Part shown: one piece after another, positions 1 to 64,000 of the stretch | Layout of the letters: each line of letters starts with the position of its first letter | How positions within the stretch are numbered: position 1 is the stretch's first letter | Source: Anthoceros angustus | Lineage: Eukaryota > Plantae > Anthocerotophyta | DNA length: 64,000 nucleotides | Assembly (NCBI GenBank): GCA_010909165.1 | Contig: VJWM01000025.1 | Location: forward strand, 2,294,001-2,358,000 | Reading direction: 5' to 3' | Position numbers and translations under genes: made by a program | Notes under the pieces: generated by a model | The model's input: the letters and a program-made list of their open reading frames with translations, nothing else | Databases searched by the model: none | Told to the model about the DNA's origin: nothing

Positions 1-361
1 TCTGGTTTTGCACTCCATGTCTAGTTGTTGTCGAGTTGTTGTGTCTCGTTGCTATGTTTTGCGCTCGAGCTATCTAGTTCCCAACTCTTTCTTGCAATTG
101 AATCTATCGATTCTGGACTTGTTGTTCAACCAGTTGTCTGGAGCGATTTTGGAGAACCTGGGGTTCAAAATTTATGAATCCTCTGGAGAAACGTTGTACA
201 TGTACATTTTGGTCGCCGCATCCTAAACCTCAACAACTATTAGCGGTCAGAAGCTCTAAATCCTCCATCACTATAGCCATCTGAAGGTTAATCGTGACTG
301 TTCGGGTGTGTTTTTCTTTGCTTAGTACTTGCTTGTTCTTTTTCTCTTTACCTACACTAGT

Positions 362-568
362 TTTTGCGCAGGCTAGCTCTGATTCGAGCAGGCTAGCTCT
401 GATTCGAGCTAGCTAGCCCGGATCCGCTTGAACAAGCGGACAGTGAATCATCCGGATTACAGCAAGCTTGAACAAGCGGATCCGAGCTAGCCTCTTTTGC
501 TTCACTGTCCATTTGTTCTTTTGCTCTGAGTCGAGTGGATCCAAGTGAGCTTGAACAAGCGGATTCGA
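362..568. repeat. Cluster of short direct and palindromic repeats
   Basis: GCAGGCTAGCTCTGATTCGA twice in tandem; GCTTGAACAAGCGGA three times; TCCGCTTG-AA-CAAGCGGA is a perfect 8-bp inverted repeat. Confidence 0.75.
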
Positions 569-2282
569 GTTACCTTTTACTTTGCTTCATGGCCGCTTGA
601 GCTATCTTGCTCTGTATTTGTTCTTTTCATGTGTTTACTTTGGTTTATTTCATGCTCTATACTTCCCATTAATGCTTGCTTTGTTTCTGGTTGTTGAGGT
701 GCCAAGTCAAGCCTCCTTTTCATAGACAATGTTCATCATTAGGTAGGATGCTAATTTCAGTTTGGTTGTCAATGTGCTTGTTTGGCTGTCTGAAGCTGTA
801 TGTGTTGTGATATTTACTCTTTAAGGTTCATTCAGGTCTTGTTAGTCAATGTTCATTGTTCGGCTCGCTTGTACATGCTTTTTGTCTTCGTTGTACGTAA
901 TTGTATCCTTGTTGATATTCACATTTACCTGTACTGATAGGGTTCACTTGCTGCAAAGCAAGCCTCAGTTTTGTATATGGCTTTCTTCAAGATTCGTTTG
1001 GTGTCCCACGTGCTTTCTAATCCACGCATGATTTTGATGGTATTATGGTTTTTTTTTCTGAATTTCATGTCTTCCAATCTTTGGCTGATTTCTTCTATGC
1101 TATGTGTAGTTTCTGGTAACACTCTAATATTACGTTGTTTGTGTCGTCTTGTGCACTACTGTTACTTTCTTCTAAGAAGCAAGTAAGCATCTTCTTAATG
1201 TTAATTAGCTAGTGTTAGTTCTTTGACTGTCTGAGATCAAGTCCAGTCCGGTTGTTGAGTTTTACTTTAGCCTACTTTTTGTGTTCTTTACTTTTCATTA
1301 ATTTAAATGTTTTTTTCTTGGTCATAAAACACTTAAGCTTTAATGGATTCAACACAATATTCAAATACATAAAATAAACCAACAAAATTTACTGTGAACC
1401 TAAGAAGTAAACATAAAAATAAACGCCTTCAGACAAAACACATTGTAGAGCCAAACAAAATGCAAACACCAAAACGGAAATCAGCACCCTACCTGACAAT
1501 GAGCACTGTCTTCAAAGGGAACGTAGGACTTCGCATCTGGTGTGCAAGTCCCTAAAAGCACCTTTACCAGCAAAACCATCGGGTAAGCACCTGTGACATG
1601 GCAGCTTGTTGTTTCAGACAACTAATTACTCGGACTGATCAATCTAATATGTTGCAGCTCCATTCCCTTGCGCCGAATTTGGTTGGCTGCTCCCATTCAC
1701 TTTGAGTTTGACATAGCATATCGCATTCAGTTCAATTCCATTATTCCATATTCAGTTTATAATTTTTTTCATTAGTGGGCTATAGGGGCATAATTTATTC
1801 TTCTCTATTCTTTTTTGTGTTTTAGGTTTCATGGTTTTGTCTATTTTCTGAAAAGGGTTTAAGTTGGTCATAGATATTGTCAGTTAAAATGTCAAGTCTA
1901 TGCAATTTTTGCTGTGATTCGAAAGCATAAAGAGTGTTAAACAAGCTTCTTCTCCGTTGAAACATTTTCAAGGTAACATTATTGTATTGATATGTTTTTC
2001 TAATGTTTTTTTGTTGAATGTAGTCTTGGTTGAGGGTCCTTTGAGAGAAATTACTAACTATGTTCCAGTCACTCAAAGAGGGGTAGCATCTCTAGCTAGT
2101 ACTACTATTTCTGTTTCTTTTGATGTGATGGTTCCCAATGCTGCCAAGGCCTGCTTGTAGAATGCAAGTTTCTGGGGAGCAGGACTTGACGTGCAGCAAT
2201 AAACCAGTGATGAATTTTCATCTGCAAGTCAGCCTACGGATGTTAGAATCCCTTAGTTCGATGTTTGTTTTGCAAATAACCT

Positions 2283-3225
2283 AAGCGGACGTCAAAGAAC
2301 TACAAAGTAAACATGAGAAACTTTCAAAAAGAGCACTTCCAGCCTAAGGTGAAGATTTATGAGGAAGATGTGATTAATATTTTCAGGGCATGGATTGATC
2401 ACTCTCCAAAATGGACTGATAAGGACAAAAATAAGAATATACAGGGGTATCTCTTCAATTCTAATATAGAAAACTACAAAAGTAATGTAAGTCTGTTTTT
2501 TGGAAGTTCATTGATGTTTTTTGCAAGTTCACTGAACTATGCGTTGTGTTTGTCATTAATGCCTTCTGTTTTGTGTGACAGTCTTGGTATGCTAAATGCT
2601 GAATTTCTAAAGGGTTGTTGTCCCAGTTTATGAAGACTATGAGTGAAGCATTAGGCTTGAAAGGTTATTACACCAACAAGTCTTATAGAGTAACAACGAT
2701 TACTCGGTTGCACATGGCCCAAGTCCCTTCTGAAGCTACTAGGAGTGTAATTGGGCACAAAATTGATTCTGAAGTTTCGAAGTCTCGGCAAAAGAGGCTA
2801 AAACAGCTGGAGATGATCACTAGAGATGAACAATAGAGATGCACACTGAACATCATTGCTTTGAAAAGACATTGTCTTTTCAAAGTAATGATCAAACCCC
2901 TCGTGTTTTGATAAGCATGTCCATTTGTCTTGGTCAAGTTTGTTTTAGTTTACTATCAAGTTTAAGATGAAGTTCACATTCGTTCCAAGAAATTAATTTA
3001 TGTGTGGTGTTTTGTAGCTTGTTAAGTAGCAAATAGTAACTTCTGCATGCAAATTATTCTAGGTGGGGATGACTCATAGATACAACGTCCAGAGGTAAAT
3101 CAATTTTTATCCAAGTACGATGGAAAGGATGTACCCCAAGTGGATAGTCCTATATCCAGAATGATATTCGGAGTTTTTAACAACTGTCCTATTACCTTCA
3201 ACATCACGTATAAATCTGAGTTTTT
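2283..3225 (+). pseudogene. Degenerate Crypton/DUF3504-type tyrosine recombinase with at least one intron
   Basis: Exon 2283-2486 (RTSKNY...IFRAWIDHSP...), GTAAGT..ACAG intron 2487-2581, then SWYAKC*ISKGLLSQFMKTMSEALGLKGYYTNKSYRVTTITRLHMAQVPSEATRSVIGHK. This matches the WY..P.GKN.L...MK......TNHSLRAT..TRL....V...I...TGH pattern. A distal segment at about 3090-3220 ends GVFNNCPITFNI. Internal TGA; catalytic Tyr not seen. Confidence 0.7.
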
Positions 3226-4261
3226 GTTTTCTTGTGTTGTCTTCAAATCGAAGCGCAAGCAGAGATTTGTTGCTAATCACTCTAAATCCTAATGGTTTTT
3301 CAGCTTAATGGAGGGAATCATTTGATGGAATCTACTTCGAATCCTTTTGTTCTTCGGAAATTTAGTTATGATGCAATTAATTATTTTTAAGTACGTTATT
3401 TTTTCATGCATGTTCGTGATATACATGAGAATTGTGAGGATTTTTTTCCTTATTACTTTCTTGTATATCCCGGATCAGCAGGCAAATTATTTAACGTTAT
3501 GTTGTTTTTAATTTTTAGATCAGCAAGTTTACTGTCTTGTTATGGAGTTTACTGAATAGCTCTTAGTTATACTATTTTACCTCTATGCTATATAATCTAC
3601 CCCCATGTTAGGTTTTTTATCTGTTTATTGTCGGCTATATTTTTTATCCCATCTATATTTTTCACCCGCTTTCTATGTACTTTTTATTATATAAATTCAT
3701 AATTATCATTTGACCTATGCGTTCCGTTTAGTTGACCGCTCAATGCGCCGGGCCTCTTGATGAGGCGGCGCTTTTACGATGTCATATCATGCAGAGCCAG
3801 CTCAATACTAGTAGACTTTACTGATAGTGAGAGACAGGCATGTCATGTTTTTTATTATGAATCCTCTTTATTCAAAATAACGCCAATACTACACAAGATA
3901 CTACTATGTACACCACTTGGCCTTGTACAGCGAGAAGCGGGCTATCTCAGCTGTCCTACATACGGAAGGGAATTATCCTTATAATCTATTATTTTTGGGA
4001 CCTTTATAACTTTGTCTCGACCATAAAACTAAAAGTGGGATTGGCATCTGAGACTCCTCTCGAATAAGTACATACATGCTATGTAGTCCACAAAATTTTA
4101 TTGAGGAAGGACAGATGATAGGGAGAGGCCATAGGGAGATTCAAAACGGGTCGCGGTAGAAAGGAGCAATTAAGCTTCTTATCTTAGAGTCACCTATTAC
4201 GCCAACAATGTCATATGCAGCAAGATTCAAAAGCCCGCATACTACTGAGGTAGAGAAAGTG

Positions 4262-4490
4262 TATTCTTTAGATATTTATAGCATATGCTGATGCCAATAG
4301 GACATCTTAGGAATAATTATGTCGATACCAAGGGCTAGTATATATAGACCCTTCATAAAAGATAAGCTCTAATCAAAGCTTGTCCTCCAGACATCCAATA
4401 CAAGAGTGTTATGAGGAGGCCAAAGCTATGACTACGAGAACGATGTGAGGAATTTGCACGTTGTTCTCATGGGAAGAGTGCGTTTATGCC
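4262..4490. repeat. Interspersed repeat also present at about 20161-20390 (probably LTR-derived)
   Basis: By-eye alignment of ...TGCTGATG(C/T)CAATAGGA(C/T)ATCTTA...AAGAGTGTT(A/G)TGAGGAGGCCAAAGCTATGA...GGAATTTGCA in both places. Confidence 0.75.
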
Positions 4491-4900
4491 AAGATACTTG
4501 CAAGTGTTTCTCGCTAGACGGATTTGAGAAGATGGCAGGGTAGCCTACTTAGGTGTTCGCGGCAATTGGGGTATGGTGAATAGCTTTGTGATTACTTGCT
4601 AGGTGAGGGAGAGCATAGATGTTTTGGAAGTTGTTGAGTAGCTCCCATGTGCAATTTTCAATTTTGAAACTTCCATGTGAGCTATGCTATCGTTTCATCG
4701 TGTGACAATACTTTCTTCGAATCACTTAGCGCAATAGTGGACATAACAAGGGTGCCACTACCCCTCGGAGGTCCTTAGCTCAAGGGAATACGCTGGCACG
4801 TTCTAAACAAGCACTGGCACCCCGTTCTGAGGTTGGGCCGACTCATGTCAGTTGTCGGGGCAACGTGACAGATCTAAGTCAAAAGGCAGGATAATACATG

Positions 4901-5111
4901 ACACATGCAAATACAATAAATATCTATAACCATTCAGCAATCGAAGTAACTAGCTACCTAGACACTAGTCACTTTATGAAGATGCACCAGCTTCAAGGCA
5001 AGATTATACATTACACATGCAAATACAATAAATATCTATAACCATTCAACAATTGAAGTAACTAGCTACTTAGACACTAGTCACTTTATGAAGCTGCACT
5101 AGCTTCAAGGC
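4901..5111. repeat. Direct duplication of about 100 bp
   Basis: ACACATGCAAATACAATAAATATCTATAACCATTCA...GCTTCAAGGCA at about 4901 and about 5013. Confidence 0.85.
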
Positions 5112-5139
5112 ATGCCAAACTCCCTTGTGTAAGTTGAAA

Positions 5140-5260
5140 TGCGCGAGACAACTTATTTTTCATAAGAATGTTGGATGAAATAATAGTGAACTACGTATAA
5201 TCTATTTCTATTATATTCTAGGCTAGATTTAGTGGACCTCTAACAAAGAGCATTGCAGCA
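5140..5260 (+). mobile_element. Possible Copia RNase H C-terminal remnant
   Basis: Frameshifted peptide resembling YV.S..NL(V)DPLTKSI (Copia NLADPLTK.L motif). Confidence 0.3.
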
Positions 5261-5280
5261 TACTTATTGCACGGCAGACA

Positions 5281-5563
5281 GACAAGCTTGGATTTCTCTA
5301 TGCAAGTCGGCCAGTCTAATTTTCTTTGAAAAGCTTGGATTTCTCTATGCAAGTCAGCCAGTCTACTTTCCTTTGACAAGCTTGGATTTCTCTATGCAAG
5401 TTGGCTAGTCTACTTTTCTTTGACAAGCTTAGATTTCTCTATGCAAGTTGGCTAGTCTACTTTTCTTTGACAGGCTTGGATTTCTCTCTGCAAGTCGGCC
5501 AATCTACTTTTCTTTGACAAGCTTGGATTTCTCTATGCAAGTCGGCCAGTCTATTTTTCTTTT
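5281..5563. repeat. 47-bp tandem repeat, about 6 copies
   Basis: Unit GACAAGCTTGGATTTCTCTATGCAAGTCGGCCAGTCTACTTTTCTTT. Confidence 0.92.
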
Positions 5564-5749
5564 GGGAGGCCAATAAAGGACTACCTACCCATCTACAAGC
5601 GACTTTCTTGATCATCGTTTTTCCAAATGGATTATGTCCACTTCCCTAATGCTTTTTACTTATTCGAAAAATAAAGCAAAGACGTTTCACATGACTTTTT
5701 GTTTTCTTCAACGTAGCCATTCAACGTGCACTGCTTCTAATTTTTTATA

Positions 5750-8700
5750 CATATGTCGGTATGTATGTATTCCCTCCTATTCTGGAGCCCGCCGACTTCC
5801 ATAGAGCCAAACCTTGTGAGGCCTGAGGCCGTGGTGGCGGCGCGAGCTAAGCCAGGCCGGGTGACGTGGGTTGAGGTCTGTCGGGCGGCATGGGCTGAGG
5901 CGGCAGCGGCTTGCAAGGCCCCCCGAGTGCGAGAGGTTGAGCGGGCGAGGGAGGCCGGACGCCTGACTCCTAAGGCCGGAGGCGAAACTTGGGCTTGGGC
6001 CCAGTGGCTTCTGGCTTCTTTTACCACCTTTCGCTCTTTCTCAAAGGTGGCCATTGCATACATAGCTTGCCCCACCTTTGAGCGCACGGGCACAGGCGCA
6101 GTACTTCTTCTCTTATGGCTTCGGATATCATGCTTGGACGTGGACCATCTGATGGAGGAGAAACCGTTTTGGACTCTACAGACTTTACAGAATCGCAGGC
6201 TCCTACATCCTCCAAGGGAACGAGGGGCAAGAATAAAATCGAGAGGCTGTTCAAATCCTTCCAAGTTGATATCAAGAAGCTGCGATCAGACATTCAGGCT
6301 TCCCAAACTGAGCTGCACGAACTTAAATCAGAGTTCCGAATTTCCAAGCAACATTTTGAAGACTAAGATTCAGGCCCAACAACTCGAGATTGCTGCACTT
6401 CGAAGGGAATTGGAGCGTGAATTTCCAGTCATCCGTGCGGATCTTGTCCAGCATCAACACCAAATTGCTTCCCTCAATAAGCAATTGCCTTCTTATCTTC
6501 CAAAGACGACGGTTCCTCAATTAAAAACAGACGTCTTCCAACATCACCAGCAGCAGTTGGACACATTCAGGCAGGAGTTCTCTGCACATTGTCTGCTCAA
6601 CGAGGACGTTGCAGCCCTCAAACAAGATATTATGTAGCAAGCTTCCGCTTCCATGGAAGTTAAATGTTTGGAGCTCAAGAAATTCGCCCAAGGAGAAGTG
6701 TGCTATGTCCGCAAGATGTCCATTTCAAAACTCGAATTCGCGGACCAGATTTCGGTAGCAAAACAATTTGTGCAGTCCGAAGTGGAGAAGTTGGGCAGTG
6801 CCCCACTGTTGGTTCCTCCTCCTCCTCAAGTCGTGCCATCCTGGCCTTCAGAAGCCGTTGATGCGGCAATTCTTGAATCTCAAGAATGGATCAGGCGCTC
6901 CCTCAATCTACGAGTGACAGGCTTGTCCAATTCGGGAACACCGCAGGAAGTCGTATCCGAGTTCTTAGCCACGAAGCTCCATTTACCAGGCATATCTTTC
7001 CGTAATGCTTGGTGGGTAAGGATCCCGCCGTCCTTCCGCCTTTCTCATCCGCTTTCCATTCTCCGTGATAGGCTCCAAGTCTTGCTACCGTACTAATCTC
7101 CGAGGCCAAGATATTCATATAGGAGATGATTTAACCAAGCTATAGGTGAAGACCAAGCAAGCTTTGATGCCGGCCAGGAGGCTCACTGGAAGTCCGCTTC
7201 TTCCATGGAGATCAGCTGATTGTCAAGGAGCCCTCCCGAGTTCAGCACGGCCCTTTGACCTTATGAAGGTCACTCGCCCGCAATACCCACCCAGGGGGCA
7301 TCATCAAGATGGCTTCCTGGAATTGTAATGGATCTTTATGGGCACAACCAGGCGGATTGCTCCAGCTTTTAGCGGGCCACGACTTGATCTTCCTTACGGA
7401 AACTCACGAACACCAGGCTAGACACCTCCCCACCTTTCCCAACTTCCTTTCTTTTTCTCTTTTAAGGAATTATGTCTCTTCCAAGACGCCCAAGGCTGCA
7501 GGTGGCGTCGCTTGTTTTTTCCGATCTTTTCTCTCTGATTTCATCACTATCGCTAGGGAGGACTCCTTCGCGAGAGTCTTATGGATCAAGGTTTCCGCAA
7601 CCATCTTTCCATCTAACCGCCATTTGTTCATAGCACGCTGTTACTTTCCACCTCAGGGTTCTCCGCATGCTAGAGGCCAACCTCTCTTCACGTTTCAAGA
7701 CCTCTCTGAAGATCTCATGTTTTTCATGCCTCAAGGAGATATTCTCCTGCTTCCATGGAGATCACCGATTGTCAAGCTCCTCAAACATAAAAGGTGAAGG
7801 ATTAGAATCATGCCTTCCGAGTTTGCCATCCTCGATTTCATGTCCCAGCTCCTTAATTCGTGTCACCTTCATCGATCCGGAACTTGAAAGTTCAGGTCAC
7901 GGCGCCTCCAACATCCGTCTCTTCCAAGACGCCTTCCAACCGCCCGACTGAAGACCAAGTCCCGTAACCCGGTGTTCATCCTCCCCGCGAGACTTCAAGC
8001 TTGGACCTCCTCGGAACAATCTCCTATCTATGCACTAGAAGATCGACATCAACTATTCCCGCTTGACGCTGGCCGGCCTGCAGAAGGTCCGATGATCCGC
8101 ACTGTGTTAATCTTTTCGTGGCACTTCTCAACCTCGTGGAGTCGCATGGATTATTTAAATACAACGGACTCTCTCAATGGCCTGGGAGCGAGAGGATCAC
8201 CCATTTTTCGCCTTCAGGTCAACTTCCTGCTGTTCTTGATTACGTTCTAGGACAGATTCTTCGCTTCTTGGCATCAATTTTATGTTTCGACTTCAAGCCT
8301 CTAGAGTCCGACCATGCCTTCCTGTCTTGGCACATCTCGTGTCATAAGCCGCAAGCCATTCCACAATACCACAAGTCTCCTAGAGTCTGCTTTTCCCTCG
8401 ACCATCGTCTAGCTTCCCAATACTCCTTTCTTTTGAAAAGATCCTTGGCTGCTATTCCTCCCGCTCTTCCCTTTGCCCAGCAAGCTTCTGCTTTCACTTC
8501 TGCCGTGCTTTCTTGTGCACATCAAATCTTCCTCCTAAACCATGTCACCCCGTCAAGCTTTCCAACACTACTCCTCGTCATCCCTGGTTTGATGACGAGT
8601 GCAAACGCCTTCGCTTCCATACTCACAACTGCCTTTGTGCTCTCAAGGTCCCATCCAAGTCCTATCATTCCCAATTGTACAAGGAAATTGTCCGCATAAA

Positions 8701-10475
8701 GCCCTCATTGTCAAAAGTCCGCTTTCTCCTCCCAACGTGATCGTCTTGTCAAGCTCCTCAAGGAATCCTTGAGGTGCCGCTTTTGAGGAGTTTCATTCCC
8801 ATCAACTATCCAACCGCAGCGCTCGAGCTTATCCACTATGTCCAAACTCTCTTCTTTCGGGAATCTATACCCCTCCCTGTTAGGACCATGGATCCCGGGA
8901 TCAAGCTTTTCACTCCCGACCTTATCCTTACCGCCATCAATAACCTTAGATCCGTAGAGCCCCGACCTCAAGACATTCTGAGAGCTTTTCAGATGCAAGT
9001 CCTATGGTGATTGCTCCCCTTGGTCGCTACTGCTCAACGAGGCTTTGGTCCATGGATTTCTAGATGAGTGGTGCTGGAATGACATCCATTCCATCTTCAA
9101 GACAGGTGACCCCCAGCTCCCATCTAACTATAGGTATATCATGGTTGAGTCCATTTTTGCCAAGATCTTTAGCTCTTGCTTGGAAATTCTCACTACGACT
9201 TGGGCTGAGAATGCTGGAGTTAGGGCACGGGGCCAGGCTGGATTTCATCCGCAGCGCAATACCCGGGATAATCTCTTCACTCTCATTGCTATTATTCAGG
9301 AAGCCAAGAGCAGACAGAAGGATAACAGCATGTTTATGTATGTTTTGTTGACTTCAAGCGGGCATTTGACTCTATCTCTAGGGAGAAGCTCTTTGACCGC
9401 TTCCATAGGCTGGGTATGCCTCCTCATCTTCTTCATGCCATAGGGGTTCTATATGACAAGGTGAAAGCCAAGATCCGCACTCCTTATGCTGCTTTTGACC
9501 TTTTGGATTTGCTTTGCAACATGGGAGTGCGGCAGGGAGATCCATCTTCTCCTAACCTATTTGGCCTCTACATAGATGAACTGGAGTCTTGGATTGCGGA
9601 GTATGGGGATCCTGGTTGCATCCTTTCCTTGGTCTACATTGCTATTCTCTTGTATGCGGATGACATTGCCCTTCTCTCCCACTCTCCTCAAGGCCTCCAA
9701 CAACAACTGGACATATTGTCGCGCTTCTGGGAAGCAAGAGATTTGGAGGTCAATCTCAAGAAGACTAAGGTCATGTTCTTCAACAAAGGGATCCGGCAAC
9801 ACAATCTCAAGTTCTACTATAATGGTGAACTTGTCCGTAGTTCGATCTTATGTCTACTGGTGGAACTCAGATGGCCCGACACTTCTGGAAGCTCCGCCTC
9901 CGCCGCATTCTCAAGGGTGTGGCATCGGTGGGGTTCAAGATGCTCTCGGATGCACATCAAGGACATCCCCACTCAAAGAATGGTTATTCAACATTGTCGC
10001 TGCTCCTGCCATGTATGCGCTGGAGTTTTGGGGACCGTACCTCTCTCCCGACGATTGGTGCAAGGTGGAGGAGGTTCAGACATCCTTTCTTCGTCCCCAC
10101 ATTGCGTGCAAGAGGTCTGTCCCCCTTCCCATCTTCCTTGCAGAGTTTGCCACATTCCCGCTTGAGCTGGATGGTCTATTTCGCTTGACTAACTTCTTCT
10201 ACCGCCTCTGTTCATTGGAAGAAGCTCATTCGGATCATCCTACCTCCCCTCCCTCATACTTTCTTCTTGGTCTTATTTGGAGGAGGTGGCAAGAATTGGA
10301 AAAGGGGACGAAGCCGGAAGACTTTCGGGACAGAATCCAAATTTCTACAGCCATGAGCAAGATTGCGCATACCAACAAGTCTTATTTTCCGAGACAGCTA
10401 ATTTTCAGGAGGTGTCTGCCTAAAGCAAATGTGGGAGAAGCGGACTCAACATTTTCAAGAGTTCAACGTACCTGA
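5750..10475 (+). mobile_element. Degenerate non-LTR retrotransposon (LINE, RTE-X-like) with ORF1 and APE-RT ORF2
   Basis: ORF1 about 6115-7200: coiled coil plus RRSLNLRVTGL RRM-like motif. ORF2 from 7309: MASWNCNG...DLIFLTETH, LDYVLG (AP endonuclease). RT motifs GDPQLPSNYR, QAGF, VDFKRAFDS, GVRQGDPSSPNLF, YADDIALL, VNLKKTK. Many frameshifts and stops. Confidence 0.92.
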
Positions 10476-10792
10476 CATTACATAATAATTCACATCACTA
10501 GTTCTGAGGCCAGATTCAGAATAGCGGTTAATTTTTCTTTATATCTTCGTATGTATGACAACATGACGGAAATCCGTCCTTACTGGACTTAGGGACGCCA
10601 CTCTTGAAAGAAGCCGCAGCCACTCTTGAAAGAAACGTAAAAATGTGGGATTTTTGAGTGTTCACGCAAAGAGCCTATCTACAGACATGCTCAACCGTCA
10701 ACTTCACGGGTGGGCGAAAGTCCGCGCAGGGTTTAGGGTTTAGGCATCTCTGAGGCCCTTCCTCCTCACGTGGGTTTGCATCGTTCCTCCCA

Positions 10793-13755
10793 ATGCCAAC
10801 TATGGAGCTGTTGCGAGTGCCGTGTGTCCCTGATGTCCAAGCATCAGGTAGTCTACACGGCGTGTCTGCCTTGCACCAGCAGTTTCAGGATTCCTACTGC
10901 AGATGGCCCCCCTCCACTTCCCGGGCAGCCTTGTCCTTAAGCTCGGTTCAGGTGTGCACGCCTGCACCCAAATGCAGGACGGTCAGGGCCTCTTGGACAC
11001 ACCAGCCTCACCGGAAAGATGCTTCTCTCCTATCAGGCGTGGGAGTAAATTTTGTAGAAGGTGGATGGATGCACCAGCACCAGTCTGCTGGTCGGGCCAG
11101 CAAGCTCTGCAGCCAAGCATTCGCCCAACGACCTGAAGGCTTTGGGAACAGGTGAACTTGGAGTCTGTGCTTTGTTAAATCTTTCAGTCTGGATATTAAG
11201 GTAGTGAACCTGAAGGGCCTCATATTGATGGTGCAGACAGGGGAAGCAGGGTGAGAAGCGGGGCAAGTATGAGGAAAGGTCTGCTCGTGATCACCGAAGG
11301 ACGGCTGGGAATGTGGCATCAGTCATGTATGAAATTGTCTGCTCATGAGAGATATGGCTTGCCAAATGCTGGAAGTGGAGGGTAGTCCTAACGTGGGTTG
11401 TCGGCACTGTGTTTCAGTGATGCCGGCTCGGGGCCTGAGAGGCGATCATACAGTGCTGTTGAGGTGCTGGATCAAGATTCGGATGACGAGTTTGACGATG
11501 TCGAAGACAAACTGAGACGGTTTGCAGCAGCCATGGCGAAGAATGACGGCCCCACGGCCCAGGAAATTTTGGAAGACATGAGGTGTGTAGAGTCATATTG
11601 TATCAATGTTACGTGTACTGAGGAAGGGCCACGCCAGCTCTTTAGAGTAATTCCTGTTTTTGCGGGAAGGTTGATGATTGTTGGGATTGGTTGCCCTCGC
11701 AGGGGCTCCTTCTCTACAGAGGAATTGCGAGACATTGAGGACATGGTCGACAACACCAATGAGTTAGAAGCAGAGCTGCAGCAACTCTCAGATACAGTTC
11801 TAAAAATGATTGACGAGGGTGATGAAGAAACAGCACGTGCTTTGCTCGAGGCTAATTACGAGGCTGTGTTAGAGCAGTTGGAAATGGGTATCGAGGGTGT
11901 GGAGCAGGCAGCTATGCTGGACACGTTGGCTCAGTTGCGCATGAATCTTCGTGATTTAGAAGGCATCGAAGATCTGCTTGACCAGGTGCACTGCTGTTAT
12001 GCTTTGATGTGAGAGTCTTTCTTGGTGAGCCAACTGCTTGTGGCACGTACTTTTACAACTTCTGACTGTCATGTATAAGCAGATCAAGCAACTGATGGAC
12101 AAAGTAGACTCAGGCCCGGGCCCTGATCCTATGGTTGACACCATTTTGGACGACCTTGCCAGCATGTACACAGCTATTGGAAGGCCGGAAGATGCATTGC
12201 CACTTTTCAGACGAAGCCTTGAGATTCAAGAAGACTTATTGGGTGAGCTGAAATATGCAGGCTCTTTCGTTTCTATTGTAAGTCAGAGGAAGACACTGTT
12301 TTTGACAAATTTGAAACAGACTGTAGTGTCGAGGTGTTAAGGCTGTAAACCAGAAGCTATCACACCGGAAGTGACTCGCTCTGTCATTTGCAGGCAATGA
12401 TAGTCCTCTCTTGGTGAAAACACTTCTGGGATTAGCCGCTACTTACCAGGAAATTGAAGCAGGAAACAAAAGCATAGAAGTGTATAGGAGAGCCCTGTCC
12501 ATATTGGAGAAGCACAGTGGCCCAGAAGACGAATCTCTGACAATTCCCTTGACTCATCTCGGTAACGTCTGTTTAGAAGCTGGCAAAGTGGACGAAGCTG
12601 AGGTCTCCATGCGCAGGTCCCTCAAATAGCTTGTTATGCTGCTGTTCAGTGACAGCTGATGTATCTGTATTAACTAGTCTATTGTTTGCAGAGCCCTAGA
12701 CATTGTGACCAAGCTGTATGGGGAAGGGGATGGACGTGTTGGAATAGCAACTTGTGCGCTGGCCAAAGCGAAGTGTGCCAAAGGTAGCCAGTGCTGTTCA
12801 GTTTTACCATCGTCTTTGTGCAGATGGTAGAGTTTCTGAAAGGTGGTGCTTTTGCAGGGCAAGTTGACGAAGCTATCCCTTTGTTTAGAAAGGGCTTGGG
12901 TATGTTAAAGGGGTCTTCTTCTCTTGAAGATCCAGCAGTGGAGACAGTCAGGACTGATCTAGCTGAACTTCTCAACTATCTAGGAAGGTAACTTCTTGAT
13001 TCCTGATTTCTTGTTGTGATGTCTGTGGCGCACGGAGTGTTTTTGGATGCAATTTTTCAGTGTGCCCAAGCATTGAGCTTGCTAGTAGTCTGCTGTTAAA
13101 TGCAGGGATGATGAAGCACAGAAGCTGTGGGCTGAAAATCTAGAAGCCTGTGAACAACGTTTTGGCCCTGATGATTCACGTGTTGTACCACACCTTCAAA
13201 ATCTAGCAACTTCATACGCCAATTCTGGCGACTTTGAAAAATGTGTGCCCTTGCTTGAAAGGTCAGTGAAGCTGGTTGGCGATTGTTTTGGCTCAAATTC
13301 GCCAGAAAGTTCTGTACCTCTAGAGTTCCTGGCCACTGCGCTTCATCATCTCGAAAGGGATAAGGAAGCTGAGTCCATTGCGCGGAAGGCTTTGCAAATT
13401 CGTGAGAGTGCTTTTGGGAAGCACGACCCAGCAGTGGGTAAGCACCCTGCCAGTCATTAGCTTTCCGATTTCTTCTCAGCATATGCTCATTCTGATGCAG
13501 CGGTGTATTTCAGGTGAATCTTGCAATTGTCTTGCTTCAATACTTCACTCTATGGGCAGAAACAGTGAAGCAGAATCTCTTATGAGAAGGGTCTTGGCCA
13601 TTCAGGAGAAGGAACTGGGCCATGATACCCCAGAGATTGGTCTGACTTTGGAATTGCTGATCATGTTACTGGATAGTCAAGAAAAGTTTGCTGAGATTGA
13701 GCCACTCTTGCAAAGGGTACGAAGGATCCACATGCAGGCTGGCGCTGAATTATGA
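10793..13755 (+). CDS. Multi-exon TPR protein (kinesin-light-chain-like TPR), probably plastid-targeted; resembles Arabidopsis At5g53080/WTG1 from memory
   Basis: Spliced frame LEANYEAVLEQLEMGIEGVEQAAMLD...GDGRVGIATCALAKAKCAKG...VRTDLAELLNYLGR...RKALQIRESAFG...RRVLAIQEKELG. GT-AG introns, with acceptors near 11702, 12393, 12691, 12857, 13105 and 13513. The 5' exon structure is uncertain. Confidence 0.88.
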
Positions 13756-14259
13756 AAAAGAAGTGAACGCAGTCTTGTCAAGTCGTTGTAAAAGCACAGC
13801 GCAATGGCTGTCGTCAGGTGGCAGGTCAGTTCAGTGTGAACCCGCAAAACAGTGAGAGATATGGTTAAGGAAGAGCTGGGCTATGCTGCTAGATAGCACA
13901 ACGTGTGCTGTAGATGCGAGTGGTTCAACCCCCGAGCTTCTGGTCAGCCGGATGCTATGTGTTTTCAATGGTGAATGTGGGTCGAAGATATGTCTGGCAT
14001 ATGTTCTCTTCTGCTCACAGTCCTGATAGTGAGTGAGGTGGAAGAAACTATGGTACTCTGTTACTTTGCGAGCTCTTCATACCGGGCTTTGCCACCCTGT
14101 TGTCTTTCTATAGTTTGCACTACCAGAGGTCTGCCTGTGTGCAGAAGCCTACATTCATTTCACAGGCTTCTTGAACTTTTCTAAATCATATAGCCAAAAG
14201 CAAGGCTCTGTACAGGGCTTATTGCATTATTGTATGTACAAAGAGGACGGAAAGGAATA

Positions 14260-17200
14260 TCAGTTTTCTTTCTCAAAATGTGCAAACGATGGAGGTGTGC
14301 CAGGGGCTATACAAGCAGCACCTCTTTCTCCAGCATGAATGCACAAAGCCTCTGCGTCCCGCAAAGTAGATTCCAAATCAATGTGCCCGCTCAATTCGTT
14401 GATAAACTTCAACAAAGTGTCAAATTCCATCTGTTCATCCATGATTTTCCTTCGGTGACGTTTCAATAAGGCCACACACATGTAAAGGTGAAAGTGTTCT
14501 GTCAGGTGCCGGCTCCAGAGTACTTCCCAAAGCCGCAGGACATTCTGATATTCAAACTCCCTGCGAGAAAAACAATCAGCCACTCGAGGGTCCATCATGC
14601 ACTGCTGCCCCAAAACCAGCATTCTTTAGCGTACCTTTTGAATTGAATAAGGATCCATCGAAAACAAAAAAAGTAATTGAGACAATCCACTTGATGGAAG
14701 TAGCTATGCAGCGGTGCATCCAATAGCTGCACCAACTGCAAAGACCCAAATCGAAGTCAGCAAAATTAGCTAGCCAGATGCACAGGAGACAAAAACAGAA
14801 GCCAAGACCAAACCTTGGAGAGAGCCAACAGCTGTGAGTGCATTCCAGTCTGATCGCGGTGGAAGTTAGGGGCCAGACGTTCCATCAAGGATGCAAAGCA
14901 CCAAAAAGACTCTGACTCATCCTCCATAACATATAATATAGGAGACAGAAGGTCACTCATGCCCTGTATATGAAGACAGTGCAATGGGGTTATGGCATGC
15001 AGTACAGGAGGCAAAGAGTCACTCATGCATTGTAGCAAAAGGCAATGCCATGGGTCATGATCAAGCAGCCTACTCTAAATACTGATATGTCCAACAAGGA
15101 GTATCGCAGATATGCAAGCTCACTTGACAGTATCCCAAATCAAAGTTGTAGAATGAATATGTAATCAGAATGTTGCGAAGTAATATGACGTTGGGATTGT
15201 CATCTCCATCATAAAAGCTCAATGTACGGTCTGTCCGCACCTACATGGCAGCTTGTGCTTAGAACTTGCAGATTGATCACAAACAGAAGATGCCATGCAG
15301 CAGAAGGCTATGAGAAGTCATTTACCACATCTTTCTCAACACGACTCTTCCTCTCACGGAACTTGGCAAAGCGCTTAGCTTGCTCTTCTGTGACGCTCTG
15401 CATCCAACGCATCTTAAGGGACCTAACAACTTACAAAACCTACCCTCAGCAGCAAAGAGAACTTTACATAGATGTTTCGTCACACCTGCCATTGAGACTT
15501 TAATGTTTGATACTCTTCTCTTTTTTTTACCACCAGCATCTCTCTTTCCTTGGAAGTACTAGCATCGGAAAAATACCCCAGTAGAAACTTCCAAACCTGC
15601 CATGCCGTGCACATAAAAGAACTCAAGTATGTCCTGAGTATGAACCAACACGAAGACTGTGATCAGCTTTTCCTAGCCCATTACATACGTCACAAGGTCA
15701 ATCACCTCAGGTCTTAAGCTGGACTCGATGCCACCATAGAAAATTCTCTTCCTCAGCGCTTTCTCATCAACAACTCGGCCTTCATTATCCAAAAATGTAG
15801 CCCACTGCCGATTACAATAACACTCCACATTAGATAGACGACTGATACATTGGAGATGGCACACAAGTAGCGGCCACAAACACACCTCTTCAGCTCCCAA
15901 AGGTGGGGGCCTTGCTCGCCCCCAAACCAGTGCCGGTGGTTCAACCTATAAAACTCCAACAGATCTCTCTTAGCTCCCAACAAGTTAAGCCACTACATGT
16001 TTAGACACCTTTAACATTGTTCCCTATAAAACCAGCATGAGGAGATACCAATAAGCATATCTTACACTCGCAGGCAAGGGAATGCCCAGATCTCCCATTT
16101 GCAAGAGGTTGGTTTTGGAGGGTAGTACCTGCAAACCGTCCACAAGCTCAAAACTCCCTACATTAGTAGACGCCTCCTCATCTGGTCCTGTCACCTGAAC
16201 TTGCTGTCCCTGTGTTTGACACTACAACATGTTTACTATTTCATTTCACCACAGCCATCAACCGACCTTTGCGACCAGACTCCTGGTCTAAGTACGATCA
16301 CAGCTAGTATTTTCATCCACCAGAGCCCCTGAGCATACTTCTAACCAATCAGGCTTCAAAAGGACTTCTATCGACACCACTCTATTAGCCTTACATTGAA
16401 CTCAAAGTAACAGTCAGGAGTGTTGCTACCTGGCCAACTTCTTCACGCGCTTCATCCAATGCAATGTTCGAAGTTCGTTCGGCAAGGTCTGCTACCTGCG
16501 GCTTTGCCCAGGTCACTTTTTGGGATGGAGCAGTCGGCCTTCGGGCCGGAACCAAACCCACATCATTGTCAGAGGGAAGCAGACGACCATCGCCAAAAAT
16601 ATCCCGAGCAAACTTTGTAACCAGGGAGAATTTTTCCAAGACTTGAATTGAGATGTCACGAACAGAATCTCCAGGTTTCTGTGCGGAGTGAACAGAAGTA
16701 TCAGTCTGGTGATCATCATCCCCCTCGGACACCGCAGCTGGAGTGGGAATCAGCGGCCAAGGGTCTCCTTCTGTTTTTGATGATTCATTGCCCAACACTG
16801 GCCCCTCTGTGAGCTCCAACGAAGTCAAGCTCCTCTGCAAACATCAGCAGCATAGTGAACTCGGATGGCAAGAAGACAACTTAAAAGTCTCAAGGGGCTG
16901 AACATAAATCAGCTCTGCATATACCTGAAGAGGATCCTGTACATCGTTCACAAGATAGACATTGGAATCCTCGGAGGACCTGCCATTTGTTTAAAGCTCA
17001 CCTCGTTCAAGTTCATCATTCAACCAATCCGACAACAAATACTGAATTTTCACCCCATGTAACAATCCTTACTTGACAAGAAGAGCATGCTCACGCAGCA
17101 CACTTAGGAACTCCCGAACACCCCCACTGTGAAAATACAGCGGCGGAAATGCAAGTCCTGCGTAGCCACATGCACACCTCAGTGAAAGGGAAAAATCCTA

Positions 17201-18048
17201 AAGGGTGGAGAGCAATAGTATCCAAAAGTAGACATTCTTCAGCATTTTGTGTTAAAGCACCGAAAACCCTTACCATTGGTCAACACAATGATGACATACT
17301 GCCACCCAAGAGGTGGTGTATGTTTGCGAATGGATCTCATCTCTGAAAGAGAAACAGCCCGAATTGTGTACAAATTCCTACCTGATAATGAGTCAGAGCA
17401 TCACATCATTAGAGGCACAGGAAGCTGAGGGGAAGGCACGGCGTCCCACGAGAACAACCAACCATCTTTCTGCTTCAGTACAAGACCCTACCCTTCTCAG
17501 AACCCTTCCCCGCACCCTTAGGCATGACTATCGACTCATCCTTAGAAACACCTCCCTTGACGTACGGGATCCAAGTCTGCAGCAAGCCGGAGGACAGACT
17601 CAAAACCCATGAGGTCACATCAATCCTGATCTGCTTTTACTTGTGCGAAGTATTAACATGCAAATTTGCTTCGATGCGAGCTCTGTGATAGGAGACTAAC
17701 CAGGAACAGGGAAGTTCCCTGCTTGACAAGCCGCAGGCGGCCTTTGATGCGTTCATTGGCATACTGCGTGGGGTGGACCCATACGTTATCCTTGAAAAAC
17801 ACCAGCTCATACAACTCCATCCCAGCACTGGTGCTTGCCTTCTTCGCATTCTCCTGCCAATCGAAGCAAGACTCTCGTCAAACTTAAACAGCGCGTCGAG
17901 CTCCACCACTCCTTCCATCCCTTCTCCCTCACGAACCTGCGGCACCTGGTGCCTATGTACTCTAACAATGCAACTCCGACATGGCTCAAGCCACAAAACC
18001 CTGAACCAGAGAAAGACCATATGCTTTGCGTACCTCCTCGGACGCCAT
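14260..18048 (-). CDS. TBC-domain Rab GTPase-activating protein (TBC1D15/Gyp7-like)
   Basis: Exon MASEE (18048-18034), then LVFFKDNVWVHPTQYANERIKGRLRLVKQG, GLAFPPLYFHSGGVREFL, VNDVQDPLQRSLTSLEL, QVLEKFSLVTKFARD, QGMSDLLSPILYVMEDESESFWCF, REFEYQNVLRLWEVLWS. Confidence 0.95.
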
Positions 18049-19529
18049 CACGATGAGCCCAGGCCAGATCCGAGACAGCTTGCTTCAAGATGGTTTTCAC
18101 AAGACCTAAATACAATTAGTCTAGTGTAGATCGTCTAGATTGTTTGGAGAAAACGTGGCTTCCAAACACCGGCTGTCCGGCCCCGCCTTACGCGTCTGCC
18201 TCCTCCGGTATGTGAGCTCTCAGGAACCCATCCTATGTACATGCCTTGGCCTTATCTCACCAAATTCTTGTGATAGCTGTTGTATTTGCAATGCGTGCTG
18301 GAGCAGCCTTGACCGTCTACCAGTTAATAACAGGCTGCTTCGTAAACCGAATTAGTGATGTTAATTGTCTTCTCGTCCTGCATTCCATCGTTGGCAGCTT
18401 GTGGAACAGACGATCCGAGGTTGCCTCGTCACTCTTGCCTGCAGCTCAGTGCTGTTATGCGATGTGGCTCGTACTCGTCTGCTTCCTTCAGATGGTCTAC
18501 TTATCACAGCTGACGACTTCGCGTCAAAATCTGGCCGCCCTGCCTGTGCTTCAAACCAAATCTTTCTGACTTGCTCGATCTGCGCCGAGGATTGTGTTGG
18601 TAGCGTCAGAAGCACATTTTCCGTTTTCGCTTCCTGGCGTGGAAATCTGGTTCGTCGCATGTGCTAAGTTGCATAGGATATTCTATGGTCGATTTATCAT
18701 GTTTCAGCACCGTTTGTTATGTCTGGATATCGGCTTCTTTTTTTTCTCTTTTGGCCACACTTCGTCTTTTTAGGATATCGGCTTCGTCTACGGTGTTAGT
18801 TGTTGTTGTGTTTGTTGTGGACCTATGCACCTGGACCATTGCGGACTGCCTATTCCTTAAATCGATGTGAGTAATTTCTTTAAGCTGATGTCTGTAGTTC
18901 AATTTATCAAATTTTGTAAACTGAACGATGTGCCCTTGAAAGGATGTCCAAAGTTCAGCTCATCGCGTGCCAATTGGATTAGTTCAGTTTTGATTTGAAC
19001 GGTTCACTTTGAAAATTCAGGTGAACTAGTTAGCAAAATGTGGCTTCCTAAATAGGTGCATAGAATTGAATTAGAAAAAATAAATAAAAAGTAAAACAGA
19101 TATAAGTGAATTGGTGAAAAAAAACGGAAAGAAAAGTGCATATAAGTGACTAGTGAATCTAGATTATAAGATATAACTTTTCTTAGTTCAATTCCATCAA
19201 ACTACGCGTTCAGTTCAGCTGTTGAAATGGTAGAAACCCAACTGGCAGTTTATCATTAGTTAAAACCGAACTCAACTATACACAATAACTAATACTACAT
19301 AGAGAAAACAGTTAAACTCATCAAAAATTGATGAACTACGGCTATGAACTGTGAATTGTACAAATCGAATTATATACGCCTTCAAAAAGGCAAGCGTGAA
19401 CTGAATGATAATATTAATTTTCGTTACATCATTTGAATTTTGTTTTACTCGGCACTGTTTCATTGGCCATGTTCCCTAAGCATTTCATAGACGTTTTCCT
19501 GCCCAAATTATCGCTTTTGAGCATAGCTT

Positions 19530-19740
19530 AACTTGGGCTTGGTAAGCGAATATATGTGACTTAGGCTTGGTGAGTAAGTGTTTGCGACTTGGGTGCCAAG
19601 GCCTTGGTGGGCGAGTGTTTGCGACTTGGGTGTCTTGGGTTTGGTGGGCGAGTGTCTACGACTTGGGTGTCATTATGGTTGTCTTAGGGTTATAGCTTGG
19701 GCTTGGTGAATGAGTGTCTACAACAATTGGGTGTCGTTAT
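19530..19740. repeat. Degenerate tandem repeats of about 37 bp
   Basis: Recurrent CTTGGTGGGCGAGTGT(T/C)T(G/A)CGACTTGGGTG. Confidence 0.7.
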
Positions 19741-19949
19741 GAGTGGGTTGTAGTTCTATGAACTAGCCAATGAAAATCGCTTTGATTGTCAAATGCCAAA
19801 GATTTAACCACAAAAGCATAGAGTCACTAACAACCTAAAACATTCATGTAGTTGATGTCTTGAACTTGAGAGAGACGCTAATAGGCCTTGGTGAGAGCAT
19901 TACCCTTCGCATTAGTGAGTTGGAAGAGCAAGACCACAATTTTGCCAAT

Positions 19950-22200
19950 CTAACACGAGCAGGAACCCACAACCCTAATCGATAGCTTAGAACTTAATTC
20001 TGCCAAATGTATGAGTCGCTTATTTTATAAGCACCAAGGCAAGTAGGCGGGAGTTGTTAAACGACACGCAATAAGACAATCTCAATTAAATATGCTGAGC
20101 AATAGCTAAGAGGATAAGCGCAAGTAATATGCTTTAGGATACTCCTTACACATAATAATATATTCTTAGTATATTTTTGGTATGTGCTGATGTCAATAGG
20201 ATATCTTAAGAATATGCCGATGCCAAGGGGTAGTATATGCAAACCATTCTACAGAGAACAAGCTCATATCATAGCTTGTTCTCTAGATATGCATTATAAG
20301 AGTGTTGTGAGGAGGCCAAAGCTATGATTCCGAGAGCAATGTGTTAGGAATTTGCATTGTTCTTGTGGGGAGCGTGTGTTTGTGTCATGACGTAGGAGCT
20401 ACTCTCTCCCATTGTTACAAGCTATAGTATCTTATGTACGCTAGATAGGCGTGCTAGGATTGATAAGCTTGCTAGGCAAGTTAAGCGATGGCAAGCCACG
20501 CAAGGCTTAGTGTACTAGGCATACTAGGTGTGCTAAGTGTGCTAGGCGTACTAGGTGTGCTAAGTGTGCTAGGCGTACTAGGTGTGCTAAGTGTGCTAGG
20601 CGTACTAGGTGTGCTAAGTGTGCTAGGCGACTAGGTGTGCTAAGTGTGCTGGCGTGCTAGGTGTGCTAAGTGTGCTAGGCGACTAGGTGTGCTAAGTGTG
20701 CTAGGCGTACTAGGTGTGCTAAGTGTGCTAGGCGTACTAGGTGTGCTAAGTGTGCTAGGCGTACTAGGTGTGCTAAGTGTGCTAGGCGTACTAGGTGTGC
20801 TAAGTGTGTTAGGCGTACTAGGTGTGCTAAGTGTGCTAGGCGTACTTATGTGATGTTAGGCTTGCTAACATGATGTTAAGCTATGCTTAGCTCGTTAAGC
20901 AAACTAGGGACCCTTTGAAGCCAAGGTGGAGCTTGAAGAGTGTACCCAATGTTTGGGGGCAAGAGAGAGTCACCTGAAGAGGCCCAAGTCCCAAGGCTTG
21001 AGGCTAAGAGAGAGGACTAAGACCAAATGAGGGGTCTAAGCCCTAAGGCTTGAGGCCAAGAAAGGAGTTTGAAGGCAGAAGGCCAAAGAAGAACAAAGAA
21101 GAGAAGCCCAAGTTCCAAGGAGAGGAATGAGACTTTCCCAAGGGAGATTGGTCTTTTAAGGCCAACCAACCAAGGGAGAAAGAAGAGTAAAATACTCTTG
21201 GGCGCTTGAAAGTCGGATTTCAAGGCGGTAAAGAAGGAAGGGATAGTGTTTGGTGAATTATCTGATTATTGATAAAGGTTATCCACTCAAAACTCTAGCA
21301 TCTTGGCACCCCATCCCAGCACTGACCTGTGCATAGTACCTGAGATGCTTATTTACAAAGTTCTTACTATAATGGTAACCAACTCATCCATCTCGACTAT
21401 TTGCACAACCAAAGGAGAAGGAAGAGTATTTAAGTGGTGTTTAGGCACGCAACCCATAGATACTTAGAGGTTTCACTCACCACGATCTAAGCGAGCGAAG
21501 TGTGTAAACCTTGATTGAGCATTGTGACGCAGCCACTAACCACCTTGGAGTGCATGCTTGGACATACTCGATCCGGACATAGCTACCAACCAACCAGTCC
21601 ATCTTCAAAGTCCTAACTAAGTGAGAGAAGTACAAACACCTCAATTTTGGTACCAGCGAGGGACGTAGAGGAACCTAGCGACTCAATCAACCATCTTTGA
21701 AGGATCTATGAGTACGAACACACAAAACACGTCGGTGCCGTCGGGACAACTCAGCGGAAGCGATAGCGAAGAGGACTTGTCTCTAGGAGTCGTTAAGGAT
21801 TAAATGGAGTTGTTCACGAGACGAGCGGGCACTAGAGGACTTCGTCGAGAAGTACGATGCAGTGTGTGGGAAGATGGAATTCAAGATCGGATACACGAAG
21901 CGATACGAATTCATTCAAATGTCGGAGTACTTGGAGGACGAAGCATTGGCGTGCTATCTGGAGCAAAAGATGAGGTTATAGAGCGGCACATCTCGAGAAC
22001 CACCGATGGTTCGAGCTCGTAACCAAGACACCTATAGTCGGGCGGTACATCGTATGGGAACAAAAAGCGGCATGAACTAGTGCAGCCAGAGCAGTGGTAC
22101 CAAGTGCGCAAGATCCCATCGAAGGGATGTTTGACTTGTGCCGCCTGGAGTTTCCCGCAAGCACAGATGAGAAGATCTCCAAGATAACACACTTCAAGCT
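19950..22200 (+). mobile_element. Degenerate LTR retrotransposon (Ty3/Gypsy-like): LTR-like region, PBS-like site, gag remnant
   Basis: CA-ATTT-TGGTACCAGCG PBS-like site at 21648. Downstream peptide RALEDFVEKYDAVCGKMEF...QMSEYLEDEALACYLEQK resembles retrotransposon Gag. Shares a repeat with 4262-4490. Boundaries are approximate. Confidence 0.6.
20518..20846. repeat. 27-bp minisatellite, about 12 copies
   Basis: Unit GGCGTACTAGGTGTGCTAAGTGTGCTA built from 9-bp subunits. Confidence 0.95.
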
Positions 22201-23329
22201 GAAGTTAGTCGAGATTGTGTAGGGTTTAAGTTTTCCTTCACGCCCTTCAGAGAGGCAAGAGGGCGGATTGGGGGCGGATCATCTTCGCTCGTATTGCTCA
22301 GGAGTCAAGGAAGTTGAGAACAAGAGGCCACCCCCATCAGCATTGTCCCCTATCATGCCGTGTGATACTAATCTTTGCACTTGGGTTTAGTGTTTGATTA
22401 GCATTAATTAATCTAATTAATTATCGTTAAGTAAGTAATTAGTGTTAATAATCTAATGTGCTTATGTTAATTAAGCATTGATTAGTATTAATTAAACATG
22501 GTTAGCAATAGCTAAGTGAACTGCAGTTGTTGTGGTTGTACGTGGGGTATGGCTGTATAATGTGATAGGAGTATAATGTGACCGGACGCAAATGACGTGC
22601 TCATAAAAGGTATCGATCCACCGCATCACCCTTGAGGTGGCATGGCCTAGAAAGGGCTATCCGTGTAGAAAATGGTGCATATGAAGCAGCAGTGAAACCG
22701 AACAATCGTATCAGCGGCGTCACTCGCGTGAATGCTTTTACCGGTTTACGCACAAATAGAAACCCGAGGTGATGTGGAAGGTAATCTCCCACAGGTGCGC
22801 AACTTCTCCAATCGACAAGCATCGTGTCGATTACGTCGAGATAAGGCACAAACAACAATTCCTATCGGGTCTCACCAAAATTCAAAGAATCTTTTCCATT
22901 TCATTCCTCTCCGCATCGGTATACATATGGTCTCTCACCAAATCGTCAAGCGTCTGGACAAGGTCGGTGCTGCCAGACACCATCAATCTCCCTTTGCGTG
23001 ACAGTGAGGTCAAACTTGCATGTCACCACCTGTTCAGGAGAAATAAACCTATTGTTAAACTTGTACGGTCCAAATAAACCTATTGTTAAACCTATTAAGC
23101 GCGAGAAATCTATTAAATCTACGTTGAACGTGAAAAATCGATATATCTATCTTCCATTTAAGGACTGCAATAATTCTATGAGGACCGCTAAGTGATCTTT
23201 TGATGTACATTAAGCATGTTGTGTCATAAGCTTGAAAGTATTTTATAACCAGGATTTTATAAAAATTTAAATATATATTCTAAAATAATATTAATACAGA
23301 GTTTTACACAATGGGTTTTATGCATGCGT

Positions 23330-23990
23330 TTGCCCATCCTATCTGAAGCCCCATGTTTCTCAAATATTGCAAGTGGGGCCCATCCCTTTTAGTGTCATGT
23401 TCCTCACAACATCGCAAGTAAGGACCTACAATTGTTGGTTTATTCCCCTTAAGTTCCTTGCATCTCATGGTGTGCTTAGATAGCCAGACTCTAGTGCTAT
23501 ATTTTCTCTATGGTGGAGTGTTTAACGCCCTCACGAGTCACAATATTGCACGTAAGGACCCACTATGTGCGTGGAGTGTTTAGAGCCCTCACGAGTCTCC
23601 ATATTGCAAGTAGAGACCCACTCACGTACGTTTGTATGTGCCACTAAGGTCACTTGTTCCTCACGATATAAGAAGTAGGGACCCACAAACACTTGTTTGG
23701 CACGCAAACATAGAATAGAATTCTACTTTCTCTTTCCTTACGTGGCCCACGAACATTCAGTCGTCCGACTAAGGTCGCTTATTCCTCACGATATTACATA
23801 TAGGACCCACAAAGGTTTGTTGGTCACACTATAATATAATCCACCTCTTCTCTTTCCTTACGTCAGTGCGTCATCACCCACAAACGTTTGTCCGTCACTA
23901 ACATCACCTGGTACTACTACACTTAAAAAAACATCACCTGTTACATTAATTATCGTCTTGCAAACAAGGACCCATGAGTGTTCATCACGT
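23330..23990. repeat. Degenerate dispersed motif array (transposon subterminal-like)
   Basis: About 7 copies of a CACGATATTGCAAGTAAGGACCCAC-like motif; TTCTCTTTCCTTACGT twice. Confidence 0.6.
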
Positions 23991-26393
23991 CATGGTATCG
24001 TTATACTTTTTTTTGGGAGTAAGTTATTATTGAGATATATAAATATTTATTTTTTAAAATTAACCTGTTTATGAGGTAATCAATGGTTTGTACTATGCCA
24101 TCATTAGACATATGGACGTTATTTATGCATAAATATTTCAAAGTAGGTGTATCTAATATGGTACATATATACGTTGACGAAGTCCGTTAGATGTACACCA
24201 GGTTGGCGGACGGGCCGAGAGGTGCAGCGCCCGCCTTGTGTTGCCAACTGGTACAGCGAACGCCTGATGGCGCAGCAGCAGCAGCAGCAACAGGCCGTGG
24301 GCGGGTCCCGCCCGACCGCTTGCTGCGGCTGGCTGGCTACCGGCGGGCGTGGCGCAAAATGCGGGGTAGTGTCGGGCTTTGCGGTGTGAATGTTGCGCCC
24401 GCATTAAATTGACGTCGGCAATCCAACGGCCCGGCCCAACGCCCTGCCACCGCCGAGTGCTCCCTCCAAGGCTGAGGCAAAGAGGCAACCCGGGCTCGGA
24501 CTCGGAGAGCGTGCCCTGGGTCAACTTGGCCCCATTTCTTTATCCCTTCAATCGCTCACGACAAAACACCCGCTGCCGGCGTCCTGCATACAGCTCACGA
24601 GTCACACCGTGTGACTGCAATTCTACTCTTCCATGACTTGTGATATCCGGATTCTAGAATGCCTGAATATTTAAATGTTTGATAAAAGATTTGATATAAA
24701 TCTATATTGCCAACGGAATTCGCAAACACGTACCTGTCCTATCACAGCATTAAAGAACCAGTCTCTTGGTCCATCCTGCCACACAAGAAGCTTCAGTTTT
24801 GTCAAATTTTCAGTGTTAGAAACAATATTCTATAAAAGCGCCTGGCCATGCCATGTCCGTCTGCAAAACCCAAGTGATGTCATTGGATAGCGCTCGACAA
24901 ATGGAAGCCAGAAAAGCAGCCCAGGCATTCGGCAATTTCGGCATGCGAGGAATATGTGCATACATACCTTGAATGTGTAGTATGGCCCACTATTATTGTA
25001 CAAGAGGGGCCGATAATCGGGAGAATGTTTGTACCGCGTAAGCCGGTTTGACCCGCCCTCACCGCCACGCTATACACTTGGCTTGCGTGAAGGAAGTGGG
25101 ATCAGGGCCTACCGGCCCACCCTCCACACAAGTGTCCTGCAGATGGGAGCAGGGAAGGGGATTCGGGAACGGAGGAGGAGAGAGGAGAACAAAAGTACTC
25201 TACCTACCAACCGAGGTCAAACTCCATTATCCCCGGATGCCACTAACCACGTCATGCCGGACGCCACAGGATCAAACGCTAGGGTTTGACTTGGTGCCGT
25301 GTGGGTGAAGCTCGCCTGCATTGCATTCAATTCAGGGTGGTAGTAGTACATGCTACTCCTGCACTCCTGCCCTGCTGGGTGGTAAAGTAAAGCAACATGC
25401 AGTATTCCATTCACGGTTTCGTCCACAAGCCAATCACAGGCCCGTCTTACATGCAGGAAGGAGAGCGTCAAAGATTTCGACGGATTCAGCAGACGTTGCT
25501 GGAAATAGGAAGGGAGATCCCTGATCGGCACCAGTTGACTGACTCAATTGGGTTGGTTTTGTTTTGTCTCTCACCTCCCCGTTGCCCGGTTGGATCTGAC
25601 AAAACAGTTGAAGCCTGTCTGCCTGCTGGTAACTCCCCACGTGTCTGGACTTCTCTGGCTTTCCTCTACTTCCTCGCTGCATCTTCTCTGGCTCTCCTCT
25701 ATCTCCTCGCTGCATTGACTTGACAAGCTGCCGGTGCCGCCCTGCTTTCCACCGCTGCCAGAATTAGCAATCCAGTAAACCTTCATAACACTCCGCAAAT
25801 GCTGAGCCCGGCCCAGCCTAACCCCTAATCTGGACAGCCGAACAGGGTATGGACGAGAGACGTCACAGGGATCTCTCAGAATAACAACGAGAAGGAGGAG
25901 ATCATGCAAAGTCAGCAGCACCACTGCATACGACAGCAGAGGAGCCAGCTATGCATTACCCAGGAACCAACCAGCTACGCATCACCCAGGAACCAACCTT
26001 CTCTTGGACAGCATAGGATATATAATGTATTTCATGAGTCTCCACAACACAGGTGTCCTGGACCTTGCCCCCGCAAAAGACCAGAGTTCCCATGGACCCG
26101 GACAAGGCGCATCGGTCAGAAACTCTCGGGACCCCAGTATATTATTCACAACTTCATCATCATGGATGCCGTACTTTGTCTGCATGCTGGCGACTTTGTA
26201 CAAGAGTTTTGGAATCCAAAACCATTAATAAGTCCTCTTGTCCACAGCAGTGGAAGTGGCAGTGGCGAACCTAACGACGACAGTCCGACTCCCCGTTCCA
26301 GTTAGGCACCGAAGCAAATGCATAATCGATCTCCGATATTGGTAAAGCAAAATTCAATTACACAAGCCTCGAAAATGCCAGCTCTAGGAAACT

Positions 26394-27001
26394 CTACACC
26401 ATGAACGTCTTCCCGCTCTGCTGCTGCTGCGATTCAGCACTGCTCCCTGCAAGCAAACAAACAATCACGCACCAAATCAAAATCTGTCTGTTATCATCAA
26501 ATCAACTCCTCTGGAAAAAAAAGTTGAAGTGCCCTGACAAGACAACACCGGCACGAACCAGACTGCTGCGTGGCCGAGGCGGTGGAGACGTTCATGTCCG
26601 CCATGCTCTCCTCCATCAAAACCTGCAGCCTGGACTTCAAATTGGCCACACTGTCCCTGGCGCTGGCAGCTCTCGAAACCTCCCCTAACACGGACTCCTT
26701 CAACCCGCTCACCTTCCGCCGCAACTCATCAGCCTCCTCCTGCACCCCGATCCATCCACAAAAACACATTACGCTCAGAAAGAAGACGTGAATCCAATCC
26801 AACGCCTTGCAGCAGCAGCACCCTGACCTGCGCATCCTCGTGATACTTCTTCACCCTGGTGAGCTCCTTGTCCATGTCCAGCAGCTTGGTGGACATGACG
26901 AAGAACGACAACATCATGGTCATACCGAGGATGTTGTGCTTCTGGCTCTTGATCCTCCCCCAAAGCGACATCGCGGTGCCCGTAGCTTCCGCAGCCGCCA
27001 T
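26394..27001 (-). CDS. Small 3-exon protein with one TM segment and a coiled coil (uncharacterised, possibly mitochondrial inner membrane)
   Basis: MSLWGRIKSQKHNILGMTMMLSFFVMSTKLL...HEDAQ|EEADELRRKVSGLKESVLGEV...|SSAESQQQSGKTFMV*; GT-AG introns of about 85-150 bp. Confidence 0.72.
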
Positions 27002-27090
27002 CGCCGTCGCTCTGCTCGATGCAGCTGCACGCTAGACGTGCAGCGCGCACTGAAACCCTAAAATTCGCGCTCAACGCCGGGGGAGACGAC

Positions 27091-27341
27091 TTGACTCGGG
27101 TTAGAGCCCGTAACGCATTATCGCAAACTCGACTCCCAGTTGACTTGTCCAGACCCCAGAGGCGAGGACTGGCGACTGGCCTGGACGCCAGTCGACGCGG
27201 CATCAATGGAACCAAGAAAGGCTCTCGAGAGACCGTGATTTCATTAAACGCCCGTCAGGGCGGTCGGGTCTCCTTTAACCGTAACGGGGGCGACGCCTGT
27301 CACCCCATGACGACGTTACGTTATCAGGGGGAGCTTTGACT
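27091..27341. promoter_or_regulatory. Three W-boxes (TTGACT) in the divergent promoter upstream of the WRKY gene
   Basis: TTGACT at 27091, 27140 and 27336. Confidence 0.55.
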
Positions 27342-28031
27342 CCTGGTACTCGCATTCCTCTCTCTACATGCTCTTGTTTTCTCTTTCTACACCTTTCTCT
27401 CTCCTTCTCCCTCCTTCCCTCCTCCTCTCTCCGCGCGAGAGAGTAAAGTGCGAGGCTGGCGTTGCGCTCCCTCTCAGCGGCGAGCTCTCTCGGATTCTCT
27501 TCCGCTTCTGTTCTCCTCTCTTCTCCTCCTGCTGCTCGCGTTCCTGCGTCTCGCACGTCTCGAGACGTCTCCTCCTCGCAAGAACGCGCTTGTGGCAAGA
27601 AGCGGCCGGCGCGCGCTGGGTCTCGGGCGCGGGGCCGGCCCTGGAGCGGGAGCGCGGCTATGGCGCGGCTGTGGCGCGGCCGGGGCCTCTCGCAGGCATT
27701 GCAGCGGCCGGGTGGCTGCGGCGCCGAGTGCTGAAGGAAGGAGGAGAAGAAGAGACAATGTAAGTGTGTGCGTTGCTGTGGCCGGGGAGGGAGAGGCGGG
27801 GAAGGAGGGAAGCGGCGGCTTGGTTGTGCGGGTTGGATGAAGGAATCCGGGGAGGGAGGCCGGGGAGGGTCTTTCCGCTAATTTCGGTGCATGTCGCAGG
27901 TTTTTTTGCTATGTTTGATGCGGTTGTTGAACGGTGCCGGTGCGTGGCTGTGCAGGGGGAGCGTGTGAGAAAGAGGACGGCAGGGATGAGAAAGTAGGAG
28001 GTGTAGGGAGGCGAAGGCAGGGCAAGGGGAG

Positions 28032-29648
28032 ATGGAGGTGATGGAGTATTACTGCAGCAGCAAGACGGAGCGGGATCAGGATGTGCAAGAGGCGACGAGA
28101 GCAGGGTTGGAGAATGCCCAGCGGCTGCTGCAGATATTGTCGCAAGCGCGGCAACACCAGGATTTGCAGCAGGATTGCGGGACAGCTGCGGGAGCGGCCA
28201 TCTCCAAGTTCAAGAAGGTGGTGGCGCTGCTGAGCAGGACGGGGCATGCGCGCTTCAGGCGGGGGCCTAGAGGGGCGCAGGCTGCGCCGTCGGCGGGGTT
28301 CGAGGGATCGGAGTTCGGGCAGCTGGAGCCGGCGGCGAACACGCTGGCGGCGTCCCCGTACTCCCCGTCTTCGTCGGATGTGGTTCTGGTGAAGGCACTG
28401 CCGTTTCTGCCGGCCCAGAGCTGCTCTTCTGGCGGGGGAAGCAATGGCATTGCGGAGGCGGCTGCGCAGCAGCATCACCAGCAGCAACAGCAGCAACTTC
28501 AATTGCAGCAGCTGCATTTTCAGCAGCTGCAGCAGATCCAGCAGATGCAGCAGCTGTCGCAGCAGCAACAGTCCCGTCATTTTCAATTTCAGCAGTTGCA
28601 TGCGCATGCGCAGCAGGACATGATGGCTGGGAAGCCCGGTCTCAGCTTCGACCATTCCTTGACCTCTACCCCTTTGTCCACCACCTCCAAGTCGTTTTTG
28701 TCGTCCCTCAGCATGGATGGGAGTGTTGCCAATGACAAGCCACTTCTGTCCCACTCGGCCCTGCCTCCGATCCGTGGCCGCAGCAGCCAAGTGTCTGGCA
28801 AGAAGAAATGCATGGGTAAGTCGGATGAAGCAGGAGGCAAATGTTCAACTCCCGGTCGCTGTCACTGCTCCAAGCGAAGGTACTTCTGCCTGCCTTTTGT
28901 GGGTTCAGCTCCCATATGGGTCATCTCCTTTCCTCGGTCTTCTGCTCGGGACCTTTCTCTGGATTTGTTGACCTTGTTCTTAGGTGCTTTACTCGTTCGC
29001 TTCTTCTCTTTCCTCTGTTGCATCTCTTGTGTTTGCCTTGTTTTGGACCCTTCTCTGTTTCTTTCAACCTTCTCCTCATTCGCTAGGCTTGTGTTTCCAG
29101 GAAACAGAAGATCAAGCGAACCACGTACGTCCCTGCTATCAGCAACAAACTTGCCGATATCCCTCCTGATGAGTTCTCGTGGAGAAAGTATGGTCAAAAG
29201 CCTATCAAGGGTTCCCCTCATCCCAGGTATGATGACACCTCCGCCCAGCTTGTCCCTGAATGAATATGCTTCATTGTCTTGAGTTGGTCCACTTCTTGAA
29301 TGTTTCGTTTTTTGCTCAGGAAATCTACTTCTGGATTGTTTCAATAAACTATGCACTGTTACATCATTTTTGCTGCTTCAATTTGAATGTGCAAACGTCG
29401 CAGTCTGAGAATGAGAGCACCCTTAGTGTGTCACACAGCAGCAAGCTTCCGTTTACATGTCTAATCTAACACTGTTACGGTTTTTTTACAGAGGGTATTA
29501 CAAGTGCAGCAGCATCAGAGGCTGCCCTGCCCGAAAGCATGTGGAGCGGTCCTTGGAGGATCCCAGTATGCTGATTGTCACGTATGAAGGCGACCACAAT
29601 CACTCCCGCAGCGTTTCTGGCAACAACGGACTGGTGGTCCACTCATGA
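28032..29648 (+). CDS. WRKY: Group IId WRKY transcription factor (WRKY21/11-like)
   Basis: Exons 28032-28879, 29101-29226 and 29492-29648. CaM-binding C-motif [24 protein letters not shown], zinc cluster [31 protein letters not shown]...HNH. Confidence 0.97.
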
Positions 29649-30596
29649 CCAAAATGCAGACCCACCTGTTCCTAGAAGCCTTATTCATGGAGGCGGGTGG
29701 AACAACGACCACTCTCTTTTCCCAGGACTCCCAAGCTCAGGCAAGTGCTATTTTGACAACTGCAAGGGCCCAGGCCCGTGAGCCTTGCCTGTAATAGAGG
29801 GTGCATCCTTCTGCATCCGTCAACAACCTGAAGGCTGTTACCTACCTCAGAAATTCTACCCATGACAGTCACGCCGGATGCAATGTTTTGGCCATGGACT
29901 TCATCAGAGAAGCAGCTATAGGAGGATGCAACTGCAGCTTAAGAGTTAGGAGATGCCACTGCTCTCAGTTGAGAGACAAGCGGCCTTCCTTCTTCACCAG
30001 TGCTACCGCCCTTGGCCTCTCAATCGGAACCTTCTGAGTGTGGCAAGGAAGCAGGCCATGGGCAGCCAGGAGCCAGCTAGTATGTCCACTCTTTTTTCCG
30101 CAACTCTCCAGTGTCCAGGATTCCGTTCCTCGTCTGTCCAGTGTTTTTTTCCCTCCGATCCTTCTCATCCCAGCGGTGGTTGTACAAAACTAGACGACAC
30201 AAGCGCTGACTTCGTCCCTGCCGTCACGTGAAATTTGTAGATCCGTTTCTTTACCTTCTGTTGAATTCTTTTCCTTTTAACTCATGTCTCCGGGAGCTCG
30301 CATTTTTTCCCTGAGCGAGATTTTGATGAAACTAACATTTACGAAGTGCATTATTCCGGAGGGAGACTCTTCGCGGAATTGAGTATGGGAAGTGGAATTG
30401 AGGATGGCCCCATGCCATGATAATGGTGCTACAACCGGCATTGTACCAGTGCGCCCGCTGCACCTGCCTCGTGCTGTGCTTCCCTTGGTAGCACCATCTT
30501 CCAGCTACCGCCGTAGCGGGTGAGCGAGAACCGGGCGCCCGCATTGCTTCCATCTGCATTTTCCTGTGAGCTCATTTGCGCGCGCACGCAAAGCTG

Positions 30597-32775
30597 ATGG
30601 CATCCGCAGCCGCAGTGTCGTCGTCCATGCAGGCAGCCGCGGCGCGGGCTGCGTCTGCCTCGCCTCAGCCGAAGCTCTGCTGCCGGGTTCTGGCAGCCGT
30701 GTCCTCCGACAAGCTCTCCCTCTTCCCGGGCTCCCTCTCCCTCAAAGCCTCGGTGAGGTCGGCCGGCAGCATCGCCGCAGCTGCGCAGCACAAGGCGCGG
30801 CCGCAGGCAGTAGCGTCTCGGAACGGGACGGGCGCGGGATCGGCCCCGGGCGGGCTGCAAATCGACCTGCGAGGTGACGTGACGGAATCTTGCTGCTCTT
30901 GTTGCTCTTACTGCTCGGTGTGGTTTGGTGCATGCATGCCCGGCTCACGCAGGCTTGGGGAACTTGTAGGCAAGAGGGCCTTCATTGCAGGCATCGCTGA
31001 CGATCAAGGCTTCGGATGGGCCATCGCTAAGGCCCTGGCTGCAGCTGGAGCGGAAATTCTTGTCGGGACCTGGGTGCCTGTGCGTGGCATGAGCTGAACC
31101 TCGCTGTTGCACTGAATTCGGTTCTGCAAGGCTCCGGCTGCATCAGCATCTGCATGTCGTGTTGCAGGCGCTGAATATCTTTGAGACGAGTCTGAGGCGC
31201 GGCAAGTTCGACGAGTCGAGAGTGTGAGCCACGCATCTTGTTGGAAATCGGTTCAGTGGAAGGTGCTTTCGGTGGAGGAGACGCTGTCTCATGCTTTTGA
31301 TTGCCTTGCAGGCTTCCTAACGGGTCGCTCCTGGAGATTGCCAAAGTCTACCCCTTGGATGCTGTGTTTGATACTCTGGAAGACGTGCCTGAAGAGGTTG
31401 GTGCAGCTTAGGTTTCCTCCTTCTGCTATCGTGCTGCAGGTAGGTCTGAATGTGCTGCTTCTGTTTCTCAGATCTTGAAGAATAAGAGGTATGCTGGCGC
31501 GGAAGGTTGGACTGTTCAGGTAAGGGTGCAGGAACTAAACACTTGTGCTCATAACATGATAGTACTGATTCCAGTCTCCTTCACGGAAGCATGAGTTGTT
31601 TGAGGGATTGATGATAACCCTGTTGCGGCCTATGTGTGTAGGAAGTGGCTGAGAAGGTGAAGAAGGATTATGGCAGCATTGACATCCTGGTGCACGCATT
31701 GGCTAACGGACCAGAGGTGAGCCTGCCTACATGAATGGCTTCTGGTGACTGTCCGGTCATAGGCCGTTCTGCTCATGCTGCTGCTTCTGAACAGGTGACG
31801 AAACCCCTCCTTGAAACTTCAAGGAAAGGCTATCTTGCGGCCGTCTCCGCCTCCTCGTACTCATACGTGTCGCTGCTGAAGCACTTTGCGCCCTTTGTAA
31901 ACCCAGGTATGCAGACTGTCTTGTTCTAGTGCTTGGTCGTGAAAGAGGTGCTTCAGGATGTCAACAACGTGTGTGATGTATGTTGGGATTATGACAGGGG
32001 GTGCGTCCATCTCGCTCACTTACCTTGCTTCCGAGCGGATTATTCCGGGGTGAGTGTCATCCGAATACCATTGCCACACACTTCCCCCCTCTTCCCCCTC
32101 CACCAGCCAAGCCTCGTGTTTTGGTTCTTAGCAGTTTTTGACCTGCCTGCAGATATGGGGGTGGAATGAGCTCAGCAAAGGCAGCTTTGGAGAGTGACAC
32201 TAGGGTACGTAATCCTTGTTTACTTGGCACATCACCTTCCAAGTAGCTAGAGCATGTCATTCCATCTCAATCTTCCTACCCCTGCAGTTGCTTGCCTTCG
32301 AAGCTGGGAGAAAGTACAACATCCGCGTCAATACTATATCGGCAGGTAAATAGAGCATTCATAATTTTGAAGTTTCAAATGTGGTTGTGCCCAGTTGCTT
32401 ACCAATTGCTGAAACTTTCAGGGCCTTTGCGAAGTAGAGCAGCGAAAGCAATTGGCTTCATCGATGACATGATAAACTACTCCACCGCGAATGCTCCCTT
32501 GCAGAAGGAGCTTGATGCTGGTAAGCGCAAAATGTGCACTCAAGCACTTTTTTGGAGTTAATTGTCTGGGAAGAGTAACTAATACTTCGACTGGTGGCAC
32601 AGATGAAGTGGGAAATACAGCTGCGTTCCTTGCATCAAACCTGGCATCTGCCATTACCGGAACCGTAATCTACGTGGACAACGGTCTGCATGCCATGGGT
32701 CTGGCAGTGGACAGCCCAACTGTGTCCAAAGTCGCGGTACCTCCATCTGCAGAGAAATCGACTGTCGCAGCTTAA
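30597..32775 (+). CDS. ENR: Plastid enoyl-[ACP] reductase (NADH), FabI/MOD1 orthologue
   Basis: Transit peptide, then IDLRG|[94 protein letters not shown]; about 11 short introns. Confidence 0.97.
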
Positions 32776-33317
32776 ATAGCGAGTGCAGGTTCTCATTGCG
32801 AGGAAGATAGTTTTGTTCACGTGACCTTTCCACTTTTGACCGGTTCTTGGTGGCACACCGTTTCCCACTCCCCCCGCCCAGCCCCTCCCCTCTTCCAGAT
32901 CGTCTGCCGAGTTTTAATTGGATCCTTGAGGGAAATCATACAATCAAGCTTATGGACTTTGCTGTGTCCTAAGTATATAGGTATATCAACATAAGAATCC
33001 CGGTATATCAACACAAGAATCCCAGTATATCAACGTACGAATCCCAGCTCTAACGACCAGTCTACTAAGGCTGATGGTGTAAGGCTGCTCTAATGTAAAC
33101 GGTAAGGATGGTTGGATATGCCGTTCAATTGCAAGCCCTCAATGGAATATGTAGGATAAGCCCACAGGGTTCAAAACACCAAGAACATGAAAGTCACTTA
33201 ACCAGGAGGTTGGGCCTCTTCACCCTTGGCGTGGGGCCTTTTAGTGAGTTGTTCCCCACCACTATTGTGTGGATGGGATTTTCCATCAATACAAATTTTA
33301 TAAGGTCTCTACAGCAA

Positions 33318-33575
33318 TGACTTAACTAGGATGTCACTTAACCAAGGAGGTTACTTAGCTTGGGAGTATTTAGAAACTCATGGTTAGAATGTCATTTTTT
33401 AAAGGAAAAAAATCAGTGTAATTAATCAAGATACAAATGAGTTACTGACTTAACTAGGATGTCACTTAACCAAGGAGGTCACTTAACATGGGAGTGTTTA
33501 GAAACTCATGGCTAGAATGTGTCATTTTCCGAAGGGAGGATAAAATCATTGCAATTCATCAAGATACAAATAAGT
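33318..33575. repeat. Tandem duplication of about 128 bp
   Basis: TGACTTAACTAGGATGTCACTTAACCAAGGAGG...ATCAAGATACAAAT at about 33318 and about 33446. Confidence 0.8.
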
Positions 33576-33965
33576 TAATATATCTGTATTGTTTTGGTGA
33601 GTTTAGATTAGATTTAAAAAAATAACTATGTTGCATGTTCTAATACCATATGGTAAAAACTAGGGTTAGATCAATTGATCACACATAGGCTTTCTACGAA
33701 TTTCACTTTGGACCACCTTTAGCACCTTTGGGCTTCCAAGACTAGAAAATGAAAATGGACCGAATCTTGTAAAAGCACATTGGACCGCCTAGATGCTTTT
33801 GGTGACTTCCCTTGTACTTTCTGTCCATTCCTTTAGATCACTCTTAGCACCAATGTTTGAGCTTCCAAGACTAGAATATGAAACTAGATAAAAACTTGTA
33901 ATAGTAGCACATTCAGATTGCCTAAATGCTTTCGACTAGCCTCCCTAGTACTTTTTGTCCTCTTG

Positions 33966-34227
33966 GTTTTTATTTAAGCTCCTTGAAATCGAGGCTCTCC
34001 ATCCAGTTTTTATTTAAGCCCCTTGAAATCGAGGTTGTCCATTCGGTTTTTATCTAAGCCCCTTGAAATCGAGGCTGTCCATCCAGTTTTTATCTAAGCC
34101 CCTTAAAATCGAGGTTGTCCATCCGGTTTTTATCTAAGCCCCTTGAAATCGAGGCTGTCCATCCGGTTTTTATCTAAGTCCCTGGAAATCAAGGCTGTCC
34201 ATCCAGTTTTATCTGAGCTCCTTGAAA
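33966..34227. repeat. 40-bp tandem repeat, about 6.5 copies
   Basis: Unit GGTTTTTATCTAAGCCCCTTGAAATCGAGGCTGTCCATCC. Confidence 0.93.
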
Positions 34228-36289
34228 ATTTCGGTCAAACTTGATTAAATTAATTAATATTTTTAGCTTGAGTAATCATAAACAAAAGATTAAATAATCA
34301 CCATCTACTGTGGGACACACCAATTGAATCCTACAATAATATTTGCATTCTCTTTCTGTGGAATTAAAGTGTACAATTTTCATCGAACTAGACGAATCAT
34401 CGTCAAATTGAAAAATGTTGATTGTTGTTGTTTTATAAGAAGAAGAAAACATGTTTTGAAGTCCACTTAAGACGGATGACGACTATGGAGTTGTCTTCTC
34501 ATGGTAGAAGAAACATGATCCGAGAATTCAATATGGGGAGTTCCAGCATGTGATTAAAGGATAAGAATCTATGGATTACATGCAACGATAGAAGACTATG
34601 TTGGACTAAAACTTGCTTGATCCACATAATCCATAAGCTGAACCTCACTATCGCACAAAATCCGGTCATGTAAGGTTGTGCACATTGCATGAATGCGCCG
34701 ATAGACCGGCGTAGTCACATGTGAGTACTAGTGCGGCGGTAGACCAGCACACTCACATGTGACGGCATTGGTTCTTTGGAGCAGCCAAATTCAATGAGCA
34801 AGTGCACCAAACAAATGTCCAAACAAATAAGCGAAATTTTATTGAGGGAAAAAATTGATGGGAAAAGATTTTCCTGGAGAGGACACCAGAAAGGGATCCT
34901 GAGGGTCGAGGTAAAGGAGCAACTAAGCTCCCTACCGAAAGTCGCCGACTGCGCTTGCGATGTTGTATGCGGGAAGAGTAAAGGGCCTACAAACTATGGA
35001 AGAAGAGGAAGATAGTGTCACCTGTTGTCGCTGCTTTGTGGATGATTGTCGTGGAGAGGGCCCGTTGAAGAGTAATTGAGACTCATTATCTAAAGAACGC
35101 CGTGAAGTAGGAAAGGGACAGCCCCGCACTGTGCCTGCGAGCATGATAAGCCTTGCAAAAGACTTAATAAATGTTTCGAAGTCCTTAACCAATGCACTAT
35201 ACATTTTAAGGGCGAGCAGAAAGAATTAGTGGGGCGCTTGCATCACGCTATATTTCTTGACTTTAAGAGCCGCCGCTCCGGTAGTAGTTCAACCTAGACG
35301 GTTAGTTTTAATTCACTTTGGATGTCCAAACTATCCAATACTTTAATCTTTTCTTTTGTAGAGTGGTAATAGATTGATATTTAATGTTGCAACTCCTCCC
35401 CATTCTCACTACAAAAAACCTAGTTCTGGAAAAATGCAAGCAGCAATTATGGCCTCATGGAATCTAAAATATCAAGAGATAACAGCACACAGATTGAATC
35501 ACCAGGTCCTGAGCGTGTTGGTGCGTCATTTCTAGCTCATTTTCTGTGATTTCTTACGACCTTTTTTGACTATTTTTACTAGGTGCTAGGGATAGCTGCC
35601 ATCGATTCGATCTGACTGTAAGTACAAAATTCCCATCAATACGAGCATATTTCATAATGATGTGCACTTAAGCGAATATTAAATTGGTTTCGGCGGATGT
35701 TGCGCGCAAATCCTGTTATCTATAGGAAAGACGTTAAGGTTCTCAAGGCTTTTTATGTTTTTAGGAACCAACAATCATATTTAATATTTTCTTGTTTCAA
35801 ACCATAACCTTTTTCAAGACCAATGGAATATATAATTAGTTAGAATGAATAACATAACTAATAAAAGATAAATAGAATCACTTTGGATCAAAATTAGTAA
35901 GAATTCAGCATTAGTTGTGGCTTTCTTAAAATATAAGCAAAGCTAGAAGAAAGGAATAAAGGGCAGATCATGAACATCACTGTCAAATAAAGTAAATAGG
36001 TAAAATAATTATAAAAATAAAGTAAATAGGTGAAAAAGTTATAAAAATAAAGCAAATTAGTAGCTGCCCGATTAAGAAGGTGCATGTGTTGCATACTTCA
36101 TGTCATGTCCTAATAAAGAGGAATTGCTGCAGTCACAAATGATAAGACTTTTAGGGTTGAATGGTCTGTAAGAATTCCCGGACTTAGTACTCTCAATGAG
36201 TGGTCTGTAAGAATTCCCGGGCTTAGCAGATGCCTGGTTCCTAATTGAGGTGATCTTGCGGGATATATATAAGGGCTAGAGCAAGGGCT

Positions 36290-36505
36290 TATATTCGTTT
36301 ATTCATTCTACGTTTCCTCAATCTAAACCATCTACTATAACGTATATATATTAAAGGTATATATATTTGTTCATTCATCGTTTCCTCAATCTAAACCATC
36401 TACCATAATGTATGTATATTAAAGGTATATATATTCGTTCATTCATTCTACGTTTCTCCAATCTAAACCATCTACCATAACACATATATATAAAAGGTAT
36501 AGATA
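36290..36505. repeat. Tandem repeat of about 70 bp, 3 copies
   Basis: ATATTCGTT(T/C)ATTCATTCTACGTTTCCTCAATCTAAACCATCTACCATAA...TAAAGGTAT. Confidence 0.85.
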
Positions 36506-36533
36506 TTCTCTAAGATACATAATAATAGGCATA

Positions 36534-37238
36534 ATGCCTGCATATCAAATCCTGATGAAATTCTTGGATGGCAAGACGCGGTGCTTGCAAATCCCTTGCA
36601 ACAATGTGACGGGCGGAAATTTAAAGTCTCGAATTCACATCCTTGTGGGGATTCCAATCGAGGAACAACGATTGGTGACAGGAACACGCGAGATCAGTGT
36701 TGGAGAGACTCTGGTGGCAGGGCTCGATGGAGTCTTTCCTTCATGCACTTTGTTGTTGCGGCTCAGGGGAGGAAAGGGAGGACTCCGTTCGTTGCTCCGA
36801 GCGGATGCAATCAAGGCGAAGCAGAAGATGAGCAACAACTTCAATGCATGCGAGGATTTAAGTGGCTGCCGACTACGTCATATTTATGCTGGGAAAAAGC
36901 TCAAGGAGTGGAAGGCTGAAGCGCAAGAGCGGAAGCTGGAGAAGACAGCGGAAGATTACTTGAAGAAGTTGCAAAAGGTGAAGAAAGAGGACTCACGGAT
37001 TGCAGAGGAAATGAATGTGATAAGAGAGAAGAGCGAGCAGGCCATGGAGTCGGTCGAGTTGGCCGTAAAGGCAGGATTAGCTGAAGCCAAGAAGCACTGG
37101 GAGAAGAAGGTGGAAGCTGTCAAGGTTGGAACCAAGAGACCGCGAGTATGGATTATGGAGGATAGTGATGAAGATGAGGATGATGACAGCGATGTTGAGG
37201 AGGAATATGTTCGTCCTACTCCGAAAATTGGATCATGA
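36534..37238 (+). CDS. SDE2: SDE2-like ubiquitin-fold protein, intronless, diverged and probably C-terminally truncated
   Basis: UBL domain ending LRLRGG|KGG, then SLLR..A.KA.QK..NNF.AC.D.SG.RLRH...KKL.EW.AE; several normally conserved residues substituted. Confidence 0.8.
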   Translation: MPAYQILMKFLDGKTRCLQIPCNNVTGGNLKSRIHILVGIPIEEQRLVTGTREISVGETLVAGLDGVFPSCTLLLRLRGGKGGLRSLLRADAIKAKQKMSNNFNACEDLSGCRLRHIYAGKKLKEWKAEAQERKLEKTAEDYLKKLQKVKKEDSRIAEEMNVIREKSEQAMESVELAVKAGLAEAKKHWEKKVEAVKVGTKRPRVWIMEDSDEDEDDDSDVEEEYVRPTPKIGS

Positions 37239-37322
37239 ATCATATTAAAAGTAATAGTCCTCTCTTTAAGGAGTGACATCCAAACATGAGTTCATTGGAA
37301 CTCTATAGTTAAGCGTCCTTAA

Positions 37323-37722
37323 GAGTACTGATGGGGGATGGGTCCTATCCATCCCCCATCAGTATGTGGATGGGGTGCTATCCATCCCCATCAGTACTTG
37401 GATGGGGTGCTATCCATCCCCATCAGTACTTGGATGGGGTGCTATCCATCCCCATCAGTACTCGGATGGGGTGCCACCATCCCCCAACTATAAACAATTA
37501 AGCGTTCGAAGTATAGCATCCTTGGGACGGATGAGTACTTGGATAGGGTGTTGCTCATCCCCAAGCTATCAACAGTCAGTGTCCTCGAAGGATCAGTACT
37601 TAGATGGGGTGCTATCCATCCCCATCAGTACTCGAATGGGGTGCCACCCATCCCCCAACTATAAACAATGAAGCGTCCGAAGTATAGCATCCTTGGGACG
37701 GATGAGTACTTGGATGGGGTGT
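37323..37722. repeat. Array of 32-bp palindromic units plus duplicated block
   Basis: Unit CAGTACTTGGATGGGGTGCTATCCATCCCCAT. First unit has a 16-bp perfect stem TACTGATGGGGGATGG/CCATCCCCCATCAGTA. A block of about 125 bp is repeated at about 37430 and about 37595. Confidence 0.9.
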
Positions 37723-37857
37723 TTTTATATATATTTCAAATATCTATAAAGTCTCCTAATTCACAAATAAAAAACATGCAGAGTGATATTGATGCAATAT
37801 TATGGCTACCATATTTTGTAGCATCAGATCGATTTTGAGGTTATTAGACCTTGACAT

Positions 37858-40800
37858 CTAGTTCCATTGTCGTTTGTAAGAGGGGAATAGGTACACTTGT
37901 TTGCTTAAATCTTTCAGCAAAGTATACAGTAATGCTTCCTTTTTGTGCCTCTTGTCTCGTACCAAGAATGTGTGCATCTCTTCCTCGTGCTCGATCCAGC
38001 TCCTGCCGGGCTGCTGCCAGGAAACAAATCTTCGCCTTAGGTCCTCCACTTCCTTTGTACACTCCCACAAGCCGGCATCAGCATAGATGTTCAACATGAG
38101 CACGTAAGCCGCAGCATGCTTTGGTTGTAAGGCCACTGCACCATCGAAGGCACGCCTTCCCAGCTCCACGTTACCATGTTTGCGGCAGGCAGCCAGCAGA
38201 CACATCCACACAGGCAGATCAGGTTGCATGGGCATTTGGACAAGCAATTCTGCAGCCTTGCTGAGCAGTCCTGCACGACCGACAAGATCAATCACACAAG
38301 CATAATGCTCCAAGTTGGCCGACAGGCCATGGTCGCGAGTCATGCTCTCAAAGAGCTGCAATCCTTCGTCCACCAAGCCAGCATGACTGCATGAACTGAG
38401 CAGTGCTAGAAATGTGACTGCATTTGGTTTCATGCCTGCGAGACACATTTCCTGGTAGCATTTTTTGCTGTTGTAACAGTCTCCCAGTCTTGCGTACCCA
38501 GCAATCAGTGCTGTCCAGGACACCACATCTGGCTGAGGCAGTGACTCGAACACGAGTTGTGCATCCACCATGCTCCCACATTTGCCATAGGCATGAATCA
38601 GGCTGTTTGCCACAGAAACTCTGCACTCATATCCAGCCTCTATGATAGTTTGGTGGGTGTGCACGCAGATGTCCAAGGCACCTGTGATGCTACAGGCTTC
38701 CAGGACAGCCACCAAAGTTGCCTCATCTGACTTCACACCGGCTGCTTGCATCTCAGCATAGAGTTGCAAGACCTTCTGTCCTTGGTCTTGCTGAACGTAG
38801 GCTCCCATCATGGCTGTCCATGAAACCACATCACGCAGCAACAAACTGTCAAAGACCAGTTCCGCATCCCCGAGGCTTCCGCACCTTGCATAGGTACTGA
38901 GCAGCACGCTACTGAGAAACGTGTCTGATGCAAGGCCAAGGCTTGCAGCTTTCGCGTGTATCACCTTGGCTTGCGTAAGTGCATCTACCTTCACAACTTG
39001 CCTGTCCACATAAGCACCTCTCTCAGAGTCTGCATTGGAGCCACATGCTTGGAGTGCACTGACAAATGTCCGAACATCCGGTTCCACCCCTTGCTCTTGC
39101 ATTTGTAAGTAGGTCTGCCAGGCCCTTGCTCCTTGGTTCTGCTCAGCATACGATGTTATCATCACATTCCATAATACCAGACGGCGTTGGCCCGTATCAT
39201 CAAAAACCTGTTCAGCATCCTTGATGCTCCCACACTTTGCATACATACTGACCAAGGAGCAACCAACAAATCCATCAGAATCAAAACCACTTTCAGTAGC
39301 TGCAGCATGTACTTTTCTACCTTTTTGCAGCGAATCCACCTTCACATTTTTCCCGTCCATTAGAACCCCTTCTTCCTCATCTGCTAGGCTGCAGCATGCT
39401 TGGAGGGCACTGACAAATGTCCATTCATTTGGACTTATCCAGCCTTCGTGTTGCATTTTCCAGAATAGCAGCAGAGCTTTCTCTCCATACGCCTGCTGAG
39501 CAAAGGCTGTAATCATCGCAGTCCATGACACAACATCTTTTTTGGGCAATTCATTGAACACCTGCCATGCATCATGGATGCTCCCACACTTTGCAAACGT
39601 GCTAACCAAAGTGTTTCCAACGAGGATGTCTGCCTGGAAACCCATTTCTGTTGCTCCGGCATGCACTCCCTTCCCCAGGTGTAGTGATGTAACCTTCACT
39701 TTTTGCCCATTCAGAAGAACACCTTCTTCACTCTCTGCCAGGGTGCCACATGCTTGGAGAGCACTGATAAAAGTTCGTGACTCCAGCCTCACCCCTTCCT
39801 CTTGCATCCGCTGATAAATTTGCAAAGCCTGTTCCCCTTGGCCCTGCTGAGCATATGCTGTAAGCATTGCGGTCCACGCTATCACCTGGTTTTTGGACAG
39901 AAGATGAAACACTTGCTGGGCATCGTTGACACTCCCACATTTTGCGTACATACTAACCAAAGTACCTGCGACAAACTCATCGGAGTGATACCCCATTCGG
40001 ATGGTTCCAGCATGTATTTCCTTCCCCTTCTGCAAAGCCTCCACCTTCAAATGTTGCCCATCCAGAAGCATACATTCCTCCTTTTCCGCAACGCTGCCAC
40101 AGGCTTGGAGGGCACTGACAAAGGTGCGCGAGTCTGGATCATGCCCTTCCTGTCGCATGCGCTCATATAATTGGAGAGCATCTTCTCCTCGGTCCTGCTG
40201 TCCATATGCTGCAAGCATTGCATTCCAGACCACCACATTGCGCTGGGACAATCCATCAAACACCTGCTGTGCATCCCCAATGCTCCGGCACTTTGCATAC
40301 ATGCTAACCAAAGTGCTGGCAACGAATATGTCTGATTCAAATCCATGTCTCACAGTGGCAGCATGAATCCGCTTGCCCTCCTCCAAATCTTCCAGCTTGC
40401 TACACGCTTTGATCAAGCTGACAAATGTGTAGTTGTTGGGCTCCACACCATCCTGTATCATCTGTTCGTAGCATGCAAGAGCCTCCCTGGGTCGTCCCAC
40501 GTTGCTGTAGCCCGAAATAACGGATGTCCATGACAGAACGGATCGGTGAGACAACCTTTGAAACACCTCAAAGCCGTCTGCAAAGCTCCCACAATTGACC
40601 AGAGAGGTCACCACAAGCTCCCCCAAAACTCTGTGGCACTCCAATCTATGCTTCTCCAGAATGGCATATACCTGCTTGGTCTCAGCAAGGGCCTTGTTTC
40701 TCATGCAGGCCTGTAGCAGCTTCTTGTACATGAGCACCGATGGCACTCTTCCCTGCTGGTCCATGCGGACCAACGCAACCAAAGCCTGGTCTAGCCATTC

Positions 40801-41006
40801 CTTGGTGCAGAACGTCTTAACACCCCTGTAGAGCTCACCAGTCAGCACTTCGCTACTCCAACAGCAACCGCATGAGCATAACCTCTAAGAGCCTACAGGC
40901 AGGCAGTGAGGAAATACCGTGTACTCGAGGTAGAAGTGGAACAAGGACTCTCCACCGGCACTTGCACCTTTACCCGCACATTCACACCAGCTTGCGTTAT
41001 CTTCAT
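37858..41006 (-). CDS. PLS-class PPR RNA-editing factor, E1/E2/E+ (PG box, no DYW)
   Basis: 996-codon open frame 40848-37858 of P-L-S triplets (VVSWTALIAGY, FVSALQAC, LVSMYAKCGS), WMCLLAACRKHGNVELG, QPGRSWIE; stops before DYW. Possible first exon MKITQAGVNVR 41006-40974 with intron 40973-40885 (tentative). Confidence 0.93.
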
Positions 41007-41118
41007 TCCCTAACCACAATACTTCTAAGATCGTTTCTCGGCTGATACAGCTACATCTCTGGAGTGGAAAGGAACGCGCAGATGGGTTAGGCCGAGACTT
41101 GCTTGATCCACACAATCC

Positions 41119-41342
41119 ATGAGCTGGAATGAATTCGGTTCTGTAAGGCTTCGGCTGCATCAGCATCTGCATGTTGTGTTGCATGCGCTGAATACCTTGA
41201 AAACGATGAGTCGAGAGTGCAAGCCACGCAGCTTGTTGGAAATCGTTTCAGTTGGATGTGCAGTTCGGTGGAACAGACGCTGTCTTATGCTTTTGGTTGC
41301 CTTGCAGGCTTCCTGACGGCTCGCTCCTGGAGAAAGCCAAAG
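41119..41342 (+). pseudogene. Intron-containing fragment copied from the ENR gene (source about 31090-31345)
   Basis: TGAATTCGGTTCTG(T/C)AAGGCT(T/C)CGGCTGCATCAGCATCTGCATG...GAGTCGAGAGTG...TTGCCTTGCAGGCTTCCT..CGG.TCGCTCCTGGAGA, collinear across intron-exon-intron-exon. Confidence 0.9.
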
Positions 41343-41528
41343 CCGATCATGCAATTTACAGAATGAGTTCTTTAAATCACTAGAATACAGTACATTACAA
41401 CAGGACTCTACATGAGAGTCGTCTGAAAAGCAGCTCAATGGCCTCGCAACACAAGCTGAAAAATTCATTTCAGAGGACCAACATTTGCCTCCACAAGCAC
41501 CAGGAACGTCACAGAGACAAGAGTGTCA

Positions 41529-44500
41529 TTAGTAATACGGGTTGGGTGGAGGATATCCGGGTTGTCCATAAGATAGCCTGCTTCCTCCATATCCAGGCTG
41601 TTGGTGCTGGTCCTGCTGCTGGCCTGCATAGGATTGGTGCCCTGTCCACCCATAACTAGGTTGCTGATGATGCACAGGGGCAGATGGTTGCAGTGTCCAC
41701 GAGTAACCGGGGGGTTGTTGGACATACCCCTGGTAAGGCTGTGCTTGCTGAGGGGTAGACGGCAGCCATGGAGAGGTTGGTCTGTAGCCTTGCCTCGGAG
41801 GACCAACCACATACGGATTACTGTGTGCTTGAGCCTGCTGAGGCACACCCACCTCCGCATACCCTGAGTGGGGAGCCTGAGCCTGTTCATACCATGGTGC
41901 TGACTGCGCCTGTGGCTGACTGTATACCGGAGGATATAATCCAGGCTTGCTGTGGGATGATGTCGAATGTTGTCCGTAGTCAGGAGTTTGTGGCCTTTGC
42001 TGCTTGGGATAGTCGGAGGTGTGAGGCCGCTGCTGGCCATACTGAGGATCCTGCACCTTATACTTGCCATAATCAGAGGAGGGGGCTGAGGCACCATGGC
42101 CAGAGTCGACACCACTATGTGATGCAGGAGGATAGAGTGGAGGAGCTCCAGCATATTCTGGTGTCCAAGAGGAACTTGATGATTGCTGCTTCCGCTTCTC
42201 ATCCTTGACATGATCACTGCCGTACACATTTCCCAAGCGAGTGTTACCATAGCTGTAGTGACTCCCACTACTGGCAGGGGATGCTCCCTCGTAGGATGGC
42301 CCTGTCAAACCACCGGATGAAGTTGAAGCACTGAAACTCGGGGGCTTGCTAGGCGGATATGCTGGTTGCACCACTGGACGAGGGGGAGGATAGGTCGAAT
42401 TGTCAGTGTCAGAATTCGACCCACTTTCACTCTGAGACAACGGAGACACAGGTGGGGGCGTTTGGGCAATGGCACCTGGATGGGCTGGGTAAGGAGGATA
42501 GGCAGCTGAGACACTAGAAGGGGGGTACACATTTTGCGGAGGGTAAGGACTGTGAGGAGGATAGACACTATGGGGAGGATAAACACTTCCAAATTGAGAA
42601 CTGTCTGAAGGATGCAGTTCATCAGAAGGGGCGGATGGTACACCAAATGTGGGATGCATGGTAGGAGGGTAAGCTGGTTCAGAAGCCGCCAGTTTGTCAT
42701 CCCTTTCCTCCTTGAGTCTGTCTGTCTTTCCTTTCAGAGCCTCTTCCCGACGAGATGCAAGGACTGGAGGATAGGCAAGATAGGGGCTGAAAGGTGTTGG
42801 ACCAGTTTGGTGTTGCAACCGAGCAGAGGAATCAAGGTGCGTAAGAGAAGGTTTCTCCACTTCTTCACTATGTCCCTTTCCTTCCTGGATCCAGGCCGAC
42901 ACAGGCTGATCAGCGTGCCTTTGAAGAGAGCTAGAGCTAGACATATTCACAGACACTGGAGCAGAAGCGTTGTAGGAGTCGTGAATATTTTCTTGAGCAT
43001 CTCTTGGAGGCTTCTGTTTCTGCTTAACTTCATCCGCCTGCGTCACGACATAGTTTGCCTTTGATTCATCGTCACTGAGGCGATCGTGAGCCTGGGGACG
43101 ATGCACCAACTGGGCAACGTTTGGAGATGGCTGGGCGGACGCTCGGAAAGATGAAGCAATGCTAGCAGAGGCAAAAACATGTTGCTCATCTCCGTGCAAC
43201 AATCTCCCCTGAAAGTCATCGGCTGGCTGGTTTGTCCCCTCCACATCCTCATTGGCTGCAAACTCCTCTCTCGATTCCTTCATACTCAGAGCGCTTCGAA
43301 AACTCTGCCTTCGTGATTGAGCAGTTCCACCAAGCACTAAAACATTAGGGTGCCCTGGGTTCACGTCCGGCGGCCTCTCCAGTTGACCCTCCGCCTGTTG
43401 CTCCTTACTTTCTAGCTTTTCAGCTGATTGATCAGCGTGGAAAGGAGAACTGTCAACACCACCATTCTGTTCTTGATCCTCTACGTCTAGGGTGGTCTTC
43501 CTGCTGTCAAAGTCATGAAGGCTTGGGAAGCGTTTAACACCCGGGGGGACAGCTGGAACATAAGAAAGTTTGGCCTCTCCGCCACGCTGATCGTCAGGAA
43601 GCACATGCCCATATGCATCTGTCACAACTTGGGGAGAAGGTTGACCAAGATCACCGTACCCATACACGTAAGTTCCAGAAGCAGTGGCATGTGATGTCCT
43701 GTCTGTGTTTTCCTGATCTTTCACCTTCTTCACTTTCCCACTTCCAGGAGGGTTAGGTGCATATCCATACGAATCTAGGGAAACTTGAGGTTCCACAGGA
43801 ATGGACACACCCTGTGAGGAAGCTCCATACAATTCACTAGGCTTGTCCTGAGAAGGATCAATAATTGCTGGAGCAGTATTGACGGAAACTGGAGCAGGTT
43901 GACCAAGATCACCGTACCCATACACATCAATTCCAGAAGCAGTGGTATCTGATGTCCTGTCTGTGTTTACCTGATCTTCAGCAGTTCCATCAAGTACTAA
44001 AATGTTAGGGGGCCGTCGGTTCCCATCCTGCAGCCTTGCTAATTGAACCTCTACCTGTTGCTCCTTGCTTTCCAGCCTTTCAGCTGATTGATCACCATAG
44101 AAAGGAGAACTGTCAGTACTACCAGTCTGGTCTTGATCCCCTATGTCTAGGGTGGTCTTCCTGTTATCAAAGTCATGAAGGCTAGGGAAGCGTTTAACCT
44201 CCGGAGGGGCTTCCAGAACGTAGGATAGTTTGGCCTCTCCACCACGCTGAGCGTCAGGAGGCACATCACCATATACACCTGTCACAACATGGGATGAAGG
44301 TTGACCAAGATCACCGTACCCATACACATCATTTCCAGAAGCAGCACCACCTGATGTAGTGCTTTTGTTCACCTTTTCTTTCACCTTCTCTTTCACAGGT
44401 CTTTCACTTCCAGGAGGTTTAGGTGCATATCCGTTATCATCTAGGGGAACTTGAGGTTCCCCAGGAATGGACACGCCCTGTGAGGAAGCTCTTAACAATT

Positions 44501-47500
44501 CACCAAGCTTGTCCAGAGAACCGAACCCATACACATCAATTCCAGAACCAACGGCCTCTGATGTTGTGCTTTTGTTCACCTTATCGTTCAACTTTTCCTT
44601 CTTTTCCTTCTCCTTCACAGGTCTCTCACTTCCAGCAGGGTTAGGTGCATATCCGTTATCATCTAGGGGAACTTGAGGTTCCCCAGGAATGGACACGCCC
44701 TGTGAGGAAGCTCTTAACAATTCACCAAGCTTGTCCAGAGAACCAAACCCATACACATCAATTCCAAGGGCAGCCGCCTTTGATGTTGTGCTGTTGTTCA
44801 CCTTATCGTTCATCTTCTCCTTCTCCTTCTTCTCCTTCACAGGTTTCTCACTTCCAGCAGGGTTAGGTGCATATCCGTTACCATCTTGGGGGACTTGAGG
44901 TTCCCCAGGAATGGACACGCGCTGTGAGGAAGCTCTTAACAATTCACCAAGCTTGTCCAGAGAACCGAACCCATACACATCAATTCCAGAAGCAGCCGCC
45001 TCTGATGTTGTGCTGTTGTTCACCTTATCTTTCATCTTCTCCCTCTCCTTCTCCTCCTTCACAGGTCTCTCACTTCCAGGAGGGTTAAGTGCATATCCGT
45101 ACTCATCTAGGGGAACTTGAGGTTCCCCAGGAATGGACACGCGCTGTGAGGAAGCTCTTAACAATTCACCAAGCTTGACCAGAGAACCGAACCCATACAC
45201 ATCAATTCCAGAAGCAGCCGCCTCTGATGTTGTGCTGTTGTTCGCCTTATTTTTAATCTTCTCCTTTTCCTTCTTCTCCTTCACAGGCCTATCACTTCGA
45301 GGAGGGTTAGGTGCATATCCGTACTCATCTAGGGAAATTTGAGGTTCCCCAGGAATGGACACGCCCTGTGAGGAAGCTCTTAACAATTCACCAAGCTTGA
45401 CCAGAGAACCGAACCCATACACATCAATTCCAGAAGCAGCCGCCTCTGATGTTGTGCTGTTGTTCGCCTTATTTTTAATCTTCTCCTTTTCCTTCTTCTC
45501 CTTCACAGGCCTATCACTTCGAGGAGGGTTAGGTGCATATCCGTACTCATCTAGGGAAATTTGAGGTTCCCCAGGAATGGACACGCCCTGTGAGGAAGCT
45601 CCATACAATTCACCAGGCTTGTCCAGAGAATCGAACCCATACACATCAATACCAGAAGCAGCCGCCTCTGATGTTGTGCTGTTGGTCACCTTATTTTTTA
45701 TCTTCTCCTTCTCCTTTTTCTGCTTCACAGATCTCTCACTTCGAGGAGGGTTAGGTGCATATCCGTACACGTCAATTCCAGAAGCAGCGGCACCCGATGT
45801 CGAGCTTATGATCACCTTATCTTCCACCTTCTCCGTCTTCTCCTTCATAGGTCTCTCACGTCCAAGAGGGTTAGGTGCACATCCGTACTCATCTAGGGAA
45901 GCTTGAGGTTCCCCAGGAATGGACACGCCCTGTGAGGAAGCTCCACAAAATTCACCAGGCTTGTCCAAAGAACCGAACCCATACACATCAATTCCAGAAG
46001 CAGCGACCTCGGATGTGGTTGTTTCGTTCACCTCATCTTTCATCTTCGCCTTCTTCTCTTTCACAGGCCTCGCACTTCCAGGAGGGTTAGGTGCATATCC
46101 GTACTCATCTAGAGAAACTTGAGGTTCCTCGGGAACTTGGGGCTCCCCAGGAATGGATACGCTCTGTGAGGAAGCGCCGTACAATTCACCAGGTTTGTCC
46201 AGGGAACCGAACCCATACAAATCAATTCCAGAAGCAACGGCATCTAATGTCATGCTCTTGTTCAGCTTATCTTTCACCTTCTCCTTCTTCTCCTTCACAG
46301 GTTTCCCACTGCCAGGAGGGTTAGGCACATATCCGTACTCATCTAGGCGAACTTCAGGATCCCCAGGAATGGAAACGCCCTGTGAGGAAACTCCATACAC
46401 TTCACCAGGCTTGTCCCGAGAGTACGCATACACATCAATTCCAGAAGCAGCGGCATCTGATGCTGTGTTTTTGTTCACCTGGACTTTCACCTTCTCCTTC
46501 ACAGGTTTCCCACTTCCAGGAGGGTTAGGGGCATGTCTAAACTCATCCAGGGACACTGGAGGTTCCCCAGGAATTGACACCCCCTGTGAGGAAGCATACA
46601 ATTCACCAGGCTTGTCCCAAGAACCGTACCCATACACATCAATTCCACAACCAGCAGCATCTGATGTCGTGTTTTTGTTGACCGTATCTTTCACCTTCTC
46701 CTTCTTCTCCTTCACAGGTTTCCCTCTTCCAGGAGGCTTAGGTACATATCCGGAAGCATCTAGGGAAACTTGACGTTCCAAAGGAATGGACACGACCTGT
46801 TCCTCCTCCCCTGCAGTCCCCTCTGAATCAGCCGGCAGATTGAACAAGCTTGTCGGCTGATCAATGACTGGATCTGTTGAGGCGACAAAAGGTGCATGTA
46901 CAGCAGTGCTGTACAGTCGACTGACATTAGGAAGACGACGACCCGCAACCTCTAAATCATCATCTTCTCTACCCTTCGCTGGGTCTGTATCCAGTTCAGC
47001 TTCTAGTTCTGCAAGCTCCCTTTCAATGTCAGCGTCATCATCTGAATCGCCTTTTCCATGCAGTGGCATCATAGGGCTTTCCGTTTCCCCCTCTGGACGG
47101 ACCTGAACCTCACTGCCGTGCCCCAGCACCTGAGCACCCGGTTCGAAGCCGTGTGCGGAAAAAGTGCCTTCTTTCCCAGCAGACTCCGACACCGACAAGA
47201 ACGAGCTCGGATGATCCCACCGGTCCGAGTAGTCTTCACCCTCAGGCAGCTTCTGACCTGCAAAAGGTCCAAATGGAAATCCCGAAGTAGGGGGATCGTA
47301 CCCACGAGGAGGAGACAGAGCTTCTGCTTGCCTTAATTCACCCGATTGGACAAAGCTCTGCCTAACACCCTGGCGGACAGGCGCTCTGCGTGGCACCATA
47401 CTACCAAACTTAAGAAGAGCAGGATCGAAGCTAAAGCGAGGACCCGGCACACTTTCTGGAGGCTCATTCCGTGTCCTCTTTCCTTCATCCACAAGAGGGG

Positions 47501-48287
47501 CAGCTACAGAAGCTCCTTTCCTATCCTGCTGATCATCCTTGATCAACACCGCCGTTTCCTCCTCCAACTCCTTGTCTCTCATTTTCTCCACACCACGGAC
47601 AGTGGCCTCAGGTTCACGTGAAGAAGCAGTTTCATGCTGCTCATATCTCTGCTCTTGCTCGACATCATGCCTTTCCTCATACCCTCCTTGTCCAGCCACT
47701 TCCACTTCATGCCCACTAGCTGCAGGCAAATACACAAGTCCTTCCACCCGATTCCTACTCTTGGCCTCGTCAAGGACCTTAGAATGCACGGCATCCACTC
47801 CTTCCCGAAAAGAGGAGCTAGCTGCCCTGTCCCTCCCATCATCCCCAAGCCTTTTCCGCCTCTCCTTTCCCGACTCCTCAATACTTTCTTCCTCACGCTG
47901 GAAGGCAGCAGGACGAGGAGAAGACACACTTGGCCGCCGTCCCTGAGCAAGCAGCCGAGACTGGCTGAGCTGCTCGAAACTAGGCGGGAACTGAGGCTTG
48001 GCTCTGGCCGGAAGCTCTTTCTGCAGATCTTGCAGCTCAGGGAAGGAAAGAGATGGATTGGTGTAGGTAGGCCCCTTCCCAGGTTCGCACTCGCCATCGG
48101 ACGAATCCGAGCCCGCTGCTGCTGCTGCACTGGGATCCTGTCCATTCCTCGTCGCCTCCTTGGACTCTTCACCTTCAGAGTCATCCCACTCCGAGTCGTC
48201 CGACACGGTATCGGCAAGTAAGCTCAGATTTTGATGAAACGCATCCAGCTTGCGACGGAAGTCTGTGGCCCCTCCCCCGTCCCCCAT
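41529..48287 (-). CDS. Giant intronless low-complexity repeat protein A (about 2252 aa from the first ATG)
   Basis: Uninterrupted 6.8-kb frame (the ORF track starts at TTG 48422; first ATG 48287). Acidic N-terminus, 74-aa tandem repeats, P/Q/Y/S-rich C-terminus. No recognised domain. Confidence 0.8.
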   Translation of the reverse strand: MGDGGGATDFRRKLDAFHQNLSLLADTVSDDSEWDDSEGEESKEATRNGQDPSAAAAAGSDSSDGECEPGKGPTYTNPSLSFPELQDLQKELPARAKPQFPPSFEQLSQSRLLAQGRRPSVSSPRPAAFQREEESIEESGKERRKRLGDDGRDRAASSSFREGVDAVHSKVLDEAKSRNRVEGLVYLPAASGHEVEVAGQGGYEERHDVEQEQRYEQHETASSREPEATVRGVEKMRDKELEEETAVLIKDDQQDRKGASVAAPLVDEGKRTRNEPPESVPGPRFSFDPALLKFGSMVPRRAPVRQGVRQSFVQSGELRQAEALSPPRGYDPPTSGFPFGPFAGQKLPEGEDYSDRWDHPSSFLSVSESAGKEGTFSAHGFEPGAQVLGHGSEVQVRPEGETESPMMPLHGKGDSDDDADIERELAELEAELDTDPAKGREDDDLEVAGRRLPNVSRLYSTAVHAPFVASTDPVIDQPTSLFNLPADSEGTAGEEEQVVSIPLERQVSLDASGYVPKPPGRGKPVKEKKEKVKDTVNKNTTSDAAGCGIDVYGYGSWDKPGELYASSQGVSIPGEPPVSLDEFRHAPNPPGSGKPVKEKVKVQVNKNTASDAAASGIDVYAYSRDKPGEVYGVSSQGVSIPGDPEVRLDEYGYVPNPPGSGKPVKEKKEKVKDKLNKSMTLDAVASGIDLYGFGSLDKPGELYGASSQSVSIPGEPQVPEEPQVSLDEYGYAPNPPGSARPVKEKKAKMKDEVNETTTSEVAASGIDVYGFGSLDKPGEFCGASSQGVSIPGEPQASLDEYGCAPNPLGRERPMKEKTEKVEDKVIISSTSGAAASGIDVYGYAPNPPRSERSVKQKKEKEKIKNKVTNSTTSEAAASGIDVYGFDSLDKPGELYGASSQGVSIPGEPQISLDEYGYAPNPPRSDRPVKEKKEKEKIKNKANNSTTSEAAASGIDVYGFGSLVKLGELLRASSQGVSIPGEPQISLDEYGYAPNPPRSDRPVKEKKEKEKIKNKANNSTTSEAAASGIDVYGFGSLVKLGELLRASSQRVSIPGEPQVPLDEYGYALNPPGSERPVKEEKEREKMKDKVNNSTTSEAAASGIDVYGFGSLDKLGELLRASSQRVSIPGEPQVPQDGNGYAPNPAGSEKPVKEKKEKEKMNDKVNNSTTSKAAALGIDVYGFGSLDKLGELLRASSQGVSIPGEPQVPLDDNGYAPNPAGSERPVKEKEKKEKLNDKVNKSTTSEAVGSGIDVYGFGSLDKLGELLRASSQGVSIPGEPQVPLDDNGYAPKPPGSERPVKEKVKEKVNKSTTSGGAASGNDVYGYGDLGQPSSHVVTGVYGDVPPDAQRGGEAKLSYVLEAPPEVKRFPSLHDFDNRKTTLDIGDQDQTGSTDSSPFYGDQSAERLESKEQQVEVQLARLQDGNRRPPNILVLDGTAEDQVNTDRTSDTTASGIDVYGYGDLGQPAPVSVNTAPAIIDPSQDKPSELYGASSQGVSIPVEPQVSLDSYGYAPNPPGSGKVKKVKDQENTDRTSHATASGTYVYGYGDLGQPSPQVVTDAYGHVLPDDQRGGEAKLSYVPAVPPGVKRFPSLHDFDSRKTTLDVEDQEQNGGVDSSPFHADQSAEKLESKEQQAEGQLERPPDVNPGHPNVLVLGGTAQSRRQSFRSALSMKESREEFAANEDVEGTNQPADDFQGRLLHGDEQHVFASASIASSFRASAQPSPNVAQLVHRPQAHDRLSDDESKANYVVTQADEVKQKQKPPRDAQENIHDSYNASAPVSVNMSSSSSLQRHADQPVSAWIQEGKGHSEEVEKPSLTHLDSSARLQHQTGPTPFSPYLAYPPVLASRREEALKGKTDRLKEERDDKLAASEPAYPPTMHPTFGVPSAPSDELHPSDSSQFGSVYPPHSVYPPHSPYPPQNVYPPSSVSAAYPPYPAHPGAIAQTPPPVSPLSQSESGSNSDTDNSTYPPPRPVVQPAYPPSKPPSFSASTSSGGLTGPSYEGASPASSGSHYSYGNTRLGNVYGSDHVKDEKRKQQSSSSSWTPEYAGAPPLYPPASHSGVDSGHGASAPSSDYGKYKVQDPQYGQQRPHTSDYPKQQRPQTPDYGQHSTSSHSKPGLYPPVYSQPQAQSAPWYEQAQAPHSGYAEVGVPQQAQAHSNPYVVGPPRQGYRPTSPWLPSTPQQAQPYQGYVQQPPGYSWTLQPSAPVHHQQPSYGWTGHQSYAGQQQDQHQQPGYGGSRLSYGQPGYPPPNPYY
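44330..46770 (-). repeat. Coding tandem repeat of about 222 bp (74 aa), about 11 copies
   Basis: Unit GIDVYGFGSLDKPGELYGASSQGVSIPGEPQVSLDEYGYAPNPPGSERPVKEKKEK..DKVNNSTTSEAAAS; copies at 45133-45354 and 45355-45576 are nearly identical. Confidence 0.95.
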
Positions 48288-49984
48288 GTCCAAGCCCTGC
48301 GCTCCCTCTTGGATATAAGTCCTGAACGGAATGGAATGTTTGTCAATCACACCCACAAGGGCACAGCCTGGAGCCCCATCCAAAGCGCCCACTTCACAAT
48401 CAAAGCAAAGCCAACAAAACAAGGTGGGATGGGACTGCGTACGAGCATATCGACTTGCGAGTCGCGAATTCTTGGCGGCTTCGAGGCTCCCGGAACGATG
48501 CTTCTGGACAGCACGCCAACAGTCTCTCTCCTATTCAAGGATTATAACAGGATAATACCGTAGTATCATCCGACACATCCTGCTCGACAATGTTATTATA
48601 CGTCCGCTTTGACAATTTTATTATGTAACGGTCTAAGCTTCCCTGCCTTGCCTGCTCTTACAATGTCTAACCTTCCCTCCCTCGAGGTTTGCCATTGCAC
48701 AGCTGCATAGTTCATTTATGACAATAAATGGCCAGGGCTATGTTGCTTGAAGCTTGAGGTGATGTCCCTAAATATACTACCCTCTCTACGATTGAGTTGG
48801 TGTGATCCTTCTTTCTATGCTTTTTCTGAGTTACGCAGCCAGTCATTTGGCTGAGATGCATGAAATGTGCGGTATTGGACTCCTCCAATATGCCGGTCTA
48901 TGCAATGGAAGGGAGCGCTAAAACACTTCCTCGTTGTAGGTGTTAGCCTCTATTCCTCTGCGAGTGAGGCCTGCGCAAACATCACCTAAGTCTCCAGTCT
49001 CCAGTCTCCACATTTGTATAGCTATACAAACAGGTTCACACACACAAAAACTGCAAAAGATTGTGACAAGGAAGCCCGGATTTAATTAATGAAAAGCACA
49101 CCGTTCCAGTAACCGGCAAATGCAAACACCTTGGTTGTGCTAGAGGCTAGCACTATCCATAGCCAGTCCTGTTTTTCCTTGAGTGTGAGAAATGCCATTA
49201 GAACTTCGTTAACCTAGATATCAGATACATGTACTAAAAGGTAGCAAACGATGCAAGAGACCATTTCGAGTTCCTATTGCGAATGTCCGGCCAGTCTTTT
49301 CCTGATGCCTGAGCAATTTTGTTTGTTTTTTCTAAGACATCTCTATTCTGTATGTGTGCAAAGCAGTGAGCCTACATAGGTATATATGACGAGATGCCGG
49401 CACACTAGCCACAGATATGGCACACAACATAGGTATATACATCTGGCACACTAGCCATAGATATGGCACATTGCAACAAACTTGGCAGAATGGGGCATGA
49501 CAGATATCCTCTTGTCTCAGGTATGTAGAACTCTGTCACAAGTATATGTGTATTTCTACTTAGTACATTTCATACATATATCATATGAATATGCGTACCT
49601 TACACGTATACTTGTTGCTTATTAGCATATGGAGGTTTATGGAGAAAAATTGCATATCTCGAAACATTATCAAGTCATCAAGTCTGTGTGCACCATACTG
49701 GTTGCATAAAGAGTTGAACATTGTCCATTCAAGGTAAAATCATTTGTAAATAACTTTTTATCCTACCATAAATAAAACATATTTATGGAGAATAGTGGCA
49801 TATATCGTGCTTTAGCAAATCTTGTTTTAAGATATCTTATGTTATTACACTAAGGTGATCAGTCCCTAATTATGGTACCATGTGCTTAAAATTTATAGTG
49901 CATTTATATGCGACAACCTTTTCGGTCTTGCCATCTGCTATGGTCTTTGATTGTGTATGATACCTTCTTTTTATCTTCTATACC

Positions 49985-50160
49985 ACCTTTGTGGACTTTT
50001 GCCACTTTATGCACTTTTTCTTATGCTACGTTTGTGGACTTTTTCATATGCCATCTTTGTGGACTTTTTCTTATGCCATCTTTGTGGACTTTTTCTTATG
50101 CCATCTTTGTAGTCTTTTCTTATGCGACCTTTCCAGTCTTCTCTTGTGCCATCTTAGTGG
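49985..50160. repeat. Degenerate repeat of about 25-29 bp, about 5 copies
   Basis: TTTGTGGACTTTTTCTTATGCCATC recurring. Confidence 0.85.
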
Positions 50161-50165
50161 AATTT

Positions 50166-50400
50166 CACGAGGTGCGGTCTAGTATCAGAAGAACGTCGTA
50201 TCGACGAAACCTTAGAATATAGGAAGTTCGATAATGACACCGAGCACGAGGAAAAGGAGAGTATGGGATATCCTACGTACACAGATGACTTGCTCGACCA
50301 TGCTAGCCTAACCACTTGCATTCACACTATAGGCGCAAAGGAAAAATGGGTTGCATCCACACTACGGAACGGGAATGCACGGGTTCCCAATCATGATGGC
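50166..50400 (+). pseudogene. Truncated duplicate of the TFIIB-like sequence (source about 51566-51803)
   Basis: GGTGCGGTCTAGT..AGAAGAACGTCGTAT.GACGAAACCTT.GAATA...GACCATGCTAGCCTAACCACTTGCATTCACACT...AATCATGA. Confidence 0.9.
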
Positions 50401-50568
50401 TGTTAGGGTTATCTATTTAACCTACCTCATTTATTTATGTTTAAGGTTATGAACACGTCGCTTTGTACTTAAGAACATTTTTGGTTTTCATTAATTTATT
50501 AAATTGTCTCGTGCACTTATGTTCTTGAGAGAAGACTTCCGTGCATAAAAGAAACATGGTATCAGACC
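50401..50568 (+). mobile_element. Short LTR (TG...CA) followed by a tRNA-iMet primer-binding site
   Basis: TGTTAGGG at 50401 exactly where the TFIIB homology stops; ...AGAAACA at 50556, then TGGTATCAGA; no second LTR found. Confidence 0.6.
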
Positions 50569-51039
50569 TACCAAACATCTATGGCTAGTAATGTTGGTGT
50601 AGCTACTACCATTGTGCACAGCACCTCATAGTCCTTATCACAAGGATGAGAGATAGTGTGCCCAATGTATTTCTTTCCATGCACATTTCGCCATAGGTTA
50701 ATTGGTCCTAGCCTCAATGCTACTCTCTAATGCTGAGAGTCTACATGCTCCTACTCACGCGGAATGCCTCGTAGAGGATGTCCACAACCCGATTGGCCCA
50801 CATGCGACCTCTTGTGGAACACAAAAGTTTGAGTCACTGGATCAAGTGGGTTCATTTTGAAACAGTCCCAATTTCTTTTGGTCAGGAAGGATCTGCAGGG
50901 AATGTGTCTGAACTTTTTGGTTCTTTTGGACTTGGAGTTGTAGGATAGCATTAGGAAGGAAGGTAGGAAGCTTAGAGAAAAGGAAACGTAGCAAAATGGC
51001 CTTGAGGAGAGGAGGGTAGGTGCCTAACGTAGTTGGTAT

Positions 51040-51120
51040 GTCGGCACCTACCATCGTAGGTCGGTATCTACCATCGTAGGGCTGCACCTACTACGGTAGG
51101 TAGCAACCTACGGGCGTAGG
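51040..51120. repeat. Short palindromic repeat cluster
   Basis: Four CCTAC-N4-GTAGG-like units (e.g. CCTACCATCGTAGG). Confidence 0.7.
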
Positions 51121-51462
51121 TTGTTCGAGTATGGAACATGGTAGGGTGACTACATATGTGATCAGTGGGCTGATTAGGATAAATAAGTCCTAAATAGAGG
51201 AATTAGAGGTAATTTTAGATAATTAGGATAAATCTGGTCATTAGGATAATTACATAAAATGAAAACTTGGGTATATAAACGAGGGATGTGACTTACATAT
51301 ATTCATAAATATTGGACAAGCCTCTTAGAAGGTCTCAAGGGCAAGGTCACTGTCGAATCTTTTCCCGTTTGAAAAACAATCATTGTGCTTAATCACTCAT
51401 TATCAAAAACCCTCGTCGGTTCAAGATTTCAGGGCTAGTTATTCCATTTTTTTAATTATCTC

Positions 51463-52427
51463 ATGACAGCCGAGAATATGGACGTCAACTATCCAGAGTG
51501 CAAGTTTAAGATAGAGATTCGTGAGGACAGCAAGTCTGAAGATAGCAAGTCTGGAGACAGCATTTGCACAGGGTGCGGTCTAGTGTTAGAAGAACGTCGT
51601 ATTGACGAAACCTTGGAATACAGAAAGTTCGATAATGACACCGAGCATGAGGAAAAGGAGCGTGTGGGACGTCCTACGTACACGGATGACTTGCTCGACC
51701 ATGCTAGCCTAACCACTTGCATTCACACTGCAGGCACAAAGGAAAAATGGGTTGCATCCACATTGCGAAACGTGAATGCACAGGTTCCTAATCATGACAG
51801 CGGCTTGATATTTGCTTTTGATATGATTTCAGAGCTCGGAGAAAGAATGAGAATTGTGCACAACACGCAGGTATTGGCAAGTTCCTTGTACAAGAAGCTG
51901 ACGGGCTTGAGAAAAGGGAGTTTTGAAGAGACTCGTATGGCTGCTCCTATGTATATGGCTTGTAAAAAAGAAGGGACTCCTCGGTTGGGAAGTTGGTGGA
52001 CCTCCTAGAAATGAAGGCCGTGCATGACAAGCCGCGTACCTAAGGAAATCTGCCATGCGCATCCAAAGCTGTCCGGCCCAAGGATTTTGCAGCGCGGTTT
52101 TGTTCTAGGCTCGAAATGCGTAAGGAAAGTGTGAGAGCTATCTTTCAGGCACTGAGTGCCCTTGAAAAACAAAAATTCGATAGCCGAAGCTTGCCACAAT
52201 CGGTCACCGCCGGAGTTATATACATGGTTTGTAAGATTTCAGGGGAACCGTGCAACTCACTCAAGAGCATTGCCGAGGCATGTAATGTGGCGGTGAGTAC
52301 GCTCAAGAACACTTACGAGATTTTGCTTCCACATGCAGCATCCGTTATAGTACCGGCATGGTTTTTGCAAAGTGAGAATTTTTGTTTGGAAGAGCTCAGG
52401 ACTCGAGCCTTAGATTATGCATCGTGA
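51463..52427 (+). pseudogene. TFIIB: Intronless TFIIB-like pseudogene
   Basis: Zn ribbon YPEC...GDSICTGCGLVLEERRIDE..EYRKF (first Cys replaced by Tyr). Cyclin repeats AAPMYMACKKEGTPR and DFAARFCSRLEM...SVTAGVIYMV...SIAEACNVAVSTLKNTY. Frameshift near 51985 and in-frame TAA at 52041. Confidence 0.88.
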
Positions 52428-52851
52428 ACTTGCCTTCAATCACATAGCTCAGCTATGTGCTTTCGATTCATATACTAGCATGCAGCATGGTCAGTGACAA
52501 CATCCAATGATCATCACCATGCATATGTACTTGCAAATCCTTTTGTAGGAACAAATGCAAGCAAAGCATTTGAAATTTAAAAAAAATAAAAATATTTATG
52601 TTAAATCCTATTTTTTTTCAAAAAAATAATTATTTCGACATTACCCTGTTCAACCACCCCTCGGGGTACGGTAGTGGATTCATATGTAATGGCCGACGGG
52701 TGTGTAAAGGCCGCCTCGACAATGTCTAACTTCTGCCTTGCCTCGAGCTGCATCGTTCATTTATGACAATCTTGATTTATCAGCAAGTCTATCTACAATT
52801 CTGGACGAGATTTTCCCTTGTGTTCAATATGATAAAGGTCCATGACCATTA

Positions 52852-53386
52852 TTACCATAGGTCATACGAGGAAGAATCGAAGTTGCCTTGGTCATACGAG
52901 GAAGCATCGAAGCCGCCCTGGTCATACGAGGAAGCACCGAAGCCGCCCAAATCGAGGCTGATGTCGAAACTTTGGCTCTGGCTCTGGTCTTGGCCCTGGT
53001 CGTAATACTGATCGAAGCCCCCTTGATTGTACTGGTCATAACTATGGCCCTGGTCGTAACTCTGGGTCTGGTAGTAGCTCTGGGTGTTTCCATGACTCTG
53101 GAGGTAGCTCTGCTGATCATAGTGTGTCTGGGTCTGGAGATCACTGTAACTTTCGCTTGAAGAATAGAGGCCTGTGTTCTGAGTGTTGTCGTAGCCTTGT
53201 GGAAATTGCATCTGGTTGCTGCTAGTGTCGGAACCTTGCTGCATTTGCCACTGGTTGGTGCTGTTGTCCATGCCTGGCTGAGGTTGCATCTGGTTGCTGT
53301 TATTGTCCATGCCTGGCTGCGGTTGGGTCGGGTTGCTGTTGTTCCCCATGCCTTGATTGCTGCTGTTGTTGTTCTGCCATAGCCTC

Positions 53387-53421
<35 letters not shown>

Positions 53422-56400
53422 GTTATTACCCATCTGGAAAGCTCCTCCAAATAGAGGCAGTTGCTGTTGGTTGCTGGTTGCCGTGGCCAATGAATCCAAC
53501 GGGCCTGGTCTTTGCCCATATCCCACTTGTTGTGGCCTGCCCTGCATTCCCCCGGGTGGCTGCTGTCCCCTGCCAAATGGTTGAGGTTGCGGGACTTGAG
53601 ACGGTGCTCGTATCTGCCGTGACCCTGCATAACCTGCCTGCAGTGGCTGACTCTGAGGCTGCACTCCCATCCCAGGACCAGCAGCCCGCTGGTAAGGCTG
53701 CCCCTGGGACTGCCCCGTCATTCCAGGACCAGGCTGCTGCGGGTACGCTACTTGACTTCCACGGCCCACAGATCCTTGCTGTTGCTGATACCCTGGTTGT
53801 TGCCCTGTGGATCCAAAGCTGGGCTGCGGCTGCGGCTGCTGGAAGGATGGCGGTGGATCCCCATACCCCAGGTCGCGGGATTGTACCTGTGGCTGCTGTG
53901 GAATGGCCTTAGGCCTGTACGGCCCTCTTCCTGGAATCGCTTGCTGAATCACGGTCTGAGCTGAATATCCTGCGCCTACACCAGGACCTTGTGGTGTTTG
54001 CCCTGCCTGCAAAGTCTGAGGCTGGGTGTACAGATGTGGAGATGGCGCTGAGTGTACAGCCTTGTTCAGGTAGGCATGCACGGGTGGTCCCCTCGGCTGG
54101 ACATGAGAGGGAACCTGAGGAACAGGGGCACCATAGTGGGGACGAGGCAACACCTGCTGTTGACCCACAAACTGAGGGGGCGTGTGAGGACGGGGCTGAC
54201 CCAGAAACTGAGGGGGCGTCTGGGGCTTGCCCTGAGGAGGATGACTGTAGGGTGCTGTGGAAGCCTGCATGGGTGCTGCCCGCTCCGAAGGTGCTGTCCA
54301 GACCTGTGGAGGAGTTTTAACTCGTTGGACAGTCTGCCCAGAGGGAGGCTGCCCATGTCCTTGCACAGGTTGTCCCTGCCACGCCGTCCGCGAGCCGGAA
54401 ACGCTGACACCTGGAGGAGGTCGGGGCATTCCCGGATGCAAACCTTGAGCACCTGCAGCTTGAATGTGTACCAAGGGGTTTAGCTGCCCACCGGCGGCAT
54501 ATCCTGCCGGGCCATACACCTGCCCTGGTCCATATCCATGAGAGCCGGGCTGTGGATTCCCATAAACTTGATCAGCAGCTCGGGCCTCCTTGTCCTTCTT
54601 TTTCTTCTCCTTCTTCGCCTTCACCTTCTCCTCAGTACCATATCCCAGAGGAACAGGACCACTTGAGCTAGCATCAACCGGCGTTGCTGATGGGGCACCA
54701 TACATGAGATGCATCGCATAAGCAGCAGGATCATGTATTGGCTGCACAACTGGAGGAGGCCCATCAGTTCCGTATCCAGCAACTGAAGACGCACTTGCAC
54801 TCTTCTCTTTCTTTTCTTTCTTGTCTTTCTTTTTCTCCTTGACTGGCTCATTGCTGTACACAACTCCCTGGCTCAGGCCTGGTTGATGTCCTACACTGCC
54901 AGGGGCCAAGGAGCCCTGCAATGGCGTCCCATGCATCGAAGGAGGGTAGTGGTACCCGGGCCCAGCCGCATGCACATGCCCTGCATGGTCAACATAGCTT
55001 GCTGGAGGTTTATGCACAGCAATGGGTGCCTGCCCAGGGGGACCATATTGCTGAGGAAGGGGGTTGCCGTACATATCCGTCGGCACACTCTGATTCACGT
55101 TCTCTCCATCCTTGGATTTGTCCTTAGACTTGTCCTTCTTCTCTTTCTTTTTCTCCGCCAAAGGCTCAGGTGGGTAACCATGTATCTGAGGAGCCTGCCC
55201 AGGGGGACCATATTGCTGAGGAAGGGGATTGCCATACATGTCCGTCGACACACTCTCATGTACCTGCTCTCCATCCTTGGACTTGACCTTCTTCTCTTTC
55301 TTTTTCTCCGCCACGGGCTCAGGTGGATAACCATGTATCTGAGGTGCCTGCCCAGGGGGACCATATTGTTGAGGAAGGGGATTGCCATACATGTCCGTCG
55401 ACACACTCTCATATACCTGCTCTCCATCCTTGGACTTGACCTTCTTCTCTTTCTTTTTCTCCGCCACGGGCTCAGGTGGATAACCATGTATCTGAGGTGC
55501 CTGCCCAGGGGGACCATATTGCTGAGGAAGGGGATTGCCATACGTATCCGTCGACACACTCTCATACACATACACCTGCTCTCCATCCTTGGACTTGTCC
55601 TTCTTCTCTTTCTTTTTCTCCGCCACGGGCCCAGGTGGATAACCATATATCTGAGGTGCCTGCCCAAGGGGACCATATTGCTGAGGAAGGGGATTGCCAT
55701 ACAGATCCGTCGACACACTGTGATTCACCTTCTCTCCATCCTTGGACTTGTCCTTCTTCTCTTTCTTTTTCTCCGCCACAGGCTGAGGTGGATAACCATG
55801 TACCTGAGGTGCCTGCCCAGGGGGACCGTATTGCTGAGGAAGGGGATTGCCATACATATCCGTCGACACACTCTGATTCACCTTGTCTCCATCCTTGGAC
55901 TTGTCCTTCTTCTCTTTCTTTTTCTCCGCCACAGGCTGAGGAGGATAACCATGTACCTGAGGTGGAGTGGAAGGTGGCACAGGTCCCTGAGGAGCTTGCC
56001 ACGAATTGACTCCAGAGTCAACGTCGCCCTTCGCATGCTTTTCACCCTTGTCCTTCCCGTCCTTCTTCTTTCCCTTGATAGACTCCGTATCGGATGCCAC
56101 TCCCTGATCAGGCACTCCTGGGTATGTTCTCTCATCTGGAGGTACAAACGGAAATCCATGAGGAGGTGGGTGGTAACCAGAGGGTGGTGAAAGAGCACTT
56201 GCTTGCTTAGGCTTCTCCTGGAATTCAACGTCAATTCTCGGCTCCCCATTCCTCACAGGCTCGGTAGGAGGATTGTAACTGCCATGCACGGGCGAGGGAG
56301 CTCCTGCTTGCTCTGCAAGAGATCTTGTCAGCTGCTCCGTTACTGGGACATGCCCAGACCCATACACGTCCGGGGACGGGTGAGGAGCATCTGATATGTT

Positions 56401-57630
56401 ATGCTCCTTCTTCTTCTTGTCCTTCACCTTCTCCTTCTCGGGAGGAGGGGCAGCATAGCCATATCCATCGCCATCCGGAAGAGCTTGGCCCTGAGGCCAG
56501 CTCACATTCGGAGGAGCTTGCCACTGAGCTACGTAACCAGTCGGAGCAGGAGGGTCCTCCTCATGGCTGTCGTCGCTATTGTCCATCTTCTTTTCCTTCT
56601 TCTGCTTACCCATGTACGGCACATGCTGAGGAGCTTCAGCACCATACGCATACCCCACATGGGGCACCTGGGCGGCATCCACGCCATAAGCATACCCCAC
56701 AGGAACCTGAGCAGCAGGGTAAGAACCTTGATCCAGCCCCGCATCAGCGCCCTTCACCTTATCCTTCTTCTTCTTCTTCTTCTCCTTCACCTTCTCCTTC
56801 TCCTTCTCCTTCTCCGATCCTGAGTCACTGTCCCTCCCTTCCTCTTTGACCTTATCCTTCTTCTTCGACTTCTCCTTTAGCTTCTCCACGACGACATCCC
56901 TGGTGACCGTCCCAGCTGGATCAACCGAAGCCCCATATCCATAAACAGGGACAAAGGATCCGGCTTGGCCTGATGCCTGATACTGGCCGGCCTGCTGAAA
57001 GGGCACACCTTGCGGAGGAGGCCCAGGATACTGCTGATAGTAAGGTTGTCCATAAGCAGCATTTGCAGCACCCACGTTCCCACCTTCCTGCTGCTCCTTG
57101 CTTTCGCCCTTCTTCTTAGCCTTCTTATCCTCTCCTTCATCCTTGCTCTTCTTAGCCTTCTTATCCTCGCCTTCATCCTTGCCCTCCTTCTTCTTCTCCG
57201 TGTCCTCTTTCACTTTGTCCTTCTTCTTGCCCTTTTTCTTACCGTCAGAGTCATCCGAGGAGTCGGACCAATCAGAGCTTAACACCGTGCACGACGCGGA
57301 GCTATCCTCGTTTTGGTCCTGCTGCTCCTGCCTTAGGCCGTTCTGCCACACCTCTTGCTGCTCTTGCGCAAAGTGACCGGGATACTGGAAGACTTGGGCC
57401 CCTGCATTCTGATCTGATCCATACTGGGTCCCGGCCTCATGCACGCGGCTCTCTTCCAAGGGCTGCCCTGCTTCACACTGCTCCTGGGCGTAGCAGTACG
57501 CTTGGTAATCCCCAGGGAGGCCCTCATGCTGCTGGTACACCCCCTGCTGGTAATCCTCATGCTGATGGTACGCCTCCTGCTGGTACACCTCCTGCTGATA
57601 CTCCTCCTGGTACTCACCACCTTCTTCCAT
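52852..57630 (-). CDS. Giant intronless low-complexity repeat protein B (about 1592 aa from the first ATG)
   Basis: Uninterrupted 4.8-kb frame (the ORF track starts at GTG 57675; first ATG 57630). E/Q/Y-rich N-terminus, K/E blocks, 51-53-aa repeats, Q/P/G/Y prion-like C-terminus with polyQ and a 3x SSYDQG repeat. Probable 5' UTR intron donor near 57850. Confidence 0.8.
55030..55950 (-). repeat. Coding tandem repeat of about 153-159 bp, 6 copies
   Basis: Unit SVSTDMYGNPLPQQYGPPGQAPQIHGYPPEPVAEKKKEKKDKSKDGE(K/Q)V. Confidence 0.95.
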
Positions 57631-59899
57631 TTCAGAGCCAAGGCAACCTCCTCCGGATCCGTTCCTGCGCAGCACGCACTGGCATCATGAACACGGGCAA
57701 GCATCGAAGTATGCATTGCTGGCTAGCAAAGCATACATGGGTCAACAACACCACCCATCTGCCACAGCATGAGGCCATGTACGTGCAGGACTAACCAGGA
57801 TGGCACAACGCACGAATGAGCAAGCGAAGCTCCTTCGCAGCAGCAACTCACGTCTGCCACGCCCCGAGATTCCTACACCGCGCGACGGGGAGACAGGGGA
57901 GGAAGAACGCCGCCCAATTCAGCTCCTTGGAAGCAACCTTCAGGCACACGAGACTGAGGAGACCCGTGTTGCTTCGCTGCTTGAACTGCAGGGAGGATTG
58001 CAGCGATGCAACGCAGGGCCGGGACCGAAGGCTCTAATCTGTGAGGACGCTGGAGGAGACGGCAATCCCCGGCCCGGGAATGCGAGTACGCGACAGCAGG
58101 CACTTCGAAGAAACAAGGCTCCCGAATACCGATGCAAAGGCAAGCGAGGAAGAGGCATCTCCGTTGATAGAGCCTTGGGTTGAAGTCTTCAACTCGAGGG
58201 ATGAGACGAGCTGAGAAAGAGAGAAGCCTTCAACTTCAAGGCTGAGAAGCTGAGCAAGGGAACAGCTTGCCAGAGGCGGGGCCCGCCACCACAGTGGCAT
58301 GGCATGTTGAGCCATCTCTCTTCTCCGTGCCTCCCGCTTTCCTCCATCGTACAAAGGTCGGTACCGATCTCATCTGCGAGGGATATGTGCTGTACGTACG
58401 TACACGCACGTTGAACTGCGCATTGACGCGGTGGGACTGGGTCGCGGCGCCTCTGCTTCCTGGCACGAGCTGCCGTCCTACCGTCCTGCCGTCCTGCCGT
58501 CCTGCCGTACTGGATTTTTTCAGTGAATTCGGAGATTTTATAGATATTTTAAAATGTTAAATTATTTTTTAAATTTAAAGAATTTATAGATATTTAAGTC
58601 TCCATCTAAGTTTCACACAATAAGGGCATAATGTTTATAATAAGGGGCTCCGTAGTGTAGTATTAGATGATTTGTAGCAAGAGTAGAAAAATATGATTCT
58701 AGAATCATATCCTTGTGTCATGCTATTGACCCTATATTTAACTATGCAGGCCTATCATTTAACACCATTTAAACATGGCATCTAGGTACTAAAAACTAAG
58801 AGAAAATCTTAGAAGTGATAATGTTGTTTCTATATATGTGTGTCCAAAGTTATAAGAAGATAATGTTATTCTAAAGTTTTTTCCAAGAGTTGATATCTTC
58901 TTAGTTTGCTTGTATGTAGTTTAGCTTCCTTGTTAATGCTTGCGAAGTGAAGCTCATCGTTGTTCAGAAGCATGATACAGGTTCAACAATTGTGTACCTT
59001 CTCTATTTCAAAGTTATGTCAGATACCTAATAGGTTAGAAAAAGACACGAACCAGAAGTATGCCGAGGCCAAACTTGTAAAGTGATACGCGGAGGCTAAA
59101 CCTATAAAGTGATAATTGCAGAACATTCAGCCAACTTTGTTTGCAAAGCTCTAAGTAAGTGACTTCTACCTCCTATTACTTGCTTTTGAACGGACTTCAG
59201 TCATTAGCCAAAGCAACCTAGTAGCAACAATGTGCACAACACAAGCCAAATCAAGCCTCTCAAAATAATGTCTAAGTTAAAACAAGTTAAGACAAGTTAA
59301 CTTGTTTAAGACAAATTATTTCTTTGAACATTTCTTTTTAGTAACCTTGAATAATTCCTTATGACTCTTCTTAATTTTACTTAACAACTACGTCTATTTG
59401 AATACAAACTAGGTACTATATGCCCAGTGTTGGAGGCATGTACTACATATGAATAAGAAAAACTCACCAATAAGATGCTCTAGGGATTTGCAATAATTAA
59501 TTTATAAATTATTTTAGTAACGTAGAGAAATCTAATTGGAAAGATAATTAGGAAAGTAGAAGAAGAAGAAGAATTTTATTTAAGTCCACTAAGAACGGAT
59601 TTCCGTCATGGGACTTGATACTTAACAACTTGTACCATTGTGTGCCTAAGATACTTGCACCAAGGGCATCCACTCCCTATAGACACCCCATTTAAGTACC
59701 GATCTAAGCTCAGGATGCTTAATCACGGTGTTCTTAGTCCATTTGGCCTAAGCCATTAGGTATTAAGCACTAGGTAATGGGAAAATATGAACGGGACGAT
59801 AAGTACCGACCGATAGAGCACTTTAGAAGTCTGTATGTCATGTTAGAGTCATAACATACAGCTGGAGGGCAAAGTTCCGTCATAACCGCACTTTGTGCA

Positions 59900-61620
59900 T
59901 GATATGTATGTACATAAAAAGGCAGCAGTCAGGAGGCGCCTAAGCACAGCACCTGTGGCTCACGCTCCTGATTCACAGTTTGAGAAGGTCCGTGGGAGAC
60001 AAAGCTGGGCTCTCTTCAATGCTATCGTCATGTCCATGCTGTCCAACCAGGAAAGTTGTGTACTTGATGTTGATGCTCCATCCAGCTTTGATCAGGCTTC
60101 TTCCATGCACCTCCTGTATGTCTCAGTTCATTCACTTCCTCGGCGGAACACGACAGTCCACCATGAGCATCGACCCTTGCAACTGCAACAACCATTTGCA
60201 AACCAATACCGCACAGCGATGTCTCTTTGCTCACGCCTTCAAATGAAATTCGTGGGATTGTGGCAGGCAGTCACTGCACAAGCGTAGGTTCTTCGTTGCC
60301 ACCAGAGGTGTAACACTCGGAAGTGTTCAGGAGACCAAACGCCAGACCTAGCTTCTCAGCATGCCCACAAAGCATATATTCCTTTTCCTTCTAACGCAGT
60401 GGCCTCAGCACCGACTTTGCGTAAGGTACATGGCCTCCTTCCTGCGTCAGACGTACATGCTTTTACCTTAAGCGCAATGTATCAGCTAGCTTCTCAGCAT
60501 GCCCTCAAAGCACATCTTCCTTTTCCTTCTCACACAGTGGCTTCAGCTAGCACCAACTTTGTGGCAGGTACCTGGCCTCCTTCCTGCTTTAGACGTGCAT
60601 TTGTCTCGGCCTTAAGCTTGCTGTCGTCTCTTCGCTTCTCCCACCAGAAGCAAATCTTAATTCACCTCATTGCCCGCCTCTGCAGGTTTCTTGTTAGCTC
60701 CTGCTACTTTCTGTGTTTCAAGTCTTGTCTACATCGGTCCATGGACAGCTACCGCCATCTGCTTAGGCATTGGCCACGAGGACATAAGAAGACGCTCATG
60801 GAGGGTCCAGTCTAACAATGCTTTCAAAACACCATATTGCCCGCTCGATATCCCCGTGACTTTTGCATGCATTCAACAAAGATGTCAATCCACAACACTA
60901 CTTTTGGCCCTCACAGGATAAAGGCATCTTCTTTGCCTTATCTATCGGAATGGGCTGCGCGCCAAAAAAGATCTAGCATGCCAGTTTGATGCTCAATAGT
61001 AGGTTAGATGCCATGCCATTTAGCCATGGAATCAAAAGTTTACCAGTTCTCATGACTGCATGCTACTAAAAGGCAAGTAAAAGTAGCACCATCAGGCTGA
61101 ATACCAGCAACTAACGCCTCCTCAAAACAAGCTAGCATGTGGTCTGTAGCATACCACATATTAGTTTGTGGCAAAGCTGCCATAAACCCGCCGTGCATCT
61201 TCCAGTTTTCCAGTTTCCCCCCATTTTGCATACATGTCCACCAGGCAGTTGCCCAACACTACGTTATGCACCAATTCAAAGATAACGATCTGTGTAATGT
61301 ACATGCCTGGCCTTGTAAAACATGTGGCCTTCACAAGGAAAGCAAAAGTAACATGGTAAGCCAAAACGAGATCTTCTGTTCCATTTCTCCTTCCAGAACA
61401 ACCGGCTCCTAGCCGAACCTTTGCTGGACATAGCCAGCAATCACCACATCCTTTGTGGGCAAGCTTTCAAAAACCGGGCATGCAATCTCCCAGTTCACCG
61501 CATTTTGAGTAATGTCCACCAGGGAGTTTCCAACAAACAAGTCAGGACGGATGCCTTCTTTTCTGCTAGATTCCAAGTCGGTGACAAAATGCAAAAGCTT
61601 GAATTGATATAACAATTCGC
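59900..61620 (-). pseudogene. PPR-DYW:KP (U-to-C type) pseudogene, copy 1
   Basis: Broken frames read LGNCLVDMYAK, PDGATFTCLLVACSH, SLLNACKSHGDIERAIWCFESIVRLDP, AGANKKPAEA, LCGHAEKLGLAFGLLNT...VATKNLRLCSDC, CHNPTNFI...REQRDIAVR, FANGCCSCKGRC; many stops and indels. Confidence 0.88.
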
Positions 61621-62739
61621 CTTCACTCACAAATTTTGACAGTGAGGTCATGAACTCGTCAATCCACAACCATATCTTTCTTAGCTGCACACACATATGG
61701 AAGTCTATGTGCACTAAATAGTCCAGGTGATTGTGTGACGAGTGCAAAGGGTTTCTAATTACGTTTGCTTTTCCAAAAATAATGTAGTTAGTTAACTTAG
61801 TGTGTTAGCATAATTAACTACTTAATACACCTGAGTGCATTAAGTAGTTTTGCACGACACCTATTGTATACCCATGTATAGTCTTTTCAACTATGAGGCA
61901 ACTCCACCATGAACCTCCTATAAAGCTTTTAAAGCTCAATCAAGTCCAAGTTCTCTTGGTTACTAACTAACTTCGCCATTTCCAATCTTAATGAATCAAA
62001 TCTTCATAATTTCAATTCCCCTCCTCAATGAAATCGCTATGATTCGAACACGAAACCTAATTGAACAGAAATCTTCTAACAGAGCGTTAAACGTATGGAG
62101 TCAGACACACAGTCATAGTGAAATCTTCTCATATAGAGTTAGATGTATGGATTGGGATACGTAATCATTGCATCACCAATCGTTGTGTTATAATAAGGTT
62201 ACTGATAAGTCAATCTATCGTTCTTAGAAGAACATTCCTCTTCTCCCTTTGGAATAGGAGAAATCTCTCTGCAAGTTTCTTACAGCATGTCTTATTATTT
62301 GACATAACCGTTTATTATTTTTCCTTTTGATGTCCTCTACTAGATGGCCTCTCCCCATCATCTCCACCACTTAATAAAAAAAATATTTCTTAATTCTACT
62401 CAATATTTAAATTTATTTTAAATATTAGGTATCACATACCCGTATCAAGTATAAGAATTAAAATTGTGAGGTAAATATTACAAAAAAATCTAAAAATACA
62501 AATCATTAGGGAATCGACTTACTGTAATTTAATTTATGATTATTTTTATAACAAGAAAATGAGTTAAAAAAGTATAGGATTAGGAATCAATAGAAAATCA
62601 ACACTGTATGTTAAGTTGAGCACCGACCGGTTAAAGTAAATATTTCCATTAGAAAGCATGATAAGGATAGTGAGTCACGTACTGGTACATAGCTCTAGTG
62701 CAAACTATCGTCAAGTCCTGGTGAACGGGAGATAACATG

Positions 62740-64000
62740 TACTTCGCGCATAATAAATGGGCAGCCGGCCCGTGGCCAAGCACGGCTCTTGTGGGGTTAC
62801 CTCCGGATCCAAAGCTTGAGAAGGTCCGATCATTTGAAAAGGTTTTCTGAGGTGTTCTATGCATCTGCAGTCCGCGATGTTGTCACGAGGAATGCGTAAG
62901 TTGAGCATGTGTAATACCATCGTTTCTGACTGATCGTTTTTCTCCTTGTTAGGGAGAAGGTTGGAAGAAAGGAGTTCTTCCAATGGCCTCTGCAATCACT
63001 GCCTTCAGGCTTCCTTACTCTCAGTGGGAGACAGGATAGTGGGCTCTCTTCTAAGTCGTCGTCATGTCTACCCTGTCCAACCAGGAATGTTGAGTAGTTG
63101 ATGTTGATGCTCGATCCACCTCTGACCATGCACCTGCTGCCTGTGTCAGGTCATCCACTGTTGGCGGAACCCAGCAGTCCAGCATCAACATCGACCCTTA
63201 CAACTGCAACAGCCATTGGCAGTGACTGCACATGCGTAGATTCTCCGTTACCACCAGGGTATCCCACTCGGAGGGTTCAAGAGACCTAACGCCAGAGCTA
63301 GCCTCTCAGCATGTCCACTCTTCCTTTCCCTTCTCATACAGTGGCTTCAGCACCAACTCTGTGTCATGAGGTACGTGGCCTCCTTCCTGCTTTCAGACGT
63401 GCATTCGTGCTCTCTGCCTTAAGCGCAATATCCTTCCTTCTTCTCCCACCAGAGACCTATGTACCTGCTTGTTCACCTCAATGCTCGCCACTGCAGGTTT
63501 TTTGGTAACTCCTGCTACTGTTCTCTGGGTTTCAATTCTGTCTACATCGGTCCACCTAGCTGCATCTGCGCAGGCACTGCCATCAGCACGTACAAAGTCC
63601 CAGCCTGACAGTGCTTTCAAAACACCACATCGGCCTCCGCCTTTCCACATCGGCCTCCGCCTTTCCACATCGGCCTCCGCCTTTCCACATCGGCCTCCGC
63701 CTTTCCACATCGGCCTCCGCCTTTCCACATCGGCCTCCGCCTTTCCACATTGGCCTCCGCCTTTCCACATCGGCCTCCGCCTTTTTTGCAGGTCCAGGAC
63801 AGGGAAGACCTCATCCCACAAGTTTACTCTGCCCTTCACATTTTGAAGAGCAGCATGTTTTCCTCTGGCCTTCACATGAAGTGAGCAGTATGTTCTCTGC
63901 CTCATCTAGAGGCTTGCACGCCCAAGGAGATGAATCATGCAATTTATGCTCTGTAGTTGGTTTGGTGCTATGCTGTTCAGCCACTAGAAGGCAAGCAAAA
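62740..64000 (-). pseudogene. PPR-DYW:KP pseudogene, copy 2 (5' part continues beyond the window)
   Basis: LGRASLLDEAENILL, ADAARWTDVDRIETQRTVAGVTKKPAVASIEVNKQVHR.LVGEE, GGHVPHDTELVLKPLYEKGKEE, GHAERLALALGLLNPP...ENLRMCSHC, ANGCCSCKGRC*; collinear with copy 1. Confidence 0.88.
63625..63784. repeat. 20-bp minisatellite, 8 copies, inside the E1 motif of DYW:KP copy 2
   Basis: Unit CCACATCGGCCTCCGCCTTT. Confidence 0.95.

Follow-up and report, generated by a model that had tools for sequence, protein, structure and literature searches.

What kind of protein is encoded by two very long open reading frames on the minus strand of a 64,000-nucleotide stretch of hornwort DNA (the window), and are the two related to one another? 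The sequence-only reading had described same-strand single-exon frames of about 2250 and 1590 amino acids. The frames, their strand and their lengths are as described, but "single-exon" is true of the coding part alone, as each gene may carry an intron in its 5'-untranslated region (Table 1). We refer to the larger gene and its product as p1 and to the smaller as p2. The open frame of p1 extends over 2297 codons (41529–48422) with the first ATG at 48287, and that of p2 over 1607 codons (52852–57675) with the first ATG at 57630. The putative upstream exons were translated singly; if the putative acceptor is used, their frame runs into a stop in p1, and in p2 it offers no ATG past the last stop. 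Since the frames upstream are closed, these ATG codons are the likely starts.

Table 1. Features of the two genes and their products, by position in the window.
Feature	Coordinates	Strand	Remarks
p1 coding sequence	41529..48287	-	2252 aa plus stop from first ATG; ~242 kDa; pI 5.1
p1 tail	41532..42650	-	aa 1880–2252; Pro/Ser/Gln/Tyr-rich, low-charge
Second duplicated p1 unit, copy 2	43260..43661	-	~115 aa common; coordinates give the 134 aa aligned
Isolated twelfth copy of p1 unit	43584..43805	-	aa 1495–1568
Second duplicated p1 unit, copy 1	43920..44321	-	~115 aa common; coordinates give the 134 aa aligned
p1 array	44250..46790	-	aa 500–1346; 11 contiguous units of 68–114 aa
p1 copy of motif	47265..47330	-	aa 320–341; QAEALSPPRGYDPPTSGFPFGP
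Putative 5'-UTR intron of p1	48322..48661	-	sole upstream GTRAG donor, 48661; CAG/GA acceptor 34 nt before ATG
p2 coding sequence	52852..57630	-	1592 aa plus stop from first ATG; ~172 kDa; pI 6.5
p2 tail	52855..54513	-	aa 1040–1592; Gln/Pro/Gly-rich, low-charge, with polyQ run
p2 array	55030..55953	-	aa 560–867; six units of 51–53 aa
p2 copy of motif	56140..56205	-	aa 476–497; QASALSPPSGYHPPPHGFPFVP; 5 nt from the position first reported
Decayed p2 module	56359..56469	-	aa 388–424; DGYGYAAPPPEKEKVKDKKKK...DVYG; upstream of p2 array; best match to p1 unit profile
Putative 5'-UTR intron of p2	57665..57851	-	GTGAGT donor, 57851; CAG/GA acceptor 34 nt before ATG

Both frames have every appearance of real protein-coding genes. 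There are no in-frame stops in p1, against 61–178 in the other five frames, and none in p2, against 20–101 in the others. The non-repeat halves of the two genes (495–722 codons each) are likewise stop-free, with 8–49 stops in the other frames there. All periods reported by TRF in p1 and p2 are multiples of three (153, 204, 222, 234, 312 and 465). Among the older units of p1 the dN/dS ratio is 0.48–0.60 at a dS of about 0.3–0.4. A ratio of about 0.5 in such duplicates is moderate constraint only, and the value of about 1 for the youngest p1 repeat units comes from very few differences.

The two proteins share a motif of 22 residues, ALSPPxGYxPPxxGFPFxP, located upstream of the repeat arrays. 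Its region provides the sole significant BLASTP match between p1 and p2 (48 aa, 52% identity, E 4e-6), and its Smith-Waterman score of 120 compares with 62–69 +/- 11 for local shuffles (z 4.4–5.3), the motif score being reached by 1/300, 0/300 and 0/300 of these. The claim that the motif is common to both proteins thus withstands comparison with local shuffles. That it is "also similar at DNA level" stands in a weak form: mean column identity is 77% over an alignment of 101 columns that takes in the motif with its flanks, but blastn at E 0.01 did not find the motif between the genes. As read from the alignment, different codons are used at 7 of the 15 identical residues. The motif is kept under purifying selection in both genes, and it outlived a duplication old enough to wipe out nearly all other similarity between p1 and p2. 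To our knowledge it fits none of the WW, SH3, GYF, EVH1, PAM2, LIR/AIM or MAPK FxFP consensus patterns, a comparison made by eye and offered as a lead only.

Because the motif is conserved with many synonymous differences, the parts of both proteins run in the same order, and a common repeat module is recovered by reciprocal profiles, p1 and p2 can be regarded as old paralogues of each other, and the paralogy suggested in the sequence-only reading is supported. Not all that was put forward for this relationship could be retained. The early acidic patch around a tryptophan (TV..S(E/D)W.DS) is at chance level as evidence of homology, 592 of 1000 local shuffles scoring as well. The occurrence of an acceptor 34 nt before the ATG in both genes was likewise rejected as evidence of paralogy, since AG dinucleotides occur so often that the common spacing carries no weight. 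Homology of the gene flanks was also rejected, only low-complexity DNA of the lysine blocks and one 25-nt match being found. Searching the window by tblastn with p1 and p2 gave no third copy.

The repeats account for about 40% of the length of p1 and 20% of that of p2. The six youngest p1 units, of 222 nt (74 aa), are 93% identical, while the dS of older units is about 0.3; the two copies of the second, ~115-aa unit of p1 share 62% identity (dN/dS 0.47 at dS 0.43). The p2 unit measures 153 nt (51 aa; a single variant has 53 aa), and each contains HGYPPxP, an EKKKEKK block and TD(M/L/T)YGNPL, which resembles the Y-segment of dehydrins. Each gene had been thought to have expanded a different unit (74 aa versus 51–53 aa). 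The lengths do differ, but the units are not unrelated, for the 74-aa and 51-aa units have in common a module in which YGY-Pro is followed by a KEKKEK block, VN-Ser/Thr and D-x-YG. A hidden Markov model of the p1 unit matches p2 in one register (sum of positive scores 58 versus a shuffle maximum of 22.9) and the reciprocal p2-unit model gives 55.4 versus 9.4 against p1; these sums overstate the homology of the module because repeat copies are not independent, and the best single matches, 12.0 and 11.5 bits, are narrowly above the shuffle maxima of 10.2 and 9.3. The 12.0-bit match of the p1 model lies outside the p2 array, and 0 of 200 local shuffles reach it. The p2 model likewise matches p1 in register, again with 0 of 200 shuffles doing as well. 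Both proteins appear to be built from one ancestral module of ~40–70 residues, in which an aromatic-Gly-Pro patch (YGY-P-x-P-P) led into a Lys/Glu block (KEKKEK), a Ser/Thr-rich VN-S-T linker and another D-x-YG site; separately in the two genes, this module has gone through amplification, decay and renewed amplification. With decayed old modules flanking recent, 93%-identical arrays, the proposal of evolution by repeat turnover is well supported.

Both products are predicted to be giant, almost wholly disordered proteins with neither a signal nor a transit peptide. Their GRAVY values are -0.9 (p1) and -1.24 (p2), and AlphaFold2 produced isolated helices only (pTM 0.14–0.19) and no confident fold for the ~115-aa duplicated unit of p1 (pLDDT 53). 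Acidic in both proteins, the N-termini lack hydrophobic character and any likeness to a transit peptide; p2 starts with MEEGGEYQEEYQQE. The dipeptide YG is enriched (z 10.5 in p1, 6.6 in p2), and YG/GY remain so outside the arrays (z 2.2–3.6). Lysine and arginine together account for 4.2% (p1) and 4.0% (p2) of the tails, where aromatic residues are spaced more evenly than in shuffles (z -2.5 and -1.9). The sticker-spacer composition and the Gln/Pro/Tyr-rich tails noticed at first sight are accordingly found, by composition, in both proteins. Matches to K(K/R)x(K/R) number 10 in p1 and 19 in p2.

No domain was found by Pfam in p1 or p2; a PDB sequence search gave only spurious repeat-on-repeat matches to polyubiquitin with no passing stretch, and the ESM Atlas no usable match for p1 residues 1–500 or the whole of p2, in agreement with the earlier remark that no known domain is recognised; nor does any described family match. 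Phmmer with p1 residues 1–650 against 1.84 billion representative proteins returned 0 matches, with the query itself absent too. Word-index protein searches with p2 residues 1–560 and p1 residues 1–480 gave no relative among the 8000 candidates listed, which low-complexity words filled, nor did metagenome scans with the motif alignment and with the p1 N-terminus detect one; orthologues of p1 and p2 were found in none of the collections searched. As a control, a PPR gene of the window was run against the same protein library and had no match above 50% identity. The library thus lacks the genome of this species, and the missing relatives, on which the term "lineage-specific" of the sequence-only reading depends, are for that reason weak evidence.

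We favour the view, to which we would assign a probability of about one half, that p1 and p2 are disordered scaffolds of the Tyr-Gly sticker type, nucleocytoplasmic and restricted to their lineage. A nucleocytoplasmic location would fit the many K-K/R-x-K/R blocks, which resemble nuclear localisation signals. The proteins would act as multivalent scaffolds in which, judging from composition, the Tyr-Gly stickers and the prion-like tail could bring about weak, condensate-type self-association, while the Lys/Glu blocks might bind acidic partners (nucleic acids, membranes or tubulin tails) electrostatically. The conserved motif may dock one specific folded partner, possibly under regulation at its Ser-Pro site. 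Low-charge tails, evenly spaced aromatic residues and YG/GY enrichment together give both proteins a FUS-like composition. As in FUS-type low-complexity or prion-like domains with [G/S]Y[G/S] stickers, a functional class rather than a family, tyrosine is preferentially flanked by glycine, the low-charge tails are rich in Gln, Ser, Gly and Pro with aromatic residues evenly spaced, and the chain is predicted to be disordered. Unlike FUS-type proteins, p1 and p2 possess no RNA-binding or other folded domain, and KEKK blocks give their central part a high charge where that of the FUS type is uncharged. Nor are they homologous to it in sequence, the likeness being one of composition.

The main rival to this scaffold reading is a dehydrin-like protectant role. 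On that account the two giant proteins would either be related, in highly altered form, to Y(n)K(n) dehydrins or LEA proteins or resemble them through convergence, and they would accumulate under dehydration or cold, protecting membranes and proteins through hydrophilic Lys-rich and Tyr-Gly segments; we take it seriously while thinking it unlikely. Like dehydrins (LEA group 2, PF00257; Y(n)K(n) with internal repeats), p1 and p2 are very hydrophilic, disordered and modular, with Tyr-Gly sites alternating with Lys-rich blocks, and have evolved by tandem repetition, which is common in dehydrins, proteins that bryophytes also have (PMC11763121). The six TD(M/L/T)YGNPL copies of p2 agree in 7 of 8 residues with TDEYGNP(V/I), the extended consensus of the Y-segment (PMC11763121); they score 36–38 out of 46, which 0 of 500 local shuffles reach, so this accessory feature of dehydrins is present in p2, though the likeness was first spotted by eye and is hence post hoc. 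As D-x-YG is the general sticker of both proteins, the YGNP form may be a variant that arose by chance and was then amplified sixfold. The p1 units contain LDEYGY, but LDEYGYAP is not above chance as a Y-segment (102 of 500 shuffles as good). In p2 an acidic Ser patch stands directly before KKKGKKKDKVK, recalling the S-then-K order of dehydrins; checked for a tract of 4–8 Ser followed by acidic residues, p2 shows SSDWSDSSDDSDG and then KKKGKKK with no unbroken Ser tract, and p1 shows SDDSEWDDSEGEE. The K-segment, obligatory in any dehydrin (PMC5415607) and in its canonical form EKKGIMDKIKEKLPG, with Lys and conserved hydrophobic positions, is absent: against four published K-segments the best windows score 32 in p1 and 28 in p2, of a possible 77, and 28/500 and 215/500 local shuffles equal them. 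The Lys blocks do not have the hydrophobic positions behind the amphipathic helix of the K-segment, and pieces of p1 and p2 gave no match to PF00257 even at E 10. Also unlike dehydrins, the proteins have long Gln/Pro/Tyr prion-like tails and the ALSPPxGYxPPxxGFPF motif unknown in that group, and at 172–242 kDa they are far above the quoted upper size of 70 kDa (PMC5415607), or three or more times as large.

It might also be argued that the frames are weakly constrained or non-functional, being young lineage-restricted proto-genes or decaying genes with little or no product, and that they persist mainly since much of their length consists of recently amplified repeats free of stops. The lack of any relative or fragment of p1 residues 1–650, the word searches with p1 and p2, empty among the matches listed, and the dN/dS of about 1 in the youngest units would agree with this. 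We nevertheless regard it as rather improbable: the non-repeat halves are stop-free too, duplicates at dS 0.3–0.4 show a dN/dS of about 0.5, the motif outlasted an old duplication with many of its differences synonymous, and absent matches say little, given the control. A very improbable alternative is that p1 and p2 are secreted structural proteins of the wall or mucilage, akin to repetitive proline-rich proteins or hydroxyproline-rich glycoproteins, cross-linked through Tyr and Lys and with a signal peptide on an unrecognised upstream exon. At 10–12% Pro, and with short repeats that also contain Tyr and Lys (YGYPPQP, YPPHSVYPP), they loosely recall PPVYK-type wall proteins, and the possible intron ending upstream of each ATG could leave room for the exon. 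Translation from the first ATG gives acidic N-termini with no hydrophobic core, however, and the upstream exon frames are closed by the stop (p1) or without an ATG after the last one (p2). Moreover, there are no SPPPP or PPVYK repeats and no match to an extensin or PRP Pfam family, and long polyQ, Gln-rich tails and KEKK blocks are atypical of wall proteins. Hornworts being a pyrenoid-bearing lineage, evenly spaced repeats of 51–74 aa in a disordered protein also bring to mind a chloroplast condensate linker, that is, a multivalent scaffold for Rubisco or the pyrenoid in the manner of EPYC1, but this seems to us scarcely credible. Short, regularly spaced stickers in units of ~50–75 residues on a disordered chain are shared with the repeat-based linkers EPYC1, CsLinker and PYCO1, the spacer intervals being ~50 residues in EPYC1 and CsLinker (PMC13655443). 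Unlike these, p1 and p2 have no plastid targeting (no transit peptide, acidic N-termini) and no Rubisco-binding motif, their pI of 5.1 and 6.5 is acidic to neutral and not strongly basic, and repeats are a minority of their length, compared with the tandem-repeat content of 0.8 required in a screen of A. agrestis for EPYC1 analogues (bioRxiv 10.1101/2024.06.24.596764). In hornworts the part of Rubisco linker has meanwhile been attributed to RbcS-STAR (PMC13655443).

To return to the Tyr-Gly scaffold, p1 and p2, if expressed, would offer a clean natural example of disordered-protein evolution, with one sticker/Lys-block module repeatedly amplified and decayed in two paralogues and a single 22-residue motif held constant while the rest drifted beyond recognition. 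As hornworts are now transformable (PMC10952725), localisation and knock-out tests are feasible. The function of the Y-segment is still given as unknown (PMC5415607), and the near-canonical Y-segments of p2, without a K-segment, could help test what it does. One might go further and suppose, as something of a long shot, that p1 and p2 represent a hornwort family of giant scaffolds having Y-segments without the K-segment, D-E/x-Y-G-N-P being one form of a general Tyr-Gly sticker. If this were true, the Y-segment would have originated outside dehydrins as a module of self-association, or would also exist there as one, and this long-unexplained segment would gain a testable function; ALSPPxGYxPPxxGFPF would be a new site at which a conserved partner docks.

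Two descriptions of the neighbourhood need amending. The frames had been described as single-exon in an otherwise intron-rich region; intronless genes are not exceptional there, because nearby PPR genes are intronless too. They had also been called a tandem pair, which is correct as to strand but not as to strict adjacency, since a TFIIB-like gene (51463–52427), transcribed from the plus strand, sits between p1 and p2.

The window is nuclear DNA of a land plant, and the two same-strand frames of about 2250 and 1590 aa proposed from sequence alone are both present on its minus strand (ORF1 and ORF2), specifying the giant disordered proteins p1 (2252 aa) and p2 (1592 aa). As described, they form a pair on one strand within the window, but they are not strictly adjacent, since a plus-strand TFIIB-like gene intervenes. 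The pentatricopeptide-type (PPR) neighbour beside p1 lacks a DYW domain; its best database relatives are only 31–50% identical, so for this gene the database covers neither the present species nor a near relative.

Features of the p1–p2 locus (window coordinates unless stated)
Feature	Position	Strand	Description
PPR neighbour	37858-40848	-	PLS-class, E motif, intronless; ~680 nt downstream of p1 stop
ORF1	41529-48422	-	2297 codons
p1	first ATG 48287	-	2252 aa, ~242 kDa, pI 5.1
Duplicated p1 unit, ~115 aa	43920-44321, 43260-43661		two copies, 62% identity
GTRAG donors	48661 (p1), 57851 (p2)		single, upstream of each ATG
25-nt match	48701-48725, 52746-52770		CATAAATGAAC.ATGCAGCT..., 96% identity
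Minisatellite, 25 nt	49996-50165		~7 copies, 80% matches
Direct repeat, 234 nt	50163-50396, 51564-51797		90% identity, 1401 nt apart
TFIIB-like gene	51463-52427	+	between p1 and p2; Zn-ribbon + cyclin repeats
ORF2	52852-57675	-	1607 codons
p2	first ATG 57630	-	1592 aa, ~172 kDa, pI 6.5
p2 end	52860-52948	-	last 30 residues
Decayed p2 module	p2 aa 388-424		DGYGYAAPPPEKEKVKDKKKK...DVYG; upstream of p2 array, found with p1-unit profile

In BLASTP a single stretch of 48 residues aligned significantly between p1 and p2 (52% identity, E 4e-6); it ends in QAEALSPPRGYDPPTSGFPFGP in p1 and QASALSPPSGYHPPPHGFPFVP in p2. The N-terminal parts had a Smith-Waterman score of 120, against 62–69 ± 11 for shuffles preserving local composition (z 4.4–5.3); that score was attained by 1, 0 and 0 shuffles in three sets of 300. 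The shared motif ALSPPxGYxPPxxGFPFxP, on which the sequence-only reading had leaned, is thus significant against composition-keeping shuffles. Its reported likeness at the DNA level amounts to a mean column identity of 77% over 101 columns (motif plus flanks), but blastn did not recover it. In this alignment different codons specify seven of the 15 identical motif residues, as expected if the genes duplicated long ago and purifying selection has since acted on the peptide. An acidic patch, TV..S(E/D)W.DS, had also been advanced as a likeness and must be dropped, 592 of 1000 local shuffles aligning equally well. The paralogy, supported by the motif together with the repeat module common to both proteins, is real, and the original observation is largely right.

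The p1 unit (74 aa) occurs in 12 copies in all and the p2 unit (51–53 aa) in six. The suggestion that each gene amplified a different unit is correct as to length, but both units have the same internal order, namely YGY-P-x-P-P, (P)V-x-EKKKEK... (the Lys block), K-VN-x-S-x-S/T and D-x-YG, and their profiles match reciprocally. The p1-unit profile matched p2 13 times in a single register, best at the decayed module (12.0 bits). Its positive scores summed to 58, against a maximum of 22.9 among 200 shuffles made within 15-residue windows, and those of the reciprocal search to 55.4 against 9.4, sums which overstate the case because repeat copies are not independent; the best single matches exceed all shuffles narrowly (12.0 vs 10.2 and 11.5 vs 9.3). 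Both proteins thus appear to be assembled from repeated copies of a single ancestral module, in which older, degenerate copies flank a recent expansion (93% identical). This supports the proposed evolution by repeat turnover.

No Pfam family was matched by the whole proteins or by seven pieces at E up to 10, in agreement with the earlier failure to recognize a domain; a PDB sequence search yielded spurious matches only, and the ESM Atlas nothing usable. AlphaFold2, a weak test with one or two input sequences, gave no fold: p1 1–500 had a pTM of 0.19, with isolated helices at 6–29, 127–178, 206–258 and 416–432, and the ~115-aa duplicated unit a pLDDT of 53. Both proteins are strongly hydrophilic (GRAVY -0.9 and -1.24). 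Their acidic N-termini (MGDGGGATDFRRK... and MEEGGEYQEEYQQE...) and K(K/R)x(K/R) matches (10 and 19) suggest that they are nucleocytoplasmic. Tyr-Gly adjacency is far above compositional expectation (YG z 10.5 in p1, 6.6 in p2), and persists outside the arrays (z 2.3–3.6). The low-charge Gln/Pro/Ser/Gly tails show aromatic spacing evener than shuffles (z -2.5 and -1.9), owing partly to short internal repeats there. In prion-like domains evenly spaced aromatics accompany liquid-like self-association.

Word searches, two metagenome scans and an exhaustive phmmer search of p1 residues 1–650 against 1.84 billion representatives (0 matches) found no relatives, nor was a third copy found within the window. 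Since the PPR neighbour, used as control, had no protein above 50% identity in the searched library, this species' genome is not in it, and the absence of relatives is weak evidence.

Neither coding region has an in-frame stop, as against 61–178 (p1) and 20–101 (p2) in the other five frames. Four non-array parts (495, 642, 545 and 722 codons) are likewise stop-free, with 8–49 stops in every other frame, so repeats free of stops do not by themselves account for the open frames. TRF detected only tandem-repeat periods divisible by three (153, 204, 222, 234, 312 and 465). Older p1 units gave dN/dS 0.48–0.60 at dS 0.31–0.44, and the ~115-aa unit 0.47 at dS 0.43; the youngest have too few differences for the ratio to be informative. 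Codon usage correlates modestly with that of the PPR neighbour (RSCU r 0.35–0.43). We conclude that p1 and p2 are genuine coding sequences, or were until very recently, and that the constraint on them is moderate, which is usual for disordered proteins; that they are weakly constrained or unused ORFs seems unlikely.

Their function we infer from sequence. Most likely, at a probability of about one half, they are lineage-restricted nucleocytoplasmic disordered scaffolds, which would be stacked from the Tyr-Gly sticker/Lys-block module and would carry the conserved shared motif as a docking site. A role as dehydrin-like protectants is conceivable though doubtful. Every p2 unit holds TD(M/L/T)YGNPL, which agrees at 7 of 8 positions with the extended Y-segment of dehydrins, TDEYGNP(V/I) (PMC11763121), and scores 36–38 of 46 against it, a value reached by none of 500 local shuffles; p1 units hold LDEYGY. 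Unlike dehydrins, of which the K-segment is the defining feature (PMC5415607), p1 and p2 lack this segment (best windows 32 and 28 of 77, no better than shuffles) and do not match PF00257, which rules out membership of the family. They may work like dehydrins, or share only the Tyr-Gly sticker, in YGNP form in one amplified unit. Evenly spaced 50–75-residue repeats in a hornwort protein also recall the Rubisco linkers of a pyrenoid, a most improbable identity here: a transit peptide is absent, the proteins are acidic to neutral, repeats make up only 20–40% of them against the 0.8 demanded in a published A. agrestis screen (bioRxiv 10.1101/2024.06.24.596764), and the condensation of Rubisco in hornworts is currently attributed to RbcS-STAR (PMC13655443).

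In both genes a CAG|GA acceptor lies at the same distance, 34 nt, upstream of the ATG, a coincidence which proves nothing as AG dinucleotides are too common; with the GTRAG donors, a putative 5'-UTR intron in each is plausible only. With this acceptor phase the upstream exon frame, translated singly, runs into a stop in p1 and is without an ATG after the last stop in p2, so that the ATGs in the table are the likely starts. A hidden signal or transit peptide is thus not indicated for either protein.

In the TFIIB-like gene the zinc ribbon (PF08271, E 7e-10) matches its profile only from position 13 onward, and the TFIIB cyclin repeats are represented by two pieces lying on two ORFs; the gene is therefore spliced or else broken. 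The 234-nt direct repeat copies part of its first coding region, which suggests a partial upstream pseudo-copy. The spacer between the p1 and p2 genes is AT-richer and holds the minisatellite. The 25-nt match, which occurs upstream of the p1 ATG and again shortly after the p2 stop, may be the remnant of a shared regulatory element or of a transposon. At the end of p2 a 10-residue acidic-aromatic unit, GGFDASSYDQ, occurs three times over the last 30 residues and the C-terminus reads ...YDLW; this end of the protein is a possible docking peptide.
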